Part shown: piece after piece, positions 1 through 64,000 of the stretch | Numbering within the stretch: the stretch's first letter is position 1 | Layout: every line of letters begins with the position of its first letter | Source of the DNA: an uncultured virus (IMG/VR IMGVR_UViG_3300017767_000001) | Taxonomy: Duplodnaviria > Heunggongvirae > Uroviricota > Caudoviricetes | Strand: one strand, 5' to 3' | Virus record (IMG/VR): IMGVR_UViG_3300017767_000001 | Span: 1-64,000 of that record | DNA length: 64,000 nucleotides | Notes under the pieces: generated by a model | What the model was told of the DNA's origin: nothing | Seen by the model: only the letters and a program-made list of their open reading frames with translations | The model's database searches: none | Program-made: the position numbers and the translations under genes

Positions 1-341
1 TCAGTCAGCTCCATACTCAGGATCTTGCCCTGAATAGACTTGGGTGAGAAAGAACCGCCTTCGAAATGCTCAGCGATTTGAGCATAAGTGTACTGACCAG
101 AGTTGTCAGTAACAAAGGCGCGGAGGGTAGCTTCTTGGGCTTCGGTAAAAGACTTACCAGAAGCAGCAGAAGCAAGCTCTACCTCGTAACCCATCTTTCG
201 CAGCTTGCTAGAGATAGAACGAGTAGAAGTTTCAAGCTGGTCTGCTGCTTCTGCAACAGTAGCTTGAGATACGGGGCTTTCGCCCCCAACAAAGGTAGTG
301 AGCGCTTCAGTACGCTCATCCGTCCACTTGGGAAGTGCCAT
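1..341 (-). CDS. D5: T5 D5-like DNA-binding protein (runs off left edge)
   Basis: Manual translation from ATG 341 (GGAG RBS): MALPKWTDERTEAL...TSTRSISSKLRKMGYEV...GQYTYAQIA...SIQGKILSME. Matches remembered T5 D5 motifs and lies directly after the ligase genes as in T5. Confidence 0.85.
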   Translation of the reverse strand, partial: MALPKWTDERTEALTTFVGGESPVSQATVAEAADQLETSTRSISSKLRKMGYEVELASAASGKSFTEAQEATLRAFVTDNSGQYTYAQIAEHFEGGSFSPKSIQGKILSMELT

Positions 342-1104
342 ATTTTTTCTCCAAATAGGATTGTAAATCCATAATTATTTCAATGCCAGATTCTCTGGCC
401 TGTTTAGTTTTTGCCGATTCAATACCGCTTTCATTTACGAGAATCGTTACATCTTTTGTTAGACTTGACTTTACTACATAGCCACGACTAACGAGTGCTG
501 TGCCTGCCTGAGCCTTCGTCTTAAAACTCTTAAGCTTTCCGGTTATACAGACAATACCCCGATTCATTTCTGCAGGTAATACACTTGGGGGTGTAAACTT
601 TAAGTCAAACGGTAGAGTACCATCATAAAAACAATAGAACTCTTCATCTAACCAGTTACATAGATTCTCAGTTGCTTTTGGGCCTAATCCGGCACGCTCA
701 CAAGTGTCTGGTGTAATTTCAGTAATAGATTGGACAGTCTCAGACAGCTTCTTCGTTGCCGTTTTTCCGATCAGTGGAATACCAAAAGCAGGTAATACCA
801 AATCAAGAGGAGCCGAAATAGAGTTTTGAATTTCTGCGTGTAACTTTGTACCGAGCTTCTCGCCCAGCCTATCACATAGTAAAAATTCATCATATAGATA
901 AACTTGATCGAAGTCATCTATTTCTAGCTTCTCTATTGTTGCGGGGCCAAGCCCCTTAATCTTCAGAGTTTTTGCAAAATGCTCGATCTTTTTTTGTTTC
1001 TGTGCTGAACAGTTACTACTGTAACAGTAGAACAAATCATTGACCGAAGTAAGGTCGCCACCACAAGACGGACATTCCGTTGGCGGTAGGATCTTTTTTA
1101 GCAT
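316..1104 (-). CDS. ligB: NAD-dependent DNA ligase, C-terminal subunit (Zn finger, HhH, BRCT)
   Basis: CPSC...CxxxxC zinc finger, IKGLGPATIEKL HhH, C-terminal BRCT (CITGKL...SSLTKDVTILV...SAKTKQA). Split ligase as in T5. Confidence 0.92.
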   Translation of the reverse strand: MLKKILPPTECPSCGGDLTSVNDLFYCYSSNCSAQKQKKIEHFAKTLKIKGLGPATIEKLEIDDFDQVYLYDEFLLCDRLGEKLGTKLHAEIQNSISAPLDLVLPAFGIPLIGKTATKKLSETVQSITEITPDTCERAGLGPKATENLCNWLDEEFYCFYDGTLPFDLKFTPPSVLPAEMNRGIVCITGKLKSFKTKAQAGTALVSRGYVVKSSLTKDVTILVNESGIESAKTKQARESGIEIIMDLQSYLEKKYGTSQVDG

Positions 1105-1156
1105 TTAGATAACTCCGAAAATGTAGAATATATTATACGAAAAACTGAGGTAAAAG

Positions 1157-2101
1157 TCAAGAACTATTTTTCTGAAGGTCTGCTCTGCGAACAATTCGCG
1201 GAATAATGTCTCCACTACGTATTACCTCTACTTTGCAACCGATTTCCAGGTCCAAAGAGCGAATGTACTCGATGTTGTGTAGAGTTGCCCTGCCCACAAG
1301 AGCACCTTCTACTTCGACTGGATCAAGTAAAGCAACAGGGCTGACTACGCCCGATTTACCTACTTGCCACACAACATCGAGCAATTCTGTAATCTTCCCC
1401 TCTTTCTGCTCTTTGAGAGCAAAAGCGCCACGAGGGTGGTGGGCTGTATGTCCCATTTTTTGAAAGGCTCTCTGATCGCGCAGGCGGTATACTAAACCAT
1501 CCGTAGGATAATCAGTAGCGTCGAAGTCTGTTACGACATTGAAACCTTCATGGGCCAATGCATACATTGCTGACTTATAGTCTGAGTAGTCTTTTTCAAA
1601 CTGGAGGTCGTAAGCGACAAAAACCAAGTCTTGAGATCGCTCTCGAAACTCTTGTATGTCTTTGACATTTAACAACCCCGCCGCAGCATTGCGAGCATTG
1701 GGGACAAACGAGGGCAAAACTACCTCTCCAGTAATCTGCACACTACCCTTCATAGGAATAGTAACAGGTACTAGCTCTTCTAGCTTTATGGTAACGTCTC
1801 GGCCTAAGTTACCATCGCCTCGTGTCAATCCGAGTGCAAAGTGTCCATTTACATACAGTAAAGACACAGCAGCCCCGTCTAGCTTCGGAGTACAAACATA
1901 CTCTGAAGTATTGGGGGCTTCAGCAAGATCAAAATATTTTTGCAGAGAATACATCTTGTACAAATGCGGAACACCGTCTGTGACCGTATGGCCTACAGAT
2001 TGGTGATTCCACTTTGCTACAAGCGCGTCATACTCTTCGTCCGAGATTATCGGGTAGCCCGAGAAGTACGCGGCTTCACATTTTTCAAAAAAATCTTTCA
2101 T
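1157..2101 (-). CDS. ligA: NAD-dependent DNA ligase, adenylation/OB subunit
   Basis: MYSLQK, KLDG active site, TRGDG, RNAAAG, DGLV, WQVGKSG, RATLHN and SGDIIP motifs. Confidence 0.95.
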   Translation of the reverse strand: MKDFFEKCEAAYFSGYPIISDEEYDALVAKWNHQSVGHTVTDGVPHLYKMYSLQKYFDLAEAPNTSEYVCTPKLDGAAVSLLYVNGHFALGLTRGDGNLGRDVTIKLEELVPVTIPMKGSVQITGEVVLPSFVPNARNAAAGLLNVKDIQEFRERSQDLVFVAYDLQFEKDYSDYKSAMYALAHEGFNVVTDFDATDYPTDGLVYRLRDQRAFQKMGHTAHHPRGAFALKEQKEGKITELLDVVWQVGKSGVVSPVALLDPVEVEGALVGRATLHNIEYIRSLDLEIGCKVEVIRSGDIIPRIVRRADLQKNSS

Positions 2102-2156
2102 ATATTTCCTCACTCAGACCATATATTATACAGAAAGAAGAAAGAAAAGTCAAGAA

Positions 2157-2459
2157 CTATTTTATGTATAAGTCCTGGATAAGATCGGAAAAATTCTCTT
2201 CAATAATTTCTTTACTTTCCGCCAGGCTTAGTATCTCGACTAATCCTGCAAAAAGTTCTCTACTATTATTGAAATCTAGTGGAAAGGCTACTCCTTCTGG
2301 AGTAGGGCACCACTCTTCGTCAAAACTCAAATAATACTTACGAAGGTGTAGATATTCTATTCCACGAAACGTACTTACCGTCAATCGTATCTGAACTTCT
2401 TTTTCTTCGTCATAATGTACAATTTTTTCATACATTTCTGGAGATTCATACAGTTCCAT
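2157..2459 (-). CDS. PC4-like ssDNA-binding/transcription coactivator protein
   Basis: VSTFRGIEYLHLRKYY...EWCPTPEGV PC4-fold signature; T5-syntenic position. Confidence 0.75.
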   Translation of the reverse strand: MELYESPEMYEKIVHYDEEKEVQIRLTVSTFRGIEYLHLRKYYLSFDEEWCPTPEGVAFPLDFNNSRELFAGLVEILSLAESKEIIEENFSDLIQDLYIK

Positions 2460-2460
2460 A

Positions 2461-2727
2461 TCAGTCTCCGTTCTTCAAAACGGAAGCCAAAGGAACAACA
2501 CTAGTTACATTATTTGGTTTTAACAGTCTATATGAGTCAGTATCCCAACAAAAAAGCAAAAGAGTGCTGTCAGACTCTTTTGCCCGATTTCTTTTGTCTT
2601 GGATATAAGGTGTTGAGAAGTCTAGCGTGCAAACATTATATTTGAGTTTACCACTATTTTCACTTCGGTAACTTATTACCGCGTCACCATACTCATTTAC
2701 GAGTCGTGCTAGTTCTTCTTTTTTCAC
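2461..2727 (-). CDS. conserved T5-like hypothetical protein
   Basis: GTG start with AGGAG RBS; syntenic between D3 and the PC4-like gene. Confidence 0.7.
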   Translation of the reverse strand: MKKEELARLVNEYGDAVISYRSENSGKLKYNVCTLDFSTPYIQDKRNRAKESDSTLLLFCWDTDSYRLLKPNNVTSVVPLASVLKNGD

Positions 2728-2791
2728 AAATGCTCCTAAGAAGCGGGTTGGCAGAATTTTCTACCGTCCTCATCATCTTAGAAGCAAAACT

Positions 2792-3157
2792 TTATGAATT
2801 AATTGCGGAAATAACACCTGTAAAGTATACAGCAGCTTTGCCAGTTAGCTTGTCAAGAATCTCTTGGTCAACTTCTTGACCTGCATCAGAGATTGCAGCA
2901 GACAAACTTTCAATGGCGGCAGCTTTTGATACACGCCCGCCACTACCACCATTCGAGGCTGTGCTTTTGGCTCCACCAGAAGCGGGGGCTTTCTTTACAT
3001 ACACGCCTGCTTTAGTAAGAATCATACGAACACCGTTTGGTGACTCTTCAAATTCTTCCGCAAGCTCCGCGACGATCTCCATGCTGTTCTCTGGAGTTGG
3101 ATTTGCAGCTTCGTATTGTTCAATCACTGCTGCTTTCTTTTCGTCATCCCATGCCAT
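2792..3157 (-). CDS. D3: T5 D3-like DNA-binding protein
   Basis: MAWDDE...SMEIV.E.A......PNGVRMILTKAGVYVKKA...IDKLTGKAA-like matches T5 D3. Start placed at MAW. Confidence 0.85.
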   Translation of the reverse strand: MAWDDEKKAAVIEQYEAANPTPENSMEIVAELAEEFEESPNGVRMILTKAGVYVKKAPASGGAKSTASNGGSGGRVSKAAAIESLSAAISDAGQEVDQEILDKLTGKAAVYFTGVISAINS

Positions 3158-3233
3158 TCTTCGTTTCCTTCTACGTTGTGAAATGGTAGCCCCGGGACAG
3201 TTTCCCGTGGCCGCTAATTGTTGGTGATAGAAC

Positions 3234-3320
3234 CTATCGCCCACTCTGAATCTGCTCAATCCATAAGAATGAAATAAGCGAGAGCGTAAGAAACAGGAAG
3301 TACCCTGCTAGAAATTCCAT
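3234..3320 (-). CDS. 28-aa hydrophobic micro-ORF
   Basis: AGGAG RBS then MEFLAGYFLFLTLSLISFLWIEQIQSGR, first ORF after the promoter at 3350-3378. Confidence 0.45.
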   Translation of the reverse strand: MEFLAGYFLFLTLSLISFLWIEQIQSGR

Positions 3321-3387
3321 TTGTAAGTCTCCTATCAATTTATACAGATATTATACCTGCATATGAAGTGAAAGTCAAGAAATTTTT

Positions 3388-4080
3388 TTAGATACGTGAT
3401 AAGTCTACTCCGTATTCTTCAAGGTGGGATAGCTTACCTAAATCATATGCGAGAGCTGAAGCGGTAAAACCACCGCCTTGTGCAGTAGTCCAACGATCAC
3501 TGTAATCATCATCAATTTTTTCAATTACCCAGATGTTGTATGCTTTACTACCATATTTCTTTTCGTAGTTTACATCTTTCATTCCGGGTTTTTCTGCCTG
3601 ATAATCTATAGACAATTCATATTTAATTATGGCAGGGCCGTGATACTTGGCCGACCATACTATCTCTCCATCAGCAAAATCTTCTGCAACGCACTCGTCC
3701 GGCAAGTAGTCGTAGGTTCCTTCTCCTTTTTGGGGAACTCCTGTACGTTCGATGATGGCTTTGACAAATCCTGAGGATCTGTACAACCCCGCTGCGATTT
3801 CTGAGATGGCGTCGCCGGATAAAAATCGAGTAACCGCATCTGCCACTTCATCTTTTGTGGCTGCTTTCCCTTTGTTTTGAGTTTTTCTTTTTGAACGATA
3901 CGCCTGCGTCTCTTCAAATTCATCAATTATTCTCTGAAGCCTGGTTGTATTGTATGCTATATTCAGGATACCACAGGCTTCCTTCTTTGTTATAGGACTG
4001 TTGCCACTCAGAAGATCGAGTACTTTCCGTATATTCGTATCGGACAAGTTCTCGGACTCTTTCTTCTTGATTCTTCTCAA
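3388..4080 (-). CDS. D2: T5 D2-like protein
   Basis: KV...L.....TKKEACGILN motif and synteny with D3; TTG start with GGGAG RBS. Confidence 0.8.
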   Translation of the reverse strand: MRRIKKKESENLSDTNIRKVLDLLSGNSPITKKEACGILNIAYNTTRLQRIIDEFEETQAYRSKRKTQNKGKAATKDEVADAVTRFLSGDAISEIAAGLYRSSGFVKAIIERTGVPQKGEGTYDYLPDECVAEDFADGEIVWSAKYHGPAIIKYELSIDYQAEKPGMKDVNYEKKYGSKAYNIWVIEKIDDDYSDRWTTAQGGGFTASALAYDLGKLSHLEEYGVDLSRI

Positions 4081-4297
4081 TTTTTGCTATCTCCCTATTT
4101 AGATACCATACTGCTTTGCTTAAATCATGTACAGGATCGTGAGTTTTTATTCCTGCTCTCCAGATATATTTTACAGCATTTCCAAGACAGAAACTCATAT
4201 GTTCTGTAATTTGAATACACTCCACCCCACTAGGGTGTGCTTTGTAGTGAGGAGGATGATATACATTAAATAGTTTACTTTTAAACTTGCCTACCAT
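3923..4297 (-). CDS. DUF3310 (SaV-like) protein
   Basis: V.HPPHY....GVECI.......FCLGNAVKYIWRAG.K.....DLSKAVWYL. Confidence 0.85.
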   Translation of the reverse strand: MVGKFKSKLFNVYHPPHYKAHPSGVECIQITEHMSFCLGNAVKYIWRAGIKTHDPVHDLSKAVWYLNREIAKIEKNQEERVRELVRYEYTESTRSSEWQQSYNKEGSLWYPEYSIQYNQASENN

Positions 4298-4491
4298 TGA
4301 TTATGCTCCGGTGCTTCCTGTTGTGTACGCGCGTCTACATAGTATTGAGCTTTCTCTCTACTAGTAAGTCGTGCTACGTCTTGAATTTTTCCGTCGGCCT
4401 TCTTTTCTACTACTCTATATACTCTTTCATTTTGAGCGTAGAATACTTCTACAATCTCATATGTACTTATCCCTCGTTCTCCAAGTTCCAC
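4291..4491 (-). CDS. hypothetical protein
   Basis: ORF packed in the operon with short overlaps. Confidence 0.55.
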   Translation of the reverse strand: MELGERGISTYEIVEVFYAQNERVYRVVEKKADGKIQDVARLTSREKAQYYVDARTQQEAPEHNQW

Positions 4492-4802
4492 ACACCTCTC
4501 CTGTTCTCTACGGGGGTAAGCTTAACTCGCTGTACCCACAAATGACCATTCTTTTCTGCATCTTGAAATGTAAGAGCAGTAATAAAAAATGCACTAATTA
4601 CTAATAAATGTCCACCTACACTTCCAAGACCAAAGTAAATACTATAGCCAGTCCAAAGCGTAAATACAACTGTCCACATAACTGATAGATAAAACATCAG
4701 TATGTACTGTGTAAACGCATTTGGTATAAGTCTTAAAGGGTTCATTTTAAGACTAAAAAAGAAATTATAGGTGTCGTACACCCAAAAGCCTAATTTTTTC
4801 AT
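4467..4802 (-). CDS. membrane protein, hypothetical
   Basis: Two hydrophobic helices; ATGA coupling to the upstream ORF. Confidence 0.7.
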   Translation of the reverse strand: MKKLGFWVYDTYNFFFSLKMNPLRLIPNAFTQYILMFYLSVMWTVVFTLWTGYSIYFGLGSVGGHLLVISAFFITALTFQDAEKNGHLWVQRVKLTPVENRRGVWNLENEG

Positions 4803-4957
4803 TCTTCGTCAGGTTCTCCATACATTTCAGCAATTAATCTTGCTTGCTCTTCGATTTCTTCTTGTTGCTTTTCCAACTCTAAATACTGCTCATCTACTTT
4901 TGATAAACCAGATTGAGTAGCTACGAGTTTTAGATGATTATAACTCTTATTTTTCAT
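4799..4957 (-). CDS. 52-aa coiled-coil hypothetical protein
   Basis: MKNKSYNHLKLV...ELEKQQEEIEEQARLIAEMY; ATGA overlaps at both ends. Confidence 0.6.
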   Translation of the reverse strand: MKNKSYNHLKLVATQSGLSKVDEQYLELEKQQEEIEEQARLIAEMYGEPDEE

Positions 4958-5550
4958 TTCGCTGTAATCCTCGTCTCGTAGTCTGCAAGATCATCGTCCC
5001 ACCAACTGGGTTTGGGTCTGTGAGACCAAACGGCAAAAGTAGCCTTGTCGAGATGATAATAGTCACGATAAGACTGTATAGGATTGTCATAGTCTTTGAG
5101 CACGTCTGGCATTGCCAATCCGAAAGTGGTAAATCCAAGTCTTTCCATTTTGACAATATCGGGTAGTTGGTTGATGACTGTGACTGACTTATGTTGCTTT
5201 CCGTATCTATAACGATATTCTTCTCCAAGAGCATTGCCATAGCAGTGCGTCCACTCATAGTTATCCAAAGAACTACGTGCCCAGATAGTACAAGGGTGAT
5301 TGTACATCATAGGCAGGTAAGGAGTAAGAGGCCTGCTTTCAGGCGGTAAGTGTTTAATCTCCTTCTTCAAGGAGTTGAGATGGTCAGACTCTGATTTATT
5401 CAAAGCCCGGGGTACAAAACCCAAATGCACATCTACCCAGACAGCGGTACAGCATATCTGGGCAACTTCCAATGGCATTTTTACAATATGTTTGTCAACG
5501 TGAGCTTCTGCACACGCATCTAAATCTTCGTCAAGATAAAAAAGATTCAT
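4954..5550 (-). CDS. pyrimidine-dimer DNA glycosylase (DenV)-superfamily protein
   Basis: MNLFYLD....CA..HVDKHIVKM..E.AQ...NHPCTIWAR...EYRYRYGK.H phage family; GGAGG RBS and own promoter. Confidence 0.7.
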   Translation of the reverse strand: MNLFYLDEDLDACAEAHVDKHIVKMPLEVAQICCTAVWVDVHLGFVPRALNKSESDHLNSLKKEIKHLPPESRPLTPYLPMMYNHPCTIWARSSLDNYEWTHCYGNALGEEYRYRYGKQHKSVTVINQLPDIVKMERLGFTTFGLAMPDVLKDYDNPIQSYRDYYHLDKATFAVWSHRPKPSWWDDDLADYETRITAK

Positions 5551-5595
5551 ACTACCTCCAGTTAGTATATATTATACACTAACTAGTAATGAATG

Positions 5596-6039
5596 TCAAG
5601 TTACATTTTCTAGTCGTGTCATTAATCTTTCTGCTCGATTTGTAACTTGTCGGTACCATAAAGAGTCTCGGCCCTCTGCCGCAGCTTGTTTCCAGTTATG
5701 CTGGGATAAATGAAATCGCAGCTGCCGAAACTTCTCAAGTCTTGTAGCGCCGAGATTGAACGCCATGTTGACCATTATCAGTTGGACTTCTTCTGGCCAG
5801 TTGTGCCACTGTCCATATAGTCGTTCGCAGTCCTTAATGGCACATTCAATATCTCGATCGAAGAGCTCTCGGCTTCTCTGAGCCGTAATGGGTGTCCCGG
5901 CAGGCTTTCCAAACTCTTCATCTTCTGTTGTGACCAAGTGTCCAATACCAATAGTAGGGTATCCCAAGTGGTCATCATAGACTTCCAGAACTTCTCCTTC
6001 ATCTGCTTTAATTTCCTCATATAATCTTTCACGATCCAT
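5596..6039 (-). CDS. phage lysozyme (GH24/T4-type)
   Basis: DEG....VY.D.LGYPTIGIGHL catalytic E/D/T pattern; NMAFNLG, SLWYRQVTNRAERL. Confidence 0.9.
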   Translation of the reverse strand: MDRERLYEEIKADEGEVLEVYDDHLGYPTIGIGHLVTTEDEEFGKPAGTPITAQRSRELFDRDIECAIKDCERLYGQWHNWPEEVQLIMVNMAFNLGATRLEKFRQLRFHLSQHNWKQAAAEGRDSLWYRQVTNRAERLMTRLENVT

Positions 6040-6409
6040 GTTTGCTCCTATAATCTGCGACTGCTGCTTTGATAGCATCTTCCGCTAATACGCTACAATG
6101 TATTTTTACTGGCGGAAGTGATAATTCTTGAGCAATTTGGACATTGCTGATCTTTCCCGCTTCGTCAAGGGACTTTCCTCTAACCCATTCTGTGAGTAGT
6201 GATGAAGAAGCAATAGCACTGCCGCATCCGTAAGTTTTGAATTTAGCATCTTCAATAATTCCGTCGGTCGATACTCGGATTTGAAGTTGCATGACGTCTC
6301 CACACGCTGGAGCACCTGTGAGGCCTGTTCCGACATCTGGAGCATTCTTGTCAAGTTTTCCGACATTCCTGGGATTTTCATAATGATCTAATACCTTATC
6401 TGAGTACAT
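6029..6409 (-). CDS. iscU: Fe-S cluster scaffold IscU
   Basis: YSDKVLDHYENPRNVG, GAPACGDVM, FKTYGCGSAIASSS, LPPVKIHCS; all three Cys and the HscA-binding LPPVK motif are intact. Confidence 0.97.
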   Translation of the reverse strand: MYSDKVLDHYENPRNVGKLDKNAPDVGTGLTGAPACGDVMQLQIRVSTDGIIEDAKFKTYGCGSAIASSSLLTEWVRGKSLDEAGKISNVQIAQELSLPPVKIHCSVLAEDAIKAAVADYRSKHGS

Positions 6410-6591
6410 CAGCTTTTTCCTGGGCCTACCCTGATTGTTTCAGAGCATATAATATTACTAGCTTTATCTTCCCATACATTTGGTAGAAGCCCGTGTACGA
6501 GCAGTATAAGTGCTACTTTCCAGGCTCCTAACAAATGTTCAAAGTACCCTTTATTTGTTTCTTTTAGATGATTTGTCAGTCTTATCTCCAT
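6409..6591 (-). CDS. small membrane protein (HL.E....YFEHL family)
   Basis: NHLKETNKGYFEHL...LLVHGLLP..W...AS motif. Confidence 0.6.
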   Translation of the reverse strand: MEIRLTNHLKETNKGYFEHLLGAWKVALILLVHGLLPNVWEDKASNIICSETIRVGPGKS

Positions 6592-6881
6592 ACCACATTC
6601 CTCCTGCTATAACTATAGTTGCAACAACAAAAAATAATAAAAATATTGAATCTTCGGGTGTCAAAACTTACCCTCTACAGCTTTTTGTGATACTACGAAA
6701 GTAAAACCTCCTGCTATCATTGGAAGCATCATTATACAGAATATTCCTACTAATTCCATTACCATACCTCACATTTTTGAAGAGATGGTGCATTCTCATG
6801 AATAACATTACAGTTTTTTTCTTGAGGAGTACAAGTAGTCATTGATACTAGAATTAATACAAATGCTACGCATACTATCAC
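6551..6881 (-). CDS. three coupled single-TM micro-ORFs (6759-6881, 6661-6759, 6551-6664)
   Basis: Manual translation gives 40, 32 and 37 aa, each with a hydrophobic helix and overlapping stop/start codons (TAATG, TTGA). Confidence 0.5.
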
Positions 6882-6898
6882 TTGTTCAACGGGAAATT

Positions 6899-7393
6899 TC
6901 ATTCTGCTATTGACATCTCAAAATGCCACGTATCTAATTGAGGACGAACACCTTCCATTATAGCGTGCTCAAGATACATTGTAGATAAATCTTCCATCAG
7001 TCCTTCATACTCTGTAATATCATTAACATGCCACGCGCCTCCCCAGCGCAGAGGAACATTTAAATCGTCTGCAGCATATCTCATTGTAGTTGCTACTTCA
7101 TCTGCTACTTCTGCTTCTGGAGATACTCTACCTTTAATAACTGGTAGTATATCTACTGCTGTACCGTAAAGATGTGGAGAGTTTGCTCCGTTTGTTACTC
7201 CTTTACGAAAAAATTCTTCCTGCTCTGACTTAGTTCTTTTACCATGTATAACCATTAATTGTATATCAGCAATAGCTTGGGCTCGTCTTACCACTTCTGC
7301 TAAAGCAGGATGAATTTTACTTAATTTATTTTCACACTCGTCACTTAAAAAATACATTTGATCTGGGTGTGTTTCTTCGTTGTAGTAGTTCAT
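6899..7393 (-). CDS. M15-family peptidoglycan peptidase (T5 endolysin-like)
   Basis: G.RT..EQ, SPHLYGTAVD and RWGG.W...DTWHFE Zn-ligand motifs. Confidence 0.85.
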   Translation of the reverse strand: MNYYNEETHPDQMYFLSDECENKLSKIHPALAEVVRRAQAIADIQLMVIHGKRTKSEQEEFFRKGVTNGANSPHLYGTAVDILPVIKGRVSPEAEVADEVATTMRYAADDLNVPLRWGGAWHVNDITEYEGLMEDLSTMYLEHAIMEGVRPQLDTWHFEMSIAE

Positions 7394-7407
7394 TTTATAT
7401 CCTTGAG

Positions 7408-7431
7408 AAGCGGGGCCGAGACCCCGCAGGG
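7408..7431 (-). terminator. GC hairpin, terminator-like
   Basis: GCGGGG-N-CCCCGC stem; weak U tract. Confidence 0.45.
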
Positions 7432-7433
7432 TA

Positions 7434-7529
7434 TTACACTATTAGTGGTGCAAGAGCCATCATTACTACTGTTGCTGCCCAAAGGCAAAGAAAGCATTCT
7501 CCACAACACTCAACTTTTAAATAGTTCAT
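7434..7529 (-). CDS. 31-aa Cys-rich hydrophobic micro-ORF
   Basis: AAGGA RBS; MNYLKVECCGECFLCLWAATVVMMALAPLIV. Confidence 0.45.
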   Translation of the reverse strand: MNYLKVECCGECFLCLWAATVVMMALAPLIV

Positions 7530-7537
7530 ATATATCC

Positions 7538-7960
7538 TTATGAAATTGTAACCTTTACGGGTTGCAGTTCATTAGGGATTTCTTCATGTAAATCAATACA
7601 TAGCAGTCCGCGTTCCATATAAGCTTTGTCTAGTTTTACGTGCTCACTTACGCCGAATGTGCGTGAGAAGCACTTACCGCTTAAGCCTTTGTAAACATAA
7701 GTTTCGTTACTAGATTCTGTTTGCTTTACAGTGCCCGATACTGTCAATAAGCCCTTATGAAGGCTAATCTCAAGATCATCTTTATTCCAGCCTGGCACAG
7801 CTAATTCGACCCTATGGCCCGTCTCGCCTACGCGTAGAATATTGAATCGAGGGTACCCACCATCGAGTGTGGGGGCAAAAACACTGGTATCATGAAACAT
7901 TCGGTCAAAACCTAACATAAATTTATGCAGGTCTGCCACTGCTAGTTTAGCATTAGTCAT
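7538..7960 (-). CDS. small heat shock protein Hsp20 (IbpA-like)
   Basis: LGFDRMF, YPRFNI, ELAVPG, YVYKGLS...FSRTF, GLL.IDL...IP....P..V.I. Confidence 0.93.
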   Translation of the reverse strand: MTNAKLAVADLHKFMLGFDRMFHDTSVFAPTLDGGYPRFNILRVGETGHRVELAVPGWNKDDLEISLHKGLLTVSGTVKQTESSNETYVYKGLSGKCFSRTFGVSEHVKLDKAYMERGLLCIDLHEEIPNELQPVKVTIS

Positions 7961-7981
7961 AAAGTTCTCCTTTTATGAATT

Positions 7982-8017
7982 GCGTCCTTTCGGTACGCTT
8001 GGGCTCTTTCGATGCCC
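7982..8017 (-). promoter_or_regulatory. tandem bulged-A GAAA hairpins in the hsp20 leader
   Basis: RNA GGGC-A-UC-GAAA-GA-GCCC and GCGU-A-CC-GAAA-GG-ACGC just upstream of the AAAGGAG RBS. Confidence 0.65.
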
Positions 8018-8034
8018 GGGTTATTGTTATCCAG

Positions 8035-8187
8035 TTATAGAGATGGACTCTCTTCGTCTAGTTCTAGGATTCCTTTCTCCATTAGATAGTTTACTGTAGC
8101 CTCAACCCCTGTACGGCGGCCGAGATAAAATGCGTGTCCGGCACAACCAAACATACAAAGTGCTAGTATTAAGTAAAGTCCGATCAA
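8035..8187 (-). CDS. 50-aa membrane-anchored hypothetical protein
   Basis: AGGAG RBS, TTG start, N-terminal TM helix. Confidence 0.55.
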   Translation of the reverse strand: MIGLYLILALCMFGCAGHAFYLGRRTGVEATVNYLMEKGILELDEESPSL

Positions 8188-8222
8188 GAGATTCTCCTAT
8201 TTCTGTACAAATTTATGGAGAT

Positions 8223-8318
8223 ATTATATCAAATTGAACGACAACTGTCAAGATATATTTTTTGGAACACCACATCGCAAAAATAACACTTGACTTCGAA
8301 TCTCACTTCGAATATAAT
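8223..8318. promoter_or_regulatory. divergent sigma70 promoter pair
   Basis: Minus strand TTGACA-17-TATAAT (8251-8223); plus strand TTGACT-17-TATAAT (8290-8318). Confidence 0.85.
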
Positions 8319-8325
8319 ATATGTC

Positions 8326-8496
8326 ATGAAAGAATATAAAAAGCAACCATGGTCGATACGCGAAAGAGTAATGTTGAAAGAGCACTACTCCAAGATGTCT
8401 GTAACAGAGTTACAGGAGAAAGTATTACCTAGTCGCACGGAAAACTCGATACGCAAACAGGTTGCGTACCTACGTAAAAGAGGTTGGAGTTTTTAG
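8326..8496 (+). CDS. small Myb/HTH-like DNA-binding protein
   Basis: PWS..E...LKEHY......L....LP.RT.NSIR..V..L pattern. Confidence 0.6.
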   Translation: MKEYKKQPWSIRERVMLKEHYSKMSVTELQEKVLPSRTENSIRKQVAYLRKRGWSF

Positions 8497-8510
8497 GCAG
8501 AAGGAGATAC

Positions 8511-8708
8511 ATGCCAAAAGTTAAAGTACGTAACAATAACGTAGACGCTGCTCTACGAGTTTTCAAGAAAAAATGTTCAGAAACACTATGGGATTATAAA
8601 CAGAAGGAATATTATGTACCACGAAGCGAAAAACGACGACTGGCTAAGCAGGCTGCAGTCGCAAGATTCAAACGAAAGAGAAACGATAATGGACGGAACA
8701 AATTTTGA
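8511..8708 (+). CDS. rpsU: 30S ribosomal protein bS21
   Basis: MPKVKVRNNNVDAALRVFKKKC......YYVPRSEKRR..KQAAV.R; AAGGAG RBS. Confidence 0.9.
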   Translation: MPKVKVRNNNVDAALRVFKKKCSETLWDYKQKEYYVPRSEKRRLAKQAAVARFKRKRNDNGRNKF

Positions 8709-9069
8709 GTTAGTTGGTGATTTTATGGAAGCCTTTGGTCAGGCTGTAGAAACTCAACCAACCTGGCCTGACTTTAGCACTCGTGAACTACGGGTAGATT
8801 TAATACAAGAAGAAGTAGATGAATTGGTGGAAGCGATTGCAAACAAAGATATGGTCGAAATCGCCGACGCTCTCACCGACATTCTCTATGTTGTATACGG
8901 TGCTGGTCATACATTTGGTATTGACCTTGATGAGTGTTTTACTGAAGTACATGCTTCTAACATGAGCAAACTCGGTGAAGATGGAACACCAATTAAAGCA
9001 GACAATGGCAAGGTAATGAAAGGCCCGGGCTTTTTCGCCCCAGATTTAGAGAGTATTCTAAACCAGTGA
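8689..9069 (+). CDS. MazG/PRA-PH-like NTP pyrophosphohydrolase
   Basis: LIQEEVDEL, EIADALTDILYV.YG, EVH.SNMSK, GKV.KGP. Confidence 0.9.
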   Translation: MDGTNFELVGDFMEAFGQAVETQPTWPDFSTRELRVDLIQEEVDELVEAIANKDMVEIADALTDILYVVYGAGHTFGIDLDECFTEVHASNMSKLGEDGTPIKADNGKVMKGPGFFAPDLESILNQ

Positions 9070-9257
9070 GAAATCTTTGGAAGTTCTTTGGCTCTACCTC
9101 GTCCTTGAAGGAGCAACTGGAATCTACAACTCTCGAAATTCAGTTGTCTCCACTGGAGTTTGCGTGTATAAAAATTATCATGATCCTCGGGATAGCACTA
9201 CCTACACTTTCTATATTCCTATACTTGCTAAATGTCCTCCATTTGTACGTCATATAA
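9066..9257 (+). CDS. hypothetical membrane protein
   Basis: GTGA overlap with the upstream gene, C-terminal TM helix, followed by a terminator. Confidence 0.45.
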   Translation: MRNLWKFFGSTSSLKEQLESTTLEIQLSPLEFACIKIIMILGIALPTLSIFLYLLNVLHLYVI

Positions 9258-9283
9258 AAAAGGGGCCGTAGCCCCTTTAATTT
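9255..9283. terminator. bidirectional intrinsic terminator
   Basis: AAAAAAGGGGC-CGTA-GCCCCTTTAA. Confidence 0.8.
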
Positions 9284-9477
9284 AGAAGTATCCTGAGTGG
9301 CCTAATTTCCAAAAGCACCAAAACACTACTATTCCATATATTATCCAATAAATTTCTTCCACCTATCCCTCCAATAAAATATTTTTTCGTTAACTGAGAA
9401 GCGCCCAGGTACTGTAATCCAAGACCAGGGCAAAAATAGTATTTGTAATATGCCAAAAAGTATGGTAAAATAAACAC

Positions 9478-9808
9478 ATATTTTGATGAACAATCAAGTC
9501 AATCACAGATTCTTACTAACTAGATCGAAATCGTTTGAATTAGATTTATTCTGGGCGGGGCATAAGGCGAAGCCGTAATGTCCCTAACCATAAATCTGAA
9601 TGAAACTGATTTCGGGATCACCAATCTCTGATTACTTTTGTGCTTCAATTAAGTATTGATTGTGACGAATATTCATAATAAAGATAATCAAATAATTCGT
9701 TCACAATCAAACAACCCCGCTAATAATCATTCTACGATTATTACTGAAAATCCGTCTACTACTTACACAAAACCCTTCAAAATTTGCGCCAATTCGCAAT
9801 TTTTTTAT
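9478..9808 (+). ncRNA. candidate rod-like structured RNA (or ssDNA origin hairpins)
   Basis: Promoter TTGTAA-17-TAAAAT (9443-9471); imperfect hairpin of about 140 nt (9496-9637); second hairpin 9656-9710; stem plus T-run at 9779-9808; no credible ORF. Confidence 0.45.
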
Positions 9809-9956
9809 GGCTTATAAAACATAAAAGGGAATGTTAAAAACAATAACCATACCATTAAAACCATGAAAAATTGTTCTAAATTTGATCCCCATAGCATCGG
9901 AATGCACATAATTGATACGTAGATCCACCATAACATGCTGAGAATCTCTCGCATTT

Positions 9957-10271
9957 TTACGACCCCGCTACCGCTTCAAGGAGTTTTCTGAGAGTTTCTT
10001 TTGGGCTCTTTTCGAGGCCCGATATACTTCCCACCTCGATCTCCAGAGCATCAGCGATATTCGAAACGATTTCAATTTTTGTGATAGGTTTTTCTCCAGT
10101 TTTTGAAACATACACCTCTCTCCGGTACACGCCTTCGCGTGATAGCTTTCCAATTATTGACTTCTTACTTCTATTGAGCTCTGCTGCAAGCAACTCTACT
10201 GTACGCATATTCGGACACATAGTATAGCTTTCAATCATATACTCAGTTTCACTCTCCGTGTAGTTCGACAC
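9957..10271 (-). CDS. T5 A2-like DNA-binding protein (paralog 1)
   Basis: GTG start after GGAGG; NYT...M...Y...LA.EL..SKKSIIGKLSREGVY...K.GE..I.K. Confidence 0.75.
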   Translation of the reverse strand: MSNYTESETEYMIESYTMCPNMRTVELLAAELNRSKKSIIGKLSREGVYRREVYVSKTGEKPITKIEIVSNIADALEIEVGSISGLEKSPKETLRKLLEAVAGS

Positions 10272-10330
10272 GTTCCCTCCTATAACTTCCTTTACCTTTC
10301 TTCGGTTTGTGGACCCCGCCACGATTGTGA

Positions 10331-10657
10331 TTATGCCGCGCCACCGGGTTTCGGATCGTCTCCTTCTGTCTGTTCTTGCCCCGCATAGCTTATTTCTCCT
10401 GTATCTAGATTTATAACTACGTCACCACTTATCCACTCTAGATATTCCACTTCGACATTATCCATGCCCCGGGCTTTAACATATTGAGTGAACACCAGGT
10501 CGTAGTAATGCTCTACTTCAGCTATTTTCTCTTCTAGCTTTTCTATAGTAGTATAGCACAATTGCATACTATCATACAACTCTTTTAGCTCATTTTTTGT
10601 CGTATTTAATTTTAACTTAATACGGCGTTCTTCTGGAAACTCGATTATATTCGACAT
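10331..10657 (-). CDS. coiled-coil hypothetical protein
   Basis: GGGAG RBS, MSNIIEFP start, promoter at 10680-10708. Confidence 0.7.
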   Translation of the reverse strand: MSNIIEFPEERRIKLKLNTTKNELKELYDSMQLCYTTIEKLEEKIAEVEHYYDLVFTQYVKARGMDNVEVEYLEWISGDVVINLDTGEISYAGQEQTEGDDPKPGGAA

Positions 10658-10728
10658 AAATTTCTCCCATAGAACACATATTATACAGCCCCTGAGAAAA
10701 AATGTCAAGAAAAATTTTTAGAACACAT

Positions 10729-10763
10729 AAAAAAATCCCCACATATTTCTATGCAGGGATTTT
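10729..10763 (-). terminator. intrinsic terminator
   Basis: AAAATCCCTGCATA-GAAA-TATGTGGGGATTTTTTT on the minus strand. Confidence 0.88.
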
Positions 10764-11285
10764 ACAGTTAGGTTTAGAGCCGCGAACTGCCACTAGGCTA
10801 TATAGTGCCTTTCGTTATGGTCGAGGGTTTCGACGCCTCTTTGCAATAATAGACCAATAATAAAAAGGACTTCCTCCTATAGTTATAGTGATACGCACCA
10901 ACCTTCCACACGTATCTGGGTATGTACTGCAGATACCACCCACCACTTTTTCGTTTTTGCTAAACCAGAATGCGAAAATGCAACAAAGCCGTAACTGGTC
11001 GTACACATCCGCCCGTGTACAAGGGGGTTCGATATAGTACCTCGAACAGGGAAAAGTGCGCTAAGTGGCACTAAACTAAGATGGTACTTTTTAACGTGCT
11101 TTGCCATCCCACATTAGCACTCTGTTCCTTACTCCTCGATGCCTTTCAACCTGTACACGGCAGGGTCAACAAGGGTGGAACAAATTAGGTTGGGGCTCCG
11201 GATAGGCCGAGTTAACTTTTACCGGGATCTTTACTGTCTTATCGCAAGTGGGTAGCACACTTATGGCGTCCCTGACTTCCCCCAT
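10729..11285 (-). ncRNA. candidate large (~550 nt) structured non-coding RNA
   Basis: Own promoter (11296-11325) and terminator; nested long-range helices with G-U pairs; no ORF with a good RBS. Confidence 0.7.
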
Positions 11286-11295
11286 TTAAGAAGAT

Positions 11296-11325
11296 ATTAT
11301 ACTCCGTTTTTGAACTAAAAGTCAA
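11296..11325 (-). promoter_or_regulatory. sigma70 promoter of the ncRNA candidate
   Basis: AAAAAGTTC-TTGACT-18-TATAAT. Confidence 0.85.
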
Positions 11326-11561
11326 GAACTTTTTTTCTCTACCCCACAAATTTTTTCAAACATTTTGTGTCCAGTGCCTTTTTCGTTGTACTCCAAAACT
11401 AGCCCATCACTGTTCATATGTAGTTTAGGTTCGAACTTTTCTACGTCAGCTTCGTACACGCAAAAGGTACGTAGACGCCACGCTATATTTTCTGCGTTCC
11501 CTTTAAGCTGCACGATGCACCACCTGTAGGTCAGCAATTCGTGCAAACAAATCAGCTTCAT
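11322..11561 (-). CDS. hypothetical protein (true start uncertain)
   Basis: ORF in operon; its stop lies within the next -35 box. Confidence 0.5.
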   Translation of the reverse strand: MKLICLHELLTYRWCIVQLKGNAENIAWRLRTFCVYEADVEKFEPKLHMNSDGLVLEYNEKGTGHKMFEKICGVEKKSS

Positions 11562-11682
11562 CTCCTACTAAAAACAACTCTTTCCGAGTAGTCCAGTCTC
11601 CGTCAATACGCCCACTAAACTCAAGCACAGTCCCATTTGTAGCAAATTGAATTGTCACTTGGTCTACTTCTTTGATTTCCAT
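11503..11682 (-). CDS. 59-aa hypothetical protein
   Basis: GGGAG RBS; MEIKEVDQVTIQFATNGTVLEFSGRIDGDW... Confidence 0.6.
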   Translation of the reverse strand: MEIKEVDQVTIQFATNGTVLEFSGRIDGDWTTRKELFLVGDEADLFARIADLQVVHRAA

Positions 11683-11689
11683 TAGTTAT

Positions 11690-11920
11690 TTACTCCCATG
11701 TAGAAGGATAAAAGGAAGAAAGAGAAAAGGTTTCACGAATTTCCCCCTCTTGATACATTGTACGAATTACGTTGTCAACCTCGGCCTCTGAAAGCGCCCA
11801 GTTGTGCCACAGCTCATCTTTTACTCTTTGCAGGCTTGTGAAAGACCTACGCTGACCTTCTACTTCTATTGTATCAGTCGCTCGGTCTACTACTGCCAAT
11901 CTTTCTTGCTTCTCTAGCAC
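11690..11920 (-). CDS. hypothetical protein
   Basis: GGAGG RBS, GTG start. Confidence 0.6.
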   Translation of the reverse strand: MLEKQERLAVVDRATDTIEVEGQRRSFTSLQRVKDELWHNWALSEAEVDNVIRTMYQEGEIRETFSLSSFYPSTWE

Positions 11921-12065
11921 GCTTTTCCTCCAGGTTTTCCAACGATGTCTTCATTGCAATCGCAGTGTCTTCATTAGAGCCATGATACATCAAAGCTCCC
12001 CTTTGATTAAATACTTTGAAAACGTATAGCCCGGGCCTTACAATTTCTCGTACCATGTGAGCCAT
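11874..12065 (-). CDS. hypothetical protein
   Basis: TAATG coupling to the upstream ORF. Confidence 0.55.
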   Translation of the reverse strand: MAHMVREIVRPGLYVFKVFNQRGALMYHGSNEDTAIAMKTSLENLEEKRAREARKIGSSRPSD

Positions 12066-12280
12066 TACTCTGCCACAATACCGTAGATAGCGAACTTAAA
12101 CTCAGGACTTTTGCCAAAGTTTGCAGCAGCTTTTACGGCCTCCGCCCTCTTAACGATAGGGGAGTTAGGCTTACGCTTCGCACGATATGCGCCATGCGAC
12201 ATTACTTTTTTACCATTAAATTTCTTGACCATGCGGTACTTTCGTGTAGTCGCGTGGTCGAAAATCATTGTTTTTGCCAT
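12065..12280 (-). CDS. basic hypothetical protein
   Basis: AAGGAG RBS before MAKTMIFD. Confidence 0.6.
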   Translation of the reverse strand: MAKTMIFDHATTRKYRMVKKFNGKKVMSHGAYRAKRKPNSPIVKRAEAVKAAANFGKSPEFKFAIYGIVAE

Positions 12281-12425
12281 CAAAATTCTCCTTATAGCGC
12301 ACAAAGTAGTACGCCTTGTAATCCACTTTATTTAAGGACTCCGCTTCTCGATAGGCGTCATAATACTCTAGCCAAGTATTTAGCCAAAGAGTTACTGCAC
12401 CAATTCGAATATAAACTACATACAT
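12216..12425 (-). CDS. hypothetical protein
   Basis: ORF track; operon position. Confidence 0.4.
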   Translation of the reverse strand: MYVVYIRIGAVTLWLNTWLEYYDAYREAESLNKVDYKAYYFVRYKENFDGKNNDFRPRDYTKVPHGQEI

Positions 12426-12464
12426 AGAAATACTTAAATAAAGCGGGGCACTAGGCCCCGGGAT

Positions 12465-12785
12465 TTAGCTCAAGATCTCGAGCAAAGCTTCAAGATCAAC
12501 CTTGGTCATCTTACCTACAGAAGGCAATTCACGGCCCAGTCGCTCGTTTACAGCGTTGACAAAGAACTCTTTCTTGACAACAGGCTCACCGCGCTTGGTT
12601 ACACGCTCTGCTTTCTGGTAGATACCTAGAGCAGACAATTTGGCGATGATAGAGCGAGGGCTCTTACCAAATTTGTCAGCCAGCGCATCGACAGTAGCAC
12701 GAACAGGGTCAGCAGAGTACTTTGTAGTGATCTCGGCAATCATAGTCTCAGAGTAGTTCTGAGAGGCGTTAGCAGTCATAGTCAT
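12465..12785 (-). CDS. T5 A2-like DNA-binding protein (paralog 2)
   Basis: NYSE.M......Y......TV..LA..FGKSPRSIIAKLS.LGIY.K.....KRGE..V.K; own promoter 12835-12863 and downstream hairpin. Confidence 0.8.
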   Translation of the reverse strand: MTMTANASQNYSETMIAEITTKYSADPVRATVDALADKFGKSPRSIIAKLSALGIYQKAERVTKRGEPVVKKEFFVNAVNERLGRELPSVGKMTKVDLEALLEILS

Positions 12786-12854
12786 TTTTGTTTCTCCCGA
12801 AAAAAATTAAGTAAATTACCACTTTTGAAAATATATTATACAAGGTTCTGAGGA

Positions 12855-13283
12855 TTATGTCAAGAGATTTTTTTGGAAAGCTGCAAATAATTCTACTTCT
12901 TTTTCCCTTGCAGCTACCTCCCACGGAGCACTCCAATATTCATCCCAGTTATCAATGTCTCTTTTAAATAGTTCGTCTTGCCACATAGCATGATCGGTTT
13001 CTAACTCAAGCTCGCAGTAAATGTATTGGCGAGCGTGCTCTAGCTCATGAAATATAGTTCGTAGCCAATGAGAACTTTTATTAATACGAAGAATAATTTT
13101 ATGCCCTAGGTCTACAGAATCTCCAAAGTCTGTTTCGTGCTCGCCTTTAAGATATATAGTAATAGGCACAGGAGTGATTCCTAGATCAAGTTCTCCCATA
13201 GCAAAGTCGATCGCAGCTCGAGCTAAGTATCGTTCAGGCATTGACCATGCTTTTTTTGCTTTTACCTTTAACTTATACATCAT
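12855..13283 (-). CDS. HExxH zinc metallopeptidase-like protein
   Basis: IFHELEHARQY ... YW.APWE..A. Confidence 0.7.
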   Translation of the reverse strand: MMYKLKVKAKKAWSMPERYLARAAIDFAMGELDLGITPVPITIYLKGEHETDFGDSVDLGHKIILRINKSSHWLRTIFHELEHARQYIYCELELETDHAMWQDELFKRDIDNWDEYWSAPWEVAAREKEVELFAAFQKNLLT

Positions 13284-13464
13284 CTAACTTTACCTTCTCC
13301 CGCAGCCAAGAGTACAGCTCTACTGCACTGTCATCGTATCCGTTGGGGTACTCTTCGTCTGGTAACAAACAACGTATGGTATAGAGAAAAGCGTCTAGTT
13401 TAGGCACTCCGTCCATACGCATACCTGCGTACAAGCTAAAGGCTTCAAATTGAATATCGTTCAT
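13273..13464 (-). CDS. hypothetical protein
   Basis: GGAGG RBS before MNDIQF; promoter at 13487-13515. Confidence 0.65.
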   Translation of the reverse strand: MNDIQFEAFSLYAGMRMDGVPKLDAFLYTIRCLLPDEEYPNGYDDSAVELYSWLREKVKLDDV

Positions 13465-14002
13465 ATAGTTCCTCCGATTTATAAATATTATACCGGCTCC
13501 GGGTTTCAATGTCAAACAATTTTTGCCATACCCCCAACATAAATTTATTCCGGGGGGCGGCGTACGAAATTGCGGCTGTCAAGTGTTTTTTGCACTTAAT
13601 CTGCCAAAATTTTCGTAAATTTGACACTGTTTGCCCCAGGTTTGCCACAATTTGCCATCTTACACTACCCCGCAGAGACTTGTCAATCGATTTATTTGCA
13701 CCAATTGTGCAAAAAGTACTTGACAATCGTCGGTGTACTACTGTATAATTGGCGCGCCGCGCTTTTTAAAACAATTTGCCCTATTGCCGTAAAAAGTTCT
13801 TGACAATCCCGGGCTTTGCGCGTATACTACCAGGGTGGGCACGGGGTCTGGCACAAAGACTGCACGTTCTTAAAAAAATTTTGCCCATACCCGCAAAAAA
13901 GACTTGACAATCGTCGCTTTTGCACGTATTCTGGCGCAGGTAACACCAATCGAATCGAAACTTCACTTTCGCACTGGCGCCCGCGCGCCAAAAATCGTTA
14001 TA

Positions 14003-14015
14003 AATCAAGGGGTTG
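14003..14015 (+). promoter_or_regulatory. IHF consensus site
   Basis: AATCAAGGGGTTG matches WATCAANNNNTTR. Confidence 0.55.
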
Positions 14016-14031
14016 TGTTCCACGTGGAACC
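14016..14031. promoter_or_regulatory. parS: bacterial chromosomal parS-type palindrome
   Basis: TGTTCCACGTGGAACC, containing the 14-bp perfect palindrome GTTCCACGTGGAAC. Confidence 0.75.
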
Positions 14032-14631
14032 TTATGCGAGCCGTTCGCATAAAGTAGCCAGCAAATTTTTGATCCCGCGTTTTTTGTCGGCATAATCTAC
14101 AGTGTGCCAGTCGGAATCAATAACGCGCTCTTTTAATATGCTCATGCGGTCATAATGCGAAAGTGCGTTTTCATCATTAGCAGAAAATTTCCAATAGGTC
14201 AGGGGCGAATGCTTGCGAGCTATAATTCGGCGTTGCTGTTCTTGTTCCGAAATCGAAAGCCAAAATTTAATAAAGCGCACCGGCTGGTTAGCTTCCCAGT
14301 TTTTATGACGCCGCATAAAATTTTTGTATTGTCGCGGAGTGCACCAGCCATTCAAATGTTGCACCATGCCCCGGCTGTACCAGCTTCGGTCAAAAAACAC
14401 GATGCGATTTTGTCGCGGCAGTTTGGTTTCCCAATAGGGGAGCCAGCTTGCCATCGCTTGTTTTGTCGGTTTGTGCGATAGGCAAACGCTGTAAAGATCC
14501 GGCGGTAGGTAGTGGGTCAATTCTCGAATGGTAGAGGATTTGCCCGCAGTGTCGCGCCCCTCTAAAATTACCGCAACCGGAGCGGAGAGATTCTCCGCGA
14601 GCCGGTTCAGATTAGCTTGCAATTTTTTCAT
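14032..14631 (-). CDS. ppk2: polyphosphate kinase 2 family protein
   Basis: EGRDTAGK Walker A, FFDRSWY Walker B, KFWLSIS..EQ..R, P...WKFS..D. Confidence 0.92.
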   Translation of the reverse strand: MKKLQANLNRLAENLSAPVAVILEGRDTAGKSSTIRELTHYLPPDLYSVCLSHKPTKQAMASWLPYWETKLPRQNRIVFFDRSWYSRGMVQHLNGWCTPRQYKNFMRRHKNWEANQPVRFIKFWLSISEQEQQRRIIARKHSPLTYWKFSANDENALSHYDRMSILKERVIDSDWHTVDYADKKRGIKNLLATLCERLA

Positions 14632-14738
14632 CAGAATCCCCCATTAAACCAGTAGTAAATTGCGGCTCCCCATATAGCGAGATCGGTAATCACGCTATAG
14701 AGGAAATAGAGGGCGGCGAGTGCCGCGCCAAATCTCAC
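14631..14738 (-). CDS. 35-aa hydrophobic micro-ORF
   Basis: MRFGAALAALYFLYSVITDLAIWGAAIYYWFNGGF; GTGA/TGATG coupling on both sides. Confidence 0.55.
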   Translation of the reverse strand: MRFGAALAALYFLYSVITDLAIWGAAIYYWFNGGF

Positions 14739-15238
14739 GCCGTCACCTCAGCATAGTCTACCGGCAGAGGACAACCGTGTATACCCTTCGCTCGCTTGTG
14801 GGCAACAATACCCTCGCCAATCTGCAAGTTAGATTGGCGATAGCTGTTAGTGAAGCGAGCCATCGCGGTTTTGGCAGAGCAGAAATAAAATTCTGATTTG
14901 CCGCCAACCTCAAGCCAACGCTTGTCATATAGCATCGCCTTGTCATCTTTGTTGCGAGCGTGAACAAATTGCTCGGCGGCAAGCACCTGCTCGTTATCGC
15001 CCAGCTTCATTCGCCATACGCGAGCGTGAAGCTCCCCGCGATTGTAGCCGAAAGCGTCCTCAACATCCCGCAAGCACCAAGTCACGCGCTCGATACCACC
15101 GTGTCGCCCGTTCGCGTAAGCGTGTCGGGCATACCCGTTTTTGAAAACGCCAAATTCTAGCAGTTCCCAAACGTAGTGCCAAGCCATACCAGAGATGGGG
15201 GTGATCTCAGGTGCTGTATCTGTTGATCGTAATATCAT
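14735..15238 (-). CDS. pre-early hypothetical protein
   Basis: ATGA-coupled to dmp. Confidence 0.7.
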   Translation of the reverse strand: MILRSTDTAPEITPISGMAWHYVWELLEFGVFKNGYARHAYANGRHGGIERVTWCLRDVEDAFGYNRGELHARVWRMKLGDNEQVLAAEQFVHARNKDDKAMLYDKRWLEVGGKSEFYFCSAKTAMARFTNSYRQSNLQIGEGIVAHKRAKGIHGCPLPVDYAEVTA

Positions 15239-15708
15239 GCTGAAAGCCTCTCGTTAAGTGAAATTGAATCATACGCTTTTATGCCGATGCGGTCAAGCAT
15301 TTTCAAAACGGATTTATTGTCATCATAAAATACCGCAGTCGCGCAAAATTTACCCCATCCCATCGGGCGGGTGCGAGCATAGTTTCGGATCATCTTTTCT
15401 TTTAGATCCGCGTCAGGTGTGGCGTCCCCCTCTCGCCGCGATAGGCAAGCATCCCAGCGCAAGCCATGCTCCCGTAGATATTCGTAATCATGTTCCCCCA
15501 TAACGCGGGCAGTGCAGATCACGATGGTGACATTCTTTTTTGCCAGCCGTCGCCATTGTGCCGCGAGGGGTAGCAGGGTGTCACGCATGATGTTTGCGCG
15601 GGTGTTGTTCTGACGCCATGCCGCAAGATCAAGCGAGCCATCGGGCCGCGTGATCTGTCGGTGTGAGCTGTCGATAACCGTATGGTCAAGATCAAAAATA
15701 AAGTGCAT
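15235..15708 (-). CDS. dmp: HAD-family deoxynucleoside-5'-monophosphatase (T5 dmp-like)
   Basis: FDLDHTVIDSSHR...GSLDL...IMRDTLLPL...ICTARVM...DYEYLR, YDDN; closely parallels remembered T5 Dmp. Confidence 0.85.
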   Translation of the reverse strand: MHFIFDLDHTVIDSSHRQITRPDGSLDLAAWRQNNTRANIMRDTLLPLAAQWRRLAKKNVTIVICTARVMGEHDYEYLREHGLRWDACLSRREGDATPDADLKEKMIRNYARTRPMGWGKFCATAVFYDDNKSVLKMLDRIGIKAYDSISLNERLSA

Positions 15709-15889
15709 AAGAGTAACCTATAATTCCAGCCAGATTCAAGAATACCAGATTGTAAGCCCGAATGTCAAGCGCTTGAACCGTTAATAATACCAACCCACCG
15801 ATAGCGGCCAGCTTGCCCGCGTCGGTATCGATTGCGAAAGGGGCGAGGGCCATAGCCCCCGCTCCGCACCAGCCGATAACCGCTATCAT
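15692..15889 (-). CDS. small membrane protein
   Basis: Hydrophobic, 2-3 TM; coupled to the A2-like gene. Confidence 0.65.
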   Translation of the reverse strand: MIAVIGWCGAGAMALAPFAIDTDAGKLAAIGGLVLLTVQALDIRAYNLVFLNLAGIIGYSYALYF

Positions 15890-16179
15890 CCGATGTTGCT
15901 CAGGATGTTGGACAGCTCGCCCTTGGTGAAGTCGCCTTCGCGGGCAGGCATCGCCAGCGCGGTGCGGATCTCCGCGAGAATGTCGGCCTTGGTAGGGCCG
16001 CGAGAAACGCGAGCGGCGGGAGCCGCCTTAACATACTCAACCCCAAGGGATTGAGCCTTGCTAATGACCGAGCGATGTGATACGCTCCCGAAATCAGAGG
16101 CGAGTTGCTTTGCCTTTGCGAGATTGAGAGGAGCCGCCGCGCGAATCGCCGCAACCATTTTATCAGTATAGTTAGACAT
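15886..16179 (-). CDS. A2: T5 A2-like DNA-binding protein (pre-early copy)
   Basis: MSNYTDKM...LA.DFG.VS.RSVISKA.SLGVEYVK; first gene of the dmp operon. Confidence 0.7.
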   Translation of the reverse strand: MSNYTDKMVAAIRAAAPLNLAKAKQLASDFGSVSHRSVISKAQSLGVEYVKAAPAARVSRGPTKADILAEIRTALAMPAREGDFTKGELSNILSNIG

Positions 16180-16345
16180 AAAGTGCTACCTTTGGTTTTA
16201 GCCGAGAGCCAATCCCCCAGCCGATGCAAGCATTATAACCCAGTTGCCGCCCAAAAGTACAGGCTTTTTTATGGTAATATGTCACAAAAAAATCGCTTGA
16301 CCCCAGGCCGGGGATGTGTTACCCTCCGGGCCGGGGGGGGGCGGT

Positions 16346-16364
16346 AATGAGACTCATTCTCATT
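16346..16364. promoter_or_regulatory. Fur-box-like site
   Basis: AATGAGACTCATTCTCATT versus AATGANAATNATTNTCATT, one mismatch. Confidence 0.55.
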
Positions 16365-16428
16365 TAGCGCTCGCGCGCACCCCAACACGTACTACTTGGG
16401 GATTTTTTGAACCTGCCAAAAATAACGC

Positions 16429-16457
16429 TTGACTTTGATGCTCCCTTCGAGTATAAT
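16429..16457 (+). promoter_or_regulatory. sigma70 promoter
   Basis: TTGACT-17-TATAAT. Confidence 0.85.
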
Positions 16458-16480
16458 TATCTAAAATTAAGGAAAGCGTA

Positions 16481-17074
16481 ATGAAAGTTTTAGTAGCGTG
16501 TGAATTTAGCGGAACCGTCCGGGACTGCTTTATAGCAATGGGCCATGATGCAATTTCATGCGATCTTCTTCCTACTGAAGCACGAGGACCACATATTCAA
16601 GGAGATATTCTTGATATACTTTATGACCCTAGCTGGGATCTTATTATTGCTCACCCTCCCTGCACTTATCTTGCTGCTTCTGGGTTACATTGGAATAAGA
16701 AAATTGAAGGAAGAGCTCAGAAAACCGAAGAAGCCCTTAATTTTATCACAGCCATCTGGGAAGCGCCAGTAGAAAAGCTGTGTATTGAAAACCCGGTGGG
16801 TTGTATCAACACCCGCCTCGATTTTATGCCAAAGCCCCAATATGTCCAGCCATATAATTACGGAGAAGACGCTTCAAAGAAAACTGGTTTGTGGCTGAGG
16901 GGCTTGGCACCCTTAGAACCTACCGAAGTTATAGAACCTCGGTATGTAGATGGAAAACCTCGATGGAGTAACCAAGGTGACACTGGTTATGATAAATTTG
17001 GTGGAGGTCAAGGAAAAGAACGAAGTGTCACATTTTTTGGTATAGCAGCCGCAATGGCACTACAATGGGGATAA
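16481..17074 (+). CDS. DNA cytosine methyltransferase-like protein
   Basis: VLVACEFSG, SCDL, HPPCTYL (catalytic PC), IENPVG, K.TGLW. Confidence 0.8.
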   Translation: MKVLVACEFSGTVRDCFIAMGHDAISCDLLPTEARGPHIQGDILDILYDPSWDLIIAHPPCTYLAASGLHWNKKIEGRAQKTEEALNFITAIWEAPVEKLCIENPVGCINTRLDFMPKPQYVQPYNYGEDASKKTGLWLRGLAPLEPTEVIEPRYVDGKPRWSNQGDTGYDKFGGGQGKERSVTFFGIAAAMALQWG

Positions 17075-17075
17075 T

Positions 17076-17402
17076 ATGAACTTAACTATTTTAAACTTAA
17101 ATTATTTATTGCACGACCAACAAACTCTTAGGTACAATACTGTAGAAAGTATAGAGTGGAGTGCAGAAAAGACGGAAGGAGGTATTGGGGCAGGAAGGCA
17201 CTCAACTGTTAAACTTCACGCCCCTGGAGAAGATTTTATTCCTTTTGAAGATATAACAGAAGAAAAAGCTTTAATTTGGCTCAGAGATGCTTTAGGAACT
17301 TCAGGCTTAGAAATCATTGAGAGGGAGCTAAACGAAGAGTTAAATGGCTTGCTAAATCCTACGCACGGTAGTGGAAGACCTTGGACGGAAAGCGGTATCT
17401 AA
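17076..17402 (+). CDS. small tail-fibre-associated protein
   Basis: FIPFEDITEE....W...ALG...G.PW family, usually next to fibres. Confidence 0.55.
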   Translation: MNLTILNLNYLLHDQQTLRYNTVESIEWSAEKTEGGIGAGRHSTVKLHAPGEDFIPFEDITEEKALIWLRDALGTSGLEIIERELNEELNGLLNPTHGSGRPWTESGI

Positions 17403-20400
17403 ATGGCTACTTGGTCTTGGACAGAGTCTTTGTATACACCCGGGTATGGGGTACAGCCCTACTCTAGTTTATCTAGATACACTGCGGTTATAAAATCTTC
17501 GGATACAGTACAGCTAACAACTCAATACACTGGCAGTGTCGCCCTTGCTTACCAAATAAATTACATATCCCAGCCGAATGGATCCTCCACCGTTAATAAC
17601 CCTGACCCAACTCCTTCAGGGTCATTATTGAACAGAACTTGGACTACGAGTAGTTTTTCTGACAATGATTATCATACTCGTTGGTACTGGTATACCACTG
17701 ATACATACGGATACACTAGTCCAAATGCACAAAAATCTGTAAGAATTTTAGTAATTCCTAGTACCGTTGGCTGGGGCTCGGTTTCGGCTAGTATTCAGAA
17801 AGGTTTTAACGGAACAGTTAAACTTTCTATTCCCACTGCTTTTCAAAGCTATTTAACGGGTAGTGGTACCGATAGCGGTGATACTCTTCAAAGCTGGGAA
17901 CAGGCCAAAGATGAAAGATTTTTTTGGAGAGTTTCACAGTCTCAAACCGGCCACAGTACTGCTTATGGATTTACTACTGGCAGTGGTGTATTGACTTCGC
18001 CCACTGATCTCGACGAAATCACACTTAGTCCCACGCTAAGTTCTAATGCAGGGGTTCATTGGGTACACCTATATCATTACGATTACAATGGGCAAACAGG
18101 AACAGCAGACCACCTAATAGATTCTATTTCTTTTAATGTAACCAACCCCGCTGCCTTAGACACTAATATTACTCTAAACTCGACCTCTGTCAATATACTT
18201 AGTGGTGCAAGTAATTACTCCCTTAGTATGACGCAGGGGGGAACTAATACTATTTACTACATTTTAGATACATCAAACCTTGCGAACGGTAGTAATATCG
18301 CCGCAGCGAGCTCTAACTATATAGCAAGAACTTGGAACAGTAATAGTGGTAATAACTCTCGACCTTTTGAAACAGTGCAAGGTAGTGGAGTAATTTCAAA
18401 TGGTTTACCTACTTCGGCCACTGCCACTTTTTATCTTTATGCTGCAAATGGAAACGGTCAAAACAGTATAAGACTAACTACAGGGGACACTCAATATACA
18501 GTAACGCCACAAGCTCAAGCTCCTTCTATTAGCCCCTATAAAACAATTATTACCAATGGATTTCAAATGTGGTCAAATCCATCAGGTACAACGGCTGGAA
18601 CAATTCAATATCAATGGAAAGTACAGGGCGGTGGCTCCGGGTCTAATGGCAACACTGTCCATACTTTTCCGTGGACAGCGGAAATAAATAATTTAGGAGA
18701 AAATGCAGCAGTTGGTACATCATGGAGAGGTACATCTTGGACGGTTCAAGCTCGAGCAACTGTAGATAATGGAGCAAATTACGACTACAGCAGTACTTCT
18801 TCTCCTATAACTCTTCCTGATTATTCTTTTACTACGGTTCCGAATTCTATACAAGAGGGGCAGACTGGAACTTTTACTGTAGCTTCTACAAATGGCCTAG
18901 GCCCTATCTATTGGCAGGCTACTACAACAAGTGGCGGAGATTTTTCAACTTCTAGTGGTCAAGTGGGTTCGGGAACAGGGTGGTCTTCAGGAAGTTTTAC
19001 TGTAACTCCTTCAACAGATAGTGATTCAGACGCTTCAGAAACTGCAACAATAAAGCTATACGTTACTAATATCTTCAATTCTTACAACGACCTTAGCATT
19101 TCCGATACATTCACTATTACAGGGGCTAGTACAACTCCTACTGCAGATACAATAAGTGGAGTCACTTGGTCAAGTACTAATACTGCAAATTCAAATCCAA
19201 CAGTATCTTGGAGTGGGGGCAGTGGTGGTACCTCAGGTAACCCAGCAGTTATAGGAAGTACAACGAATTCACTTCCTAGTTCTTCAAATGGTGCTTGGGT
19301 AACGGACCTTAATCAGACTTCTCCTACAACACTAACTATTGATGCATATGGAAATGCTTATGTAAGAGGGGTTACTTACTATTTTTGGGTTCGAAGAAGT
19401 GCCAATGTAGTCAGTACTCCTTTTACTTCAACAGCTCCGTATATTCCTCTTAGCGACTCTTCAATTACAATTGATACTCCTACTGATAAAAACGGAACTG
19501 ATTTAAATTTAGTTAACGGAGTATATGAAATACCTTCCTCCTATGGAACAGCCGCCGCCGATATTATAGGTATTCCTTTTACCGACGGAGGAACTTATGA
19601 TCAGTACCGAGTTCTTAATGACACAACGAGTCAGTGGCCAGAAAGTGCCAATGTTGGAGCCTCTGGAACATTTAGTCTTGTTACTACTCAGAGCGGAGCT
19701 TTACCCCCTGCAGGAAGTACATATGTTTATAGCTTTTCAGGTAGAAGGCCTCCAACTACCGGAGGTAGCGGAAGTTGGCAAACTGTAAATAGTGGAACAA
19801 CAATACGTATTAAAAGACTTGGCACAGGAACTCCTTATAGCGTTTCTGCTAACCCTACGTCAATTAATGAAGGACAATCAACTACATTTACAGTAACTTA
19901 CTCGAATATTTCTAGCTCTCGAACAGTTAATTATACTATTGAAGGAATTCAGGACCTTGATATATCTTCAGGAGCTCTCACTGGAAGCTTTAGCATTAAT
20001 TCAGGAAGTGGTACAGCAACTACAGTTATTACACTCGCAAATGATAATTTAACAGACGGGCCAAAAACCGCCACCCTAACTTTAGCAAACACTGATAGTG
20101 CCCAAACTTCAACAGGGACGCCAAGTGCTTCTGTATCTATTGCAGATACTTCTACAGCAGGTTCGGGCAGTGGTACTAATCTTAATTCCGGAACGGCTAG
20201 TGATTATGGGTTAGAGATATACAATCCCAGTGGTACTCTAATTATTAACGATATTTCTAGGCTGGGTACTTTTCTTGCTTTTGACTCCCATACATTTACT
20301 GCGAGTTCGACTACTACTACTATGTTTAATGGATTCGACTGCAGTAGTAAATCAACAACAGGTATATTTCTTACAGGCTGGACTGGATATCAGTGGCTAT

Positions 20401-20504
20401 CTCCTTGGATAACAAGAAGTAGTAATGGCATAACTTTAACAGTAAACTCATCAAATTCTACTGGACGATACGGCACAATTGCAGTACATTTAATAAGGTA
20501 TTAA
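17403..20504 (+). CDS. large Ser/Thr/Gly-rich virion protein, candidate receptor-binding protein
   Basis: 1033 aa, beta-rich Ig/Calx-like repeats (SIxEGQ..TFTV); sits where T5 pb5 sits, upstream of terS. Confidence 0.6.
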   Translation: MATWSWTESLYTPGYGVQPYSSLSRYTAVIKSSDTVQLTTQYTGSVALAYQINYISQPNGSSTVNNPDPTPSGSLLNRTWTTSSFSDNDYHTRWYWYTTDTYGYTSPNAQKSVRILVIPSTVGWGSVSASIQKGFNGTVKLSIPTAFQSYLTGSGTDSGDTLQSWEQAKDERFFWRVSQSQTGHSTAYGFTTGSGVLTSPTDLDEITLSPTLSSNAGVHWVHLYHYDYNGQTGTADHLIDSISFNVTNPAALDTNITLNSTSVNILSGASNYSLSMTQGGTNTIYYILDTSNLANGSNIAAASSNYIARTWNSNSGNNSRPFETVQGSGVISNGLPTSATATFYLYAANGNGQNSIRLTTGDTQYTVTPQAQAPSISPYKTIITNGFQMWSNPSGTTAGTIQYQWKVQGGGSGSNGNTVHTFPWTAEINNLGENAAVGTSWRGTSWTVQARATVDNGANYDYSSTSSPITLPDYSFTTVPNSIQEGQTGTFTVASTNGLGPIYWQATTTSGGDFSTSSGQVGSGTGWSSGSFTVTPSTDSDSDASETATIKLYVTNIFNSYNDLSISDTFTITGASTTPTADTISGVTWSSTNTANSNPTVSWSGGSGGTSGNPAVIGSTTNSLPSSSNGAWVTDLNQTSPTTLTIDAYGNAYVRGVTYYFWVRRSANVVSTPFTSTAPYIPLSDSSITIDTPTDKNGTDLNLVNGVYEIPSSYGTAAADIIGIPFTDGGTYDQYRVLNDTTSQWPESANVGASGTFSLVTTQSGALPPAGSTYVYSFSGRRPPTTGGSGSWQTVNSGTTIRIKRLGTGTPYSVSANPTSINEGQSTTFTVTYSNISSSRTVNYTIEGIQDLDISSGALTGSFSINSGSGTATTVITLANDNLTDGPKTATLTLANTDSAQTSTGTPSASVSIADTSTAGSGSGTNLNSGTASDYGLEIYNPSGTLIINDISRLGTFLAFDSHTFTASSTTTTMFNGFDCSSKSTTGIFLTGWTGYQWLSPWITRSSNGITLTVNSSNSTGRYGTIAVHLIRY

Positions 20505-20506
20505 CT

Positions 20507-21118
20507 ATGGCATATGGATTAGAGTTTTACGGGGCTAATAATCAGTTGATATTCGATACTGATAACTTTGATGGAGGCCAAACTTTAGTTATTACAGGAT
20601 CTGGCACGATATCTAATAATGGTACTTTTACCCCTCCTAATAACACTGTTACTTTCGGCCGAGTAAACACTGGAAATTTATTTGGAAATACTAGCAACGG
20701 GGTACTTACGAATAGGTCTGGACAAACAATTTCTTATGTATCTGCAGAATTTACAAGTTCAAGTACAAGTAATATAACTAACGCAGGAACGTATGGATTA
20801 GAAATTTTTAGCGGCTCAGGGGGGTTAATGTTTTCTACAAGGAAAGCAGCAAGTACTGTGGATTTTCAAGCAATATATGATAAAGGAGACTTAAGGACAA
20901 ATAATTCTACAAATTCTGTTTGGGCTGGGTCACCTTCAAACGTATATGTAAGTATTGATTTTATGTTTTATGGAGGAGCAAATAATTATATGAATGGATA
21001 TACTTTTAGTACGGGTGGGATAAGTTATAGGGGAAGACTTTTTGCTACGGGTCAGTTCAACTGGGATTACGTTCTTCCAAATATGGGAACACTAGCAGTA
21101 ATAAAATTAAGGGGGTAA
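20507..21118 (+). CDS. tail-tip accessory protein
   Basis: Repeated YGLE(I/F) motif shared with the C-terminus of the upstream ORF. Confidence 0.55.
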   Translation: MAYGLEFYGANNQLIFDTDNFDGGQTLVITGSGTISNNGTFTPPNNTVTFGRVNTGNLFGNTSNGVLTNRSGQTISYVSAEFTSSSTSNITNAGTYGLEIFSGSGGLMFSTRKAASTVDFQAIYDKGDLRTNNSTNSVWAGSPSNVYVSIDFMFYGGANNYMNGYTFSTGGISYRGRLFATGQFNWDYVLPNMGTLAVIKLRG

Positions 21119-21119
21119 T

Positions 21120-21632
21120 ATGGAACTAATTGTAAAATATATAGCAAAGGTAGATGTTGCTACGGGACAGATACAGTCTATAGGGTTTGCTCCCGGGCAT
21201 ATACCTCCTGAGGGTATTGCTGACGGAATAGAAACAATTCATCTTCGGACAGAAGATTGGCGTAATTACGACAACACTCTAACTATACACGAAGAGTTTT
21301 ATCGAAAAGAGGGAGCTTGGGTACATAGAGGGGCTCCTCCAACTAAGTATTATGAATGGAATATACAAGAAGAAGAGTGGCAGCAAAATTGGAATACATT
21401 TTTAGCAGAATTAAGAGAGGAAAGAAATCATAGACTTCATATGTGTGATTGGACTCAAACTCTTGATAATCCAATGGAAGAAACCGTAAAAGCTTCTTGG
21501 AGAAATTACAGAAATTCCCTTCGAAATTTTCCAATTCATTTTCAAACTCCTGATCCAACAATTAGGTCTTTAGAAGATATCGAGTGGCCTGCACTTCCTG
21601 ACGGCACAATTTTAGAAATATTGGTTTTTTAA
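21120..21632 (+). CDS. tail fibre assembly chaperone
   Basis: LREERN..L...DWTQ..D.P......W..YR..LR..P....I.WP. Confidence 0.8.
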   Translation: MELIVKYIAKVDVATGQIQSIGFAPGHIPPEGIADGIETIHLRTEDWRNYDNTLTIHEEFYRKEGAWVHRGAPPTKYYEWNIQEEEWQQNWNTFLAELREERNHRLHMCDWTQTLDNPMEETVKASWRNYRNSLRNFPIHFQTPDPTIRSLEDIEWPALPDGTILEILVF

Positions 21633-21662
21633 ATATTTTTCGACACCTCGCAAAAATATATC

Positions 21663-21691
21663 TTGACATTACAACCCTTTTAAAGTAGAAT
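21663..21691 (+). promoter_or_regulatory. sigma70 promoter
   Basis: TTGACA-17-TAGAAT. Confidence 0.75.
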
Positions 21692-21697
21692 ACGAGA

Positions 21698-22159
21698 ATG
21701 GGCAAAGAAGTAACCACAATATCCCCTGAGGGACTTGAAGTAGCAAACTGTTATTTGCAATTTGGAAATATTCGAGCAGTATGTGAAATGATGCAAGTTG
21801 CCGAAGAAAAAGTAGTTGAACTTTTAAATAAACGTGAAGTAAAAAAGTATATTGATACTGTATATCTTGATATGGGGTATCGTAACAAAAACAACATTGC
21901 TACTGTTCTTGATGAAATGATACAAAGTAAGCTTGAAGAAGCACAAGAAACAGGAGTGTACTCTAATAAAGACTTGGCTGATCTACTGCAGATGGCTCAC
22001 CGAATGAGAATGGATGAAATTAAAGCACAAGCTGAACTGACTAAAGCAGAGACCACAAACATAAAAACTCAAAATAACGTACAAATTAATAACGAGAGTT
22101 TACCCTTCGGCCAAGGAAACTATGGAAAGCTGATGGAGAAACTTCTCAAGGAGGGATAA
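21698..22159 (+). CDS. terS: terminase small subunit (T5-like)
   Basis: ISPEGLEVAN.YLQ.G...EVK.YI...Y.D.GYRN...KLEE..ETG.YS.KD...NY..L..KL. Confidence 0.8.
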   Translation: MGKEVTTISPEGLEVANCYLQFGNIRAVCEMMQVAEEKVVELLNKREVKKYIDTVYLDMGYRNKNNIATVLDEMIQSKLEEAQETGVYSNKDLADLLQMAHRMRMDEIKAQAELTKAETTNIKTQNNVQINNESLPFGQGNYGKLMEKLLKEG

Positions 22160-22174
22160 CCTAGAGAAAGCTCC

Positions 22175-22600
22175 ATGCTTGCAGAAATTGCGATTGCAAA
22201 TGCTGCTTTTGGTGTACTTAAAGAAGCTATCGGCAACGGTAAAGAGCTTTATGATGTTGCAGGAGTTGTATCACAGTTTTTTGATAGTAAAACTTCGCTT
22301 CAAAAAAAGTCTAATAAAAACGGATATAAAAGCGATATGGAAGCCTTCATGGAACTTGAGAAGATCAAGGAAATGGAGGACCACCTAAAACAACAAATGA
22401 TCTGGGCAGGTCGCCCAGGAATGTGGGATGACTGGCTAGCCTTTCAAAAACAAGCCAAAGAAGAAAGAGCCAAAGCAGAAAAAGAAGCTAGAGAAGCCCA
22501 CGAAGAATTGATGCAAACTTTATTGTATTGTTTTTACTTTGTGTGCGGTTTAGTTGTTTTTGTGCCCGCACTATTTCTCATATTGACTATACTAAAATGA
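22175..22600 (+). CDS. conserved phage protein with C-terminal TM
   Basis: MLAEIAIANAAF..K family, coiled coil plus TM. Confidence 0.65.
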   Translation: MLAEIAIANAAFGVLKEAIGNGKELYDVAGVVSQFFDSKTSLQKKSNKNGYKSDMEAFMELEKIKEMEDHLKQQMIWAGRPGMWDDWLAFQKQAKEERAKAEKEAREAHEELMQTLLYCFYFVCGLVVFVPALFLILTILK

Positions 22601-22800
22601 ATGAATTAGAAAAGCAAGTTAATCATATTGAGAACGAGCTACAAGTTCATGCCACTCAGTGTGAAGAAAGATGGAAAACCATATTTGAGAGAATGGAAAG
22701 CGTAGAAGATACACTTGCTCGAATGGAAGGTAGAATTATTGCAGCCTCCGGAATAATTATAATGTTTTTATTAGGGTTAATAGTAGCACAGGTAATGTAA
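22597..22800 (+). CDS. coiled-coil + TM protein (holin/XhlA-like candidate)
   Basis: H...CEERW..I..R......R followed by a C-terminal TM. Confidence 0.55.
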   Translation: MNELEKQVNHIENELQVHATQCEERWKTIFERMESVEDTLARMEGRIIAASGIIIMFLLGLIVAQVM

Positions 22801-23009
22801 TGAAAAGAGGACGAAGCCCAGATTTTGAAAAGTATATTAACATGAGAATTGCCCAGCTTAAACAAGACCAGGAAAATGCTCATGATGATTACGATAAACA
22901 ATGGTACAATCGTATCATTCAAGAACTATGCTGGGCAAAAAGTCAACAGCATGATTGTTATTTTGATGAACTACAAAATTGGAAGGACAATTATTCATAT
23001 CTTCCATAG
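22800..23009 (+). CDS. hypothetical protein
   Basis: YI.MRI.QL......D.YD..WYNR.IQEL.W. Confidence 0.6.
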   Translation: MKRGRSPDFEKYINMRIAQLKQDQENAHDDYDKQWYNRIIQELCWAKSQQHDCYFDELQNWKDNYSYLP

Positions 23010-23033
23010 CCGCAAAAGCGCATGAGAAAACTA

Positions 23034-23195
23034 ATGCCATCAGGAAAAGGTACTTACGGAAAGAAAAGAGGACGACCCGCCAAAAAAGGAAAAAAGAAAA
23101 AGGCTATGGGCAAGGGTTTATCTGCCAAGCAAAAGAAACTTCCTCCCGCACTAAGAGCTGCACTTATGAAGAAGAAAAAGCGAGGTAAAAAGTGA
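23034..23195 (+). CDS. 53-aa highly basic peptide with AT-hook-like KRGRP
   Basis: MPSGKGTYGKKRGRPAKKGKKKK...LPPALRAALMKKKKRGKK. Confidence 0.7.
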   Translation: MPSGKGTYGKKRGRPAKKGKKKKAMGKGLSAKQKKLPPALRAALMKKKKRGKK

Positions 23196-23291
23196 TTGAT
23201 TTAGCAATAGGAGGTGTAATTGGGTGGTTCGCTCATGTGGCGTGGGCTAAGTGGAAGCACTTGCTTCCTTCTTTAGCTGAAGAGAATAAGG

Positions 23292-23471
23292 ATGGCAGCT
23301 AGACGAAAAAAGGCAGCTAGAAAAACTAAAAATATTCCTACAAATAAAAAACTATACGCCAGAATAAAAGCAAAAACTAAAAGAAAGTTTGCAGTTTATC
23401 CGAGCGCATATGCAAATGCTTATTTAGTACGAGAGTATAAAAAAGCAGGAGGGAGATACCGTCGTGGCTAA
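23292..23471 (+). CDS. basic protein (DUF5872-like N-half)
   Basis: PTNKKLYARIKA..K.KF.VYPSAYANAYLVREYKKAGG.Y; AAGGA RBS. Confidence 0.75.
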   Translation: MAARRKKAARKTKNIPTNKKLYARIKAKTKRKFAVYPSAYANAYLVREYKKAGGRYRRG

Positions 23472-23745
23472 AGGTGGACTTACAAAATGGTTCAAAGAGA
23501 GCTGGGTAGATATTAGTCGTCCAAAGAAGAGCGGGGGCTATGCAAAATGTGGCCGTAAAAAAGCTAAAAAAGGACGCAAGGGGTATCCTAAGTGCGTTCC
23601 TGCTTCTAAAGCAGCAAGCATGTCAAAATCACAGATTCGTTCTGCTGTTCGCCGAAAAAGATCAAAGGCTCAAGGAGTACGCGGAAAACCAACTATGGTA
23701 CGAACTTTTGCTAAAAAGGGTAAAAGAAAAGGTAGAAAAAAGTGA
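23464..23745 (+). CDS. basic protein (GLTKWFKE.W...CGR...YPKCVP family)
   Basis: Conserved viral motif, Lys/Arg-rich. Confidence 0.75.
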   Translation: MAKGGLTKWFKESWVDISRPKKSGGYAKCGRKKAKKGRKGYPKCVPASKAASMSKSQIRSAVRRKRSKAQGVRGKPTMVRTFAKKGKRKGRKK

Positions 23746-23930
23746 GCGAAGTTTCTGCTATTAGTGCAATTCCTACTTCTTTTTCAAAAGAGTATTCAAC
23801 TCAAACAGTTGCTAAGGTAGAGGACAATAAGTATAAAATAACAGATACAATTTATACTGTAACTACTTATGACAGGGCCGGAAAATTAGATGTATTTACT
23901 AATATTCGGTATTTGGATTATATAGCATAA
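23742..23930 (+). CDS. hypothetical protein
   Basis: GTGA coupling. Confidence 0.55.
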   Translation: MSEVSAISAIPTSFSKEYSTQTVAKVEDNKYKITDTIYTVTTYDRAGKLDVFTNIRYLDYIA

Positions 23931-24235
23931 TGGCCGCAAAAAGGAAAGGTAAAAAAAGAGACTCAAGATTAAAGAGGGCAGGAGTAGCAGGCTACAACAA
24001 GCCAAAGCGTACTCCTAGCCATCCGAAAAAGTCACACATTGTTGTGGCTAAAGTAGGAAGTAAGGTCAAGACTATTCGTTTTGGCCAGCAAGGAGCCAAA
24101 ACTGCAGGGAAGCCTAAAAGGGGAGAAAGTGCACGCATGAAAAAGAAGCGTGCTTCATTCAAAGCCCGACACCGCAGAAACATTGCTCGAGGCAAGATGA
24201 GTGCGGCATACTGGGCAAATAAAGTAAAATGGTAG
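23930..24235 (+). CDS. basic protein (IRFGQQG...SFKARH...SAAYWA family)
   Basis: Motif common in marine viruses; very Lys/Arg-rich. Confidence 0.75.
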   Translation: MAAKRKGKKRDSRLKRAGVAGYNKPKRTPSHPKKSHIVVAKVGSKVKTIRFGQQGAKTAGKPKRGESARMKKKRASFKARHRRNIARGKMSAAYWANKVKW

Positions 24236-24243
24236 GAGATACT

Positions 24244-24645
24244 ATGAAATATTTTTTAGCTCTGCTAGCTATTATCTCAACCACTGTAGCAGCAGAAACC
24301 GTTATTAACTACGATGATGGATCAACGTACACGCTTAAGGAAGGGCAAGAAATCTATATCAGTAATACTCGCAGTGCGCTGTTTAAAAGACAGCTAATGA
24401 AAAACAAGGACACGTTTTTTCGTGTACAAAAGCCTTGGACATCTAGAGACTACGTACCAGAACCACAAGATCCTTTTCAACCTGGGTCTCATGAATGGTG
24501 TAAAGCCTATGTTCCTTGGAGCGAAGGTTTGACCTTTGACATGATTACATGGCAACAGGCGTGTGATACTGATAATGATGGAAAATATGGATGTGGCGAT
24601 AATCGATTCGACTCATCCGAAGAGGGGAGTGTCTGCTCTCTATAG
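24244..24645 (+). CDS. secreted/periplasmic protein
   Basis: Signal peptide MKYFLALLAIISTTVAA; four Cys; AGGAG RBS. Confidence 0.7.
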   Translation: MKYFLALLAIISTTVAAETVINYDDGSTYTLKEGQEIYISNTRSALFKRQLMKNKDTFFRVQKPWTSRDYVPEPQDPFQPGSHEWCKAYVPWSEGLTFDMITWQQACDTDNDGKYGCGDNRFDSSEEGSVCSL

Positions 24646-24654
24646 AGATATACC

Positions 24655-24990
24655 ATGGCAGATGAAGAAGTAGTAACAGCGGATAAAGAAGTTATTAAAA
24701 GAATGGACATCAATGGTGATGGTCATTTGTCCAAAGAAGAATACGAAATGGAACTAGAGTTTCGACGAAGGGAGCTAGAAGATGCCGATGCAATGCGAGA
24801 CGCCCAAAGAAACATGGCTTGGTTTGCTTTGCTTGGCATGTTGGTATATCCTTTCGCTGTTGTTGGTGCTCAAGTTGCTGGATATGAGCATGCCGCTGAT
24901 GTCCTTGGAGACATGGCCCCGACCTATTTTGTGGCTGTAGCGGGTCTTGTTGCAGCATTCTTCGGAGCTACTGCTTGGAGTAAAAAGTGA
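24655..24990 (+). CDS. EF-hand-containing two-TM protein (holin candidate)
   Basis: DINGDGHLSKEE EF-hand loop followed by two TM helices and a basic C-terminus. Confidence 0.6.
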   Translation: MADEEVVTADKEVIKRMDINGDGHLSKEEYEMELEFRRRELEDADAMRDAQRNMAWFALLGMLVYPFAVVGAQVAGYEHAADVLGDMAPTYFVAVAGLVAAFFGATAWSKK

Positions 24991-25547
24991 TTCTTGATCT
25001 GATGGTAACATTCTGGCAGCCAGTAGTTGTGGCTGCCATTATTCTTATAGGTTTTGTGATTAGTATTTTTGACGGACAAGGAGAGTCTCGTGTAAACTTT
25101 AAGTATACAGAAATGCCAATCATGAGACCTATACTAATTGATACTGCAACTAAAAAATTCTGGGGTTCAATTTGGCTATGGCTGACTGGAACTCGACGAT
25201 GGGAAACTGTAGAAGATTTCTACTTCTTCCTAAACGGAGAAGAGTATGTTATTGAAAAGGGTTTTGAATTCGATGGTGCATCAGTACCTAAGTTTCTTGC
25301 AATGTGGCTTTCGCCCGTTGGAGTCTTGCTTATGGGTGGTCTTGTTCACGATTATGGGTATAAGTACGCTGAACTGGTAAAATCAAAAAACAAGGAAACT
25401 GTAGCAAAAACACAAAAAGAAATGGATATTCTTTTTCGAGATATTTGTATAGAGCAGAACGGATTCAAAGTATTAAATTATTTGGCCTACTGGTCGTTAG
25501 GACTATGTGGGTTCCTCGCTTGGAATAGGCATAGAAAAAATGACTAA
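24987..25547 (+). CDS. DUF1353 family protein
   Basis: GF.FDGASVP...GLVHDYGY...D.LFRD. Confidence 0.8.
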   Translation: MILDLMVTFWQPVVVAAIILIGFVISIFDGQGESRVNFKYTEMPIMRPILIDTATKKFWGSIWLWLTGTRRWETVEDFYFFLNGEEYVIEKGFEFDGASVPKFLAMWLSPVGVLLMGGLVHDYGYKYAELVKSKNKETVAKTQKEMDILFRDICIEQNGFKVLNYLAYWSLGLCGFLAWNRHRKND

Positions 25548-25839
25548 TATTGAACAAAAGCAAGAAGAAGAATTAGTAACTGTTGGCCTTTGGGCAAAAA
25601 TTAAACATTGGTGGCGTACACTTATACGGGAAGAATGGGAATTAACAGTTTTCTTTCCTGGAGAGGTAAAATTTTTAGAGGACGGTTCGCGAATAGAAAC
25701 CGGAGCCCCTAAAACTTACAGAGCAAAGGAGTTGAAAAAGATTTCTACTACTCATATAATTTTTGTAGATTTGCTCGGTGTAAAACATGAAATAAAAGTT
25801 GTAAATCCTGTGGGCTATGATTTAAGGAAAATATACTAA
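25540..25839 (+). CDS. hypothetical protein
   Basis: Operon-packed ORF. Confidence 0.6.
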   Translation: MTNIEQKQEEELVTVGLWAKIKHWWRTLIREEWELTVFFPGEVKFLEDGSRIETGAPKTYRAKELKKISTTHIIFVDLLGVKHEIKVVNPVGYDLRKIY

Positions 25840-26261
25840 TGTTAGGACTAATAAAAGCCATGCCGCTTATGTTAGTTGTAGCTGGAGGTGCATATGCATA
25901 CCATACTACAACTGTGAGTAAGGCAGAAGCAACAATCGCACAGCTTGAAGCAAATAATGTAACCTTAAAAGAAAATACATCAAAGCTAGAAACAGCCTTG
26001 GAAACAGAAACCGCTTCAAGAGAACAAGCAGAAAATAATTTAAGAGTACAATTAGAAGCCGTTGGAAAACTTACTGAAGCAAATAATGAAATGCAGGCAG
26101 AGATGGATGACTACTTGTCTATCTTCAAAAGGCATGATCTCACTAGACTCGCCCGAGCAAAGCCCGGGATGGTGGAACCGCGTATTAACAACGGCACAAA
26201 AAAAGTTTTTGAACAGATAGAAAAAGATAGTGAAGAGGTGCAAAATGCGGATATTAACTAG
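25839..26261 (+). CDS. inner-membrane spanin (Rz-like)
   Basis: N-terminal TM, long coiled coil, LA..KPG.VE..IN.GT motif. Confidence 0.75.
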   Translation: MLGLIKAMPLMLVVAGGAYAYHTTTVSKAEATIAQLEANNVTLKENTSKLETALETETASREQAENNLRVQLEAVGKLTEANNEMQAEMDDYLSIFKRHDLTRLARAKPGMVEPRINNGTKKVFEQIEKDSEEVQNADIN

Positions 26262-26616
26262 TTTTTTAGCTATACTATTTTTATCTGGGTGTTCTTTTTT
26301 GAAAAATGACCCTCTACCAATCCCCGAGCCGGTCATAAAAACTGTAACAGAATATAAAACACTGGATATCTATCAGCCTCAACTTCCTAGAAAAATAGAT
26401 TTACAGGATGTAGAATTTTTTGTAGTCACAGAAAAAAATTTAGAAGAGCAGATTGCTCGTATAAGTAAAATGCAGGACGGAACCTTTGTAATCTTTGGAT
26501 TAACTCCTCAAGACTATGAAAATATGGCATTTAATTTACAAGAACTTCGTAGGTATATACGCCAGCAGAAAGAAATAATTATCTACTATCGAGATGCAAC
26601 AAAAGTAGAGCAGTAA
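26245..26616 (+). CDS. outer-membrane spanin lipoprotein (Rz1-like)
   Basis: Lipobox LSGC, Pro-rich, DYE..A.N.QEL.RYI; overlaps the i-spanin end. Confidence 0.75.
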   Translation: MRILTSFLAILFLSGCSFLKNDPLPIPEPVIKTVTEYKTLDIYQPQLPRKIDLQDVEFFVVTEKNLEEQIARISKMQDGTFVIFGLTPQDYENMAFNLQELRRYIRQQKEIIIYYRDATKVEQ

Positions 26617-26618
26617 AC

Positions 26619-27923
26619 ATGACAATACAAATAAGCAGGGCTGATATCACTGGCGAAGTCCTGCATAATTTACAATCTGAGACACGCTTCCTCAAACTTC
26701 CAGTAGACCCCTATTTGGAGCTACTCGGCATCACTCCGCTACCTTCTCAGGTAGCAATAATAAATGCGATTAATAATCCTAAATATAGATTTGTATGTGC
26801 CGCAGTGAGTCGTAGACAAGGTAAGACATACATCGCAAACATAATCGGCCAACTAGTCTCCCTAGTTCCGAATTCAAACATTCTTATAATGTCTCCTAAC
26901 TATTCGCTGTCTCAGATTTCTTTTGATTTACAAAGAAATCTTATTAAGCATTTTGATTTAGAAGTAGTAAAGGACAATGCAAAAGATAAAGTTATTGAGT
27001 TGAGCAATGGTTCAACGGTGAGAATGGGCTCAGTAAACCAAGTTGATTCCTGTGTAGGTCGTAGCTACGATTTGATTATATTTGACGAAGCGGCGTTGGC
27101 AGACGGACGTGATGCGTTTAATGTAGCACTTCGACCTACATTGGATAAAGATAATTCGAAAGCAATTTTTATCTCAACCCCTAGGGGCAGGAACAACTGG
27201 TTTGCCGAGTTTTTTGATAGAGGGTTTAATGATGAGTTTGCTGAGTGGTGTTCAATACGAGCAACATATCGAGATAACCCGCGCATGAGTGAGTTAGATA
27301 TCAGCGAAGCACGTAAAAGTATGTCGGAAGCAGAATTTCGACAAGAATATGAAGCAGATTTTAATACTTATGAAGGACAAATTTGGAATTTTGACCACGA
27401 AAAATGTATCGCTAACAATGAGGCATTGGATACCACTAATATGGATGTATTTGCTGGCCTTGATGTCGGTTACCGTGATCCTACTGCTTTTTGTGTAATT
27501 GGTTATGATTGGGATGAAGAACAGTACTATGTATTAGATGAGTATCTTGATGCAGAAAAAACAACGGAACAACATGCCGCTGAAATACAAACATTAATGC
27601 AGAAATGGGATATCGATTTTATTTATATTGATTCCGCAGCACAGCAAACTCGATATGACTTCGCTTTACAATACGATATTTCAACAAGCAACGCTAAGAA
27701 ATCTGTGCTGGACGGTATTGCACATGTAGCTGCGATTGTAGACAATGACAAATTATTTGTCGATCAACGATGCGCTGAAACCTTGTCATGCTTAGATCAA
27801 TATCAGTGGGATCCTAACCCTAATTTAGCAAAAGAAAAACCAAAGCACAATAAAGCATCTCATATGGCGGATGCGCTTCGTTATGCATTGTATTCGTTTG
27901 AAACAAGTCAGAGCGGCTTCTAA
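26619..27923 (+). CDS. terL: terminase large subunit
   Basis: SRRQGKT Walker A, IIFDEAA Walker B, ISTPRG, FRQEYEA, GLDVG, SH.ADALRY. Confidence 0.96.
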   Translation: MTIQISRADITGEVLHNLQSETRFLKLPVDPYLELLGITPLPSQVAIINAINNPKYRFVCAAVSRRQGKTYIANIIGQLVSLVPNSNILIMSPNYSLSQISFDLQRNLIKHFDLEVVKDNAKDKVIELSNGSTVRMGSVNQVDSCVGRSYDLIIFDEAALADGRDAFNVALRPTLDKDNSKAIFISTPRGRNNWFAEFFDRGFNDEFAEWCSIRATYRDNPRMSELDISEARKSMSEAEFRQEYEADFNTYEGQIWNFDHEKCIANNEALDTTNMDVFAGLDVGYRDPTAFCVIGYDWDEEQYYVLDEYLDAEKTTEQHAAEIQTLMQKWDIDFIYIDSAAQQTRYDFALQYDISTSNAKKSVLDGIAHVAAIVDNDKLFVDQRCAETLSCLDQYQWDPNPNLAKEKPKHNKASHMADALRYALYSFETSQSGF

Positions 27924-27946
27924 CAACCCCTAGCCAAAAATAATGT

Positions 27947-27975
27947 TTGACAATTTATCTTGCAGAGGCTATAAT
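27947..27975 (+). promoter_or_regulatory. sigma70 promoter
   Basis: TTGACA-17-TATAAT. Confidence 0.85.
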
Positions 27976-27982
27976 GCAAAGT

Positions 27983-28366
27983 ATGAAAAAGCTCAAAAGA
28001 GACCCTGTGAAGTACATAAGGGACCGAGCAAAATCAAAGTACAAAAAAGACAATGAGTGTTACATCTGTGGAACAGAAAAAGAATTAGACTTCCACCACT
28101 TTTACTCTCTTGCCCCTCTTCTACGTTTATGGCTAAAGAAGAAAACACAAGAAAGGCCAGAGCACTATACAAATGAGTATATAGTTATTTGGAGAGATGA
28201 ATTTATAGAGGATAACTGGGCAGAGCTATACGATCACACAGTCACTATATGTCATGCACATCATAGAGAGTTGCATAAAATTTACGGACGAAATCCAGGA
28301 CTTGGTACAGCGGCAAAACAAATGCGCTGGGTAGATATTCAAAGAGAAAAGCATGGCATGGTATAA
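27983..28366 (+). CDS. HNH endonuclease (T5 nicking-endonuclease-like)
   Basis: CYICG...LDFHH ... TIC..HH..LH..YG; between terL and portal as in T5. Confidence 0.85.
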   Translation: MKKLKRDPVKYIRDRAKSKYKKDNECYICGTEKELDFHHFYSLAPLLRLWLKKKTQERPEHYTNEYIVIWRDEFIEDNWAELYDHTVTICHAHHRELHKIYGRNPGLGTAAKQMRWVDIQREKHGMV

Positions 28367-29540
28367 TTTTTGGAAACAGCCCGAGAACATAGAGGAAAAA
28401 CTTAATCCTGGTCAAATACTAGACACGGGTAAGTCAGAAAGTTCTCGTGAGTTTACTACTCAATATGAGCGCTTTTATGAGCAGCTCGAAGTAGTAAATC
28501 GTGGCGTCAATATGATTGTTGATGACACGGCAGAAATTCCTGCAACAATTAGTACTCAAGGCGCCTATAGGGGTGTCGTAACTGGAATAAAACGAGGAAA
28601 GGTAGAAGAACTACTAAATCGAACTCCCAATCCTTTTCAAGATATTAGCAGTTTTAAAAGAAACTTAATTACTGATTATCTTCTTGACGGAAATATTTTT
28701 ATTTATTTTGATGGTGCTCACCTCTACCATCTACCTGCGGATAAAGTACGTGTACAAGCAGATCCTTCCACTTTTGTAGAAAAGTATACTCTACAAGATA
28801 TTGATTATAAAGTAAGCGAAATAATTCATATTAAAGAAAACTCTTTTCACTCAATTTATAGAGGAGTTTCTAGACTCAAGCCTGCGACCAGAACTATGCA
28901 GCTTGTAAGAGATATGAGGGACTTTCAAGATAACTTTTTTAGGAACGGTGCAGTTCCTGGATTGGTACTAAAATCTCCAAATACTTTATCAGAAAAAATT
29001 AAAGAGCGCATGATTCAATCTTGGACTCTGCGCTATCGTCCAGACTCAGGAGGCAGACGGCCTTTAATTCTTGATGGTGGATTAGAAATAGATAGTTACT
29101 CTACTACTAATTTTAAAGAATTAGATTTTCAGAACGCAATTTTAGAACATGAAAAAGTAATTCTAAAATCGTTAGGGGTGCCTCCAATACTTCTTGATTC
29201 TGGAAATAATGCAAATCTTCGTCCAAACATGAGATTGTACTATCTTGAAACAATCTTACCTATTGTACGAAAACTTAATTTTGCACTATCACGATACTTT
29301 GGATTTAATATTACAGAAAATGTAACTGATATTCCTGCACTGCAGCCCGAGCTTAGAGATGCTGCAGCTTACTATACAGCATTAGTAAATGGAGGAATTA
29401 TAACAATTAACGAAGCTCGGGATCAATTAGGCTATGAAACAATAGAAGGACAAGATGAAATTCGAGTCCCTCAAAACATAGCAGGTAGCGCAGCAAATCC
29501 CGACGAAGGCGGAAGGCCCCCAGAATCAGAAGGAGACTAA
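28353..29540 (+). CDS. portal protein (HK97-type)
   Basis: PNPFQ, DGN.F.Y, IIHIK, G.SRL, FF.NGA.P, GVPPILL, T.NEAR. Confidence 0.95.
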   Translation: MAWYNFWKQPENIEEKLNPGQILDTGKSESSREFTTQYERFYEQLEVVNRGVNMIVDDTAEIPATISTQGAYRGVVTGIKRGKVEELLNRTPNPFQDISSFKRNLITDYLLDGNIFIYFDGAHLYHLPADKVRVQADPSTFVEKYTLQDIDYKVSEIIHIKENSFHSIYRGVSRLKPATRTMQLVRDMRDFQDNFFRNGAVPGLVLKSPNTLSEKIKERMIQSWTLRYRPDSGGRRPLILDGGLEIDSYSTTNFKELDFQNAILEHEKVILKSLGVPPILLDSGNNANLRPNMRLYYLETILPIVRKLNFALSRYFGFNITENVTDIPALQPELRDAAAYYTALVNGGIITINEARDQLGYETIEGQDEIRVPQNIAGSAANPDEGGRPPESEGD

Positions 29541-29541
29541 T

Positions 29542-29832
29542 ATGGGAGTACGAAAGAATCATGCAGTTTTAGGAGCTCGTCAGCTCGCTGCCTACTTTAG
29601 AACTAAAGGCAAAGCACTTACTCTTCAAGAGTATCTTAATGCGGCGGATGCTCCTATTGCAACAACTTATTTAATGAAATGGTTTAAAAGTTACGATATG
29701 GCTTTAGATTGGGTTAGAAGAGTAGACCCCACAATTTTTGTGGATCTTGAATCTGCTGCTAAACCTGCACCAAAGGTTGCCCCAAAGCCTAAGCCCGCCC
29801 CAAAGGCAAAGGTAAAGAAGAATGACGAATAA
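29542..29832 (+). CDS. hypothetical protein with Pro/Lys/Ala tail
   Basis: AGGAG RBS; between portal and protease. Confidence 0.6.
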   Translation: MGVRKNHAVLGARQLAAYFRTKGKALTLQEYLNAADAPIATTYLMKWFKSYDMALDWVRRVDPTIFVDLESAAKPAPKVAPKPKPAPKAKVKKNDE

Positions 29833-31870
29833 AACATTTAACTTAACATCTACTTTTAAGAGCGAGCCACAAGAAGACGGCTCTATCATGGTTCGTGGAA
29901 TGGCCAGCACAAATGCGTTTGATCGTGCTGGAGACTCAATTTCTTCAGAAGCATGGACTAAAGGGGGTCTTGGTAATTTTGAAAAGAACCCTATTATACT
30001 ATTTAATCACGATTATAACCGACCGATTGGACGAGCAACAAAAGTTACTCCCACAGCGGACGGCTTGCACATGGAAGCAAAGATTAGTAAACATGCTGAC
30101 TGTGCTAATTTAATCAAAGACGGTGTCCTTGGAGCGTTTTCTGTCGGTTTCAAAGTCAAGGATGCCGATTACCTTGAGGAAACCGATGGATTAATGATTA
30201 AGGACGCTGAGTTGTTTGAAGTATCTGTTGTTACAGTACCTTGCAATCAAGCAGCTACTTTTTCTTTGTCGAAGTCATTCGATTCTGAGCAGGATTATAA
30301 AGACTTCAAGAAAACTTTTAAAAGCGAGGAAGATTCCTCTTTAATGGAGACAGATATGTCGGAAGAAACAAAAACTCCCGAAATCGACCTAGACGCTTTT
30401 GCTAAGAAGGTAGAGGAAGAAACTGCTGCTAAGATTGCAATTCGTCAGGCCGAAGAAAAAGCCTCAGTAGAAGCTGAAGCAAAAGCTACTGCAGACGCCG
30501 AAGCTCAAAAGGCTGCCGATCAAGCAGATGCTGAAAAGGCTGCCGTAGAGCAGCAAGAAAAAGTCGAGAGCTCAATCCGTACTGGCATCGAGTCAGGCAC
30601 TGAGAAGCTCGCAGAAGATCTGCGTAAAGAATTCCAAGCGGAGCAAGCTAACACCGCAGAAATTCTTGAAAAGTATAAAGCTGAGCTGGAAGAAAAGTCA
30701 GTTGAACTTGAAGCTATGCATAACAGCAAGCGTCAGTTCTCTGATCGTTCTCAGCCGGGCGACCTTTCAGCAGGTGGCCGCGAAATCCTTGAAGCAAAAA
30801 TTCTTGGTAACTTGACTCGTAAGGGTTGGGAAACTGATTTTGCCCAAGGCGTAATTAACAAGTATGGTGTAGGTGTTGCTTCTGCAAGTAACATTGCTCC
30901 TCTTCTTGATATTGAAACTGCCACTCAATTTGAGCGGGAGCTTCTTCTTGAGTTGAAGGTTGCTAGTGCTTTCCGTGAAATTGCAGTAAATAGCACTAAG
31001 ACTGTACTGCCCTTGATGCCTGACTCTGTAACAGCTACCTTCGGTAGTGGTTCTGAGGCAGATGAAACTAACTCTCCTGCAACCCTCCAGGGTAATGCAA
31101 ATGGTACTGCACAAGGTGGAGCTACTTTCAATGCGCTGCAGAAGACTATTACTGCTGCTCGTATGACTTCTACGTCATACATCACGAATGATACCGAAGA
31201 AAGCACTCTTGTTGCCCTTCTTCCTATGATTCGTGAAGGCATGGTTCGTGCACACGCTCGTGCTATGGACAAGATGTGTATTTCTGGTCACTCAGGTGCT
31301 GCAGGTCAAGCTGGTACTGGTTTGATTGGTGCATTTGGTACTTTCAGTAACTCACTGCTTGTTACTGGTACTGCTACTGCTGGTCTCACTCAATCTGGTG
31401 CTGGTGCAGACTCACTGATTGGTCAAGACATTCTTCGTATGCGTTCAACTATGAAGAAGTATGGCTTGAACCCTGCAGATCTTATGCTCGTTGTTTCTTA
31501 CACTGCATACAATGATCTGCTCTCAGACATCAACTTCCAAGACGTAACGGAAGTTGGCAGCGATCTCGCTATCAAGCGAACTGGTGTTGTAGGTTCAATC
31601 TTTGCAATTCCAGTAGTCGTAGCTGATGATGCAGCTCTTGCAGTCGATAAGACTGTGAACCCTGCAACTGAGCCTTGCGCAATCCTTGTAAATGTTCCCA
31701 ACTACATTATTCCTCGAATGAAGGGCGTAAGCCTGGAAACCGAGTACCAAGTTGGTAACCAGCGTACAGCAATCGTTGCTAGCCAATCTGTTGGCTTCGA
31801 AGAGCTCTTCGCAGGTGATGCCGCCACTGTCGGTCTGCCTGTCGCAATGTGCCGATACGCTAACAGCTAA
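29822..31870 (+). CDS. fused prohead protease - scaffold (delta) - major capsid protein
   Basis: HK97 protease (LFNHD...PIG, AFSVGF, ELFEVSVV.VP.N), Glu/Ala coiled coil, HK97 capsid fold; internal GGAG + ATG at 30356. Confidence 0.9.
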   Translation: MTNKTFNLTSTFKSEPQEDGSIMVRGMASTNAFDRAGDSISSEAWTKGGLGNFEKNPIILFNHDYNRPIGRATKVTPTADGLHMEAKISKHADCANLIKDGVLGAFSVGFKVKDADYLEETDGLMIKDAELFEVSVVTVPCNQAATFSLSKSFDSEQDYKDFKKTFKSEEDSSLMETDMSEETKTPEIDLDAFAKKVEEETAAKIAIRQAEEKASVEAEAKATADAEAQKAADQADAEKAAVEQQEKVESSIRTGIESGTEKLAEDLRKEFQAEQANTAEILEKYKAELEEKSVELEAMHNSKRQFSDRSQPGDLSAGGREILEAKILGNLTRKGWETDFAQGVINKYGVGVASASNIAPLLDIETATQFERELLLELKVASAFREIAVNSTKTVLPLMPDSVTATFGSGSEADETNSPATLQGNANGTAQGGATFNALQKTITAARMTSTSYITNDTEESTLVALLPMIREGMVRAHARAMDKMCISGHSGAAGQAGTGLIGAFGTFSNSLLVTGTATAGLTQSGAGADSLIGQDILRMRSTMKKYGLNPADLMLVVSYTAYNDLLSDINFQDVTEVGSDLAIKRTGVVGSIFAIPVVVADDAALAVDKTVNPATEPCAILVNVPNYIIPRMKGVSLETEYQVGNQRTAIVASQSVGFEELFAGDAATVGLPVAMCRYANS

Positions 31871-31883
31871 TAGCTAAGCTATT

Positions 31884-31914
31884 AAACTGGGGTGGTTCGC
31901 CACCCCAAGTTTTT
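31884..31914 (+). terminator. intrinsic terminator
   Basis: GGGGTGG-TTCG-CCACCCC followed by AAGTTTTT. Confidence 0.9.
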
Positions 31915-31926
31915 ACTAATTGACTT

Positions 31927-32499
31927 ATGGCAAATCTTATAACTTTAAAGCAGTTTAAAGACGCAGAAGGCATCCAAAGCCCAAAGGATGACTATAAGAT
32001 TACTCGCATTATTGATTCTGTGAGTGAATTAGTAAAAACTTATTGTGCAAACACTTTTGTAGACTTCTACTCTACAAATAAAGTAGAAGTTTTTAGCATG
32101 AATTGGGACAGTTATATTGTTCAATTAACAGAAAGCCCTGTGAATACTATTGTTTCTGTAGAAACTAGAGATCAACCAACTTTTGCATATACTATTTTGC
32201 CCACTGATAAGTGGTACTTAGAAACAGCAACAGATTCTGTAGTTTCTATTAATGGTACTGCTTTTTCTAATTGGCCTCGAGGAGTTGGATCGGTAAAAAT
32301 TACATATACTGCTGGGTATTCTTCCACTCCGTTAGATTTACAAATAGCAGTTATTGATTTAATTAACTACTATTTCAAAGATGAACATAAGACACGACGA
32401 ACACTCTCCGGAGCAACAATGGAAAATGCTCCTAGTGGAGAAGGCAGAGGATTCCCCGATCATATTAAGAGAGTCTTGGATATGTACAAAAATTTCTAA
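31927..32499 (+). CDS. head-tail connector/head completion protein
   Basis: LITL..FK, V.ITYTAGY...P.DL..A, FPDHIKRVLD.Y. Confidence 0.8.
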   Translation: MANLITLKQFKDAEGIQSPKDDYKITRIIDSVSELVKTYCANTFVDFYSTNKVEVFSMNWDSYIVQLTESPVNTIVSVETRDQPTFAYTILPTDKWYLETATDSVVSINGTAFSNWPRGVGSVKITYTAGYSSTPLDLQIAVIDLINYYFKDEHKTRRTLSGATMENAPSGEGRGFPDHIKRVLDMYKNF

Positions 32500-33914
32500 T
32501 GGCAAAAAAAGATTTAGAAAAGTTAGCTGATGAACTCTTAGATCAACTTAAAAAAGATAATAGAGCATTCAGAGAACAAGTATCAGATACTAGAACTCAC
32601 TATCTCGCCTGCAGTGTGAAAAGCGTAAACAGACAAGTTATTCGCCAGTTAAAGAAAAGAACTTTTATTAAAGAAAAAATACCTGAAAGTATAAAAAAGA
32701 TTATAAGAGAAGAAGTTCCTAAATTAGTTACAGAGCTTCACTCTACTTTAACAGATACCCCCTCAATTAAAGTAACTTTTCAAGCAGCATCAACTTCTGT
32801 GGATTTTGTTGCAATAATTGAACAAAGGAATACCGGAGGCTCCGTCTCAATTTATAACTATTTAAAGAAAAAGAAAGGAGATGCGCAAAAGCCTCTAGCG
32901 GAAGCACTAGATAAAGAGATTAAAAATTTAAATAGTCCCGATAAAGAAAGAGAAGGAACTTTTTCAAAGCCAAAGCCCGGAAAAGCAGGTAGAAAGGATA
33001 AGCCGTATAAATTTAATCCAAAAGCAGTATTATTAGATGTAGGACACATGGAAGGCGGAGCAATCGCAGAAGAAAGAGCTCGAGCTTTTAATGATGTTCT
33101 TTTTCAATTTGATAATCAAAAGGCCGATAGTTTTGCAAGAGTTCATTTAAAGAAAATATTAAAAAAATACGGTATTAAAATAGTAAAGATACCGGTTGAA
33201 AACGAAAAAGGCGATCTAATTCATGAAGTTCGAGTAGAATTAGAAGCAACAAGTGTAAACGCATCAAAAGCAACGCTAGAAAAATCAGGTAGCATACAAA
33301 AAGCACTAGAGGAAATTGTAGATAGAACAGACTGGCCAAATCAAGAAGGATCAGACTCTCCTATAGAAATTGTAGCTAAAAAGTCACTAAACTTATTTGC
33401 TCCAGAAGACGGAAAAACACGAAAATCTACTCGATCTAATTTTAAAAGACAAAAAATTAAAAATAAACCAGTTACTGCAAGAAGCAGAACTCGTGAAAGA
33501 AAAATTAATAACGTAAAACCTTTTGTGGATAAATCAACAGTAGCAATGGGAGCAAAAAGCTCTCAAGGTGCACGAAGAAGAGCCGGAGTCAAAAGTTCAA
33601 GTGTACACTTACAAAAGCTTTTAGGTGTTTTAAATTCTCAGCTTCCTTCAATAGTAGCAGGGAACATGGGGCCGCCAAGACTATCAAATGTATCTGGTCG
33701 TTTTTCAAGATCCGTAAGAGCAACAGAGATTACGAGAACTCAAGGTGGCTTTCCTAGTATTGGGTATACTTATCAAAAAAGACCCTACGACACATTTGAG
33801 GTTGGAGGTACACAAGGCTCGCCGGACTATGATCCTAGAAAATTGATAGATATGTCAATCCGGGAAGTAGCAGCAAGTTTTGCAATAGGAAGATTCTATA
33901 CTAGGAGAGTATAA
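32499..33914 (+). CDS. neck/tail completion protein with long basic N-terminal extension
   Basis: C-terminal SGRF..SV...YTY...PY.TFE...DPRKLI..SIR, T5 p143-like position. Confidence 0.65.
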   Translation: MAKKDLEKLADELLDQLKKDNRAFREQVSDTRTHYLACSVKSVNRQVIRQLKKRTFIKEKIPESIKKIIREEVPKLVTELHSTLTDTPSIKVTFQAASTSVDFVAIIEQRNTGGSVSIYNYLKKKKGDAQKPLAEALDKEIKNLNSPDKEREGTFSKPKPGKAGRKDKPYKFNPKAVLLDVGHMEGGAIAEERARAFNDVLFQFDNQKADSFARVHLKKILKKYGIKIVKIPVENEKGDLIHEVRVELEATSVNASKATLEKSGSIQKALEEIVDRTDWPNQEGSDSPIEIVAKKSLNLFAPEDGKTRKSTRSNFKRQKIKNKPVTARSRTRERKINNVKPFVDKSTVAMGAKSSQGARRRAGVKSSSVHLQKLLGVLNSQLPSIVAGNMGPPRLSNVSGRFSRSVRATEITRTQGGFPSIGYTYQKRPYDTFEVGGTQGSPDYDPRKLIDMSIREVAASFAIGRFYTRRV

Positions 33915-34366
33915 TGGCGGCAAGAACATATACAACACGTAGGTCCGCTATCGTAGATGCACTAGTTGTAGAATTAAAGAAAATAAATCAAACCGGAGCA
34001 TTTTTAAGTGATGTATATGATAATGTACATCCGCGCTTAAAGTTCTGGGATGAAGTAGATACTTTTCCTGCAATACACTTAAATGCAGGATCAGAAACAA
34101 GAGAATATCAAGGTGGTGGATACAAAGATAGGTTTTTAAACATTACTATCCGCTGTTATGTAAAAGAAACGGATGCTGTTACTGCTTTAGACCAGCTTTT
34201 GGAAGATGTAGAAACTGTGGTAGAGAGCAATGGCAGATTAGCTTATATTGATAGGCAAGGAGTAACACAAACAACTCACGATATTATTATTCTCAGTATT
34301 GATACTGATGAAGGAGTTCTTGAACCTTTTGGTGTAGCGGAGATGCAGCTTCAGGTTCAATACTAG
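33914..34366 (+). CDS. tail terminator protein
   Basis: R..IV.AL...LK, FP.I....G.E.R, TDEG.L.PFG; immediately before the tube gene. Confidence 0.8.
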   Translation: MAARTYTTRRSAIVDALVVELKKINQTGAFLSDVYDNVHPRLKFWDEVDTFPAIHLNAGSETREYQGGGYKDRFLNITIRCYVKETDAVTALDQLLEDVETVVESNGRLAYIDRQGVTQTTHDIIILSIDTDEGVLEPFGVAEMQLQVQY

Positions 34367-34426
34367 AAACGGCAGGCAGGAGCAAAGGCTCACGTCCTAG
34401 CCCTTTCAATCTCTAGGAGACATGCT

Positions 34427-36097
34427 ATGGCAGAACAATTATATTTTAGCAGAGACTCGAAACTTTACATCGAATTTGATGATCAATTATGGGAAATTCC
34501 CGTACTAGATGGTTTCAGTTTCTCACAGTCTACCAATCAGTCGGAAATTTCTCTTTCAGAAATGCAAGGTTTCGACGGATTGAGCCGACGAGGTAATAGG
34601 GTATTTACAGACTCTCTGGCACCCGCAGAGTGGTCCTTTAGTACTTATGTTCGACCTTATACGAACAACACAACTAACGAACACCATGCAGTAGAAGAAG
34701 CTCTCTGGGCAGTAATGGCTGGAGCAGATAAGCATATTATTTCTAGCGCAGGCGGTGGTTTAGTCGAAGGTGCAGGAGGCAGCAATACTACTGTCGCTGC
34801 AGCTTCAAGCATCAGTGGAGCTACTGCAGGCACCTATACTATTAATAGCGGTATGGCAGGCCTTACATATAGTGGAGGCTCTGCCCCCAATCCTCAAGGT
34901 TGGGAAGTAGATATTGTAATGACCGCAAGTGCTGTAGGAGCAGTTACAGTAATTTCTGGCGGCGCAAGCTGGACAGCAAATGAAACCGTTACTATTCCGT
35001 CCGCTCTTATTGGTGGAGGAGGTAATGTAGTTCTTACCGCAGATGCAGTAACTAACACAGCAGGTGCAAGTTTTTATAGAAGTGTAAACTCAGATAAAAA
35101 CTCTACTTTTGGTCCTGCAGTAATGGAACCTTCTTCTACTACAGTTGGATCTCTTATTAACTTTGGCCAGTCTAACCGAGCGGTACTTGCAACTTGTAAT
35201 CTTTACTTTGTAATGGAAACAAGTACTTCAAACCCAATGGTTTATAAGCTCGAAGCAGCAGCATTTAACGAAGCCTCCATTGATTTTGAGGTAGATGGTA
35301 TTGCAACTATTAACTGGTCTGGGTTTGCAAAGCAGGTTATTGACCTTCAGTCAAAAGGTTTTGTACAAGTAGTAAATACAAGTACAAAAACTGCTTCAGG
35401 CGTATTCGGAGCGGCTACTGCTCTCAAGCATAAGGGAGTAGCTCTAAACTCTGCGGACGGCTTTCGGCTATATCTAGGAAACGATGGAGATGGCGGTGAA
35501 GTTGCTGCACCCGCATCTGGCGCTACAGCAGCGACAGAAGCAGTAGAGTCTTTTGACAAGGGTGTAACTGCAACAACTACCTTTATTCGAAATCGTTTGA
35601 CTCAGCTTCTTTGTGTTACTGCTGACACAAATGAATTCCCTTCTGGCTCTTACAATCTTACGTTGACAGGTGGAAATGTTACTATTTCAAATAATATTTC
35701 ATACTTGGTGCCAGAAGAGCTAGGTTCTGTAAACGTTCCAATTGAGCACGTAACAGGTGGTCGTACAGCGAATGGAAGCTTTACTTGTTACTTGACCCTC
35801 GATACCGATTCAGGTAATAATGGAACTTCTGTAGAACTGTTTAATGATATGACAACTACAGGTGGCGGCTTGGATAAAGTTGTAAACGACTTTGATGTAA
35901 CTTTCCAAATTGGTGGTAATGTTGCAGGAACTCCAAGACTTGATGTTAAAATTCCTAAGTGTCACATTGACGTACCAACTCACTCTATTGAAGATGTTAT
36001 TTCAGTTGAGACTAACTTTGGTGCATATACTACGGACTTTAACGTGGCTAATGAAGTTCAGTTGGCTTACCATGGAGACACCGCTAATAAGCTGTAA
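34427..36097 (+). CDS. major tail tube protein (T5 pb6-like)
   Basis: IPVLDGFSFSQ, F.DSL.PAEWSFSTY.RP, FIRNRL, LTGG..TI.NNI.YL.PE; followed by a terminator. Confidence 0.88.
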   Translation: MAEQLYFSRDSKLYIEFDDQLWEIPVLDGFSFSQSTNQSEISLSEMQGFDGLSRRGNRVFTDSLAPAEWSFSTYVRPYTNNTTNEHHAVEEALWAVMAGADKHIISSAGGGLVEGAGGSNTTVAAASSISGATAGTYTINSGMAGLTYSGGSAPNPQGWEVDIVMTASAVGAVTVISGGASWTANETVTIPSALIGGGGNVVLTADAVTNTAGASFYRSVNSDKNSTFGPAVMEPSSTTVGSLINFGQSNRAVLATCNLYFVMETSTSNPMVYKLEAAAFNEASIDFEVDGIATINWSGFAKQVIDLQSKGFVQVVNTSTKTASGVFGAATALKHKGVALNSADGFRLYLGNDGDGGEVAAPASGATAATEAVESFDKGVTATTTFIRNRLTQLLCVTADTNEFPSGSYNLTLTGGNVTISNNISYLVPEELGSVNVPIEHVTGGRTANGSFTCYLTLDTDSGNNGTSVELFNDMTTTGGGLDKVVNDFDVTFQIGGNVAGTPRLDVKIPKCHIDVPTHSIEDVISVETNFGAYTTDFNVANEVQLAYHGDTANKL

Positions 36098-36112
36098 AGT
36101 TATACTTTTGAC

Positions 36113-36140
36113 AAAAACCCGCTTCGGCGGGTTTTTCTTT
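36113..36140 (+). terminator. intrinsic terminator
   Basis: AAAAACCCGC-TTCG-GCGGGTTTTT. Confidence 0.92.
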
Positions 36141-36160
36141 TATCCTTTCAAAAAAAGTTC

Positions 36161-36189
36161 TTGACTTTTTAGCTCTCCTCCCTTATAAT
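36161..36189 (+). promoter_or_regulatory. sigma70 promoter
   Basis: TTGACT-17-TATAAT. Confidence 0.85.
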
Positions 36190-36225
36190 TACAAAATATA
36201 AATTTATTTAAAAAGGAACCAAAAA

Positions 36226-36657
36226 ATGTCCGATTCACCAGTATCGCTCGCCAGTCTTATGACTGCAAGTAAAACCGTAGCTATTGATTTTCCTGGCTAT
36301 AATGGCACACAAGTCTCTCTCTGCTATCTAGCTAGAGAAGAGCTGCTAAAACTTCGAAAACGTTGTGTTACCACAAAGTTTGACAAGAAAACTCGCCAGC
36401 CAGAAGAATCTTTAGACGAAGAAAAATTTATTGTAGAATACTGTAAAGCTGTTATTAAAGGATGGTCAGGCTTAAAATATCGTTACCTAGAAGAGCTTCT
36501 TTTGGTAGATGTAGGAGACCTTGACCCCGAGGACACGCTTCCATATACACAAGACAATGCCGAGCTTTTGATGAAAAACTCAAATGTATTTGACAGTTGG
36601 GTTACGGAGGCCGTAGGAGATCTTGAAAATTTTACTGGGAACAAATCGCCCGAATAG
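36226..36657 (+). CDS. tail assembly chaperone (G)
   Basis: Between tube and tape measure genes; IKGWSGL, LM.NS..FD.WV......LENF. Confidence 0.85.
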   Translation: MSDSPVSLASLMTASKTVAIDFPGYNGTQVSLCYLAREELLKLRKRCVTTKFDKKTRQPEESLDEEKFIVEYCKAVIKGWSGLKYRYLEELLLVDVGDLDPEDTLPYTQDNAELLMKNSNVFDSWVTEAVGDLENFTGNKSPE

Positions 36658-37061
36658 AGTCTTTACTAGAAAGATTTATTCGGGAAGCAGATTCTAAACT
36701 AGATGTTGAAAAATATTTAGCTGTCTGTGAACAATTAGGGCAAGAACCTGATCCCTCCAAAATGCCGCTCAACCCTTCTGATTTTCCAGAAGAGGTTCAA
36801 GTGGCATTTTTTATGTTTAGCCTTCTCCCGGAACACTGGGAAGGAATGAGTGGAACATATATGGGAAAGTATTGGGACGGAATAGAATACTTTTTTAACT
36901 TGTATGAAGTAGACGATAGAAAAACAATACTTTATATAATGAAACTTTACGAAAGTAAACTAGTAAACTACAGAGCAGAACAAGCAGAAATAAAACGTAA
37001 AAACGAAGCACGAAAAGCAAAAAGCGGTGGAAAACATTACACCCATAATGTAAAAGGCTAA
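36627..37061 (+). CDS. tail assembly chaperone GT extension via -1 frameshift
   Basis: Slippery A AAT TTT at 36627-36633; the -1 frame is open from 36627 to TAA 37061. Confidence 0.8.
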   Translation, partial: KFYWEQIARIESLLERFIREADSKLDVEKYLAVCEQLGQEPDPSKMPLNPSDFPEEVQVAFFMFSLLPEHWEGMSGTYMGKYWDGIEYFFNLYEVDDRKTILYIMKLYESKLVNYRAEQAEIKRKNEARKAKSGGKHYTHNVKG

Positions 37062-40000
37062 TGGCGAAAAAAATTCAAATTGATATTGAAGTCAACGGCA
37101 AAATGCAGAAAGTTACAATGTCTGCAAAAAAGCTACGCAAACAGTTAGATGCAATAGATAATGCACAAACTGATGTATCTAAATCATCTCGTGATACTAG
37201 TCGAAACATGCAGGGACTAAGTAAGCGAACTTCAAATACTACAAAAGAATTTTCAAAAATGCAACAAGGAATGGGAGGCATTGTAGGTGTATATGCTACA
37301 ATTGCTGCCCAGGTCTTTGCTGTATCTGCCGCTTTTCAATTCTTAAAAGATGCAAGTGACGTATCGAATCTAATTGCTGGTCAAAAAGCTCTTGGCGCTG
37401 TAACAGGCGTAGCTTATCAAACTATAACACAATCTGTAAGAGATGCAACATTGGGGCAGCTTTCATTTGCAGAAGCATCTAGAGCTACTGCAATTGGTAT
37501 GGCTTCTGGTCTAAGTCCAACACAGCTCGAAGGATTGGCAAAAGCAGCAAAAAATGCTTCAATAACTTTGGGACGAGATCTTACAGACTCCTTTAACCGT
37601 TTGGTGCGAGGTACTACAAAAGCAGAGCCAGAACTGCTGGATGAATTAGGTATTGTTCTTAGATTGGACACTGCTTTAGGCAAATACGCAGACTCAATAG
37701 GCGTAGCTGTAAACGAGCTGTCTGCCTTCCAAAGAAGCCAAGCTGTAGCAAATGAAGTATTGTCACAGGCAGAAGATAAGTTTGGCGCCGTCGAAGAAAT
37801 ATTAGATCCTTCGGTTGCTTCCTTGAATAGATTTATAAATAGTTTTGACAATCTTATTAATACACTAAAAGTAGGTCTTATTGATAATTTAAGACCTGTT
37901 TTCGATTTTTTATCTGAGAATACTGCAGCTCTTGTAGGTGCTTTGACTCTTTTTGCATTGCCTATATTAAGAACAATACTTCCAAACTTTAAAGCATGGG
38001 AAGAGACAGCTACAAAAACATTTGATAACCAGCAAAAGGGATTAAAAGAATTAAATGATCAAATAAAATCATATGAAATTGATCTGAAAAAAGCATCAAA
38101 GACCCAACAAGATTTCGAAAGAGAAACCGCTGCAGCAGCAACAAGAGCAGTTAAAGAGTCTAAAACCAAAATGACTAGAGGCGAGCAAAGCGGTATGATG
38201 TTCCTTACTGGCCAAGGAAAACAAGACCGAGTAGCTGCTGCAAATGCAAAGAAAATTCTTGATAATGCAGAGGCACAACTCAAGTTAAGTGCGGATAAAA
38301 GAACAAGTATTTTAAGAAAGATGAATGCTCAGCAGCTTACTGACATGAGGGCTTCTTATAACTTAAGAATGGCCATCATAGAAGAGCAAAATATTGGACT
38401 ACTTACTGAAGCAGAAAAAATAGAACTGATGGAGAAGAAAAAAGAAGCAGAGACTAAAGCAAGATCTGGGCGCATGGGTAGGTTTATGACTACCGCAGCA
38501 AAAAATATTGCCAGAGGAATAAATGCTGCATTTATGGCGGCAGGTATCCTGGGTCTTATCTCAATGGTTTTTTCACTTGGACAAGAGCTTTATAATGCTC
38601 TTTTTCCTGCTTCAGAGGAAATGAAAAGATTGCAATCTGAGCTCGACTCGACAACAGATAAGTTTGAAACTTTAGCGTCTGAAATTGATCGTATGGGGGA
38701 TGCTCTGCGTTCTGACAAAGTCAATTTAATAGATAAAGTTGTAATATTAGGTAATGCTGCAAATTCTGCAGACTTAAAAGCTTTGATAGACGATTTCACA
38801 ATGCTAGAGGCTGCCAGTAAAGGTACCGATGCAAATACGGCAGCAACAACAGAAGCATTTAACTCTTTGCTAAGTGAAATATCTGAACTATCTCCTGAGT
38901 TGGGAAGATTATCAAAAGCATATGCAGAAGGAGGGGACACTCAAGAAGAGGCAGGTAAAAAACTAAAAAATTATACCGAAAAGTTAATTGAGTCAGGTCA
39001 AGCAGTAAAAACACTTCCAGCAGCAACAGAAGCGGTAACACGAGAAATCACTAAACTTGCAGAAGCTACTCAAGAGGTAACTTCAATATCTGCTCTTGGA
39101 AGAGCTACACAAGCTCAAGCAGAAAAAAGTGCAGCCATTGTAGCAGGTGCAGAAGCAGCCCTCGGGATAGAAAAAGAACTACTAACTGCAGACCGAGAAA
39201 GATTAGCTGTTTTGCAGAAAAAAGCGAAAGCAGGACAAGTAGGAAGAAGGGGCCAGCAGCAGCGTAGGGGCGCTAAAGCTGCCTCTGCGGCTTTACAGAC
39301 AGAAATTGCAGCTCTCGAAGCTGCAATTAAAAAAGATGGCAGACGTTTAGAGGCGCAACAAGCCAGGAATGACGAAATACAAGCGTTTAATACATTAATT
39401 CAAGAATCTATTGCAACTGAGAAAGAAGCATTTGATAAGGCAAATACAAAACAATTAAAATCGAATTCGTTAAGAAATGCAGGTTTAACTTTACAAGGTA
39501 AGCTAAACAATGTTACTGCAGGCGTACTGGCATCAGAAGTAAAAAGAGACAAAATACTTGCTTCACAGAGAGTAACACAAGAAGCCTTAAACCGAGCCGT
39601 AGCAGATACCGAGAACGATTTAGCACAGCAATCAATACCAAGATTACAACGACAGTTAGAGTTAGATAAACTTGCAACTTCAGAAGCAAACACTCAATTA
39701 AAAATTGAACAAGATAACGCTGCTTTACAACGAGCACTCTTGCCTATTCAAGAAAAGCAGTTTGCACTGTCTGCTGATACAGCATTAGTCAGTGCACAAC
39801 AACAAATTAATAAGCAGCTTCAAGATGAAATAAAAGCGCGATCGCAAATCTTAGATCTCGTACTAGATCAAGAAAAGAAATCTTTTGAATTAGAAGCAAG
39901 AATAAAAAAGCAAGAAAATCCCTTCTTTAACGAAGAAAGATTTTTAGCAGAAAAAAATCTTGCATTTGCACAAAAAATGGCAGTAGAAAAAGGAAAAATT

Positions 40001-41569
40001 CTTGATCAAGAAAAAAACGCACAGCTTGCTGCCATTGATCTAGAAGAAGAAATGTTAAAGATGCAACGAGAAGGAGTAGCGCTTCAGCTAGAGCTATTAG
40101 CTGCTCAAATAGAATTTGCGAATGAAAATGGTAAGTATGACGATTTGCTAGGAAGAGTAAGTGATCAAATAGGAAAAACTAGAGCATCAGCCGCAAACAT
40201 TTCACTAGATTTTAAAAGAGACTTAGTCGAAGCAAAAACTGCAGCAGAACAAACTAATTTACAAAATGCAATAACAGATGCAGAACTAACCCTAAAAGCA
40301 TTAGACCCAATACAACAAGTAATGGAAGCATCTGCGGACGCATTTAGAACCGGACTTACTGACGGCATAAATGGAGCTTTCACTGCTTTGGCAGACGGCA
40401 CAAAAACTGTTGGAGAAGCTCTTAAAGATGCAGCAAAGTCTATGTTGCAAACAATTCAAAAAGAAATTACACAGAGAATGATAGTAGATCCATTAATTGA
40501 TGGATTGCTTGGGGAAGATAAGAATGGCCCAACTGCCGTTGCAGCCGCTCATACAAATGGAGCTACAGCAATTGCAAGTGCTATTAGCACAGCCAGTTCT
40601 ACAGCTACTAGTAATCAAAAGCAGGCACTAAATACTGCGAACAATAATATGAAAACTACTTTCTCTACAGGGGCAACTCAGCTTAAAACTGCTATAATAG
40701 AAGCATTAAATAGTGGAATACATTTAAAGTGCTGCGGTGATGAGTCTACTCCGCCTCCTCCCGATCCTACTTCTATAGCAGAAAATCCAAGCCAAGCAGT
40801 AAATGAAGCTTTAGGAGGAGGTGTTGGCGCTCAAGGCCCCGGTGCTGTAACAACTGAAAGCTCTGGAGGAGGTGCTCAAATTGTAAAGGCATCTGATCCT
40901 GCAGGCCCAATGGAAGAAGTAGTTGTAAGAGCTCCTGCTATAAAAGGATTGAAAGGTTCGTTTAATAATTTTCTTGGCTCTTTTGGAGATATATTTGATA
41001 AGAATGCTGAGGGCGGATTTATGGAAAAATTAGGTATTGCATTTGAAAGCGGAGGAGGTTTATTCTCGTCTTTATTTGACTCTTTACCAAATATGTTTTC
41101 AAATATCTTTGGAGCTCTTACAGGAGGAGGAGGAGGCGGCTTCGGTGGCATGCTCGGCTCCGCAATTGGTAGTATGTTTGGCCCTATTGGGGGTGCAGTA
41201 GGAGGAGCCCTGGGCGGACTATTAGGTTTTGCAGATGGAGGATACACGAAAAAGATTAGCGGATATTCTGCAGGAGGAATAGCAAAAGGACCGCGAAGCG
41301 GATACCCTGCGATGCTGCATGGAAATGAAGCTGTAGTTCCTTTGCCTGATGGAAAAACTATACCGGTTGCTATGCAGGGCGGCGGTGGACAACAAAATAA
41401 TGTTACTGTAAATGTAAGTATTGATAATCAAGGAAATGCTCAATCTAGTACTTCAGCTAGTTCTCAAGAGGGGGCTAATGTTGGTAATCTCGTCGCAGCC
41501 GCAGTACAAAAAGAATTACAAAATCAAAAAAGATCGGGCGGAATACTTAATCCGTACGGAGTAGCATAA
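37061..41569 (+). CDS. tape measure protein
   Basis: 1502 aa, helical, Ala/Gln/Glu-rich; K.EPELLDELGI, G.EAVVPL, V..EL..QKRSGG.L. Confidence 0.92.
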   Translation: MAKKIQIDIEVNGKMQKVTMSAKKLRKQLDAIDNAQTDVSKSSRDTSRNMQGLSKRTSNTTKEFSKMQQGMGGIVGVYATIAAQVFAVSAAFQFLKDASDVSNLIAGQKALGAVTGVAYQTITQSVRDATLGQLSFAEASRATAIGMASGLSPTQLEGLAKAAKNASITLGRDLTDSFNRLVRGTTKAEPELLDELGIVLRLDTALGKYADSIGVAVNELSAFQRSQAVANEVLSQAEDKFGAVEEILDPSVASLNRFINSFDNLINTLKVGLIDNLRPVFDFLSENTAALVGALTLFALPILRTILPNFKAWEETATKTFDNQQKGLKELNDQIKSYEIDLKKASKTQQDFERETAAAATRAVKESKTKMTRGEQSGMMFLTGQGKQDRVAAANAKKILDNAEAQLKLSADKRTSILRKMNAQQLTDMRASYNLRMAIIEEQNIGLLTEAEKIELMEKKKEAETKARSGRMGRFMTTAAKNIARGINAAFMAAGILGLISMVFSLGQELYNALFPASEEMKRLQSELDSTTDKFETLASEIDRMGDALRSDKVNLIDKVVILGNAANSADLKALIDDFTMLEAASKGTDANTAATTEAFNSLLSEISELSPELGRLSKAYAEGGDTQEEAGKKLKNYTEKLIESGQAVKTLPAATEAVTREITKLAEATQEVTSISALGRATQAQAEKSAAIVAGAEAALGIEKELLTADRERLAVLQKKAKAGQVGRRGQQQRRGAKAASAALQTEIAALEAAIKKDGRRLEAQQARNDEIQAFNTLIQESIATEKEAFDKANTKQLKSNSLRNAGLTLQGKLNNVTAGVLASEVKRDKILASQRVTQEALNRAVADTENDLAQQSIPRLQRQLELDKLATSEANTQLKIEQDNAALQRALLPIQEKQFALSADTALVSAQQQINKQLQDEIKARSQILDLVLDQEKKSFELEARIKKQENPFFNEERFLAEKNLAFAQKMAVEKGKILDQEKNAQLAAIDLEEEMLKMQREGVALQLELLAAQIEFANENGKYDDLLGRVSDQIGKTRASAANISLDFKRDLVEAKTAAEQTNLQNAITDAELTLKALDPIQQVMEASADAFRTGLTDGINGAFTALADGTKTVGEALKDAAKSMLQTIQKEITQRMIVDPLIDGLLGEDKNGPTAVAAAHTNGATAIASAISTASSTATSNQKQALNTANNNMKTTFSTGATQLKTAIIEALNSGIHLKCCGDESTPPPPDPTSIAENPSQAVNEALGGGVGAQGPGAVTTESSGGGAQIVKASDPAGPMEEVVVRAPAIKGLKGSFNNFLGSFGDIFDKNAEGGFMEKLGIAFESGGGLFSSLFDSLPNMFSNIFGALTGGGGGGFGGMLGSAIGSMFGPIGGAVGGALGGLLGFADGGYTKKISGYSAGGIAKGPRSGYPAMLHGNEAVVPLPDGKTIPVAMQGGGGQQNNVTVNVSIDNQGNAQSSTSASSQEGANVGNLVAAAVQKELQNQKRSGGILNPYGVA

Positions 41570-42060
41570 TGTCAAGAGCATTTGGATTTAACATAGATAA
41601 GCCTCAAGGAACTGTAGGGATTCCAGGAAGACTTCTTACAGACTTGACAGCAAAATACCCTCAGCTGGATACGAGTACCCCGGATTCCGAAGGGTATCAT
41701 ACTATACTGGAAAAGCTATATCCCAGCGGTATCTCTAGTCGAGAAATAACTTTTGACAGAGGATTTTCAAGAGAATCAACTCATAGAGTTCTTACTGCAA
41801 GTTTTGGAGATGGCTATCAGCAAAGAGTTAGAGACGGTATAAACACAAAAGTTGATAAGTTTAGCGTAACTTTATCAAATAGAATTTGGCAAGAAATTGC
41901 ATTAATTTCTTCATTTTTTGATGTAATTCATCCTCAAAGCTTTCAAATAAATATGGAAAGAGAAAACTTTAAAGTTGTACTTGACACCTATTCTGTAATG
42001 GTTGGCCACGATGATGTACAGTCAATTAGTGCAGACCTCTCAAGAGTATATGAAGCATGA
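41569..42060 (+). CDS. distal tail protein (lambda gpM-like)
   Basis: FGDGYQQR..DGIN motif. Confidence 0.8.
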   Translation: MSRAFGFNIDKPQGTVGIPGRLLTDLTAKYPQLDTSTPDSEGYHTILEKLYPSGISSREITFDRGFSRESTHRVLTASFGDGYQQRVRDGINTKVDKFSVTLSNRIWQEIALISSFFDVIHPQSFQINMERENFKVVLDTYSVMVGHDDVQSISADLSRVYEA

Positions 42061-43280
42061 GCCAGAATATAATTGCAAAAGAAGCACAAGCATTACAACT
42101 TGCCTCTGACGAGGCTATTGTAAGTTTATTTGAGTTTTCTGGATTTGGTACTGTTTTATATTTTCATGCAGAAAATACGCATGAAGATATTTATTGGAAT
42201 ACTAATGCATATGAAGCTTTTCCTATGATCGTAGAGGGCATTGAAAAACACGCAGATGGAGCCTCTGCTAGGCCCACATTAATAATGCCAAATGTTGAAA
42301 GTTTATTTAAGTCAGGTTCAAAATTTGATACAGATGGAGTAGCAAATCAAAATTCTTTTCTCGCAGAAGATTTATTAGGTAAAAGAATAACAATTAGAAA
42401 AACACTTTCTAAATATGTTAGCCAAGGAACAAATACGAATCAAAGTCCTTTTGAATTTCCAAAAGCCGAATATGTAATTGATAGAATTGCACAAAAGACT
42501 GCGCTTTCTTTGACATTAGAACTAGCAAGCCCATTTGAATTAGTAAATGTTAAAGTTCCTAGTAGAGTTGTAACTGGAAAATATTGCCCTTGGGTGTATA
42601 AAGGATGGACTCTTGGGAATACTGATGTAAGAAGTGCATGCCACTGGAGTACGAAAGTAAGTGGATTAGATGTAAATGGGAATGAAGTAACAGATATACA
42701 CTTATTTTTTACAATAGACGACGAACCTTTGGTGCATGAAAATGTAATATCTTCTACAAATTTGTCTGCTTGGAATGCAAACACCACATACTCACTAGAT
42801 TCAGTTATTACTCATGATAATCTTAAATGGCAGTCTTTTTCTGATGACAATGTAGGTAATACGCCGAGTGACAACAGCGCTCACTGGAGAGTTGTAAGAA
42901 CATATAGAACGTATAATGTTGCAACTCCTTATGAGACAAATTCTACAGATGGAAGAAAAAGTGATTATGCAGTAGAATTAATAAATAATAATGTTCCTGT
43001 TGTTTTTCGATGTGTAAGAGATCACACTAATAAACAACCTTCACAAAATCCCGGGTTCTGGGTACAAGCAGATGTTTGTGGAAAGCTATTGTCTTCTTGT
43101 AAAGCTCGTTACCAAGCTACAAATATTTCTAGTGGAGGAGGTAACAACGGAGCTAGTATTCTAGCGTTTACTACTATAGGAACGAGCCCAGGTATAAAAC
43201 ACGGAATGGCTACAGCAAAATTTAATACAGCAATAACTTTACCTTTTGGAGGGTTCCCTGGAACTCGAAGCTTTAGATGA
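42057..43280 (+). CDS. tail tip protein L-like with inserted carbohydrate-binding-like modules
   Basis: RPTL...N, FELASPF-like, P.R.....CPW.Y, D.CGK.LSSC..R, LPFGGFPG. Confidence 0.85.
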   Translation: MSQNIIAKEAQALQLASDEAIVSLFEFSGFGTVLYFHAENTHEDIYWNTNAYEAFPMIVEGIEKHADGASARPTLIMPNVESLFKSGSKFDTDGVANQNSFLAEDLLGKRITIRKTLSKYVSQGTNTNQSPFEFPKAEYVIDRIAQKTALSLTLELASPFELVNVKVPSRVVTGKYCPWVYKGWTLGNTDVRSACHWSTKVSGLDVNGNEVTDIHLFFTIDDEPLVHENVISSTNLSAWNANTTYSLDSVITHDNLKWQSFSDDNVGNTPSDNSAHWRVVRTYRTYNVATPYETNSTDGRKSDYAVELINNNVPVVFRCVRDHTNKQPSQNPGFWVQADVCGKLLSSCKARYQATNISSGGGNNGASILAFTTIGTSPGIKHGMATAKFNTAITLPFGGFPGTRSFR

Positions 43281-43981
43281 TTCAAGACTTTATACATGAA
43301 ATAGAATCTCATTTTTTTAGAGAATACCCAAAAGAAGCTTGTGGAGTTTTAGCAGTACAAAAAGGAAAAGCTAAATGGATTCCTTGTACAAATATAGCTG
43401 AAGACGATGATGATTTTTTATTTGACTCAAAAGAGTATCTTAAAATTTCTTTAACTTCCGATATTATAGGAATTGTACATAATCACCCAGATGCGAGTCC
43501 AGAGCCAAGTGATTTTGATATTAAAAACTGCAATGCGCTAGGAGTACCTTACTATATATTTTCTTACCCAGAAATGGATCTTAATGTTCTTACCCCCGAA
43601 AAGAATGTAACAGAGCTATATGGTAGGGAGTATTCTTTTGGAGTTGCAGATTGTTTTGAAGCAATGAGGGATTATTTAAAAACACAAAATATAGAAATTC
43701 CTGCTAGAATTCCTTTTGAAGATAATTGGTTTAATAAAGATTTAGATTACTTTTGTCCTGATGTAATAAAAGAATGGGGAGGACAAGAAATTTCTTTAGA
43801 CGAACTACAAAAAAATGATGTTCTTACGTTCTGTGTGCAATCAAATGTTGCAAATCATTGCGGAGTATATTTAGGGGCAGAATCTTTTTATCACCATGCA
43901 GTAGGACGACTCTCCTGCAGAGAAAATTTATATCCTTTCTGGATAAAGTATATAGACAGAGCATATAGATATGTTGCGTAA
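43277..43981 (+). CDS. tail assembly protein K-like (JAB + NlpC/P60)
   Basis: P.EACG, IVHNHP...PS..D, GREY.FG..DC, NHCGVYLG...HH. Confidence 0.9.
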   Translation: MIQDFIHEIESHFFREYPKEACGVLAVQKGKAKWIPCTNIAEDDDDFLFDSKEYLKISLTSDIIGIVHNHPDASPEPSDFDIKNCNALGVPYYIFSYPEMDLNVLTPEKNVTELYGREYSFGVADCFEAMRDYLKTQNIEIPARIPFEDNWFNKDLDYFCPDVIKEWGGQEISLDELQKNDVLTFCVQSNVANHCGVYLGAESFYHHAVGRLSCRENLYPFWIKYIDRAYRYVA

Positions 43982-44729
43982 CGCTTACTTACACGGAGAA
44001 CTCGGGGATAAGTTTGTACCTCACTTTGAAATTGACTGTGATACTCCTGCGGACGTATTCAAGTGCTTAAAAGCAAATTATCCTGATTTTACAGACTACT
44101 TTATGCAAAAAGCAGATGAAGGTGTAGGATACCATATAGAAGTAGCAGGAGTAGAGCTAGAGTACGCTGAAGAATTATTGATGGATATAAAAGAAGGAGA
44201 TATAATTATAACTCCTGTCCCAGCAGGCTCTAAAGGTGTAGGAAAAATTTTAGCCGCTATTGCTATTGTAGCTATTGCTATTTATGCTCCTTATTTATAC
44301 TATGGAGGTACTGCAGGGCTTAGTGCAGCAATCTCTGCAACAGCAGCAGGAAATTTTGCAGCTGTAGCAAGTTTGGGCATGGCATTAGGTGGCACTTATA
44401 CAATGATGGCAATTGGTTTTGCAGCTAATCTAGCAATAGCGGGTGTACAAGAAATGATGGCACCAGACCCCTCTGTAGATACACAATCAAACGATGAAGC
44501 CTACCTTTTTAATGGGGCACAACAAAATATTCAATCTGGAGATCCTGTCCCAGTGCTTTATGGTAGACTAAAAGTACCCGGACAGCCAATAAGTTTTGAA
44601 ATAATTGGAGAGTCAGCGACTCAAGGATACGGAATAATGGGAGCGGACGGAGAAAGTGTCGGTGGCGCTACATATAGCGTTCTAAAAACTTCTAAAGACT
44701 TTAATTTTGTAAGATTTTCGGAGACATAA
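43971..44729 (+). CDS. tail assembly protein I-like
   Basis: L.G.LG..F, I.PV.AGS, YLFNG..N...G.PVPVLYG. Confidence 0.85.
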   Translation: MLRNAYLHGELGDKFVPHFEIDCDTPADVFKCLKANYPDFTDYFMQKADEGVGYHIEVAGVELEYAEELLMDIKEGDIIITPVPAGSKGVGKILAAIAIVAIAIYAPYLYYGGTAGLSAAISATAAGNFAAVASLGMALGGTYTMMAIGFAANLAIAGVQEMMAPDPSVDTQSNDEAYLFNGAQQNIQSGDPVPVLYGRLKVPGQPISFEIIGESATQGYGIMGADGESVGGATYSVLKTSKDFNFVRFSET

Positions 44730-44730
44730 A

Positions 44731-47700
44731 ATGGTAATGCCTTCAATAGATTGGAAGGGCCCTAACTGGGTAGCTCAAGGTAGTATAGAAGGAGCTTCCA
44801 GTACTGAGCAAGTAATTGGTATTACGGATATAATTTCAGAAGGGCCCATTGCAGGACTTGCAAAGGGAGGGGGGAGTATTTACTTAAATAATGACTCTCT
44901 ATTTACTGATGAAGAAACTGTATTTGCGTCAACCGTAGGACTTACCGCTAGTTCTGACCATGCTTCTGGATCTGGGCCTAATATAGTTATAAATGATTTT
45001 GAGAAACAAAGTTTTAACTGGAGCCCTTCGCAAGACGAGTTAAATACTTTAACAAGATTTATTTGCATTCATAATTTTCGAGAGTTTGGTGATGGAGTCA
45101 CCGGAGTCGGGGCCACAAATAGCACATTTAGTATTAACTCAAGCAGTGCTGCTGTAGGAGGCCACCAAGCATGGCAGCAACCTGCAGGATTTAATATAAT
45201 AATTGACGGGGATTTTTCTTTATTTCCTGACGGAGCTATAGTAGACAAACATCATTTTACATTACAAAATATTCAGAATAATGATGGTCTTGTAACAATT
45301 AAAGATCCTTCTTCAGACAGAAAATTAACTGGATATGCTACTAATATTAATGGTAATAAAGATCAATTAACTGTTAAAGTATTGCTTCCAAATTTAGACA
45401 ACCATCAATGGCTTAACGAAACAGATGCAAATGGAAACAATAAAATAATAATAAGTCTTTCTGTTTTTGTTAAAATTAGTTCAATTAATGGGAATGAGAT
45501 TACTTTAACAGGACAAATTGGAATTTTTGAAAAATGTCGATTTAGTTTTACTAAGCCTCAGTATAAAGATGGTTCCTCTGCAAATTCTTATAATCGTAAA
45601 GTACGATCCTCTACCTTTCAATTTGTTCCCGGAACAAAAGACCAACAGCCTTTAAAAACTCTAGCGGATAGCCCGGGGTCAAGTACTGTAGCGCTTCCAG
45701 GACTGCCATCGCTAGAACTAGGAGTAGTGCAAACTATAACACATACCGGAGCTCAAGCGGGAGAAATCGACGAAATACAGCTTCTCTTTAGGTATAATAG
45801 CGGATTATACACAATAAATACTGAAAGCGGAGATAAAGAAAATGCAGGCGCAGGATATGTAATTAAACTAGAAACTCAGGGCTCTGTTAATGCTCAGGGG
45901 GTTATTTCTTGGGACGATCAAGGATTCCTTGATGGCAATATGACAATGACCACAGGAGAGTATAGTTTAGCAAATCAATTAATAAATGGGTATGATGGGG
46001 TTAGCGGAGGAGACTCAGGCTCTCCTGTGACTTTAGGAGGGCCTGAAAATTCAAGTTCAGGAGTAAAATTTGATGGCCCATCAGGACCAAATACAAATTT
46101 GTTACTAGAAGGTACTCCTATTTTTGGACATGGAGGAAAACATGTTGGCCCTGTAAGTTTTACACATACAATAAATTTAGAGCCCTTTCAGCCTTTTAGC
46201 GGTTTTAGACTAAAAGTTTGCAGAATTACAGCGAGTCAAAATACTACAGACGATGCTTTTGGTCGTGCACATACTTGGGGAAATCGAGACTCAAGAACAA
46301 AGCTAGGATATAGAGGCTCAGACGTAGATAAGTGGCAGGCTATTCAAGCAGGTGGAATTAGTGGTGCTTTTGGAATCATAAAAGAAAAACTTAATTTTCC
46401 TTATACGGCTTTAGCAAATGTAACTTTTAGTAGCAGACAGTTTGATAGTGTTCCTACTCGAATGTATGACTGTTTTGGCATGCTCGTAAAAGTGCCGTCA
46501 AATTATACCACACGAGAAGAAACTGGATTGGTAGTAACTCCTGCTCCAGGAACTTTAGAAAAAGTTGGAAGTCTACCTTCGCCTCATAGATTATATAGCG
46601 GACTTTTTACAGGTCAATTTCGAGAAGAAAAAGTATGGACAGATAATCCTGCATGGATTTTTTACGATATTCTTACAAACAATAGATATGGAGTTGGAGA
46701 ATTTGTACAAACTTCAGATATTGATATTTATTCTTTATATAAGATTGCACGGTATTGTGATGAGCTTGTTTCTGACGGAAAAGGAGGAGTAGAGCCTCGG
46801 TTTAGGGCAAACTTATATATTCAAAAAGCTACCGATGTTTACAAAGTACTAAAAGATATGGCTACCATTTTTAGAGGTATGCTTTATTGGATGGATGGCC
46901 AACTTACTCCTGTAATTGACGAAGCAAAAGCTCCTACATATACTTTTAATAGATCCAATGTAGTAGATGGAGCTTTTAGCTATGAGCAAACAGGTACTAA
47001 AACAAGAACAAATCAAGTTGTAGTTCAATGGAATAATCCGGAGAACGACTATAAATTAGAACCTCTATTTGTAGAAGATAGAGAAAATATCATCAAAACA
47101 GGACAAATTGTAAAATCAGAATCTGTAGCATTTGGCTGTACCTCAGAAGGACAAGCTATTCGCTATGGGAGGTGGAAACTATGGACTGCACTCAATCAAA
47201 CAGAAATAGTTTCTTTTAAAAGCGCATTAAATGCAGCTTTTATTGCTCCTGGCGATATTGTAAATATTCAAGATAATCATGACTATGGCTTTGCTTTTGG
47301 AGGCAGAATTTCTAATGCAAGTTATTCTTCCGGAAATACCACTATAACTCTTGATCGAGATATTTCTGTAGATCCAGAGTCGGGAAGCCATACAAATATA
47401 GGAAGTGCAGGGACTTATACTCTTGCACTTTTGGTAGCAGAAAGAAAAGTTGTTGCAGCAAAAGACTGTAAAATTTGGGATAGTAGTACTACTCCAGCAG
47501 CATATAAAAATTTCAAGAAAGGAGACGTTGTAACTAAATGGTGGAATGGCACTACTCAAATAGAAGTCGATCAACCTAGTGGTTGGAGCAATGATCAATT
47601 TGAACAGTATACAGCAGATTCTTGGACTGCTCCGACTAATGTACCTGCTGGCGAAGACGAGCCAGTTCCTTTACATTTAGAATACGCAGACGCACATAGA

Positions 47701-50700
47701 ATACAAGATGTAACTTGCACAGCAAATGATCCTAACGGAAATGTTTTAACAATACAAAATCCTGCTGGTGTTCCTGTATTTGGAAGCCAAGCAGAGGCAG
47801 ATAGAGTTGTTCAAGGGGGTATTTGGGCTCTCAAAGATGAGAATGAAACAACAGCTTCTTATAAAACATATAAAGTTTTAAATATTGTTCATGAAGATGA
47901 CAATAGTTATGCAATTACTGCAGTAGAATATTTTGATACAAAATTTGATATAATTGAAACAAACTTTACTACTGCTGTTCCTGACCCTTTATTCCCAGTC
48001 GAAGATCCTGATAGCGTCTTGCCCGCGCCTAGAGGTCTTCGAGTATTTCGTTCTCCTCGAGCTGCAGACCCGGGAGAAGAGCTAGTTATAAAATGGGAGC
48101 CCCCTGCGGGGGAGTATGCAGAAACTGTATCAGGATATTCTATCTCTTGTAACATTCCAGGAATATTAGAAGAAGAAACCACAGCAGAAACCTATAAAGA
48201 ATTTAGTAAAGTTCCTGATGGAAAATATACTGTTTCTATACAAGCGTATTCTGCAACAGGCAAAAAATCTCGACCTACTTCAATTACTTTTTTTGTATAT
48301 GATGTATATGGAGGAACAGCAGAAAGATATAAGTACATTTTAAAAGGGGGAAAGGTTAGCGCACCCTCGGTAGTTACTAATGATCTGACATCAACTCCCA
48401 TAAATCAAAAATTTAGATTTGAACAAGATCCTTTATATATTCTCTCTAATAATGACACTTCCTCTACCGGTACCGGAAAAGAACTTAATATAGGGGGTAC
48501 TGGACTCGACTATAGTATATTAGGAAATTTTACCGGCTCCACTTGGTTCGGTGAGGCGCAGACTGACAAAACTGAAGCGTATGTATTTCTACGTAATTAT
48601 AAAACAACACCTAATCTTCGACTAATAAATTATGTGCAAGACAGTGCCTTAGGACTAGATTATTGGTATGATCAATCTTTAGCCACCCAAAAACATTATA
48701 ACGATAATGAAGTTTTTAATCATTTTCCTGGTAGTCCTGATATATGGGATCAGCAAAATGGGAAAGTCACACTAGAAAGCGGGTCTCCTAAAGTTACAGG
48801 AGCAGGCACCACCTGTAATTTCTTGACTGCATACTCTCCCACAAATGTAATAAAATTCAATGATGGCATGGCGGCAAAAGTAGCCTATGTAGAAGATGAT
48901 AGATGCCTATATATTGATAGAGTATTTACTTTTAAAACTCATTCAATAACTTCTGCGGAGGTTCTAACAAGTGGAAATGTCGGAAATGTTAAGTATATAG
49001 CACCGGGACATGATTTTGTTGTAGGAGATTATGTAACCATTGAAGGCATGAGCAACTCTGATTTTAACTCAGATCAGACAACTCATCATTCAAAGTTTAA
49101 AATCGTTGCAGTACAGCATAACCAATATAATGATGCAGGAAGTTTAACAACTAATGGCTACTTTGAAACGCGACCACGACTTGGTTCTAATGGCCAGTCT
49201 CTTACTGGGTCTTCAGCAGTAAATACAGGCGCTAACGCAACTACTGCTATTGGAAATGGAAAAACTGGAAACGATGCTGTTTATTCAAACCACTTTAAGG
49301 ATGAACTAAGTGTAGATTATTCTCGAGATTTTTTAATAGGAATAATTACTAACACAGGCTCATTCACTAATTACTGTACTTTAGACCCGGATATTGGCAG
49401 GCCAAGAGCAGTTGTTCTTGACTCTAATTTTTCTACTCTTAACTATAATACTGTAGGAGCTAGTGGAGGAACTATAACCAATGAATTGCAAAGTCCTTAC
49501 ACAGATCTTACTTTAACTGGTGTAGCAATTGGTTTTGAAGCCCCTCAATTTAAAGTAACAGGGAACTTTTTACCAAATTCAACGTATAGTGAAGATACTG
49601 CATTTGCTGATGTTACTAATTTTGCCACCGGACAATTTACGAAACAAATAGCAGGTGCTTCTTCAGATTCAGATGAAGTACCCGCATTTTCTTCTCTCCC
49701 TTTAGAATTTTCAGTAATTGTTCGTGAAAAATTTGATCCTGATAATGCGGCGAAGCAAGTAACTCAAACAATTAAAATTTTTGGTGTAAAGGATGGAGCT
49801 TCTGGCACAGAAGGCAGAACTGTATCTATTTTAGGAGATGATAGCTCAGTAAGATACGATAGTTCAAATGCAAATCCGGACCCAAGCTCAATAGTATTTA
49901 CTGCTACTGCTTTTAATTTTCCTGCTCCGACAACTGACGATGACGGAGCCTACATTAGATTTAAAGATCATAATGGAAATATTTTACAAGATTGGACAGC
50001 CATAAATACTGATGGAGTAGCTACCTATACTTTAAACTCGAGCTCATCAATAGTAATTAATGGAACAGCCACAAATCTTGGATACGGAGACGGACGACCC
50101 TCCGGCACAGATTTTAGACCAAAATATGTAGAAGCAGAAGCGTCTCTTGATATAAATCCACGAGTTGTTTCCGCAACTGATAGTACTCCTATTCTTTACA
50201 TAACAGATAATTCAACTGGGCTAAATGTAAACTTTCCAAATAATACTTACCCAATCGACTCTGCAAGTGATGGGACTATTTCAACCTCTACTCTTTCCGG
50301 CTCTGGTGGTACAATGGAAGTATTCATAGGAAACCAAGTAGGAAAGTATGTAGGTACAAATGATGGTACAGCAAATAAAAATAATAGTGCTATTAATTTA
50401 AATCCTGGTGAGTGGTATATTTCGAACGTACAATCTTCTGATTCCGATTTAACAGCAGGTAATATTTCATATGGGGGAGGAACAAATGGTAATCAAATTA
50501 TTACTATTGCTGATGCTAGTTTTAATACTGGTGGAAATGGTCTTAACAATTCCGAAACAATCACTTGGACCATAACCGGCGCGGATTCTGCCTCAACGAC
50601 TCTCACTACTAACGTTCAACAATCTTTGTTCAAAAACAAACCCGGAATAAATGCTACCCCAGCTTCGCCCGGAGAGGATGCTTATAATGTAGCAGGCACA

Positions 50701-52269
50701 AATTCTTCTCATTTATTTATTGCAAATGAAAATGGAATTGTTAGCAGTAATAATAATAATTTTTCAACTGGTTTTTCTGTAACTAAAGGAGGCACCTCTT
50801 ATACTTATGCTACAACTGGAGGCGCTAACGATACGAAATTTTCTATAACTCTTACTAATCCTGTGAACTGTGTGGGATCAGTTAGTAGTACAGGAATAGT
50901 TACTATTAGCAGTACTAGTTCTACAATTCTTACTTCTGCTTCTGTGACTACGGCTTCCTTAACGGTAGAAATTAGAGACTTAGGGGATAATGACTCATTA
51001 ATTGAAACTCATATTTTAAGATTTTCAAAAGTTAAACAATCAGTTCGAGACGGAGCAACCTTTACTTTCGGCTCAGTAGGAACAACAACTGCATCGGCTT
51101 GGGCAGGAACTTTAACAGCCTCCGCGGCTCAAGCTGCTGCAGGATTGGTAATTGGTAGCTCCACAGATGGGCACATTTCTCCTAACGATAGAGTCACACT
51201 AAGCTCCCCGCCTTACGCAGCAACACGAGTTTATACAGGCTCCAGAACAAATAATAGTGGCACTAATGGCCCCGTGAGCGCCTCTAGTTTCAGTTCGGTA
51301 GTAACTGAGTTTATTGATGGAAGTGCAATTGTAACTGGTACCCTTTCTGCTAATACGCTAGCTGCGAATACAACTATTAGTAATGCGATAAGAGCAGGAG
51401 AAAGAATAACTGTTGGAACTTCATCATCTCCTGCATCTGGAAAAATAAACAGTATAAATAAAACTAGTTTTAGTGATAATGATGCTGGTTTTTATATGGA
51501 TGGCTCAGGCGATTTTGTAGTTGGAAACAGTACTAATTACTTTAAATTTGATGCCAGCGCAGGAACAATCTCACTTGTAGCTCCAAGTATTCAGCTTACT
51601 GGACCTCCGGGCAATGATGGTACTGATGGTACTGATGGTAACGATGGTAACGATGGTAACGATGGTAACGATGGTAACGATGGTCAGGATGGTAACGATG
51701 GTCAGAATGGTCAGGATGGTCAGAATGGTCAGGATGGTCAGGATGGTCAGGATGGTCAGGATGGTCAGGATGGGGCAACAGGACCTGCAGGACAAGATGG
51801 TGTACCGGGAAGTCCGGGAACACCAGGAGCTATGGGACCTCCGGGACAGTCAGGCCCTCCAGGTAGTACGGGGCCTCAAGGACCCCCGGGATCTGCTGGA
51901 ACTCAAGGAGCAGACGGCGCAGGCGGGTTCTTATACATAGTTCAAAGTAATAGTAGTACTCCTGCTTCTAGTACAATTCCTACAGGAACATATGTGGACG
52001 GAGCTGTTGCAATTGTTCAAAATAATAATAATGAACAAAGAGCTTTTAGATTTAATGGTTCTTCTTCGCAATGGATTGGCCAGTCTTTAATTAATGCAGA
52101 TGTATTATTTGCAAATGCAATCGGTGCCACTCAGCTACAAATTTCCGCAGACAATTCGAATACTGCAAGTTCTATTTTTATGGACGGCAGTTCAGGACCT
52201 AGCGGAACAGGGCCTCGAATACTTATAAGAGATTCGAGTAGGATTCGTGTAATACTTGGAAGACTTTAA
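44731..52269 (+). CDS. central tail fibre/host-specificity protein J-like
   Basis: D.ISEGPI.GL, WTDNPAWIFYD.LTN.RYG, YCDELV.DG.GG.EPRF, FGCTSEGQA.R.G.W, FN3 domain, C-terminal collagen. Confidence 0.9.
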   Translation: MVMPSIDWKGPNWVAQGSIEGASSTEQVIGITDIISEGPIAGLAKGGGSIYLNNDSLFTDEETVFASTVGLTASSDHASGSGPNIVINDFEKQSFNWSPSQDELNTLTRFICIHNFREFGDGVTGVGATNSTFSINSSSAAVGGHQAWQQPAGFNIIIDGDFSLFPDGAIVDKHHFTLQNIQNNDGLVTIKDPSSDRKLTGYATNINGNKDQLTVKVLLPNLDNHQWLNETDANGNNKIIISLSVFVKISSINGNEITLTGQIGIFEKCRFSFTKPQYKDGSSANSYNRKVRSSTFQFVPGTKDQQPLKTLADSPGSSTVALPGLPSLELGVVQTITHTGAQAGEIDEIQLLFRYNSGLYTINTESGDKENAGAGYVIKLETQGSVNAQGVISWDDQGFLDGNMTMTTGEYSLANQLINGYDGVSGGDSGSPVTLGGPENSSSGVKFDGPSGPNTNLLLEGTPIFGHGGKHVGPVSFTHTINLEPFQPFSGFRLKVCRITASQNTTDDAFGRAHTWGNRDSRTKLGYRGSDVDKWQAIQAGGISGAFGIIKEKLNFPYTALANVTFSSRQFDSVPTRMYDCFGMLVKVPSNYTTREETGLVVTPAPGTLEKVGSLPSPHRLYSGLFTGQFREEKVWTDNPAWIFYDILTNNRYGVGEFVQTSDIDIYSLYKIARYCDELVSDGKGGVEPRFRANLYIQKATDVYKVLKDMATIFRGMLYWMDGQLTPVIDEAKAPTYTFNRSNVVDGAFSYEQTGTKTRTNQVVVQWNNPENDYKLEPLFVEDRENIIKTGQIVKSESVAFGCTSEGQAIRYGRWKLWTALNQTEIVSFKSALNAAFIAPGDIVNIQDNHDYGFAFGGRISNASYSSGNTTITLDRDISVDPESGSHTNIGSAGTYTLALLVAERKVVAAKDCKIWDSSTTPAAYKNFKKGDVVTKWWNGTTQIEVDQPSGWSNDQFEQYTADSWTAPTNVPAGEDEPVPLHLEYADAHRIQDVTCTANDPNGNVLTIQNPAGVPVFGSQAEADRVVQGGIWALKDENETTASYKTYKVLNIVHEDDNSYAITAVEYFDTKFDIIETNFTTAVPDPLFPVEDPDSVLPAPRGLRVFRSPRAADPGEELVIKWEPPAGEYAETVSGYSISCNIPGILEEETTAETYKEFSKVPDGKYTVSIQAYSATGKKSRPTSITFFVYDVYGGTAERYKYILKGGKVSAPSVVTNDLTSTPINQKFRFEQDPLYILSNNDTSSTGTGKELNIGGTGLDYSILGNFTGSTWFGEAQTDKTEAYVFLRNYKTTPNLRLINYVQDSALGLDYWYDQSLATQKHYNDNEVFNHFPGSPDIWDQQNGKVTLESGSPKVTGAGTTCNFLTAYSPTNVIKFNDGMAAKVAYVEDDRCLYIDRVFTFKTHSITSAEVLTSGNVGNVKYIAPGHDFVVGDYVTIEGMSNSDFNSDQTTHHSKFKIVAVQHNQYNDAGSLTTNGYFETRPRLGSNGQSLTGSSAVNTGANATTAIGNGKTGNDAVYSNHFKDELSVDYSRDFLIGIITNTGSFTNYCTLDPDIGRPRAVVLDSNFSTLNYNTVGASGGTITNELQSPYTDLTLTGVAIGFEAPQFKVTGNFLPNSTYSEDTAFADVTNFATGQFTKQIAGASSDSDEVPAFSSLPLEFSVIVREKFDPDNAAKQVTQTIKIFGVKDGASGTEGRTVSILGDDSSVRYDSSNANPDPSSIVFTATAFNFPAPTTDDDGAYIRFKDHNGNILQDWTAINTDGVATYTLNSSSSIVINGTATNLGYGDGRPSGTDFRPKYVEAEASLDINPRVVSATDSTPILYITDNSTGLNVNFPNNTYPIDSASDGTISTSTLSGSGGTMEVFIGNQVGKYVGTNDGTANKNNSAINLNPGEWYISNVQSSDSDLTAGNISYGGGTNGNQIITIADASFNTGGNGLNNSETITWTITGADSASTTLTTNVQQSLFKNKPGINATPASPGEDAYNVAGTNSSHLFIANENGIVSSNNNNFSTGFSVTKGGTSYTYATTGGANDTKFSITLTNPVNCVGSVSSTGIVTISSTSSTILTSASVTTASLTVEIRDLGDNDSLIETHILRFSKVKQSVRDGATFTFGSVGTTTASAWAGTLTASAAQAAAGLVIGSSTDGHISPNDRVTLSSPPYAATRVYTGSRTNNSGTNGPVSASSFSSVVTEFIDGSAIVTGTLSANTLAANTTISNAIRAGERITVGTSSSPASGKINSINKTSFSDNDAGFYMDGSGDFVVGNSTNYFKFDASAGTISLVAPSIQLTGPPGNDGTDGTDGNDGNDGNDGNDGNDGQDGNDGQNGQDGQNGQDGQDGQDGQDGQDGATGPAGQDGVPGSPGTPGAMGPPGQSGPPGSTGPQGPPGSAGTQGADGAGGFLYIVQSNSSTPASSTIPTGTYVDGAVAIVQNNNNEQRAFRFNGSSSQWIGQSLINADVLFANAIGATQLQISADNSNTASSIFMDGSSGPSGTGPRILIRDSSRIRVILGRL
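51601..51920 (+). repeat. collagen-like Gly-X-Y repeat (9-nt tandem units)
   Basis: (GATGGTAAC)n and (GATGGTCAG)n, then GPP/GAP-type triplets. Confidence 0.95.
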
Positions 52270-52272
52270 TTA

Positions 52273-52842
52273 ATGAAACAATTAATAAATACTCCCTTCT
52301 CTTTATGGGAAGGAGAGTTATCTTTAGATATTTGTAATGCAATTATAACTGAAGGTCTGGCCCAGACTAAAACACAAGGAACGATAAATAACAATGAAAC
52401 TATAGATGAAAACATGAGAAAGGGAAATATTGCTTGGTTAGCTAAAAATGGCTGGATAGATAATCTTTTATTTAATTATGTATATAGAGCAAATATGTTA
52501 AATAATTGGTTTTTTCAATTAACAAGTAGAGAGGCCCCTCAGTTTACTATCTACGAAAAAGATGAACATTACGACTGGCACAGAGATTGTGATGCAGCGC
52601 ACTCCCTTCAGAGAAAACTTTCTGTTACTGTTCAACTTTCTGATCCTACTTCTTATGAAGGAGGAAATTTTCATATTAGAGACTACTGGAATGAAAATGA
52701 AATTTTTAGCTGGCACTCTGGAGCAAAAGTACAAGGCACAATAATAGTTTTTGGGTCTTCACTAAAACATAAAGTATTTACAGTTACAAAAGGTGTTAGA
52801 TACTCTTTAGTACAATGGTACTCCGGTCCAGATTTCATATAA
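52273..52842 (+). CDS. 2OG-Fe(II) oxygenase (prolyl-hydroxylase-like)
   Basis: YDWHRD (HxD), RKLSVTVQL, YEGG, H.V..VTKG.RYSLV.W. Confidence 0.9.
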   Translation: MKQLINTPFSLWEGELSLDICNAIITEGLAQTKTQGTINNNETIDENMRKGNIAWLAKNGWIDNLLFNYVYRANMLNNWFFQLTSREAPQFTIYEKDEHYDWHRDCDAAHSLQRKLSVTVQLSDPTSYEGGNFHIRDYWNENEIFSWHSGAKVQGTIIVFGSSLKHKVFTVTKGVRYSLVQWYSGPDFI

Positions 52843-52859
52843 CCACTAAAAAATAACTC

Positions 52860-52888
52860 TTGACATTTCATGTGAGGATTGATATAAT
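52860..52888 (+). promoter_or_regulatory. sigma70 promoter
   Basis: TTGACA-17-TATAAT. Confidence 0.85.
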
Positions 52889-52935
52889 CATTTTAACTTG
52901 TAATAAAAGCCTCCTCTAGGAGTACGTTAAAGTAA

Positions 52936-53283
52936 ATGGATATAATTCAAGTAGTAAAAGGAGATACAGGACCGCAGCTAAAGGCGACTGTAACTCGATC
53001 AGATACTGGAGAGGCTTTCGTAGGGTCTGGCACCATAAATTTACGTATCCGTAAAAAAGCTACGACTTCAATACTAGCAACTATTCCTTTAGATACCGTT
53101 ACTTCTAATCTAGCAGCAGGACTTTTGGTCTTTCCTCTTTCTAGTTTCTTGGCGCCCTCGAGCGGCACGGGGCCAGAAGAAGGGTTTTATGAAGCAGAAA
53201 TTGAATTTACTCTTGCAAATGGAGAGGTAATGAGTGTTTTTGAGTTAATTGATATAAAAGTCAGAGACGATTTTGGATCGTGA
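52936..53283 (+). CDS. BppU-N-like/collar protein
   Basis: V.GDT.P.L..T, G.YEAEIE.T...G....V.......VRDDF. Confidence 0.65.
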   Translation: MDIIQVVKGDTGPQLKATVTRSDTGEAFVGSGTINLRIRKKATTSILATIPLDTVTSNLAAGLLVFPLSSFLAPSSGTGPEEGFYEAEIEFTLANGEVMSVFELIDIKVRDDFGS

Positions 53284-53462
53284 AAAAGAATTTAATACTG
53301 TTTGGAGCAAATGCAGGAAATACTCCTGTACTGAAAAAAACAACTTTAACAACTCCAGACTTAGCAACTCGAAAAACTAATACTGCGGTATTCTTTTCTT
53401 TGATAGAAGATTCTCCTAAACTAAAAGAGGTGGGGTCCAATCAAATAAATATAGTGATCTAA
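53280..53462 (+). CDS. hypothetical protein
   Basis: GTGA-coupled ORF. Confidence 0.45.
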   Translation: MKKNLILFGANAGNTPVLKKTTLTTPDLATRKTNTAVFFSLIEDSPKLKEVGSNQINIVI

Positions 53463-56348
53463 ATGGCTGATTTCGATATAAAAGTATTATTGGCGGAAGC
53501 AAAAGACGATCCTAGATTTCAAAAAATTACTACAAATGGTTTGAGAATGGGTTCCACAGCCCTATCAAATGATCCGATAGTTTCAGGAGTAGATGGAGGC
53601 AAAGCGCCTCTTTTATTTAATGTACAGTCAAATACTCCAAGTTTATTTGATATTGCAATAGATATTTTTATAATTCTTCAAGAAGAAATTGCAAATACCG
53701 TAACTCTAGCAGATGTTGTAGATATATTACACTCAAAAAGACTAGTAAATTTTGTAAGTATAAAAGACTTATTAGATACAAAGCTTTCTACTCTTAGACA
53801 AGAATCAATAGAGGCTATTTCAAGGTTTACAATCGAACAAGAAAAAGCAATAGCAGATATATTTAAAATTAGTGATAATGTAGACGATGTTATATATTTG
53901 CAAAATAGAAACTTTAAAGAGATTATAAATGCAATTAACCATGTTGCTAAAGAACAAAAGTTAATTATGCATAGAGGGACAGGGGGAATCGTACGATACC
54001 CTTTAGCAGACATAGCAATTGCAATGTCTCACCCAGTAACTCAGGGAGGCGTAAATAATTTACAACAAGGATTGAAACCAAGAGGTGATTTTGGTACTGG
54101 ATATACAGCGAATACTTGGCCTTTAAATGATACAAAATGGAAGTACTGGGAATATCAATATAGAAGTAATGGAACTTTTAGCTCAAGCGGCCCATATGGA
54201 AATAACTATTTTTCTTTAGGCCCTTATTTTGTTCCTGCTGGAAGGTCTGTTAACAACTTTTATACGCCCAGTACTCAAGGAAACTATTTAACTCCAAGGT
54301 GGTCAAATTTTACAAACGACTGGTATGATTGGGATAAGTACATGCCAGAATTAAAGTACCAGCTTGAAAATTTTTACCCCAGCGGCCAGCTTGGTATAAC
54401 AGGTTCTTATGTTTATTGGTGGATGCCGGGGTACTATAAAGTATTTGCTGCGCAAAATTTCCCAATTTTTACCGGTTCTTTTGGTGCTTATAGAGGCCCT
54501 TTAATATATGCAGCAAGTCCTTTAGAGTATAGTAAAGACACGGGCACTCCCTTAGACGATATTAATGTAGGCGCTATAAAATTTTTAGAAGTTTTTGATT
54601 CAGGAAGTCTTAATTTGCCTAAAGGCCCTGGAAGTACTCTACAAACCGGAGGATTTTGGTTTAATCAAAACTTAAATGCCCCTTTATATACATTTACAGC
54701 AGAAAATACTCCGGTTTTAGCAAATATAGAAAATGCAAAAACAGAAGATTTTAAAGGAGCACTAGTAAAAATAGTTTCTGAAATAAAAGAAATAAAGAAA
54801 CGGTCTTTCCAAAGGCCCAAAGAATTATTAAATGTTTTGTCAGAGGCTCTTATTCCAAAAGGAAAATTTCTACCAACAGAAAAAGTAGACTTCGAAGAAG
54901 TAATAACTTTTGCCCAGTCTATAACATTAAGCCCCCAAACATTTAAAGTAGCTGATGAAAAGCACCCTGATAAAATAGGAAAAGGGCTATTAGAACTACT
55001 AGTACAAAAAGAACACGTACTTACCCCAAAAGTAATTTTTTTACTTACAAAATTCTTTAGTTCTGACAGGCAAAAATTGAAAATAACTACTGCACTATCG
55101 AATCAAAAAGTAAAACTTTTAGACAGGCATAGTAAAGATATAGGAGTAGGAAAAAGGTCCGAAAATATTGAAAGCTTTAGTCATCTTATTGATTCTCCTG
55201 CAGAAACAATTATTAAAGGTGAGCGAGTATCGACTAGCACAGAAAAACAAAAGAAAGTTGTAAAACCTCTGCGTGAGGGTATTGATCTTTCTGACATAGA
55301 GTTTTTCAATATGAATAGGGCTTTATTTGAAATATTTGATTTAAAAGATCCTGTACTTACTTCAGCTAAATCTAGGGTAGAATCAGATAGAGTACTGTTA
55401 CAAAGTACAGAAGCAAAAGATGTAACTAAACCTTTATTTGAGGGTGTAGATCTTTCTCATAGAGAAACTTTTGATTCAATAAAATCTTTATTTACTGATA
55501 ACGGAGCCTTTAGAATAAATACTGTAAACCCTACAAAAGCACGAGTAGAAAGCGATAAAGTTTTATTAAAAAGTTTTACAGATATAATTAGACAGTTTGA
55601 ACTGCTAGACAAGGCAGATTTTGATGCTCGCAGACTTAATAAAGATATTGAAAAAATTATACATCATGCATCAAAAAGTAGTACACAAGATATAACATTA
55701 GTAACTGCAAACTCTTTAATTCATGGAGAAGTACTGGGTATAATAAGCAGAGATAGAGACGCGGGAGGAAGTGGCGATGTATTTTTTACTTTTAAGCCCG
55801 CTTTTAGAAAAGACAAAATAGATGTAGACGATGAAGAAGTTGTAAAAGATGTAACTAAACCTTTATCAATAGATTCTGCCGCAACAAAAGAAGTTTTAAT
55901 GCAAAGAGCAAGAGCAAAAATTATAGGAAATAAAGCATTTGTAGATGATATTATTTTTGCATTTAAAATGGGAAAAGGTATTAAAAACGATAAAATAGCC
56001 GTAGATGATGAAGAAGTTATAAAAGATTTAGAAAAGCCTTTAAAAACAATTGGAGATTTAAAAGATTTCTTTTTAACTGCTCCTGCAAGTATTGCTATAA
56101 AAAGGTCTACTTTTACAACAAATGATGATTTTAACCCTTGGGTCATGAATAAAATTATACATGAACTAGGTTTGACCGCACAAGATTTAGTGCGAAAAAA
56201 ATACCTCCCAAGAAGAAGTATTGATAACGTTCTTCAATCCTCTGAAAAAGGAGTCGCCTTTATTAGAGATGAAGAATATACAAAAGGCCCATATTTTTTA
56301 CAACCGTATGTTGCCGCAATACCCCCTGGCAGGTCACGCCAATTTTAA
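53463..56348 (+). CDS. large virion protein with KDVTKPL-type repeats
   Basis: Repetitive stalk-like segments around an aromatic-rich central domain. Confidence 0.55.
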   Translation: MADFDIKVLLAEAKDDPRFQKITTNGLRMGSTALSNDPIVSGVDGGKAPLLFNVQSNTPSLFDIAIDIFIILQEEIANTVTLADVVDILHSKRLVNFVSIKDLLDTKLSTLRQESIEAISRFTIEQEKAIADIFKISDNVDDVIYLQNRNFKEIINAINHVAKEQKLIMHRGTGGIVRYPLADIAIAMSHPVTQGGVNNLQQGLKPRGDFGTGYTANTWPLNDTKWKYWEYQYRSNGTFSSSGPYGNNYFSLGPYFVPAGRSVNNFYTPSTQGNYLTPRWSNFTNDWYDWDKYMPELKYQLENFYPSGQLGITGSYVYWWMPGYYKVFAAQNFPIFTGSFGAYRGPLIYAASPLEYSKDTGTPLDDINVGAIKFLEVFDSGSLNLPKGPGSTLQTGGFWFNQNLNAPLYTFTAENTPVLANIENAKTEDFKGALVKIVSEIKEIKKRSFQRPKELLNVLSEALIPKGKFLPTEKVDFEEVITFAQSITLSPQTFKVADEKHPDKIGKGLLELLVQKEHVLTPKVIFLLTKFFSSDRQKLKITTALSNQKVKLLDRHSKDIGVGKRSENIESFSHLIDSPAETIIKGERVSTSTEKQKKVVKPLREGIDLSDIEFFNMNRALFEIFDLKDPVLTSAKSRVESDRVLLQSTEAKDVTKPLFEGVDLSHRETFDSIKSLFTDNGAFRINTVNPTKARVESDKVLLKSFTDIIRQFELLDKADFDARRLNKDIEKIIHHASKSSTQDITLVTANSLIHGEVLGIISRDRDAGGSGDVFFTFKPAFRKDKIDVDDEEVVKDVTKPLSIDSAATKEVLMQRARAKIIGNKAFVDDIIFAFKMGKGIKNDKIAVDDEEVIKDLEKPLKTIGDLKDFFLTAPASIAIKRSTFTTNDDFNPWVMNKIIHELGLTAQDLVRKKYLPRRSIDNVLQSSEKGVAFIRDEEYTKGPYFLQPYVAAIPPGRSRQF

Positions 56349-56360
56349 AGGAGAAATTAA

Positions 56361-58409
56361 ATGTATTTAGACGATTGTCGATTAAAAGGTGTTGTGAACC
56401 TAGTCCTTCGTGATGCAGACGGAAAGGTAAAGCAACATAAAACCATACGAAATAAAGTAACTCGTGCAGGTATCGCTCATATTATCGGTCGAATGATTGA
56501 TGATGGGCAAGATCGTGGAGGTTTACATAAGATGCCCCGAATGATGAGCCACATGGCAATCGGAATCGGAGCCGCCGCACGAAACGATCAAAATACTTAC
56601 GAAGCATTAGATTTTGATTCTTTGCCGAACAATATTCCCGGAGTAACAGATACTGGTTTCAATGTTAGTACTGCTCCTACAGTGTCTTCTCGAAAAAGAG
56701 CAGCGATTCCCGCATCTTATGATAAAATGCTTCAAGATGAAAGAGGGTTTCGAGTTCAACTAATGAAAGACACTACTCTTGCCACTGATTATGCTACTTT
56801 ACAAAATCAAGCACTAGCACAAGCAACTGATGCAAATAGTGCCGCAGTTCCTATGCATGCAACAGAAAACGGAAAAAGTGTTATTCGATTCGAAACAGGA
56901 AGCGGAGGAAACCCAAGTACTTTAAGTAAGCTTCGTGTAGGCCTACAAATTAGTGGTATTGCTGCTACAAGTGATGGGTCTACTCCTAACTCTAATGCTA
57001 CTTCGGCTCAGCTTGCTAGTCCCTTAAAGATTGAAGCAATTGAAACAGGTATTACAGAAAGCTCTTCAGCGAGTAAAATTACTTTGAACGGAGCACTTCC
57101 TGGTAGTCATACTCCTGCAAGTAATTCTACAAAAGTTAATCTTGATATAGACTATGTAGATCGTATTTCTTTGACTACTTATAGCACCAATTCTTTAATG
57201 CCAAATCATCCCACAACTGAGAGTGTGAAGTCAGTTTTTCAACCTAATGGAACTACTACTACAACCAATCCGGGTATTATGGGGCCTTTTGGAGCAGCTC
57301 AAGCACGAGGTAATACTTTTACCTCAACAAGTCCTTATAAAGAAAATGGAAAAGGACTGCTTGGTATTACTCGCGGTCAGATTGGTGCTTTTTATGAAAG
57401 AGAAATCGAGTATAATATCGAATTACTTAATACAGATGGTAACGGACTTCCACTAACTACTGGTTTTGGAACTTCCGGTATCGTGACTACTGTAGATGAA
57501 GCAGCCTTTGCAGTTTTAGATGGAACTACTTCAGCTGACTCAACTTCTATAGCAAGATTTCCTTTCTTAGGAGCTGAGGAGGACAAGCCTTCAGGAACGA
57601 CCGGAGTTATTGGAGCAACATCTACAACAAATAATCCAACTAAACGAGGAACAGAGTTTGTTCAATTTGGAACAGCAGTAGACGGTATCTTCCAAGGAGC
57701 CTTAATAGGTTCTAGCATTATTGCAGACGGCAAAAACACACTACCAGAAGGGTACCCCGAAGAAGAAAATGATTATGGTCAAATTGGGGGTCTAACAGTA
57801 ACTGGAACAGGAGGTGAAGCTATTGCTAGATATAATACTGCAGTAAAAGATTTTGTAAAGTATAATCCTGTAGCTTCTTATGCGCCCAATGCTGTTGCTG
57901 GTGCAAAGAAAAATGGTGACAGAATTGTATATGTTGCTACTTTTAAAGAGAATAACCCTCGCCCAGAAGTAGACTATAAAAAGATTCATCAAACTTCAAA
58001 TGATGTAACGAGAGCTCCTCAAAATCGAGTTTATCCGATTACTGAGGCAGGAATCTTTAATAAGCATAGAGCAGACCTAGGTATTTTTGATGTTGCCGAC
58101 CGCGCGTACACTACTCCAACTGATTCAGTTATAAATGAACTGGCTCATATTGATTCTAGAACTGCATTAGTATCTCCCACTAGCGGAACTCAACTTACTC
58201 TTACTGCAAATGGAGATACTAATATTGGTCCTGTAGAGGGAGTTTTGACTTCTCAAGGTAAAAGCATTTCAGCACACGCGTACGGTTTTACTCAAGGGCC
58301 TATTACGCAAACTATGCTTTGCCGTACAACTTTTGACCCTGTAAACAAAGCAACAGCAGATACTCTGCAAATTACTTGGTCTGTACAGCTACAGGACAGT
58401 ACTATATAA
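56361..58409 (+). CDS. tail-collar/fibre-anchor-like virion protein with large insertions
   Basis: N.VT..G...I..RM..MAIG.G ... ITEAGIFN ... ML.RT.F..VNK...DTL.ITW. Confidence 0.65.
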   Translation: MYLDDCRLKGVVNLVLRDADGKVKQHKTIRNKVTRAGIAHIIGRMIDDGQDRGGLHKMPRMMSHMAIGIGAAARNDQNTYEALDFDSLPNNIPGVTDTGFNVSTAPTVSSRKRAAIPASYDKMLQDERGFRVQLMKDTTLATDYATLQNQALAQATDANSAAVPMHATENGKSVIRFETGSGGNPSTLSKLRVGLQISGIAATSDGSTPNSNATSAQLASPLKIEAIETGITESSSASKITLNGALPGSHTPASNSTKVNLDIDYVDRISLTTYSTNSLMPNHPTTESVKSVFQPNGTTTTTNPGIMGPFGAAQARGNTFTSTSPYKENGKGLLGITRGQIGAFYEREIEYNIELLNTDGNGLPLTTGFGTSGIVTTVDEAAFAVLDGTTSADSTSIARFPFLGAEEDKPSGTTGVIGATSTTNNPTKRGTEFVQFGTAVDGIFQGALIGSSIIADGKNTLPEGYPEEENDYGQIGGLTVTGTGGEAIARYNTAVKDFVKYNPVASYAPNAVAGAKKNGDRIVYVATFKENNPRPEVDYKKIHQTSNDVTRAPQNRVYPITEAGIFNKHRADLGIFDVADRAYTTPTDSVINELAHIDSRTALVSPTSGTQLTLTANGDTNIGPVEGVLTSQGKSISAHAYGFTQGPITQTMLCRTTFDPVNKATADTLQITWSVQLQDSTI

Positions 58410-58414
58410 TTTAG

Positions 58415-60271
58415 ATGGCTCATTCTCGTACATCTCCCTCATTGCCAGTACCTGCTTACGCAGATCCTGCTGATCAATACTCCATTCCGGTCCTCCGGAA
58501 TGGAATTCAGTATATCTATGATAAACAGGGCGGGGCATTTGGTACGGGCGAGTGGGAGGCACAAGTTAGTAAAAATGTAACTGTTGTTACAAAAGTTACT
58601 GACCAGTCGTACGAGCATGAAAATAATCAAACTACAGCAGTTCCTCATAAACCGAACGAAGAACTGCTTACAATACCTGAAATTGATACAAATTTTACTT
58701 CTCTTAAGAAAGGTCTTGTAGGTCTTGAAAAAGAGCTAAAATATTTTGCACACGACTTAGATGTAAAGATAGGAACTGCTCAAGGAGCTGCAAATGCTGC
58801 TGGCACTACAGCAAATAGTGCAGTTGCTAGTAAAATGTCAATATCGGGGGGTACTTTTTTAGGCCCTATACAGTTAAGTGGAGGAGTAGCTATCCCCTTA
58901 GGGGATAATAGCCAGTATTTTGTACACAGTAATTGGGTACAGACAGAGCTACAAAGTTTGAGTGTAGATTTAGCTCCACGCACTGGTCTCACAAAAAATT
59001 TAGGAAGTAGTTCCAATGCTTGGAATAATTTGCATATTAAAGGTGATATTCTTCCTGTAGGAACTATAAGTAGTACTTTTAAAGATGATAATGATAACAC
59101 AATTAGTGTTCGTCCAGCAAATCTTGGAAGCCAAAATCAAGCATTCGATAAATTATTTGTAAAAGATGCAGTATTTTCTGGTAATACAATCACAATTGGA
59201 GAAGCTTCTTTATCTTCAACTTCTGGGGGCGGAGTTCTTTTACCCTTAAATAGTTCCGTAGGAACAGAAGATAATGAAATTCCTGCAAACTTTGCTAACA
59301 CTCTTATAGAGGAAAGATTTGCTGAAAATGCTACAGAGGTTTTAAGAAAAAATTTCCAAGTATCCGGGCAAGTTTCTTTCTTGGACCCAGTAAAATTATT
59401 TTCAAATGGAACAGTAGGAATTGTAAATGCTACAAACGGAACTGAAGGTTTTGTAGGATTTGCTGCGGCAGGAGCAACTGCTCCTAACAGTGTTCCAGTA
59501 GCTATACACGGACTTGTAAATGGTTTTTCAAATCTTACCTCTGGCAGTCTTGTATACTTAAATAATTCTGGTGGAGTTACTCAAACAAAAAGTAGTACAA
59601 CCATAAAAATAGGTGTAGCAACTTCTACTACTGAAATATTTTTATTTAGTAGCTCTTCTATAGATACTTATGTATTAAATGAGTTAAAAATAGATAGATC
59701 AGATTTGTCTGTTATTAACTCCACCCCTTCAGGAAATGGCGTTCTAAACTATAATAGTTTTACTGGGGTTTTCTCTATGACATTTCCTGACTTGAGCACT
59801 TTTGCTACTCAAACTTTTGTTAATAATCAAATAAATACTTTAGTAGATGGAGCTCCAGGAACTTTAGATACTTTAAATGAGCTAGCAGCTGCACTTAATG
59901 ATAATGAAAATTTTGCAAGTTCTATAACTCAAAGTTTGGTATTGAAGGCTCCTTTGTCTAACCCTGCTTTTACAGGGGTCCCCACTGCACCTACCCCTGC
60001 TACAACAAGTAATGATACTACAGTAGCAACAACTGCGTTTGTTAAACAGCAAGCAGGTTCTCAAACTTTAGGCGGACTAACAGATGTAACAATAACTAGC
60101 CCACAGCAAAATCAAGTAATCGCATATGATAGTTCTACTAACGCTTTTCGTAACGTAAATCAATCAGGAGTTGGTGGTGCTGGAGGTACTGTAAATTTTG
60201 TAGTTGATGGGGGTACTGCTACAAGCGTATCTAGTGATGTAATAATATTTCTTGATGGGGGCTCTGCATAA
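58415..60271 (+). CDS. tail fibre protein
   Basis: GAPGTLDTLNELAAALND, P.FTGVPTAPT, VATTAFV fibre motifs. Confidence 0.85.
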   Translation: MAHSRTSPSLPVPAYADPADQYSIPVLRNGIQYIYDKQGGAFGTGEWEAQVSKNVTVVTKVTDQSYEHENNQTTAVPHKPNEELLTIPEIDTNFTSLKKGLVGLEKELKYFAHDLDVKIGTAQGAANAAGTTANSAVASKMSISGGTFLGPIQLSGGVAIPLGDNSQYFVHSNWVQTELQSLSVDLAPRTGLTKNLGSSSNAWNNLHIKGDILPVGTISSTFKDDNDNTISVRPANLGSQNQAFDKLFVKDAVFSGNTITIGEASLSSTSGGGVLLPLNSSVGTEDNEIPANFANTLIEERFAENATEVLRKNFQVSGQVSFLDPVKLFSNGTVGIVNATNGTEGFVGFAAAGATAPNSVPVAIHGLVNGFSNLTSGSLVYLNNSGGVTQTKSSTTIKIGVATSTTEIFLFSSSSIDTYVLNELKIDRSDLSVINSTPSGNGVLNYNSFTGVFSMTFPDLSTFATQTFVNNQINTLVDGAPGTLDTLNELAAALNDNENFASSITQSLVLKAPLSNPAFTGVPTAPTPATTSNDTTVATTAFVKQQAGSQTLGGLTDVTITSPQQNQVIAYDSSTNAFRNVNQSGVGGAGGTVNFVVDGGTATSVSSDVIIFLDGGSA

Positions 60272-63168
60272 TGGTAGCACGAATACAAATAAGACGGGAC
60301 ACTTCAGCAGACTGGACTAGTACTAACCCTACTTTGAGCCAAGGCGAGCTAGGGTATGAAACTAATACTGATAAGTTTAAAATAGGTGATGGAGCAACTA
60401 CTTGGAATAATTTAGGGTATGTAATTTATACTCCCTCTTTTTCAGATATATTAAATAAACCTACCACGGTAGCCGGGTATGGTATTACAGATGCTCTTAC
60501 AAGCGTAGCTTTTAATCAACTTACAGCAAAACCTACAACGGTAGCCGGGTATGGTATTACAGATGCTCTTACAAGCGTAGCTTTTAGTGACTTAACTTCT
60601 ACTCCTAATACCCTATCTGGTTATGGTATTGTTGATGCTTTTAGCGGGGCTTTTTCTGCTTTAACAAATAAACCTAATACTATAGCAGGATATGGTATTA
60701 CAGATGCTTTTAATGGAACTTTTAGCGCTCTTACAGGTAAGCCAACAACGGTAGCTGGATATGGTATTACAGATGCTTTTGATGGAGCATTTAGTTCACT
60801 TACAAATAAGCCAACTACAATAATTGGATATGGTATTACAGATGCTTTTAATGGAACCTTTAGTGCTCTTACAGGTACGCCAACAACAATTGCAGGGTAT
60901 GGTATTACAGATGCTTTTAATGGAACCTTTAGTGCTCTTACAGGAAAACCCACCACTCTAGCAGGATACTCTATTTCAGATGCTGCTCCTATTGCTTCCC
61001 CTAGTTTTACAGGAGTTCCTGCAGCGCCTACTCCCGCACTTGCAACAAATACTACTCAGCTTGCAACCACAGCATTTGTAACTAGTAAAGTACAAGAAGC
61101 AGTAGGAACGTCTCAAAAAATATATTTTCAAGATAATGCTCCTACTTCTTTCTCCGCATTTGATGAAATTTGGATAGATACTAATTCCGGAGCATTATAC
61201 AAACAGGTAGCAGGAACAACAATAGCTCCCTTAGATAGTAGATTTGTTTCAAATTCTTCTAGTAGTATTACAATTCCTGCTCAAGGAGCTTCAGATACCA
61301 GATTAGTTCTTTCTACAGGACTGCCAACGGGAACTGTAGATATAGACCCTCCTTTATTTTTAGAAGCATTTAGTAGTACAGGAGTAAACGTCCCAACAAT
61401 TGGAGTAGTTACCTACCACGATAATACTACACAATCGGTAAATCAAAATTCTTTTACACGTTCATCCGGTAACGCATTTGATAAGAAAGTAAAAAGTTTT
61501 ACATATACATCAGAAGGAACTTCAAACTCTAGTACTTCTCATATTACTTTGACTGTTTCGGGGGTTCCTGAGTGGCAAATACAAGAGTCTCATGTACAAG
61601 CAAAAATAGATGCAATAATTGACTCTGCTCCCGGAGCTCTCGATACTCTAAATGAATTAGCCGCAGCAATAAATGATGATGCTAGTTTTGCTTCAACAGT
61701 TACTAATAATCTTTCTTTAAAAGCACCTCTAGCATCCCCAGCACTCACAGGAACACCAACAGCCCCTACAGCAACAGCAGGTACAAATAGTACTCAAATT
61801 GCAACAACTGCTTTTGTAAATAATAAAATTGAATTAACTGATTTAAGTGTTACACAAAACTCATCCTCTGGAACAGGGGCTTTAAGTTATAACAATTCTA
61901 CAGGTGTATTTTCGTACACTCCCCCTGCAAGCGTAAATTTTGCAAACCTTACAGGTAAACCTACTACAGTATCAGGGTACGGTATTACTGATGCACTTAC
62001 TACAGGTGCAGATGCAGATATTGGTAGTAATGATTTTATTACTACAGGCAAAGTTTATTTTGCAAATATGTTTTCACAGGTTGCAAATCTTCCTAGTGCT
62101 ACTACATATCATGGTATGTTTGCTCATGTACATGCTACAGGTGCTGCTTATTTTGCTCATGGAGGTAATTGGGTACGGCTAGCAAATCAATCAGAAGTAT
62201 TTAGTGGTGCATTTAGCTCACTTACAGGCAGGCCGACTACTCTTACAGGGTATGGTATTACAGATGCTGCACCTTTAGCTAGTCCAACTTTTACAGGAAC
62301 GCCTTCAGGGCCTACAGCTACTAGCGGTACAAACACAACTCAGTTTGCAACAACAGCTTTTGTTCAATCAGCAATATCAGGATTTAGTGCTGGAGCAAAT
62401 GTATCTGTATCTGGTAGCGCTCCTAGTAGTCCTTCTGCAGGAGATTTATGGTTTGATGACGATGCTCTTGTACTTTATGTTTATTATGCGGATGGAAGCT
62501 CAAACCAGTGGGTACAAACTAACCCAAGTTCTGTAGACCCAAGTGGTTTTGATGGGGCATTTAGTAGTTTATCGGGCAAGCCCACTACTCTTACAGGGTA
62601 TGGTATTACAGATGCAGCAGCGGCAAACTCTCCTACGTTTACAGGAACACCCGTTGCTCCCACAGCAAGCAGTGGAACAAATACTACTCAGCTTGCAACT
62701 ACAGCATTTGTACAACAAGAAGTATCTTCAGCAGGAGGGTATAATAATGCAAATGTAGATACTCACCTAAATAGAGGTACAGCAAACACAGGAGAGATAT
62801 TAAGTTATAATGGTAGTGATTATGACTGGATAGCACAACAAACACAAGAATTTATTAAAGCATATCGCTTTAATGATACTTTAGCAACGAATACTGGGAC
62901 TAAAAGATTATATCTACAAAAGGGATATAGCTTGAAAAAAGTTCATGCTTATGTTGACACTGCCCCAGCAGGTTCAAATGTAAATTTAACTATAAAAAAG
63001 AATGGATCAAATTTACAAAATATAAGTGTTTTAGCGGGACAAACAACTGCTAGCTTAACTTCTTTGTCTCATTCGATTACTGCAAATGACTATTTAACAA
63101 TTGATATAACTCAGGTAGGCTCTTCAACAGCGGGCGAAAATTTATACCTAGTGTTTACATTTAACTAA
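60271..63168 (+). CDS. tail fibre protein with Mtd/hyaluronidase-like N-terminus
   Basis: IQIRRDT...W...NP.L..GELGYET.T.KFKIGDG; KPTT.AGYGITDA repeats. Confidence 0.88.
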   Translation: MVARIQIRRDTSADWTSTNPTLSQGELGYETNTDKFKIGDGATTWNNLGYVIYTPSFSDILNKPTTVAGYGITDALTSVAFNQLTAKPTTVAGYGITDALTSVAFSDLTSTPNTLSGYGIVDAFSGAFSALTNKPNTIAGYGITDAFNGTFSALTGKPTTVAGYGITDAFDGAFSSLTNKPTTIIGYGITDAFNGTFSALTGTPTTIAGYGITDAFNGTFSALTGKPTTLAGYSISDAAPIASPSFTGVPAAPTPALATNTTQLATTAFVTSKVQEAVGTSQKIYFQDNAPTSFSAFDEIWIDTNSGALYKQVAGTTIAPLDSRFVSNSSSSITIPAQGASDTRLVLSTGLPTGTVDIDPPLFLEAFSSTGVNVPTIGVVTYHDNTTQSVNQNSFTRSSGNAFDKKVKSFTYTSEGTSNSSTSHITLTVSGVPEWQIQESHVQAKIDAIIDSAPGALDTLNELAAAINDDASFASTVTNNLSLKAPLASPALTGTPTAPTATAGTNSTQIATTAFVNNKIELTDLSVTQNSSSGTGALSYNNSTGVFSYTPPASVNFANLTGKPTTVSGYGITDALTTGADADIGSNDFITTGKVYFANMFSQVANLPSATTYHGMFAHVHATGAAYFAHGGNWVRLANQSEVFSGAFSSLTGRPTTLTGYGITDAAPLASPTFTGTPSGPTATSGTNTTQFATTAFVQSAISGFSAGANVSVSGSAPSSPSAGDLWFDDDALVLYVYYADGSSNQWVQTNPSSVDPSGFDGAFSSLSGKPTTLTGYGITDAAAANSPTFTGTPVAPTASSGTNTTQLATTAFVQQEVSSAGGYNNANVDTHLNRGTANTGEILSYNGSDYDWIAQQTQEFIKAYRFNDTLATNTGTKRLYLQKGYSLKKVHAYVDTAPAGSNVNLTIKKNGSNLQNISVLAGQTTASLTSLSHSITANDYLTIDITQVGSSTAGENLYLVFTFN
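60455..60985 (+). repeat. tandem ~60-66 nt repeats encoding KPTTxxGYGITDA
   Basis: GGTATTACAGATGCT recurs through this span, with further copies near 61980, 62250 and 62600. Confidence 0.9.
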
Positions 63169-63179
63169 GGAGAAAATAT

Positions 63180-64000
63180 ATGTATGCTAAATTAGTATTC
63201 CCCGGCGACACCAAAACAGGGGAGCAGGTTAGGGACATTGTAAGGCTAATTACAAGCTCTACATCAAGTACTGCAAGCCTTTCAGGACTTGAGTTTATTA
63301 CAACCGCACAATCTACAGTATCAGGCGGAAATAGCGGATGGAGTTTACACTCTAGTTCGCCTTCTATTCCAAGTTCGGGGACCGCTGTAAGTGCAGCAGA
63401 CTCAAACTTTACACTAGAAGCTCCGTGTGTAACGAGTGGAAAGACAAAGTACTGCAGTATTCATGTAAATGGAAGCTGGACTCATGCGGCTGCAACTCAT
63501 ACTGGAGATGACTTTGCATTTACAGTGGCAAGTATTATAGATCCTGGTGCTGCTACCGAATTGATCAGTAATGGCTATAGTGGTACGAGTTCTAGTTATG
63601 GCGAAAACTATGGAATCTGCGGAAATACAGAGCATTCAGATCAAGGAATTCACATCTTTGCAGATAACCGAAGAATTATTATTCATGGAAAAGATGGAAA
63701 AAACCATACTGTAACATTAATTAATGGAGAATTTGCTGAAACCGATACCACAACTCGATATACTCTTGTTCCTCAAGCTCAAATGTGTTTAAGTAGTATG
63801 TATCATATTTCAGATCTAAGAAATGTTAGTTATCGAGGAGATACTTATACTCCTTGGGACGGCTTTAGCTATACAGTTCCTTTTATTAGCTTTTTAGAGT
63901 CAATGTACTCTTATCAAAGTGGTTGGACTGGAAAAATAAGATTTACAGGGTGGCATCAATACAACGATAGAGCTAGCTACGGTGGAAAATGCCGTTATCG
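63180..64000 (+). CDS. virion-region protein, partial (runs off right edge)
   Basis: AAGGAG RBS, MYAKLVFPGDTKTGEQVRDIVRLIT... Confidence 0.65.
   Translation, partial: MYAKLVFPGDTKTGEQVRDIVRLITSSTSSTASLSGLEFITTAQSTVSGGNSGWSLHSSSPSIPSSGTAVSAADSNFTLEAPCVTSGKTKYCSIHVNGSWTHAAATHTGDDFAFTVASIIDPGAATELISNGYSGTSSSYGENYGICGNTEHSDQGIHIFADNRRIIIHGKDGKNHTVTLINGEFAETDTTTRYTLVPQAQMCLSSMYHISDLRNVSYRGDTYTPWDGFSYTVPFISFLESMYSYQSGWTGKIRFTGWHQYNDRASYGGKCRY

What the first reader, a model, noticed from the sequence alone, without database searches (positions are those of the whole stretch)
10729..11325. Dedicated ~550-nt transcription unit that folds like a large structured ncRNA
Seen: a consensus promoter (TTGACT-18-TATAAT, 11325-11296) and a strong terminator (10729-10763) enclose about 550 nt with no ORF that has a convincing RBS. 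The minus-strand RNA has nested long-range helices. 5' GUCAGGGACGCC (11276-11265) pairs with GGCGUCGAAACCCUCGAC (10837-10820). GCGAUAAGACAGUAA (11245-11231) pairs with UUAUUGGUCUAUUAUUGC (10860-10843). CCAACCU (11193-11187) pairs with AGGUUGG (10904-10898). UUUGUUCC (11184-11177) pairs with GGAACAGA (11128-11121). Local hairpins include GUGCUAA..UUAGCGC, GAUGG..CCAUC, GUUCGA..UCGAAC, UUGUACAC..GUGUACGA and GUAUCUG..CAGAUAC. Several G-U pairs fit only this strand. CCGUGUACA/UGUACACGG and GGUACU/AGUACC offer pseudoknots or alternative folds. Inference: a multi-domain phage RNA in the size class of ROOL/GOLLD/OLE that I cannot assign to a known family. It sits among A2-like genes.
Basis: partly seen in the sequence, partly recalled or inferred. 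Interest (0 to 1): 0.88.

Follow-up and report, generated by a model that had tools for sequence, protein, structure and literature searches.

The report
New structured RNA of marine phages
This stretch is a real, strongly expressed gene for a roughly 555-base folded non-coding RNA of an uncultured marine T5-like phage, and it belongs to a previously uncatalogued RNA family whose shared 90-base knotted 5' core sits next to tRNA and tmRNA genes in related phages.

Summary
The promoter (11325-11296) and terminator (10763-10732) are real, and they enclose a non-coding RNA gene. No Rfam 15 family matches. No ORF is kept among 19 homologues.

The evidence for structure is covariation, not folding energy (z -1.07 for the whole RNA, +1.21 for the core).

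I found 57 distinct relatives in viral and metagenome contigs. None appeared in the bacterial genome loci returned or in 5 cultured T5-like phages.

All relatives share a ~90-nt 5' core (window 11283-11191). It is a three-way junction (P1, P2-P3, P4) with a 3-bp pseudoknot. In 59 distinct sequences 92% of cells pair, and 16 of 20 pairs show compensatory changes.

The 3' part varies in length (total 129 to ~1180 nt). In the window's lineage it holds at least seven helices supported by covariation.

In one metatranscriptome a contig at 10752-11181 has depth 458, against 3-9 for contigs on the flanking genes.

In 8 of 16 representative loci the core lies 10-500 nt from a tRNA or permuted tmRNA gene, a setting like that of ROOL and GOLLD. 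Function is unknown. My best guess is a stable, trans-acting RNA made early in infection.

The parts
11296..11325 (-). Sigma-70-type promoter: -35 TTGACT (11325-11320), 18-nt spacer, -10 TATAAT (11301-11296). The inferred start is near 11289, about 6 nt before P1.
   Evidence: 11 of 12 consensus positions. The same layout, a strict TTGACN-16..19-TAnnnT ending 10-19 nt before P1, occurs in 33 of 56 distinct family members that have at least 50 nt of upstream sequence. The transcription start itself is inferred, not mapped.
11191..11283 (-). Conserved 5' core, a three-way junction with a pseudoknot:
- P1: 11282-11279 with 11195-11192.
- P2: GUC 11276-11274 with GAC 11238-11236.
- Pseudoknot: GGG 11272-11270 with CCU 11206-11204 in the P4 loop.
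- P3: 11268-11266 with 11245-11243, plus a distal stem 11262-11258 with 11250-11246.
- P4: CCGG 11225-11222 with CCGG 11201-11198.
- Invariant junctions: GAAG, GAUAAGRCAGUAAAGAU, AG.
   Evidence: - MAFFT alignment of 34 cores (A2), counted: 92.8% of cells paired against 25-48% for slid controls; 15 of 20 pairs compensatory; 0 of 500 shuffles reach this.
- 59 distinct CM-aligned cores: 92.1% paired; 16 of 20 pairs compensatory.
- P2 middle pair: CG 39, UA 19, AU 1, no exception.
- Pseudoknot middle pair: GC 50, AU 9, no exception.
- CM hit in the phage's own genome: 11190-11284, 89.7 bits, E 5.5e-22, single copy.
11182..11190 (-). A/U-rich single-stranded linker (ACCUAAUUU) between the core and the 3' domain. 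It is a possible processing site.
   Evidence: The sequence is kept in the long-form relatives. RNA contigs of two studies (X15, X20) stop at 11181 and 11183. This is only a weak hint: contigs cannot show RNA ends, and no DNA run was laid for comparison.
10764..11181 (-). Lineage-specific structured 3' domain. Helices with covariation support:
- 11181-11177 with 11128-11124.
- 11108-11104 with 11084-11080.
- 11047-11042 with 11032-11027.
- 10916-10911 with 10895-10890.
- 10867-10852 with 10822-10808, which encloses the hairpin GAGG 10839-10836 with CCUC 10826-10823.
An optional hairpin module at about 10806-10766 is seen in 8 of 19 homologues.
   Evidence: on A3 (19 sequences): 40 pairs, 89.3% paired against 32-50% for slid controls, 19 pairs compensatory, 0 of 500 shuffles reach this. 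Searches give RNAalifold predictions. This is not a complete fold: several regions have competing models.
10729..10763 (-). Intrinsic terminator: a 14-pair hairpin at 10763-10732, then a U run.
   Evidence: Its 33 nt are identical in all 8 sequences of A1, although the RNA bodies are 68-96% identical. The X15 RNA contig begins at 10752, inside the hairpin.

Best explanation
SHOWN. Window 11289-10730 (minus strand) is a stand-alone gene for a structured non-coding RNA of about 555 nt. It is read from a strong host-type promoter in the early-gene region of an uncultured marine T5-like phage.

It is the long form of an uncatalogued RNA family. The family is defined by a ~90-nt 5' core: a three-way junction locked by a 3-bp pseudoknot, with about 35 near-invariant unpaired bases. 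The core is followed by a lineage-specific 3' extension, so that the whole RNA measures 129 to ~1180 nt from core start to terminator. In the window's lineage the 3' extension is itself a multi-helix structured domain.

INFERRED. The RNA acts in trans as a stable RNA made early in infection. The conserved core would be the working module that binds a conserved partner, either a protein or RNA of the host's or the phage's RNA and translation machinery. The variable 3' domain would add stability, assembly or lineage-specific functions.

This places it in the phage's set of stable RNAs, because the core lies next to tRNA and permuted tmRNA genes in related phages. In that respect it works like ROOL and GOLLD.

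My odds: structured ncRNA gene of a new family, about 0.9. Trans-acting stable RNA with the core as binding module, about 0.4. Specific partner: unknown.
For: - Promoter and terminator.
- No Rfam family.
- Homologues: 9 loci at 68-96% identity; 52 of 91 viral loci (read by eye) and 22 of 119 metagenome loci carry the core; 57 distinct members in all.
- Core covariation on a MAFFT-only alignment. On 59 CM-aligned sequences.
- 3'-domain covariation.
- ORFs are not conserved, and 1-nt indels occur in close relatives.
- Expression: RNA-library contigs of 4 studies lie on the unit. In X15 the contig 10752-11181 has word depth 458 with 0 mismatches, while that run's five contigs on the flanking genes have depth 2.8-8.8.
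- Evidence that the core is a free-standing module: it occurs with only about 40-60 nt plus a terminator (L019, L020), 10-15 nt before a tRNA whose 5' maturation would release it (L127, L041), and at the first bases of the transcript in 33 of 56 members.
- A tRNA or tmRNA gene lies within 10-500 nt in 8 of 16 representative loci.
- ROOL and GOLLD are phage RNAs 'often near tRNA islands' (passages of PMC12286853).
Against: - No partner, ligand or activity is shown. The mechanism is inference from anatomy and gene context.
- Folding energy is unremarkable.
- Contig depth is a poor measure of expression, and the runs were found with this very stretch (tool caveats).
- No RNA contig of X15, X17 or X20 covers the core itself, so the abundant species may be the 3' domain alone.
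- In L138 and L151 the core sits 20 nt before the ribosome-binding site of a small ORF. That fits a cis-acting role better.
- The window phage has no tRNA or tmRNA gene, so the link to the stable-RNA cluster is indirect here.
- The 16 loci were picked by me as representatives of subfamilies. They are not a random sample.
Confidence: 0.55

Rival explanations
1. Cis-acting 5' module. The core would be a structured 5' cap-like element that protects untranslated phage transcripts from 5'-end-dependent decay. Alternatively it would make the polymerase resistant to Rho or to terminators on long untranslated RNAs (ncRNA, tRNA, tmRNA). The 3' part would be the cargo.
For: - The core starts within a few bases of the inferred transcription start in 33 of 56 members.
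- It precedes very different cargoes: a 3' domain, tRNAs, a small ORF.
- 3' domains of different subfamilies are not detectably homologous.
Against: - In L019 and L020 the core is followed only by about 40-60 nt and a terminator, so there is nothing to protect.
- Before a tRNA, a 5' protector would be cut off when the tRNA matures.
- The downstream gene has its own perfect promoter (10708-10680), and the terminator is strongly conserved. Read-through is therefore not needed.
- A simple hairpin would be enough for 5' protection. The core keeps about 35 invariant unpaired bases and a pseudoknot.
Confidence: 0.15
2. New self-cleaving or RNA-processing ribozyme. The knotted three-way junction would cut at its own 5' or 3' edge and separate itself from neighbouring RNAs (3' domain, tRNA, tmRNA).
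For: - The core has ribozyme-grade conservation of junction bases and a pseudoknot.
- It sits at boundaries between RNA genes.
- RNA contigs of two studies end at 11181 and 11183, 10 nt after the core (a weak hint only).
Against: - No match to any Rfam ribozyme family.
- Contig ends can be assembly breaks where relatives share sequence.
- The linker is A/U-rich, so a host endonuclease would explain a cut as well.
Confidence: 0.1
3. Ligand-sensing (riboswitch-like) aptamer, or a tRNA-like mimic derived from the tRNA-like domain of tmRNA. It would sense a metabolite, or it would engage tRNA-handling enzymes or the ribosome.
For: - The size and complexity are those of an aptamer.
- In L138 and L151 the core lies 20 nt before a ribosome-binding site.
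- The topology resembles the three-way junction of a tRNA-like domain: a closing stem, a long arm, and a hairpin whose loop pairs with a G-rich junction. This resemblance is my own recollection, not a test.
- tRNA and tmRNA genes are neighbours.
Against: - In the window the terminator is 450 nt from the core, and the next gene has its own promoter. There is no expression platform.
- ARAGORN finds no tRNA or tmRNA here.
- No Rfam tRNA, tmRNA or riboswitch model matches at E<=10.
- The bases after P1 follow no CCA rule (read).
Confidence: 0.12
4. The unit encodes one or more small proteins (the 74-aa, 63-aa or 39-aa ORFs), and the apparent RNA structure is incidental.
For: ORFs of 39-74 aa exist on the transcribed strand. 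The first 12-13 codons of the 74-aa ORF are kept in many relatives.
Against: - The ORF's frame and length change among relatives, even in the 95.5% identical L002 through a 1-nt insertion. It is absent in at least 5 of 19.
- There is no usable ribosome-binding site before its ATG (read).
- None of the ORFs hits Pfam or PHROGs.
- Substitutions are compensatory in helices.
Confidence: 0.03

Closest known systems
GOLLD RNA (Rfam RF01998; accession as quoted)
   Same: - A large structured ncRNA encoded by phages, often next to tRNA genes. One marine example lies downstream of a Met-tRNA.
- One universally conserved region plus a less conserved region.
- Function unknown.
(Passages of PMC12286853.)

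In this family there is a conserved 5' core plus a variable 3' part. A tRNA or tmRNA neighbour occurs in 8 of 16 representative loci, and in L127 a tRNA-Met lies 10 nt away.
   Different: - No cmscan match at gathering score or at E<=10.
- In GOLLD the conserved part is 3'; here it is 5'.
- This RNA is shorter: 129 to ~1180 nt, and 555 nt here, against often more than 800 nt.
- Whether it forms multimers is untested.
ROOL RNA (Rfam RF03087; accession as quoted)
   Same: - A phage or prophage ncRNA of about the same size class.
- Multiple pseudoknots, near tRNA islands, no known protein partner or function (passages of PMC12286853).
   Different: - No cmscan match.
- The hosts and habitat differ: here, marine uncultured T5-like phages.
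- This family has a small conserved core with interchangeable 3' domains, rather than one conserved overall fold.
Small stable RNAs co-encoded with tRNAs in T-even and T5 phages (recalled from older literature; no paper was retrieved)
   Same: Phage stable RNAs of unknown function that lie among tRNA genes and are probably matured together with them.
   Different: I could not retrieve sequences or papers (one search listed none that is relevant). The CM finds no core in T5 or in four other cultured T5-like phages: 0 of 5 at E<0.01.
Earlier finding of this scan, e1-6065543: an orphan 425-base RNA gene in another 86-kb uncultivated marine phage
   Same: A promoter-terminator unit for a strongly folded ncRNA in a marine phage, with no relatives found by that agent. 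The length falls in this family's 430-470 nt class.
   Different: A look-up by sequence found no look-alike window.

Membership tests
GOLLD (RF01998) | Match to the Rfam covariance model at its gathering score | tested here: not met
   cmscan of the whole window at gathering score gave 0 matches. Region 10400-11700 at E<=10 gave only 3 terminator-like chance hits. Sixteen family loci at gathering score gave only tRNA and tmRNA.
GOLLD / ROOL kind (large ornate phage ncRNAs) | Phage-encoded, several hundred nt, extensive covariation-supported structure with pseudoknot(s), frequent tRNA neighbourhood | tested here: met
   - Phage origin.
- Length 555 nt.
- Covariation.
- tRNA or tmRNA within 10-500 nt in 8 of 16 representative loci.
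- The defining traits are taken from passages of PMC12286853.
ROOL (RF03087) | Match to the Rfam covariance model at its gathering score | tested here: not met
   no match.
GOLLD / ROOL kind | RNA-only homo-oligomeric cage | not testable with these tools
   This needs native gels, SEC-MALS or cryo-EM of the in vitro transcript.
tmRNA / tRNA | Detected by ARAGORN or by the Rfam tRNA, tmRNA and tmRNA_permuted models | tested here: not met
   ARAGORN finds 0 genes in the window and in the whole 94.6-kb genome. cmscan gives none. The same tools do find tRNA and permuted tmRNA beside the core in relatives, so they work on this material.
RNase P RNA | Match to an Rfam RNase P model | tested here: not met
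   No match even at E<=10. A purine-rich GGAGGAAGUCC stretch at 10877-10867 reminded me of a conserved RNase P region. That is a recollection only.
Riboswitch (any class) | An aptamer directly coupled to an expression platform that controls the downstream gene | tested here: not met
   In the window the core is separated from the terminator by 420 nt of structured RNA. The downstream gene has its own 12 of 12 promoter at 10708-10680. No Rfam riboswitch matches. Ligand binding itself is not testable here.
Protein-coding gene | An open frame conserved in position and frame among homologues | tested here: not met
   no ORF of at least 35 aa is shared in frame by the 19 homologues.

The most novel reading that the evidence does not exclude
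This is the founding description of a new class of large phage RNA. Its 90-nt knotted core would be a catalytic or specific-recognition module, for example a new self-processing ribozyme or a binder of tRNA or the ribosome. Its interchangeable 3' domains would build higher-order RNA assemblies like the ROOL and GOLLD cages. Together they would form a third, marine branch of the still unexplained 'ornate phage RNA next to tRNAs' phenomenon.
Probability: 0.25. Interest if true: 0.9.

Novelty: new variant of a known kind. Interest (0 to 1): 0.8.

Why it matters
Large, intricately folded RNAs with no known function are rare. Each new class (OLE, GOLLD, ROOL, raiA) has opened a line of structural and functional work.

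This family has several useful properties:
- It is abundant in marine viromes, with 57 distinct members from capped scans.
- It is expressed in metatranscriptomes.
- Its short core is supported by covariation as strong as that of a validated riboswitch or ribozyme.
- It comes in natural 'minimal' (~130 nt) and 'ornate' (~550-680 nt) versions, which is a ready-made dissection of core and accessory domains.
- It repeatedly neighbours tRNA and two-piece tmRNA genes, so the open question of what tRNA-island RNAs do for phages can be tested in a second, unrelated RNA fold.

The core is small enough for in-line probing, crystallography or cryo-EM scaffolding. The promoter is a standard sigma-70 type, so the RNA can be expressed in laboratory gammaproteobacteria even though the phage is uncultured.

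Tried and rejected
- Thermodynamic signal: none (z -1.07 for the whole RNA; +1.21 for the core). Folding energy is therefore not used as evidence.
- blastn of the unit against 50,697 GenBank phage records: no match. The 8-kb surroundings matched only a pyrophosphohydrolase gene of Caulobacter phage Cr30.
- tblastn of the two downstream proteins against GenBank phages: no match.
- CM search of T5, HK6, My1, Vibrio phages X1 and PG07: only E 0.06 and 0.23 noise.
Absence from cells is suggested, not proven.
- 'More conserved than its flanks': rejected. Identity is mosaic, and some flanking ORFs are 93-99% identical where the RNA is 85-93%.
- RNase P-like and tmRNA-like resemblances that I noticed by eye: no model support. 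They are kept only as leads.
I read this and did not count it formally, because the alignment register shifts there.
- Neighbour protein (108 aa): weak DUF5638 hit below cut-off, nothing in PDB sequences, and only unnamed viral clusters in the ESM Atlas. There is no clue to an RNA partner.
- Literature: searches for GOLLD/ROOL/phage/noncoding RNA, bacteriophage T5/tRNA genes/stable RNA and T5-like/marine/noncoding RNA/phage/structured RNA listed no paper on this RNA. I saw only listings, except for passages of PMC12286853. This does not prove that the RNA is unpublished.

Full report
WHAT IS THERE

The window is the first 64 kb of a 94.6-kb IMG/VR virus record, estimated 97% complete. Its large terminase is about 50% identical to those of Demerecviridae (T5-like) phages of Pectobacterium, Serratia, Vibrio and Escherichia. 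It has a split NAD-dependent ligase, portal, protease/capsid, tape-measure and tail-fibre genes. It is therefore a distant, uncultured T5-like phage.

The stretch 8000-15000 is an early-type region packed with consensus sigma-70 promoters and terminators: 23 promoter-like sites against 14.3 expected, seven of them with 11-12 of 12 consensus positions. The next gene downstream has its own 12 of 12 promoter at 10708-10680.

NOT A KNOWN RNA, NOT A PROTEIN GENE

Rfam 15 gives no match at gathering score anywhere in the window. At E<=10 on 10400-11700 it gives only three chance hits on the terminator. ARAGORN finds no tRNA or tmRNA in the window or in the whole genome.

The inner ORFs (74, 63 and 39 aa) hit nothing in PHROGs or Pfam. 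Among 19 full-length homologues no ORF of at least 35 aa is kept in frame. The 74-aa ORF becomes 97, 69, 55, 49 or 36 aa, or vanishes. In the 95.5% identical L002 a 1-nt insertion shifts its frame.

FOLDING ENERGY SAYS NOTHING

The 562-nt RNA has z = -1.07, and 16 of 100 shuffles fold as well. The core alone has z = +1.21.

RELATIVES

GenBank phages hold nothing similar. Loci fetched through the downstream 121-aa gene (78 loci) contain the whole RNA at 68-96% identity in 9 loci: L002/L004, L011/L013, L010, L044, L015, L003/L005 and, in part, L012.

A profile of these showed that more distant loci keep only the first ~100 nt. A 17-nt motif from that part found 91 viral loci, of which I read 52 as real.

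That gives 57 distinct members in all. A covariance model of the core (R1) finds:
- one copy in the window's genome (89.7 bits);
- 21 of 78 syntenic loci at E<1e-9, plus two very divergent ones at E about 1e-3 (L062, L064);
- none of five cultured T5-like phages at E<0.01.

THE CORE

On a plain MAFFT alignment of 34 distinct cores (A2) I wrote down P1, P2, P3, P4 and a 3-bp pseudoknot between the junction after P2 and the P4 loop.
- 92.8% of cells pair, against 25-48% when partners are slid by 1-3 columns.
- 15 of 20 pairs have changes on both sides, in 115 cells.
- No shuffle out of 500 reaches the observed values.

On 59 distinct CM-aligned cores 92.1% of cells pair and 16 of 20 pairs are compensatory. 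P2 and P4 are 100% paired. The middle pair of P2 is CG 39, UA 19, AU 1. The middle pair of the pseudoknot is GC 50, AU 9, with no exception (this alignment leans towards the model, A2 does not). RNAalifold on the full-length alignments recovers P1-P4 on its own.

In the window the core is 11283-11191. The junction strands (GAAG, GAUAAGRCAGUAAAGAU, AG) are nearly invariant.

I aligned 19 full-length long-form RNAs (A3).
- H1's 5' strand is P2, the pseudoknot and P3 of the core.
- H1's 3' strand is the local hairpin GAGG/CCUC, which covaries in 3 of 4 pairs.
- H2's 5' strand is the invariant junction of the core.
- H2's 3' strand pairs locally with 10822-10808.
- H3 overlaps P1, and its 3' strand lies in the loop of the hairpin GAUACG/CGUAUC.

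A set of seven 3'-domain helices (40 pairs) is 89.3% paired against 32-50% for slid controls. It has 19 compensatory pairs, and 0 of 500 shuffles reach this. This is a partial model. Several regions, for example 11171-11137 and 10941-10919, have competing predictions.

The 3' domains of other subfamilies are not detectably homologous to this one. The distance from core start to the first predicted terminator ranges from 129 to 1177 nt, with groups near 130, 340, 450 and 510-680 nt.

EXPRESSION

Twenty run records from 13 studies, all marine, seawater or viral metagenomes, hold the stretch. Six of them are RNA libraries. I laid four RNA runs from four studies on 9000-13500.
- X15 has a 430-nt contig at 10752-11181, with 0 mismatches and word depth 458. 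Its five contigs on the flanking genes have depth 2.8-8.8.
- X17, X18 and X20 have contigs only inside 10779-11260, apart from one 37-nt partial match.

Caveats from the tool apply. Contigs give one depth figure each. The runs were found with this very stretch. DNA can be present in RNA libraries. Contigs show no ends or strand. With those caveats, the data fit an abundant RNA.

Contigs of X15 and X20 stop at 11181 and 11183, 10 nt after the core, in an A/U-rich linker. This is a weak hint of processing. It could equally be an assembly break where relatives share sequence. I laid no DNA run for comparison.

CONTEXT IN RELATIVES

In most loci the order is: promoter, core at the start of the transcript, variable 3' domain, terminator, promoter, then a small gene that begins with the motif 'M..II.FP'.

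In 8 of 16 loci that I chose to represent the subfamilies, a tRNA or a permuted (two-piece) tmRNA gene lies close to the core:
- tRNA-Met 10 nt after it (L127).
- tRNA-Cys 15 nt after (L041).
- tRNA-Glu 92 nt after (L062).
- a tRNA 56 nt before (L025).
- a permuted tmRNA 42 nt before by ARAGORN's coordinates (L119), 316-409 nt before (L105, L084), or about 500 nt after (L138).

In L138 and L151 the core is followed after 20 nt by a ribosome-binding site and a 50-codon ORF with codon-type substitutions. The window phage itself has no tRNA or tmRNA.

HOW IT MOST LIKELY WORKS

Shown: a dedicated gene; a conserved knotted 5' core; a structured 3' domain; presence in RNA libraries.

Inferred: the core is the working module. 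It survives alone (about 130-nt RNAs). It is placed where tRNA maturation would release it. It keeps about 35 unpaired invariant bases, which is typical of RNAs that recognise a specific partner or catalyse a reaction.

I therefore favour a stable, trans-acting early RNA that belongs to the phage's stable-RNA set, with an unknown partner (about 0.4). The rivals are a cis-acting 5' protector or anti-termination element (0.15), a self-processing ribozyme (0.1), a ligand sensor or tRNA-like mimic (0.12) and small proteins (0.03).

COMPARISON WITH WHAT IS KNOWN

The closest kinds are GOLLD and ROOL. They are large phage or prophage RNAs, 'often near tRNA islands', of unknown function. GOLLD has a conserved region and a variable region and includes a marine example next to a Met-tRNA. 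Both form RNA-only cages (passages of PMC12286853).

The present RNA shares the kind but not the family. No model matches. The conserved part is 5', not 3'. The fold is different.

It may be a member of this family, but I could not test it.

Three literature searches listed no paper on this RNA. I saw listings only, and the library lacks most subscription journals.

VERDICT

This is a real, expressed, new family of structured phage RNA with a very well supported core. Its function is open. Interest is high.

Noticed in passing
L084:1675-1916(-), L105:1562-1803(-), L119:1311-1739(-), L138:22-244(-), L151:1717-2060(+): Related marine phage contigs carry circularly permuted (two-piece) tmRNA genes. 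Predicted tags are ANDEVYDLAMAA, ANDEVYDLAIAA and ANDDVYQLAA (ARAGORN; Rfam tmRNA_permuted at 91-109 bits). The window phage has none.
   Followed up: partly
L112:1168-1291(-), L118:1110-1250(+), L162:268-425(-): In one subfamily the P3 arm of the core holds 3, 4 or 5 tandem copies of a 17-nt unit (ACAGTTTTGTACTTGAT). The copy number therefore varies inside a structured RNA.
   Followed up: no
window 10729-10763, and the same place in L002, L011, L010, L044, L015, L003, L012: The 33-nt terminator is identical in all 8 aligned relatives, although the RNA bodies are 68-96% identical. Promoter and terminator cassettes seem to be conserved or exchanged as units in this mosaic early region.
   Followed up: partly
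window 8000-15000: Promoters are unusually dense. Seven sites have 11-12 of 12 sigma-70 consensus positions: five perfect at 13515, 12863, 10708, 8251 (minus strand) and 13720 (plus strand), plus two with 11 of 12. Almost every small early gene is its own transcription unit.
   Followed up: no
window 9957-10322(-) and 12465-12785(-): Two paralogous small genes hit PHROG phrog_1725 'DNA binding protein' at E about 4e-4 and flank the RNA region. Relatives of the first are widespread: 78 IMG/VR loci. None is found in GenBank phages.
   Followed up: partly
window 316-1104(-) and 1157-2113(-): The NAD-dependent DNA ligase is encoded as two adjacent ORFs (PHROGs 3498 and 3359). I recall that T5 has the same split.
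   Followed up: no
whole genome G000 (94,590 bases): ARAGORN finds no tRNA gene at all. I recall that cultured T5-like phages carry many tRNAs, and several relatives of this phage carry tRNAs next to the RNA core.
   Followed up: partly
L010:3344-3473, L365 (same module), L015:~1140-1180, L097:~1260-1340: Long-form relatives differ by whole inserted modules: about 130 nt before the terminator in L010 and L365, and 40-80 nt just after the core in L015, L003, L121 and L097. The RNA seems to grow by adding hairpin modules.
   Followed up: no
window 11322-11561(-) and 11503-11682(-): The two ORFs upstream of the RNA promoter (79 and 59 aa) overlap by 59 nt in different frames. This could be a frameshifted or mis-split small gene. 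The 79-aa ORF ends inside the RNA's -35 box.
   Followed up: no

Follow-up and report, generated by a model that had tools for sequence, protein, structure and literature searches.

The window analyzed here, a 64,000-nt stretch of DNA, corresponds to bases 1–64000 of a 94,590-bp IMG/VR record that is 97% complete according to CheckV. It contains a block of five minus-strand genes running from 16179 down to 14032, which forms a GC-rich module (45–62% GC versus ~40% in the flanks). The block opens with two small ORFs taken from the ORF lists (97 aa at 15886–16179 and 65 aa at 15692–15889), and homologs of both keep their order in related genomes. These are followed by a dmp homolog (15235–15708) encoding a HAD-type phosphatase (deoxynucleoside-5′-monophosphatase; Pfam HAD_PNKP, 8e-6; phrog_415). 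My1 dmp matches the genome at 15457–15699 on the minus strand (E 3.2e-11, 46% identity over 85 residues), and in the records of T5 and My1 dmp is the terminal gene of the pre-early set. Next comes a 167-aa ORF (14735–15238) that is present in only some of the relatives and has no Pfam or PHROG match and no lead in the ESM Atlas. The last gene of the block, ppk2 (14032–14631), encodes a 199-residue polyphosphate kinase 2 (Pfam PF03976, E 2e-38), whose relatives at 51–96% identity are found exclusively in marine viral or metagenome DNA.

Adjoining ppk2 is a 16-bp sequence, TGTTCCACGTGGAACC (14016–14031), with a 14-bp perfectly palindromic core; the plus strand at 14032–14034 reads TTA, the reverse complement of the ppk2 TAA stop codon. 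This 16-mer is letter for letter the same (16/16) as parS1 and parS4 of Pseudomonas aeruginosa, the sequences of which are given in Table 1 of PMC4368675. It agrees with a perfect palindrome at 15 of 16 positions and conforms to TGTTNCACGTGNAACA, the 16-bp inverted repeat by which chromosomal-type parS sites are recognized. There is no other match within three mismatches in the 64-kb window (0.16 expected, with none of 100 shuffled sequences reaching the observed count), nor within two mismatches in the whole 94,590-bp record, and the match is far beyond chance. Direct reading of the sequence thus agrees with the preliminary description both in placing the site immediately after the ppk2 stop and in taking it for a canonical chromosomal-type parS. 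In P. aeruginosa parS1–parS4 cluster near oriC beside parAB, whereas the site in this lytic phage genome is an orphan.

An IHF site abutting parS had also been described, and a consensus match, AATCAAGGGGTTG (14003–14015, plus strand), is indeed present with the letters and coordinates reported. However, the IHF consensus WATCAANNNNTTR occurs six times in the window against 5.8 expected, 52 of 100 shuffled sequences contain at least six, and the match beside parS is kept in only four of 18 representative lineages (the window itself, L003, L007, and L165). Because of this chance-level count and limited retention we treat the IHF match as fortuitous. A second palindrome, TGGCGC-N4-GCGCCA (13975–13990; flanked by TTTT...AGT on the minus strand), is separated from parS in the window by a variable 26-nt spacer and constitutes the first unit of a repeat array. 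Its TGGCGC and GCGCCA arms are identical in all 18 aligned lineages, whereas the center and the spacer vary, and a TTGAC or TTGAT (TTGAY) motif is present within the variable spacer in 15 of the 18, in most relatives taking the place of the IHF match. The locus contains two invariant modules, parS and the TGGCGC..GCGCCA palindrome.

The array further includes three tandem promoter-like repeat units on the plus strand (13694–13932; repeat families D1 and D2), with −35/−10 elements at 13720–13749, 13800–13828, and 13904–13932. All three are directed towards parS and against ppk2, and the array recurs in relatives. No long ORF crosses 13516–14031, which consists of the three tandem repeat units plus palindromes, and an Rfam search over 13000–16600 gave no match. 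The individual units (13694–13990; e.g. L011:4150–4450) are ~80–104 nt long and contain an A-rich tract, consensus −35/−10 elements, and a TGGCGC-N3-6-GCGCCA palindrome right at the start point. This palindrome looks like the operator of a putative regulator, since its arms never vary and its center does. The first ~21 transcribed bases past the −10 element of the middle promoter (13829–13850) read ACCAGGGTGGGCACGGGGTCT, a sequence that is near-identical in the window and in L002, L003, L007, L008, and L010 despite differences in the surrounding DNA.

Approximately 2.3 kb from parS, the window contains a T5/My1-type left-end signature, GCTAAATGAGAATGAGTCTCATTACCGCC (16340–16368, minus strand); together with the next base it shares 29 of 30 letters with bases 13–42 of My1, where base 1 of the record is the annotated left end. 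The same motif is located 2.0–2.9 kb before parS in six related lineages (L002, L012, L162, L163, L165, and L166). From these matches the 29–30-nt motif at 16340–16368 is likely a packaging or terminus signal of this clade, and the physical left end is predicted to lie near 16380. At the other side is a minus-strand consensus promoter (13515–13487) preceded by GGGGG..GGCAAAA, the whole segment (13487–13535) being the predicted inner boundary of a ~2.9-kb terminal repeat; by eye, the arrangement GGGGG..GGCAAAA..TTGACA..TGAAA is similar to what stands at the right edge of the terminal repeats in T5 and My1, MAFFT having given a poor alignment. Motifs of the AATGAGAA/ATTCTCATT/ATTCGCATT family cluster in the annotated T5 iss (9587–9713) and near the edge of the My1 repeat, and members of the family directly precede parS in L012/13, L166/167, L173, and L176.

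Taken together, the dmp block, the My1-type left end, the likeness at the right edge, and the iss-family motifs point to 16380 to ~13490 as probably a miniature T5-type terminal repeat of ~2.9 kb, in which parS would occupy the position equivalent to iss. Logan contigs break or continue alternatively at 16335–16400 in three runs, a weak hint of a terminus, and contig depth between 13.4 and 16.35 kb is 1.3–3 times that of the flanks in four runs, a ratio confounded by co-occurring strains. The first description, which put parS at the edge of the pre-early block, is likewise upheld: the edge is the inner one, and the block is pre-early in type by its dmp homolog, its left-end signature, and its repeat-rich untranslated region. 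Two-step transfer is nonetheless only putative for this phage, because there is no A1 homolog: My1 A1 has no match in the genome at E values up to 10. Matches to A2 are weak (E 1e-3 and 2.5e-3) and lie outside the block, at 2957–3175 and 12546–12674. A cluster of DnaA boxes is also absent, with six TTWTNCACA sequences in the window compared to 7.5 expected, and a single box in the region (13706–13714).

The remainder of the genome encodes a T5-like siphovirus gene set by PHROG comparison, including a split NAD-dependent ligase, terminase, portal, tape measure, and tail fibers, together with D-type replication genes for a DNA polymerase, primase, DnaB-like helicase, SbcCD-like nuclease, and ribonucleotide reductase. 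Its large terminase shares no more than ~51% identity with its counterparts in Demerecviridae such as My1, Serratia phages, and Vibrio Pogseptimavirus, and a near-identity DNA search of named phages gave no match. Among the 77 ORFs compared with PHROGs (scans of 52 and 25) there are no integrase, repressor, or partition families, in agreement with the earlier view that the phage is lytic. An Rz-like spanin indicates a diderm host. Labels of metagenome-assembled genomes (MAGs) on look-alike fragments conflict, one being Paracoccaceae and another, on a 3-kb fragment, Rubripirellula, and no host is drawn from them. The DNA of the window is contained in 20 metagenome runs (marine, seawater, or viral) belonging to 10 studies, and three of these runs may be its source.

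Relatives were collected with two independent anchors, PPK2 (20 viral contigs) and the dmp-like gene (19 contigs), with four contigs common to both. With the PPK2 anchor, a parS sequence (up to two mismatches to TGTTNCACGTGNAACA) is present 0–530 nt past ppk2 in 11 contigs (L002–L009 and L011–L013); it is absent from L010 and L014–L020, and L021 is cut short. With the dmp anchor, parS (up to one mismatch) is found 750–1,600 nt downstream in 15 of the 19 contigs, and the four lacking it hold just 2 to 1,154 nt of downstream DNA, L177 ending inside ppk2. In a 3-kb MAG fragment (L157) parS adjoins the ppk2 stop codon, as it does in the window. Altogether, 40 related loci (267,889 bases) contain 30 sites within one mismatch of TGTTNCACGTGNAACA, distributed over 27 loci from 23 different contigs, whereas in the same loci neither the reversed pattern nor any of 30 scrambled palindromes with matching composition gave a match. 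The location is syntenic, at the end of the dmp/ppk2 block and 22–67 nt before the invariant TGGCGC..GCGCCA palindrome. In the five larger relatives there is one parS locus per record (5/5), and three lineages (L011, L173, and L178) have a tandem pair of sites. None of 121 viral loci with the exact 16-mer (ending in ACC) has it in the palindrome context of this clade.

When 31 sites (including that of the window) were compared with 60 nt on either side, they resolved into 21 distinct 136-nt contexts, across which the two 40-nt flanks have mean pairwise identities of 0.29 and 0.28; the corresponding 0.89 within parS is inflated, as the sites were found through their match to the consensus. Positions 2–4, 6, 7, 10, 11, and 13–15 of parS are without any variation. 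Positions 5 and 12 switch as a pair (C/G in 11, T/A in six, and mixed in one of 18 aligned lineages), and the remaining 12 specified positions hardly vary; against strict conservation, two sites (L007 and L165) have a mismatch within the CACGTG core. The sole common change is thus a symmetric C/G to T/A swap between two natural forms of parS: that of P. aeruginosa parS1/parS4, shared with the window, and that of parS2/parS3, TGTTCCACGTGGAACA, carried by some of the phage relatives. Judging from its recurrence at one place amid diverged flanks and from this pattern of change, parS is under selection.

The site is also independent of ppk2, as it is present in blocks that have no ppk2 (L162, L163, and L165) and where ppk2 has been displaced past the array. 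In L172 (5902–7378) and L175 (5985–7204), ppk2 is situated beyond both parS and the palindrome array, as though the gene crossed the boundary and parS stayed. It had been suggested that absence or degeneracy in close relatives would refute a role for the site; that refutation fails, as the site is conserved in 23 contigs, with L010 and L014–L020 as exceptions. L010 matches L008 in the downstream DNA yet is without the 16-mer, a clean absence, and the seven contigs L014–L020 form a sister subclade without parS; both L010 and this subclade retain the repeat array. It follows that parS is dispensable. Vibrio has ParABS, and the Vibrio T5-like phages PG07 and X1, as well as My1, contain no parS within two mismatches. 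In one metagenome run (labeled X1), a co-occurring strain has 148 other letters in place of 13993–14104, ~110 bases that include parS and the 3′ end of ppk2.

As the preliminary description noted for the window, there is no parA or parB, and this now extends to the whole genome: six-frame HMM searches found neither ParB_N (PF02195) nor ParA-type AAA_31 (PF13614), although control genomes respond. Both families are likewise absent from four related records, two of which are rated 100% complete. A perfect parS in an uncultured marine T5-like phage lacking its own partition genes suggests that the phage probably borrows the ParB of its host. Since the recognition of parS by ParB is shared widely across bacteria, the phage site should be bound in any host that has ParB. 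On balance we favor, with some confidence, the 16-mer being a functional and selectively kept site, predicted to load host chromosomal ParB. The absence of parS from L010 and from the seven-contig subclade, its absence from PG07 and X1, and the discordant MAG labels count against this reading.

If host ParB is indeed used, the arrangement of the locus suggests how. The site would lie at the end of the first-entering pre-early-type block, a position corresponding to the injection-stop region of T5, and probably within the short terminal repeat, such that there would be two copies per virion DNA. Once this DNA is inside the cell, ParB-CTP dimers of the host could load at parS and spread over the 2–3-kb module, tying it into the host ParB/ParA/SMC origin machinery. 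The sequences show what the site is, that it is unique, that it is conserved with symmetric covariation, that the phage lacks ParB and ParA, and how the site is placed among T5-type landmarks; that ParB binds there, that a terminal repeat exists, and all that would follow from these we infer. The most likely benefit would be that phage DNA is held or positioned, for example by anchoring of the first-entered segment; alternatively, during slow or suspended infections the phage genome could remain associated with the nucleoid and the daughter cells, in the way phi29 does by means of Spo0J. That the benefit consists in holding, positioning, or carrying DNA in slow or suspended infections is a tentative proposal, to which we give well below an even chance. 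An anchor or stop of first-step transfer, parallel to the DnaA model of Davison for T5, is a distinctly less likely benefit, and what is left of the probability given to ParB loading falls to roles in which the pre-early block is silenced or insulated, or ParB/SMC is titrated. ParB clamps slide off free DNA ends, which makes a position close to the termini of linear phage DNA a poor fit.

The principle of a host-type parS on a virulent phage is already known from phi29. As described in PMC2731898, five host-type parS sites occur in phi29, and its genome is segregated into the prespore with the help of Spo0J, host ParB being used to move or keep the phage genome. The Bacillus phages phi29 and Nf, by the same account, resemble the present phage in being virulent and having chromosomal-type parS without a ParB of their own (PMC2731898). 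The combination seen in phi29, host-type parS with no phage ParB and no lysogeny module, is thus found here as well. In contrast, the five sites of phi29 serve to trap its genome in the prespore of a sporulating Firmicute, whereas this phage has one locus, at the edge of a pre-early block, and a diderm marine host. Because the spanin points to a diderm host, the spore-entrapment role is not simply transferable. Several sites placed towards the genome ends would be expected of the phi29 type; here there is one locus per assembled record, and there would be two copies near the ends only if the predicted terminal repeat is real. The literature searched yielded no paper joining parS with T5-like phages or Demerecviridae, and the earlier statement that parS is undescribed for T5-like phages stands for that literature, host-type parS on a virulent phage being known from phi29 (PMC2731898).

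T5 halts DNA transfer after 8% of its genome. The nature of this stop has been a question for decades, and to our knowledge host DnaA boxes are the sole cis-acting clue so far. Davison describes eight DnaA boxes in the T5 iss (10.1101/866236) and proposes that host DnaA binds there. By comparison with that account, T5 iss/Repeat Region 3 and the present locus are both untranslated, rich in repeats or palindromes, and situated at the inner edge of first-entering DNA, and each holds sites for a host origin-region protein, DnaA boxes in the one and parS in the other (10.1101/866236). The AATGAGAA/ATTCTCATT motif family is common to T5 iss and this clade. There are differences, however, in that T5 has ~8 DnaA boxes, a 10-kb repeat, and both A1 and A2, whereas here there is no DnaA cluster, no A1, and a predicted repeat of only ~2.9 kb with parS. 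In addition, dmp is divergent from the late genes here but in tandem with them in T5.

One reading of these parallels, a special case of ParB binding, is that parS replaces the DnaA-box array of T5 and that ParB–parS on the first-entered DNA arrests or anchors transfer until pre-early proteins act. That parS stands precisely where the last pre-early-type gene gives way to the untranslated repeat array speaks for it, as do the iss-family motifs that directly precede parS in some relatives, the absence of a DnaA-box cluster, and the binding of host DnaA proposed for T5 iss (10.1101/866236). On the other hand, Davison's model is itself a proposal, A1 is lacking and the A2 matches are weak (E about 1e-3), and L010 and the sister subclade keep the repeat array without parS; we consider a stop of this kind unlikely. 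A reading in which the phage uses its own non-ParB DNA-binding protein, which happens to read the parS sequence as an operator, receives some encouragement from the adjoining second invariant palindrome and the promoter array, which suggest that phage regulators act here, and from the weak A2-like matches at 2957–3175 and 12546–12674. For this the phage would have to have converged on a 16-bp host site in each of the two natural forms, the analysis identified no protein as a candidate, and parS is found a single time in each genome, unlike the other palindrome, which is repeated; all of this makes it improbable.

To two further readings we give very little credence. The site could be a non-functional remnant of host DNA that hitch-hiked with ppk2 or with the GC-rich block, and the base composition of the block, the fact that ppk2 was not found in named T5-like phages, and the survival of L010 without parS are consistent with such an origin. 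But parS persists while its flanks have decayed to ~28% identity, it persists without ppk2, and the nearest cellular PPK2 homologs are at most 38% identical to that of the phage, with none of four cellular PPK2 loci having parS within one mismatch; a passive remnant is therefore most unlikely, and the occurrence of only two natural parS forms also argues against it. Alternatively, the palindrome could form a hairpin that terminates or stabilizes the pre-early transcript and resemble parS by coincidence, a view for which its location right after a stop codon in the window and in most relatives might be cited. A mere terminator is argued against, however, by a stem of just 5 bp with a 4-nt loop and no U-run, by a regional fold that is unexceptional relative to shuffled sequences (z −0.79), and by the near invariance of the would-be loop within the CACGTG center. 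Moreover, the stem varies at a single pair, and there only between the canonical parS alternatives, there is no Rfam match, and the spacer sequences of several relatives contain a separate, variable hairpin followed by a T-run; this hairpin reading is highly improbable.

If the ParB-loading reading is right, a site for a different host origin protein is maintained by a clade of abundant marine T5-like phages at a place like that of the T5 iss, and would provide a second, independent handle on the question of how T5 transfer stops. It would also mean that virulent phages of Gram-negative marine hosts borrow host ParB, phi29 being the only example known. A broader speculation, to which we attach a low probability, is that T5-like phages in general may use sites for host origin-region proteins as the stop or anchor of the DNA that enters first, with DnaA boxes in the enterobacterial T5 and parS in the marine clade. 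Host ParB clamps loaded at parS might then arrest or hold the incoming DNA and bridge the two copies of the terminal repeat, drawing the genome ends towards each other.

Elsewhere in the genome, a 1033-aa ORF without a PHROG match (17403–20504) is located just after a DNA methyltransferase gene at the head of the late-strand block, a region that is a possible place for an A1 substitute. ARAGORN predicts no tRNA genes in the window. Its right end (60271–64000) and the adjoining 64–79 kb of the genome contain a long run of paralogous tail-fiber-like genes, identified by PHROG comparison, with internal repeats that are 75–87% identical by self-BLAST.

Follow-up and report, generated by a model that had tools for sequence, protein, structure and literature searches.

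Which task is served by an operon that pairs a Dmp homologue with a polyphosphate kinase 2 (PPK2) in a T5-like phage devoid of A1? The locus was examined in a window of 64,000 nucleotides, the whole stretch of DNA analysed, which covers positions 1 to 64,000 of the 94,590-bp (94.6 kb) record of an uncultured marine T5-like phage. An earlier note on this DNA had listed a leftward operon with an A2-like gene, a membrane protein, dmp, a hypothetical gene, a micro-ORF and ppk2. This six-gene observation was confirmed. The operon occupies 14032-16179 on the minus strand and consists of six overlapping cistrons in the ORF list (Table 1). The overlaps are, in order, 4, 17, 4, 4 and 1 nt, with ATGA, GTGA and TGATG junctions; such successive overlaps fit a translational coupling of the six cistrons. 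The contiguous array of the 97-aa gene, the 65-aa gene, dmp, a slot gene and ppk2, divergent from the late genes, was present at 15 of 20 related IMG/VR loci. Two of the other five were cut by contig ends, three had a different arrangement. Among 50,697 phage records, megablast with 13500-17500 as the query yielded no match. The operon is conserved in an uncultured marine clade which is related to, but stands outside of, the described Demerecviridae. PADLOC assigned none of the six proteins to a defence system. Rfam had no match at gathering thresholds in the window and none at E<=1 in 13300-16600; in 10600-11400 the matches were weak and terminator-like only. No tRNAs were found in the window, and T5 RNAX had no similarity to the candidate RNA.

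Table 1. Features of the operon and its flanks (positions in the window).
Feature	Positions	Strand	Basis
Three tandem sigma-70-type consensus promoters	13694-13932	+	12/12, 11/12 and 10/12 matches, 35-66-nt repeat
PPK2, compact class-I-like, 199 aa	14032-14631	-	PF03976
35-aa hydrophobic micro-protein, GTG start	14631-14738	-	Conservation
167-aa orphan, putative nuclease	14735-15238	-	Predicted fold resembling GIY-YIG/T5orf172
Dmp homologue, HAD-type 5'-deoxynucleotidase, 157 aa	15235-15708	-	phrog_415 and T5 Dmp match
65-aa hydrophobic protein	15692-15889	-	Hydropathy
Remote A2/D3-family DNA-binding protein (phrog_1725), first cistron, 97 aa	15886-16179	-	Paralogue-family profile
Upstream control region of the operon	16180-16300	-	TATAAT at 16237-16232, poor -35

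T5 A1 is essential for the phage and is alone sufficient for degradation of the host DNA. As the earlier note had stated, dmp, A1 and A2 are located in the first-step-transfer repeat of T5; the same was found for Vibrio phage phi 3. The present phage has a T5-type backbone with split NAD ligase, D5, D6, pol, D12/D13, D15 and a T5-type terminase at 44-50% protein identity (relative to Demerecviridae, about 50% for the terminase and about 44% for the DNA polymerase), and its early genes are colinear with the T5 series D2-D3-ligA-ligB-D5-D6-pri-pol...D12-D15. The earlier note had seen no A1-sized metallophosphoesterase in the operon region. This absence extends to the entire record: A1 (phrog_1745) had no match at E<=10, whereas the control search detected both copies in T5. 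Likewise, none of the whole records of five relatives, among them one closed circular assembly and another one rated 100% complete by CheckV, contained an A1 homologue. The sole Pfam Metallophos protein among 64 non-structural ORFs is an SbcD/D12-like gene at record position 85320-86279; structural ORFs were scanned for this question in PHROGs only. A search of the genome with the PF00149 profile found nothing and carries no weight, as it missed the SbcD-like gene which matched in the direct scan. The accessible text of 10.64898/2026.04.02.716235 reports A1 in all 227 Demerecviridae genomes analysed. Here, this hallmark is missing and the backbone is kept. As in the pre-early modules of T5 and phi 3, an A2-family first cistron is located upstream of dmp on one strand. 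Unlike in these modules, dmp is followed by additional genes for a putative nuclease, a micro-protein and PPK2. Further, operon and late genes are divergent here whereas the T5 and phi 3 modules run towards the genome end, a difference that counts against the reading favoured below.

We therefore weighed several readings of the locus. The one we favour, and to which we grant about an even chance, is a conserved early operon for host takeover and nucleotide supply in a marine T5-related clade. It would retain the T5 pre-early order, i.e. an A2-family protein, a small hydrophobic protein and Dmp downstream, with A1 gone. Its best-defined part is Dmp. The operon protein shares phrog_415 with T5 Dmp (E 7.6e-20), was retrieved with T5 Dmp as a phmmer query at E 4e-16, and in BLASTP is 34% identical to T5 Dmp over 168 columns (E 7e-19); with 157 aa compared to 244 aa, it is the shorter of the two. 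Among isolates, the best matches are genes annotated as dmp within the terminal repeats of Demerecviridae. The sequence contains DLDHT, CTAR and DDN, which we take to be the HAD-type motifs of Dmp. A PDB sequence search had no match. The identity proposed for dmp is borne out.

What takes the place of A1? The slot between dmp and the micro-protein codes for a 167-aa protein without a match in Pfam, PHROG, NCBIfam or PADLOC. The family is narrow: a search of 1.84 billion representatives gave 36 relatives at E<=1e-3. A first prediction with 13 close sequences proved unstable (pLDDT 75 in one model, 36-48 in the other four) and its structure searches gave nothing usable; it was superseded by an AF2 model from 24 sequences with a pLDDT of 95.2. 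The three top matches of this model among 48,161 PDB chains were At-HIGLE (Z 5.0) and Slx1 (Z 4.9 and 4.6), the best Z being below the noise range of 7-8 stated for the tool. In BFVD, 12 of 50 rows were T5 Orf172-domain proteins and one was a GIY-YIG nuclease, at probabilities of about 1.0 but with Foldseek E-values of 2e-3 or worse. Foldseek against PDB had no match at E<=1e-3, and the ESM Atlas no usable one. Pfam T5orf172 was hit by one of 24 family members at E 0.14, i.e. there was no match at the sequence level. Y22, K33, G35, G47, R51, H93, G113, E116 and G141 are invariant in the family. As in GIY-YIG/T5orf172 proteins the predicted core is beta-beta-alpha-beta-alpha-alpha, with invariant Tyr, Arg and Glu and a near-invariant Asn; presumably these residues define the motif, and we take T5orf172 to belong to the GIY-YIG clan. 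Unlike in GIY-YIG proteins, the second motif Tyr varies (Y/F/V/I); the structural scores are in a grey zone. Judging from the model, the 167-aa protein is a putative nuclease that weakly resembles GIY-YIG/T5orf172 proteins.

The relatives point in a similar direction. Among 12 loci the slot is filled by the 167-aa family in five (including a 195-aa form with phmmer E 2.7e-11), by a DEDDh-exonuclease-like protein in six and by neither in one. The DEDDh-like protein matched phrog_20187 at E-values down to 6e-46, phrog_192 at 1.9e-9 and PADLOC DEDDh at 1.7e-5; a PDB sequence search with it had no match. Because a GIY-YIG-like fold alternates with a DEDDh-like protein, a small exchangeable nuclease probably stands in for A1. 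The earlier note had deduced a different takeover route from the missing A1. This is reshaped insofar as the nuclease function probably is kept in another form. The putative nuclease, GIY-YIG/T5orf172-like here and a DEDDh-type exonuclease in other members, together with Dmp might then break down host DNA to nucleosides, as do A1 and Dmp in T5.

The first two cistrons were examined with respect to their T5 counterparts. The 97-aa protein alone matched no Pfam or PHROG family at E<=0.01, it was not among the proteins of the genome that matched phrog_1725, the PHROG of A2, and BLASTP against T5 A2 had no match. However, the protein is one of three paralogues in the genome, compared to a single A2 in T5 (BLASTP against the 106-aa paralogue E 4e-6), and 18 of 29 members of the three-paralogue family matched phrog_1725. 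In hhalign, the profile of the paralogue family aligned to A2 of T5 (probability 78%, E 1.7e-5) and of phi 3 (88%, E 3e-6), and to T5 D3 (69%). Because the profile matches both A2 and D3, the family is A2/D3-like and not specifically A2. Accordingly, the label 'A2-like' stands for the family profile and fails for the 97-aa protein by itself. The gene is under purifying selection (dN/dS 0.14-0.23). The 65-aa protein was identified in relatives by tblastn at 44-89% identity. Its designation as a membrane protein holds as far as hydrophobicity goes; T5.005, a 65-aa protein with two TM segments encoded between A2 and A1 in T5, belongs to phrog_4820, which the protein did not match at E<=10. The two proteins are equal in size and in their place after an A2-like gene, yet homology is not detectable.

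In the favoured reading, the operon would be transcribed early by the host RNA polymerase. A conserved element, TGTGACATATTACCA, is located further upstream of the operon TATAAT. A scan for sigma-70-type promoters placed a site some 70-95 nt ahead of the start codon in this phage and in four of 12 relatives (L016, L018, L022 and L027), with consensus matches of 9/12 here, 10/12 in L016 and 12/12 in L022. The remaining eight relatives have, by eye, a -10-like hexamer at the shared position, and the scan made no call. Against the favoured reading, the operon's own promoter is weak by consensus whereas neighbouring promoters are perfect, and the three strong plus-strand promoters are convergent with the 3' end of ppk2. 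Of the 12 relatives examined, 10 likewise have promoters of this orientation downstream of ppk2. Contigs of the RNA runs X15 and X16 covered 13.0-16.3 kb very little or not at all, which at contig level is uninformative on expression.

As in T5, the operon might reside in a direct terminal repeat of about 3.5 kb, enter the host first and be expressed before the rest of the genome. We entertain this first-step reading, which is that of the earlier note, as a tentative possibility. In the annotated relatives dmp and A2 are always inside the terminal repeat. The terminase type is linked to the packaging mode, and a T5-type terminase suggests that this phage has long and exact repeats at its ends. 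The region also has the position expected of a collapsed repeat, with the start of the late genes on one side and the early genes on the other. In run X4, the error-free contigs 12816-13441 and 14123-15645 had depths of 33.1 and 40.6 compared to 16.8-20.9 in the contigs directly beside them. For run X1, contig 7974-16341 had a depth of 41.6 versus 27.9 and 34.5 in its neighbours, about as expected from a doubled part of 3.5 kb. These depths are a weak and confounded hint of a doubling over about 12.8-15.6 kb: depth is a single figure per Logan contig, both runs possibly derive from the source sample, co-occurring strains sharing the stretch would give the same picture, and contig 3000-4772 of X1 was equally deep (43.7). 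Moreover, the record is devoid of end repeats, and those of the relatives are explained by overlaps of the assembly or by paralogues. Record and relatives alike form circular or near-circular assemblies whose ends hold no informative repeat. Upon joining of the two ends of the record a seamless D5-like frame was not obtained. The weak operon promoter also argues against first-step expression, as does the absence of A1, which according to the accessible text of 10.64898/2026.04.02.716235 is required for second-step transfer in T5. Any link of the operon to two-step DNA transfer is one that we infer.

Conceivably, the operon is an ordinary early auxiliary-metabolic cassette without a part in takeover: in a phosphate-poor ocean, Dmp and PPK2 would adjust the pools of phosphate and nucleotides, and the 167-aa protein would be no nuclease. 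The weak structural scores for the nuclease fold would agree with this, and the genome holds further auxiliary genes (NifU-like, Hsp20, MazG-like and 2OG-Fe(II) oxygenase). Virus-encoded ppk2 is listed as an auxiliary metabolic gene from metagenomic surveys in the accessible text of PMC13188868. Like the genes described there, the present one encodes a PPK2 on an aquatic viral contig; in contrast to them, it is fixed in a translationally coupled dmp operon of a defined phage lineage, and neither isolated nor unplaced. We consider a mere cassette unlikely: the T5 pre-early gene order is kept, and a DEDDh-type exonuclease in the slot of six of 12 relatives is hard to reconcile with phosphate metabolism.

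The most unusual component of the proposed takeover and supply operon is PPK2. Its identity was corroborated by Pfam PF03976 (E 2e-38, 132.7 bits at a gathering cut-off of 22.3), covering profile positions 14-219 of 229. Walker A (GRDTAGKSS), Walker B (FFDRSWYSR) and the lid (RKHSPLTYWKFSAND) are intact upon alignment to FtPPK2; here we assume the definitions GxDxxGK, DRS and R...WK.S..D, respectively. GRDxAGK, DRSWYSR and PLxxWKFSxND are invariant in 11 clade members, and a dN/dS of 0.10-0.15 demonstrates purifying selection. The closest PDB relatives are 3CZP, 5LLB/5LL0/4YEG and 3CZQ (E 1e-27 to 8e-32). The best-scoring NCBIfam model was TIGR03707 with 151.5 bits, which is under its equivalog cut-off of 301.8; weak thymidylate-kinase matches were also obtained. 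Compared to class I PPK2s (PA0141-type, TIGR03707; FtPPK2, 5LLB/4YEG; SMc02148, 3CZQ), the domain is near-complete with Walker A, DRSWY and lid retained. However, at 199 aa the phage protein is shorter than solved single-domain relatives (263-304 aa) and the nearest cellular ones (277-337 aa), the N- and C-terminal extensions of which are missing; together with the score under the equivalog cut-off, this counts against the favoured reading. The nearest cellular PPK2s are from SAR86 and other marine Gammaproteobacteria, a faint hint at the host. PPK2 was present in 20 related IMG/VR contigs at 51-90% identity, and more than 120 sequence clusters from marine metagenomes share 64-96% identity with this minimal form. 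Among phage isolates, 15 of 50,697 records carry PPK2, none of them T5-like, and a literature search, judged mostly on titles and the start of abstracts, found no PPK2 in a T5-like phage. The neighbouring 35-aa micro-protein is 69-100% identical in relatives (dN/dS 0-0.14); L021 and L022 have similar hydrophobic ORFs of 34-37 aa at its position.

What might PPK2 phosphorylate? With phmmer no homologue of T5 Dnk, Thy, Frd or Dut was detected in the phage genome at E<=0.01, hence PPK2 is the only nucleotide kinase recognised. RNR subunits are encoded. Because these T5 homologues are not detectable, the most plausible role as judged from sequence is a polyphosphate-driven (d)NDP kinase beside the phage ribonucleotide reductase. 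It would transfer phosphate from host polyphosphate to (d)NDPs and sustain NTP pools, and dNDPs made by RNR could be converted to dNTPs without a cost in ATP. An NDP kinase of the phage could be superfluous beside host Ndk, which speaks against this role. Alternatively, PPK2 might drain host polyphosphate to counter stress or defence responses, act in reverse as an NTP sink, or replace Dnk as an NMP kinase. The PPK2 family comprises NMP-specific and NDP-specific classes. The trimmed size, the score below the class I equivalog cut-off, the thymidylate-kinase matches and the absent Dnk leave room for such roles. Yet the closest solved or curated relatives are of the class I type. The sequence does not separate the options; we regard the alternative roles as improbable.

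The higher GC content asserted previously was substantiated by the GC and codon profile. GC is 0.518 at 14032-16237 compared to 0.402 +/- 0.036 across the record (1848 windows of equal length); 10 of the 1848 reach or exceed the operon value, and every one of them overlaps the operon region. GC3 is 0.52-0.64 across the six genes at a genome mean of 0.33. A recent horizontal import of the block, i.e. a moron acquired from a host or element of higher GC content, which might be suggested by these values and by an 86%-identical PPK2 on a 1.6-kb contig labelled as a Paracoccaceae MAG, is highly improbable since the entire operon is common to clade members with PPK2s at 51-65% identity, near relatives share a GC excess (0.49-0.52 versus 0.39-0.41) which fades gradually, and no PPK2 in 185,579 species genomes exceeds 40% identity. 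With the operon being clade-wide and its PPK2 at most 40% identical to cellular ones, the GC excess is no mark of recent import.

The earlier reading is extended on two points, the candidate nuclease in the slot with its DEDDh-like alternate and a clade-wide PPK2 which was not imported. Taken to its full extent, the data could describe a widespread marine sister lineage of T5 without A1 in which a short takeover operon in a terminal repeat has GIY-YIG-like or DEDDh nucleases feeding Dmp, and a minimal PPK2 burning polyphosphate to make NTPs and dNTPs. This full picture is rather doubtful. If true, it would be the first polyphosphate-powered nucleotide supply wired into the first-expressed genes of a phage. 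The minimal PPK2 may also prove useful in practice where NTPs are to be regenerated. The pairing of Dmp with a trimmed PPK2, with Dnk, Thy, Frd and Dut being undetectable, points to polyphosphate as a source of phosphate and energy for nucleotide supply of phages in the sea. Because T5 backbone, Dmp and A2-like genes coexist without A1, the clade is a natural comparison lineage. It can show which functions of A1, i.e. DNA degradation, second-step transfer and transcription shut-off, are replaceable, and by what they are replaced.

The operon is genuine. Six minus-strand ORFs, coding for a 97-aa protein, a 65-aa protein, Dmp, a 167-aa protein, a 35-aa peptide and PPK2, follow one another with successive overlaps of 4, 17, 4, 4 and 1 nt. 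The GC content of the region is 0.518 compared with 0.402 ± 0.036 record-wide; ten record windows are equally GC-rich and every one overlaps it. This confirmed the GC-richer, leftward operon described in the earlier note, and the codon profile agreed (GC3 of 0.52-0.64 in operon genes, genome mean 0.33). Near relatives also have a GC excess (0.49-0.52 versus 0.39-0.41) which fades in distant relatives. Therefore, it is a lineage property of the module and not a mark of fresh import. The order 97-aa/65-aa/dmp/slot/ppk2, where the slot denotes the position between dmp and ppk2, was present in 15 of 20 related loci, adjoining the late genes (a methyltransferase or the small terminase) and divergent from them; two further loci end at a contig edge and three are arranged differently.

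Features of the operon, its surroundings and the remaining record (record positions)
Feature	Position	Strand	Remark
Record ends	1-341; 94276-94590		inside D5-like gene
phrog_1725 match	2792-3259		adjoins D2-like helicase and ligase
NifU-like Fe-S scaffold	6029-6409
Hsp20	7538-7960
MazG/PRA-PH-like pyrophosphohydrolase	8614-9069
Paralogue of 97-aa protein	9957-10322
Candidate non-coding RNA	10735-11289	minus	~540 nt
Terminator of candidate RNA	10763-10732		14-bp stem
Promoter of candidate RNA	11325-11296		11/12 match
Paralogue of 97-aa protein	12465-12785
HELEH protein	12855-13283	minus	142 aa
Three tandem sigma-70-type promoters	13720, 13800, 13904 (13694-13932)	plus	consensus; pointing into ppk2 3' end
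Operon, six ORFs	14032-16179	minus
GC-rich region	14032-16237
Operon promoter candidate, TATAAT	16237-16232	minus	poor -35
G run	16331-16339		~9-10 G, between operon and late genes
2OG-Fe(II) oxygenase	52273-52842
Tail-fibre-like gene series	58415-64000		continues to 78.8 kb of the record

The record (94,590 bp, 97% complete according to CheckV) has a T5 backbone. Large terminase and DNA polymerase are ~50% and ~44% identical to their Demerecviridae counterparts; by these two proteins no closer relative was found in the phage record collection, and a nucleotide search with the operon region had no match among phage records. A PHROG scan of 110 ORFs against the T5 annotation showed a colinear early region: D2-like helicase, D3-like DNA-binding protein, regulator, split NAD ligase, D5-like, DnaB (D6), primase, polymerase, D10-like helicase, SSB, SbcD/SbcC (D12/D13), RusA (D14) and D15. 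The early genes, which span 16.2 kb to 1 and continue from 94.6 to 78.8 kb, are all on the minus strand; the late genes occupy 16.48-78.8 kb of the plus strand. The analogy to T5 in gene content and order is justified. End repeats were absent from the record. Its ends are in a gene with internally repeated modules and join out of frame; probably a short stretch is missing at this junction. The stretch 9000-18999 was recovered, whole or in part, in sequencing runs from 11 studies labelled marine, seawater or viral metagenome. Four auxiliary genes are listed in the table. The tail-fibre-like series contains diverged internal repeats (copies 75-87% identical at spacings of 1.4-5.4 kb), suggestive of several receptor-binding proteins.

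A search of the record for the A1 family (phrog_1745) had no match at E ≤ 10; run on T5 as a positive control, it recovered both copies. A1 was equally missing in the whole records of 5/5 relatives, among them a closed 78.7 kb assembly (127-bp overlap) and a 101 kb record rated 100% complete by CheckV. The only metallophosphoesterase among 64 non-structural ORFs scanned in Pfam was the SbcD-like gene. The claim that the operon lacks an A1-sized metallophosphoesterase held, and the lack of an A1 homologue extends to the whole record and to the five relatives. The absence of A1 is solid.

Which protein then occupies the slot? Among 1.84 billion representatives, only 36 are related to the 167-aa protein at E ≤ 1e-3, and it has no sequence-level match to GIY-YIG or T5orf172. 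Its fold, predicted from a 24-sequence alignment, had a pLDDT of 95.2 in all five models. In a structure search of 48,161 PDB representatives, independent of Foldseek, the first match was At-HIGLE (Z 5.0, rmsd 3.2, 88 residues), followed by two Slx1 entries (Z 4.9 and 4.6) and, at lower rank, by PD-T4-3, I-TevI, T4 EndoII and R.Eco29kI. R.Eco29kI is assigned to GIY-YIG by its PDB title, and the others we take to be members of that group. Among 50 matches listed from a viral model library, 12 were named 'T5 Orf172 DNA-binding domain' and one 'GIY-YIG nuclease' (E 2e-3 to 3.5e-2). The scores of both searches fall under the levels which the tools call safe. The modelled structure leans towards a GIY-YIG/T5orf172-like nuclease fold. 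The slot content in relatives independently speaks for a nuclease. The 167-aa family, including a 195-aa form (phmmer E 2.7e-11), fills it in 5 of 12 loci examined. In six it is taken by a protein of 216-238 aa, with the motifs DTET, YNxxFD and HTALSDA, that matches phrog_20187 (E down to 6e-46), phrog_192, 'DNA polymerase exonuclease subunit' (E 1.9e-9), and a PADLOC DEDDh model (E 1.7e-5), and one has neither family. A DEDDh-like slot gene was not found elsewhere in the present genome. Its isolate homologues are confined to ~134-142-kb Enterococcus phages and the gut phage Phage Phass-1 (31-35% identity), with two places per record, possibly reflecting a location in terminal repeats.

The earlier assignments of dmp and ppk2 were correct. 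Dmp (157 aa) shares the PHROG of T5 Dmp (34% identity, E 7e-19), and its best isolate matches are Demerecviridae dmp genes. The first gene had been called A2-like. Alone, the 97-aa protein matches no family; its paralogue family is A2/D3-like. In an alignment of the three paralogues (29 sequences) 18 members match the PHROG of A2 and 16 the D5-like PHROG, with hhalign probabilities of 78% for T5 A2, 88% for phi 3 A2 and 69% for T5 D3. These three small A2/D3/D5-like DNA-binding genes are within 6 kb and each group is kept clade-wide. The strong phrog_1725 match was rejected as A2 because its position is that of D3. The hydrophobic 65-aa protein corresponds in size and place to T5.005, with no similarity to it detected. 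The 35-aa ORF is conserved, with selection on it purifying. The HELEH protein, named for its motif and possibly a small metalloprotease, matches phrog_10499 (unknown function) and had no Pfam match.

PPK2 (199 aa) matched Pfam PPK2 with an E of 2e-38. The best curated model was the class-I type TIGR03707 (151.5 bits, under the cut-off of 301.8); the best solved relatives were PA3455 (3CZP), the Francisella enzyme (5LLB/4YEG) and SMc02148 (3CZQ) (E 1e-27 to 8e-32). Across 11 clade members, which are only 52-90% identical overall, the residues of Walker A, DRSWYSR and the lid do not vary, and dN/dS is 0.10-0.15. The nearest cellular homologues, from SAR86, other marine Gammaproteobacteria MAGs and OM43, are ≤40% identical and longer (277-337 aa), whereas the phage protein is trimmed at both termini. 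Metagenomes are rich in the short form: among the sequence clusters listed, the best 120 share 64-96% identity with it and, bar three truncated entries, have lengths of 192-209 aa. Only 15 of 50,697 phage records encode relatives, none of them a T5-like phage; the best are huge-phage metagenome records (~38% identity). PPK2 belongs to the module as a fixed and probably active member.

Does the operon enter first, as in T5? In phi 3 and My1, where the terminal repeat is annotated, dmp is inside it, within the first kilobase. Contig depths, one figure per Logan contig, were taken from two runs which may both be the source sample. The X4 contigs 12816-13441 and 14123-15645, both error-free, had depths of 33.1 and 40.6, adjacent flanks 16.8-20.9; in X1 the contig 7974-16341 had 41.6 and its neighbours 27.9 and 34.5, yet a contig at 3000-4772 reached 43.7. 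Sequence common to co-occurring strains would raise the depth just as well as a doubled terminal repeat of ~3.5 kb, with which these depths are compatible; that the operon is first-step-transfer DNA in such a repeat is rather doubtful. End repeats in the relatives' records are uninformative, being assembly overlaps or paralogues. X1 contigs break at the G run, which is longer by one G in a single virome contig.

A promoter-like site was called at about the position of the operon promoter candidate in 4/12 relatives (10/12 match in L016, 12/12 in L022, both related loci); in the other eight a -10-like hexamer, not called by the scan, was seen by eye at the same place. Farther upstream the element TGTGACATATT(A/C)(A/C)C(C)A is common to 6/13 sequences. 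The tandem plus-strand promoters sit within a 35-66-nt repeat, and similarly oriented promoters are downstream of ppk2 in 10/12 relatives; speculatively, they might exert antisense control over the operon. Sequencing contigs vary there in copy number or sequence. The candidate structured RNA has 90-96% nucleotide identity in four relatives, indels of lengths not divisible by three and one helix with three compensatory pairs. A metatranscriptome contig (10752-11181) had a depth of 458, other phage parts ≤12. Rfam gave no convincing match for this RNA, which also showed no resemblance to T5 stable RNAX.

The genome encodes class I RNR subunits, the product of which is dNDPs, and PPK2 is its only recognised nucleotide kinase; homologues of T5 Dnk, Thy, Frd, Dut, PhoH and RNase H were absent at E ≤ 0.01 (phmmer, own genome). 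Class-I PPK2 enzymes phosphorylate NDPs with polyphosphate. By analogy, this would be the likeliest activity of the phage PPK2, and it may extend to dNDPs. Nuclease and Dmp would then destroy and dephosphorylate host DNA, and phage nucleotides would be built afterwards using host polyphosphate, a coherent, as yet conjectural picture. An A1-less lineage matters because, according to a 2026 preprint, all 227 Demerecviridae genomes analysed carry A1, which is essential and sufficient to degrade host DNA (10.64898/2026.04.02.716235).
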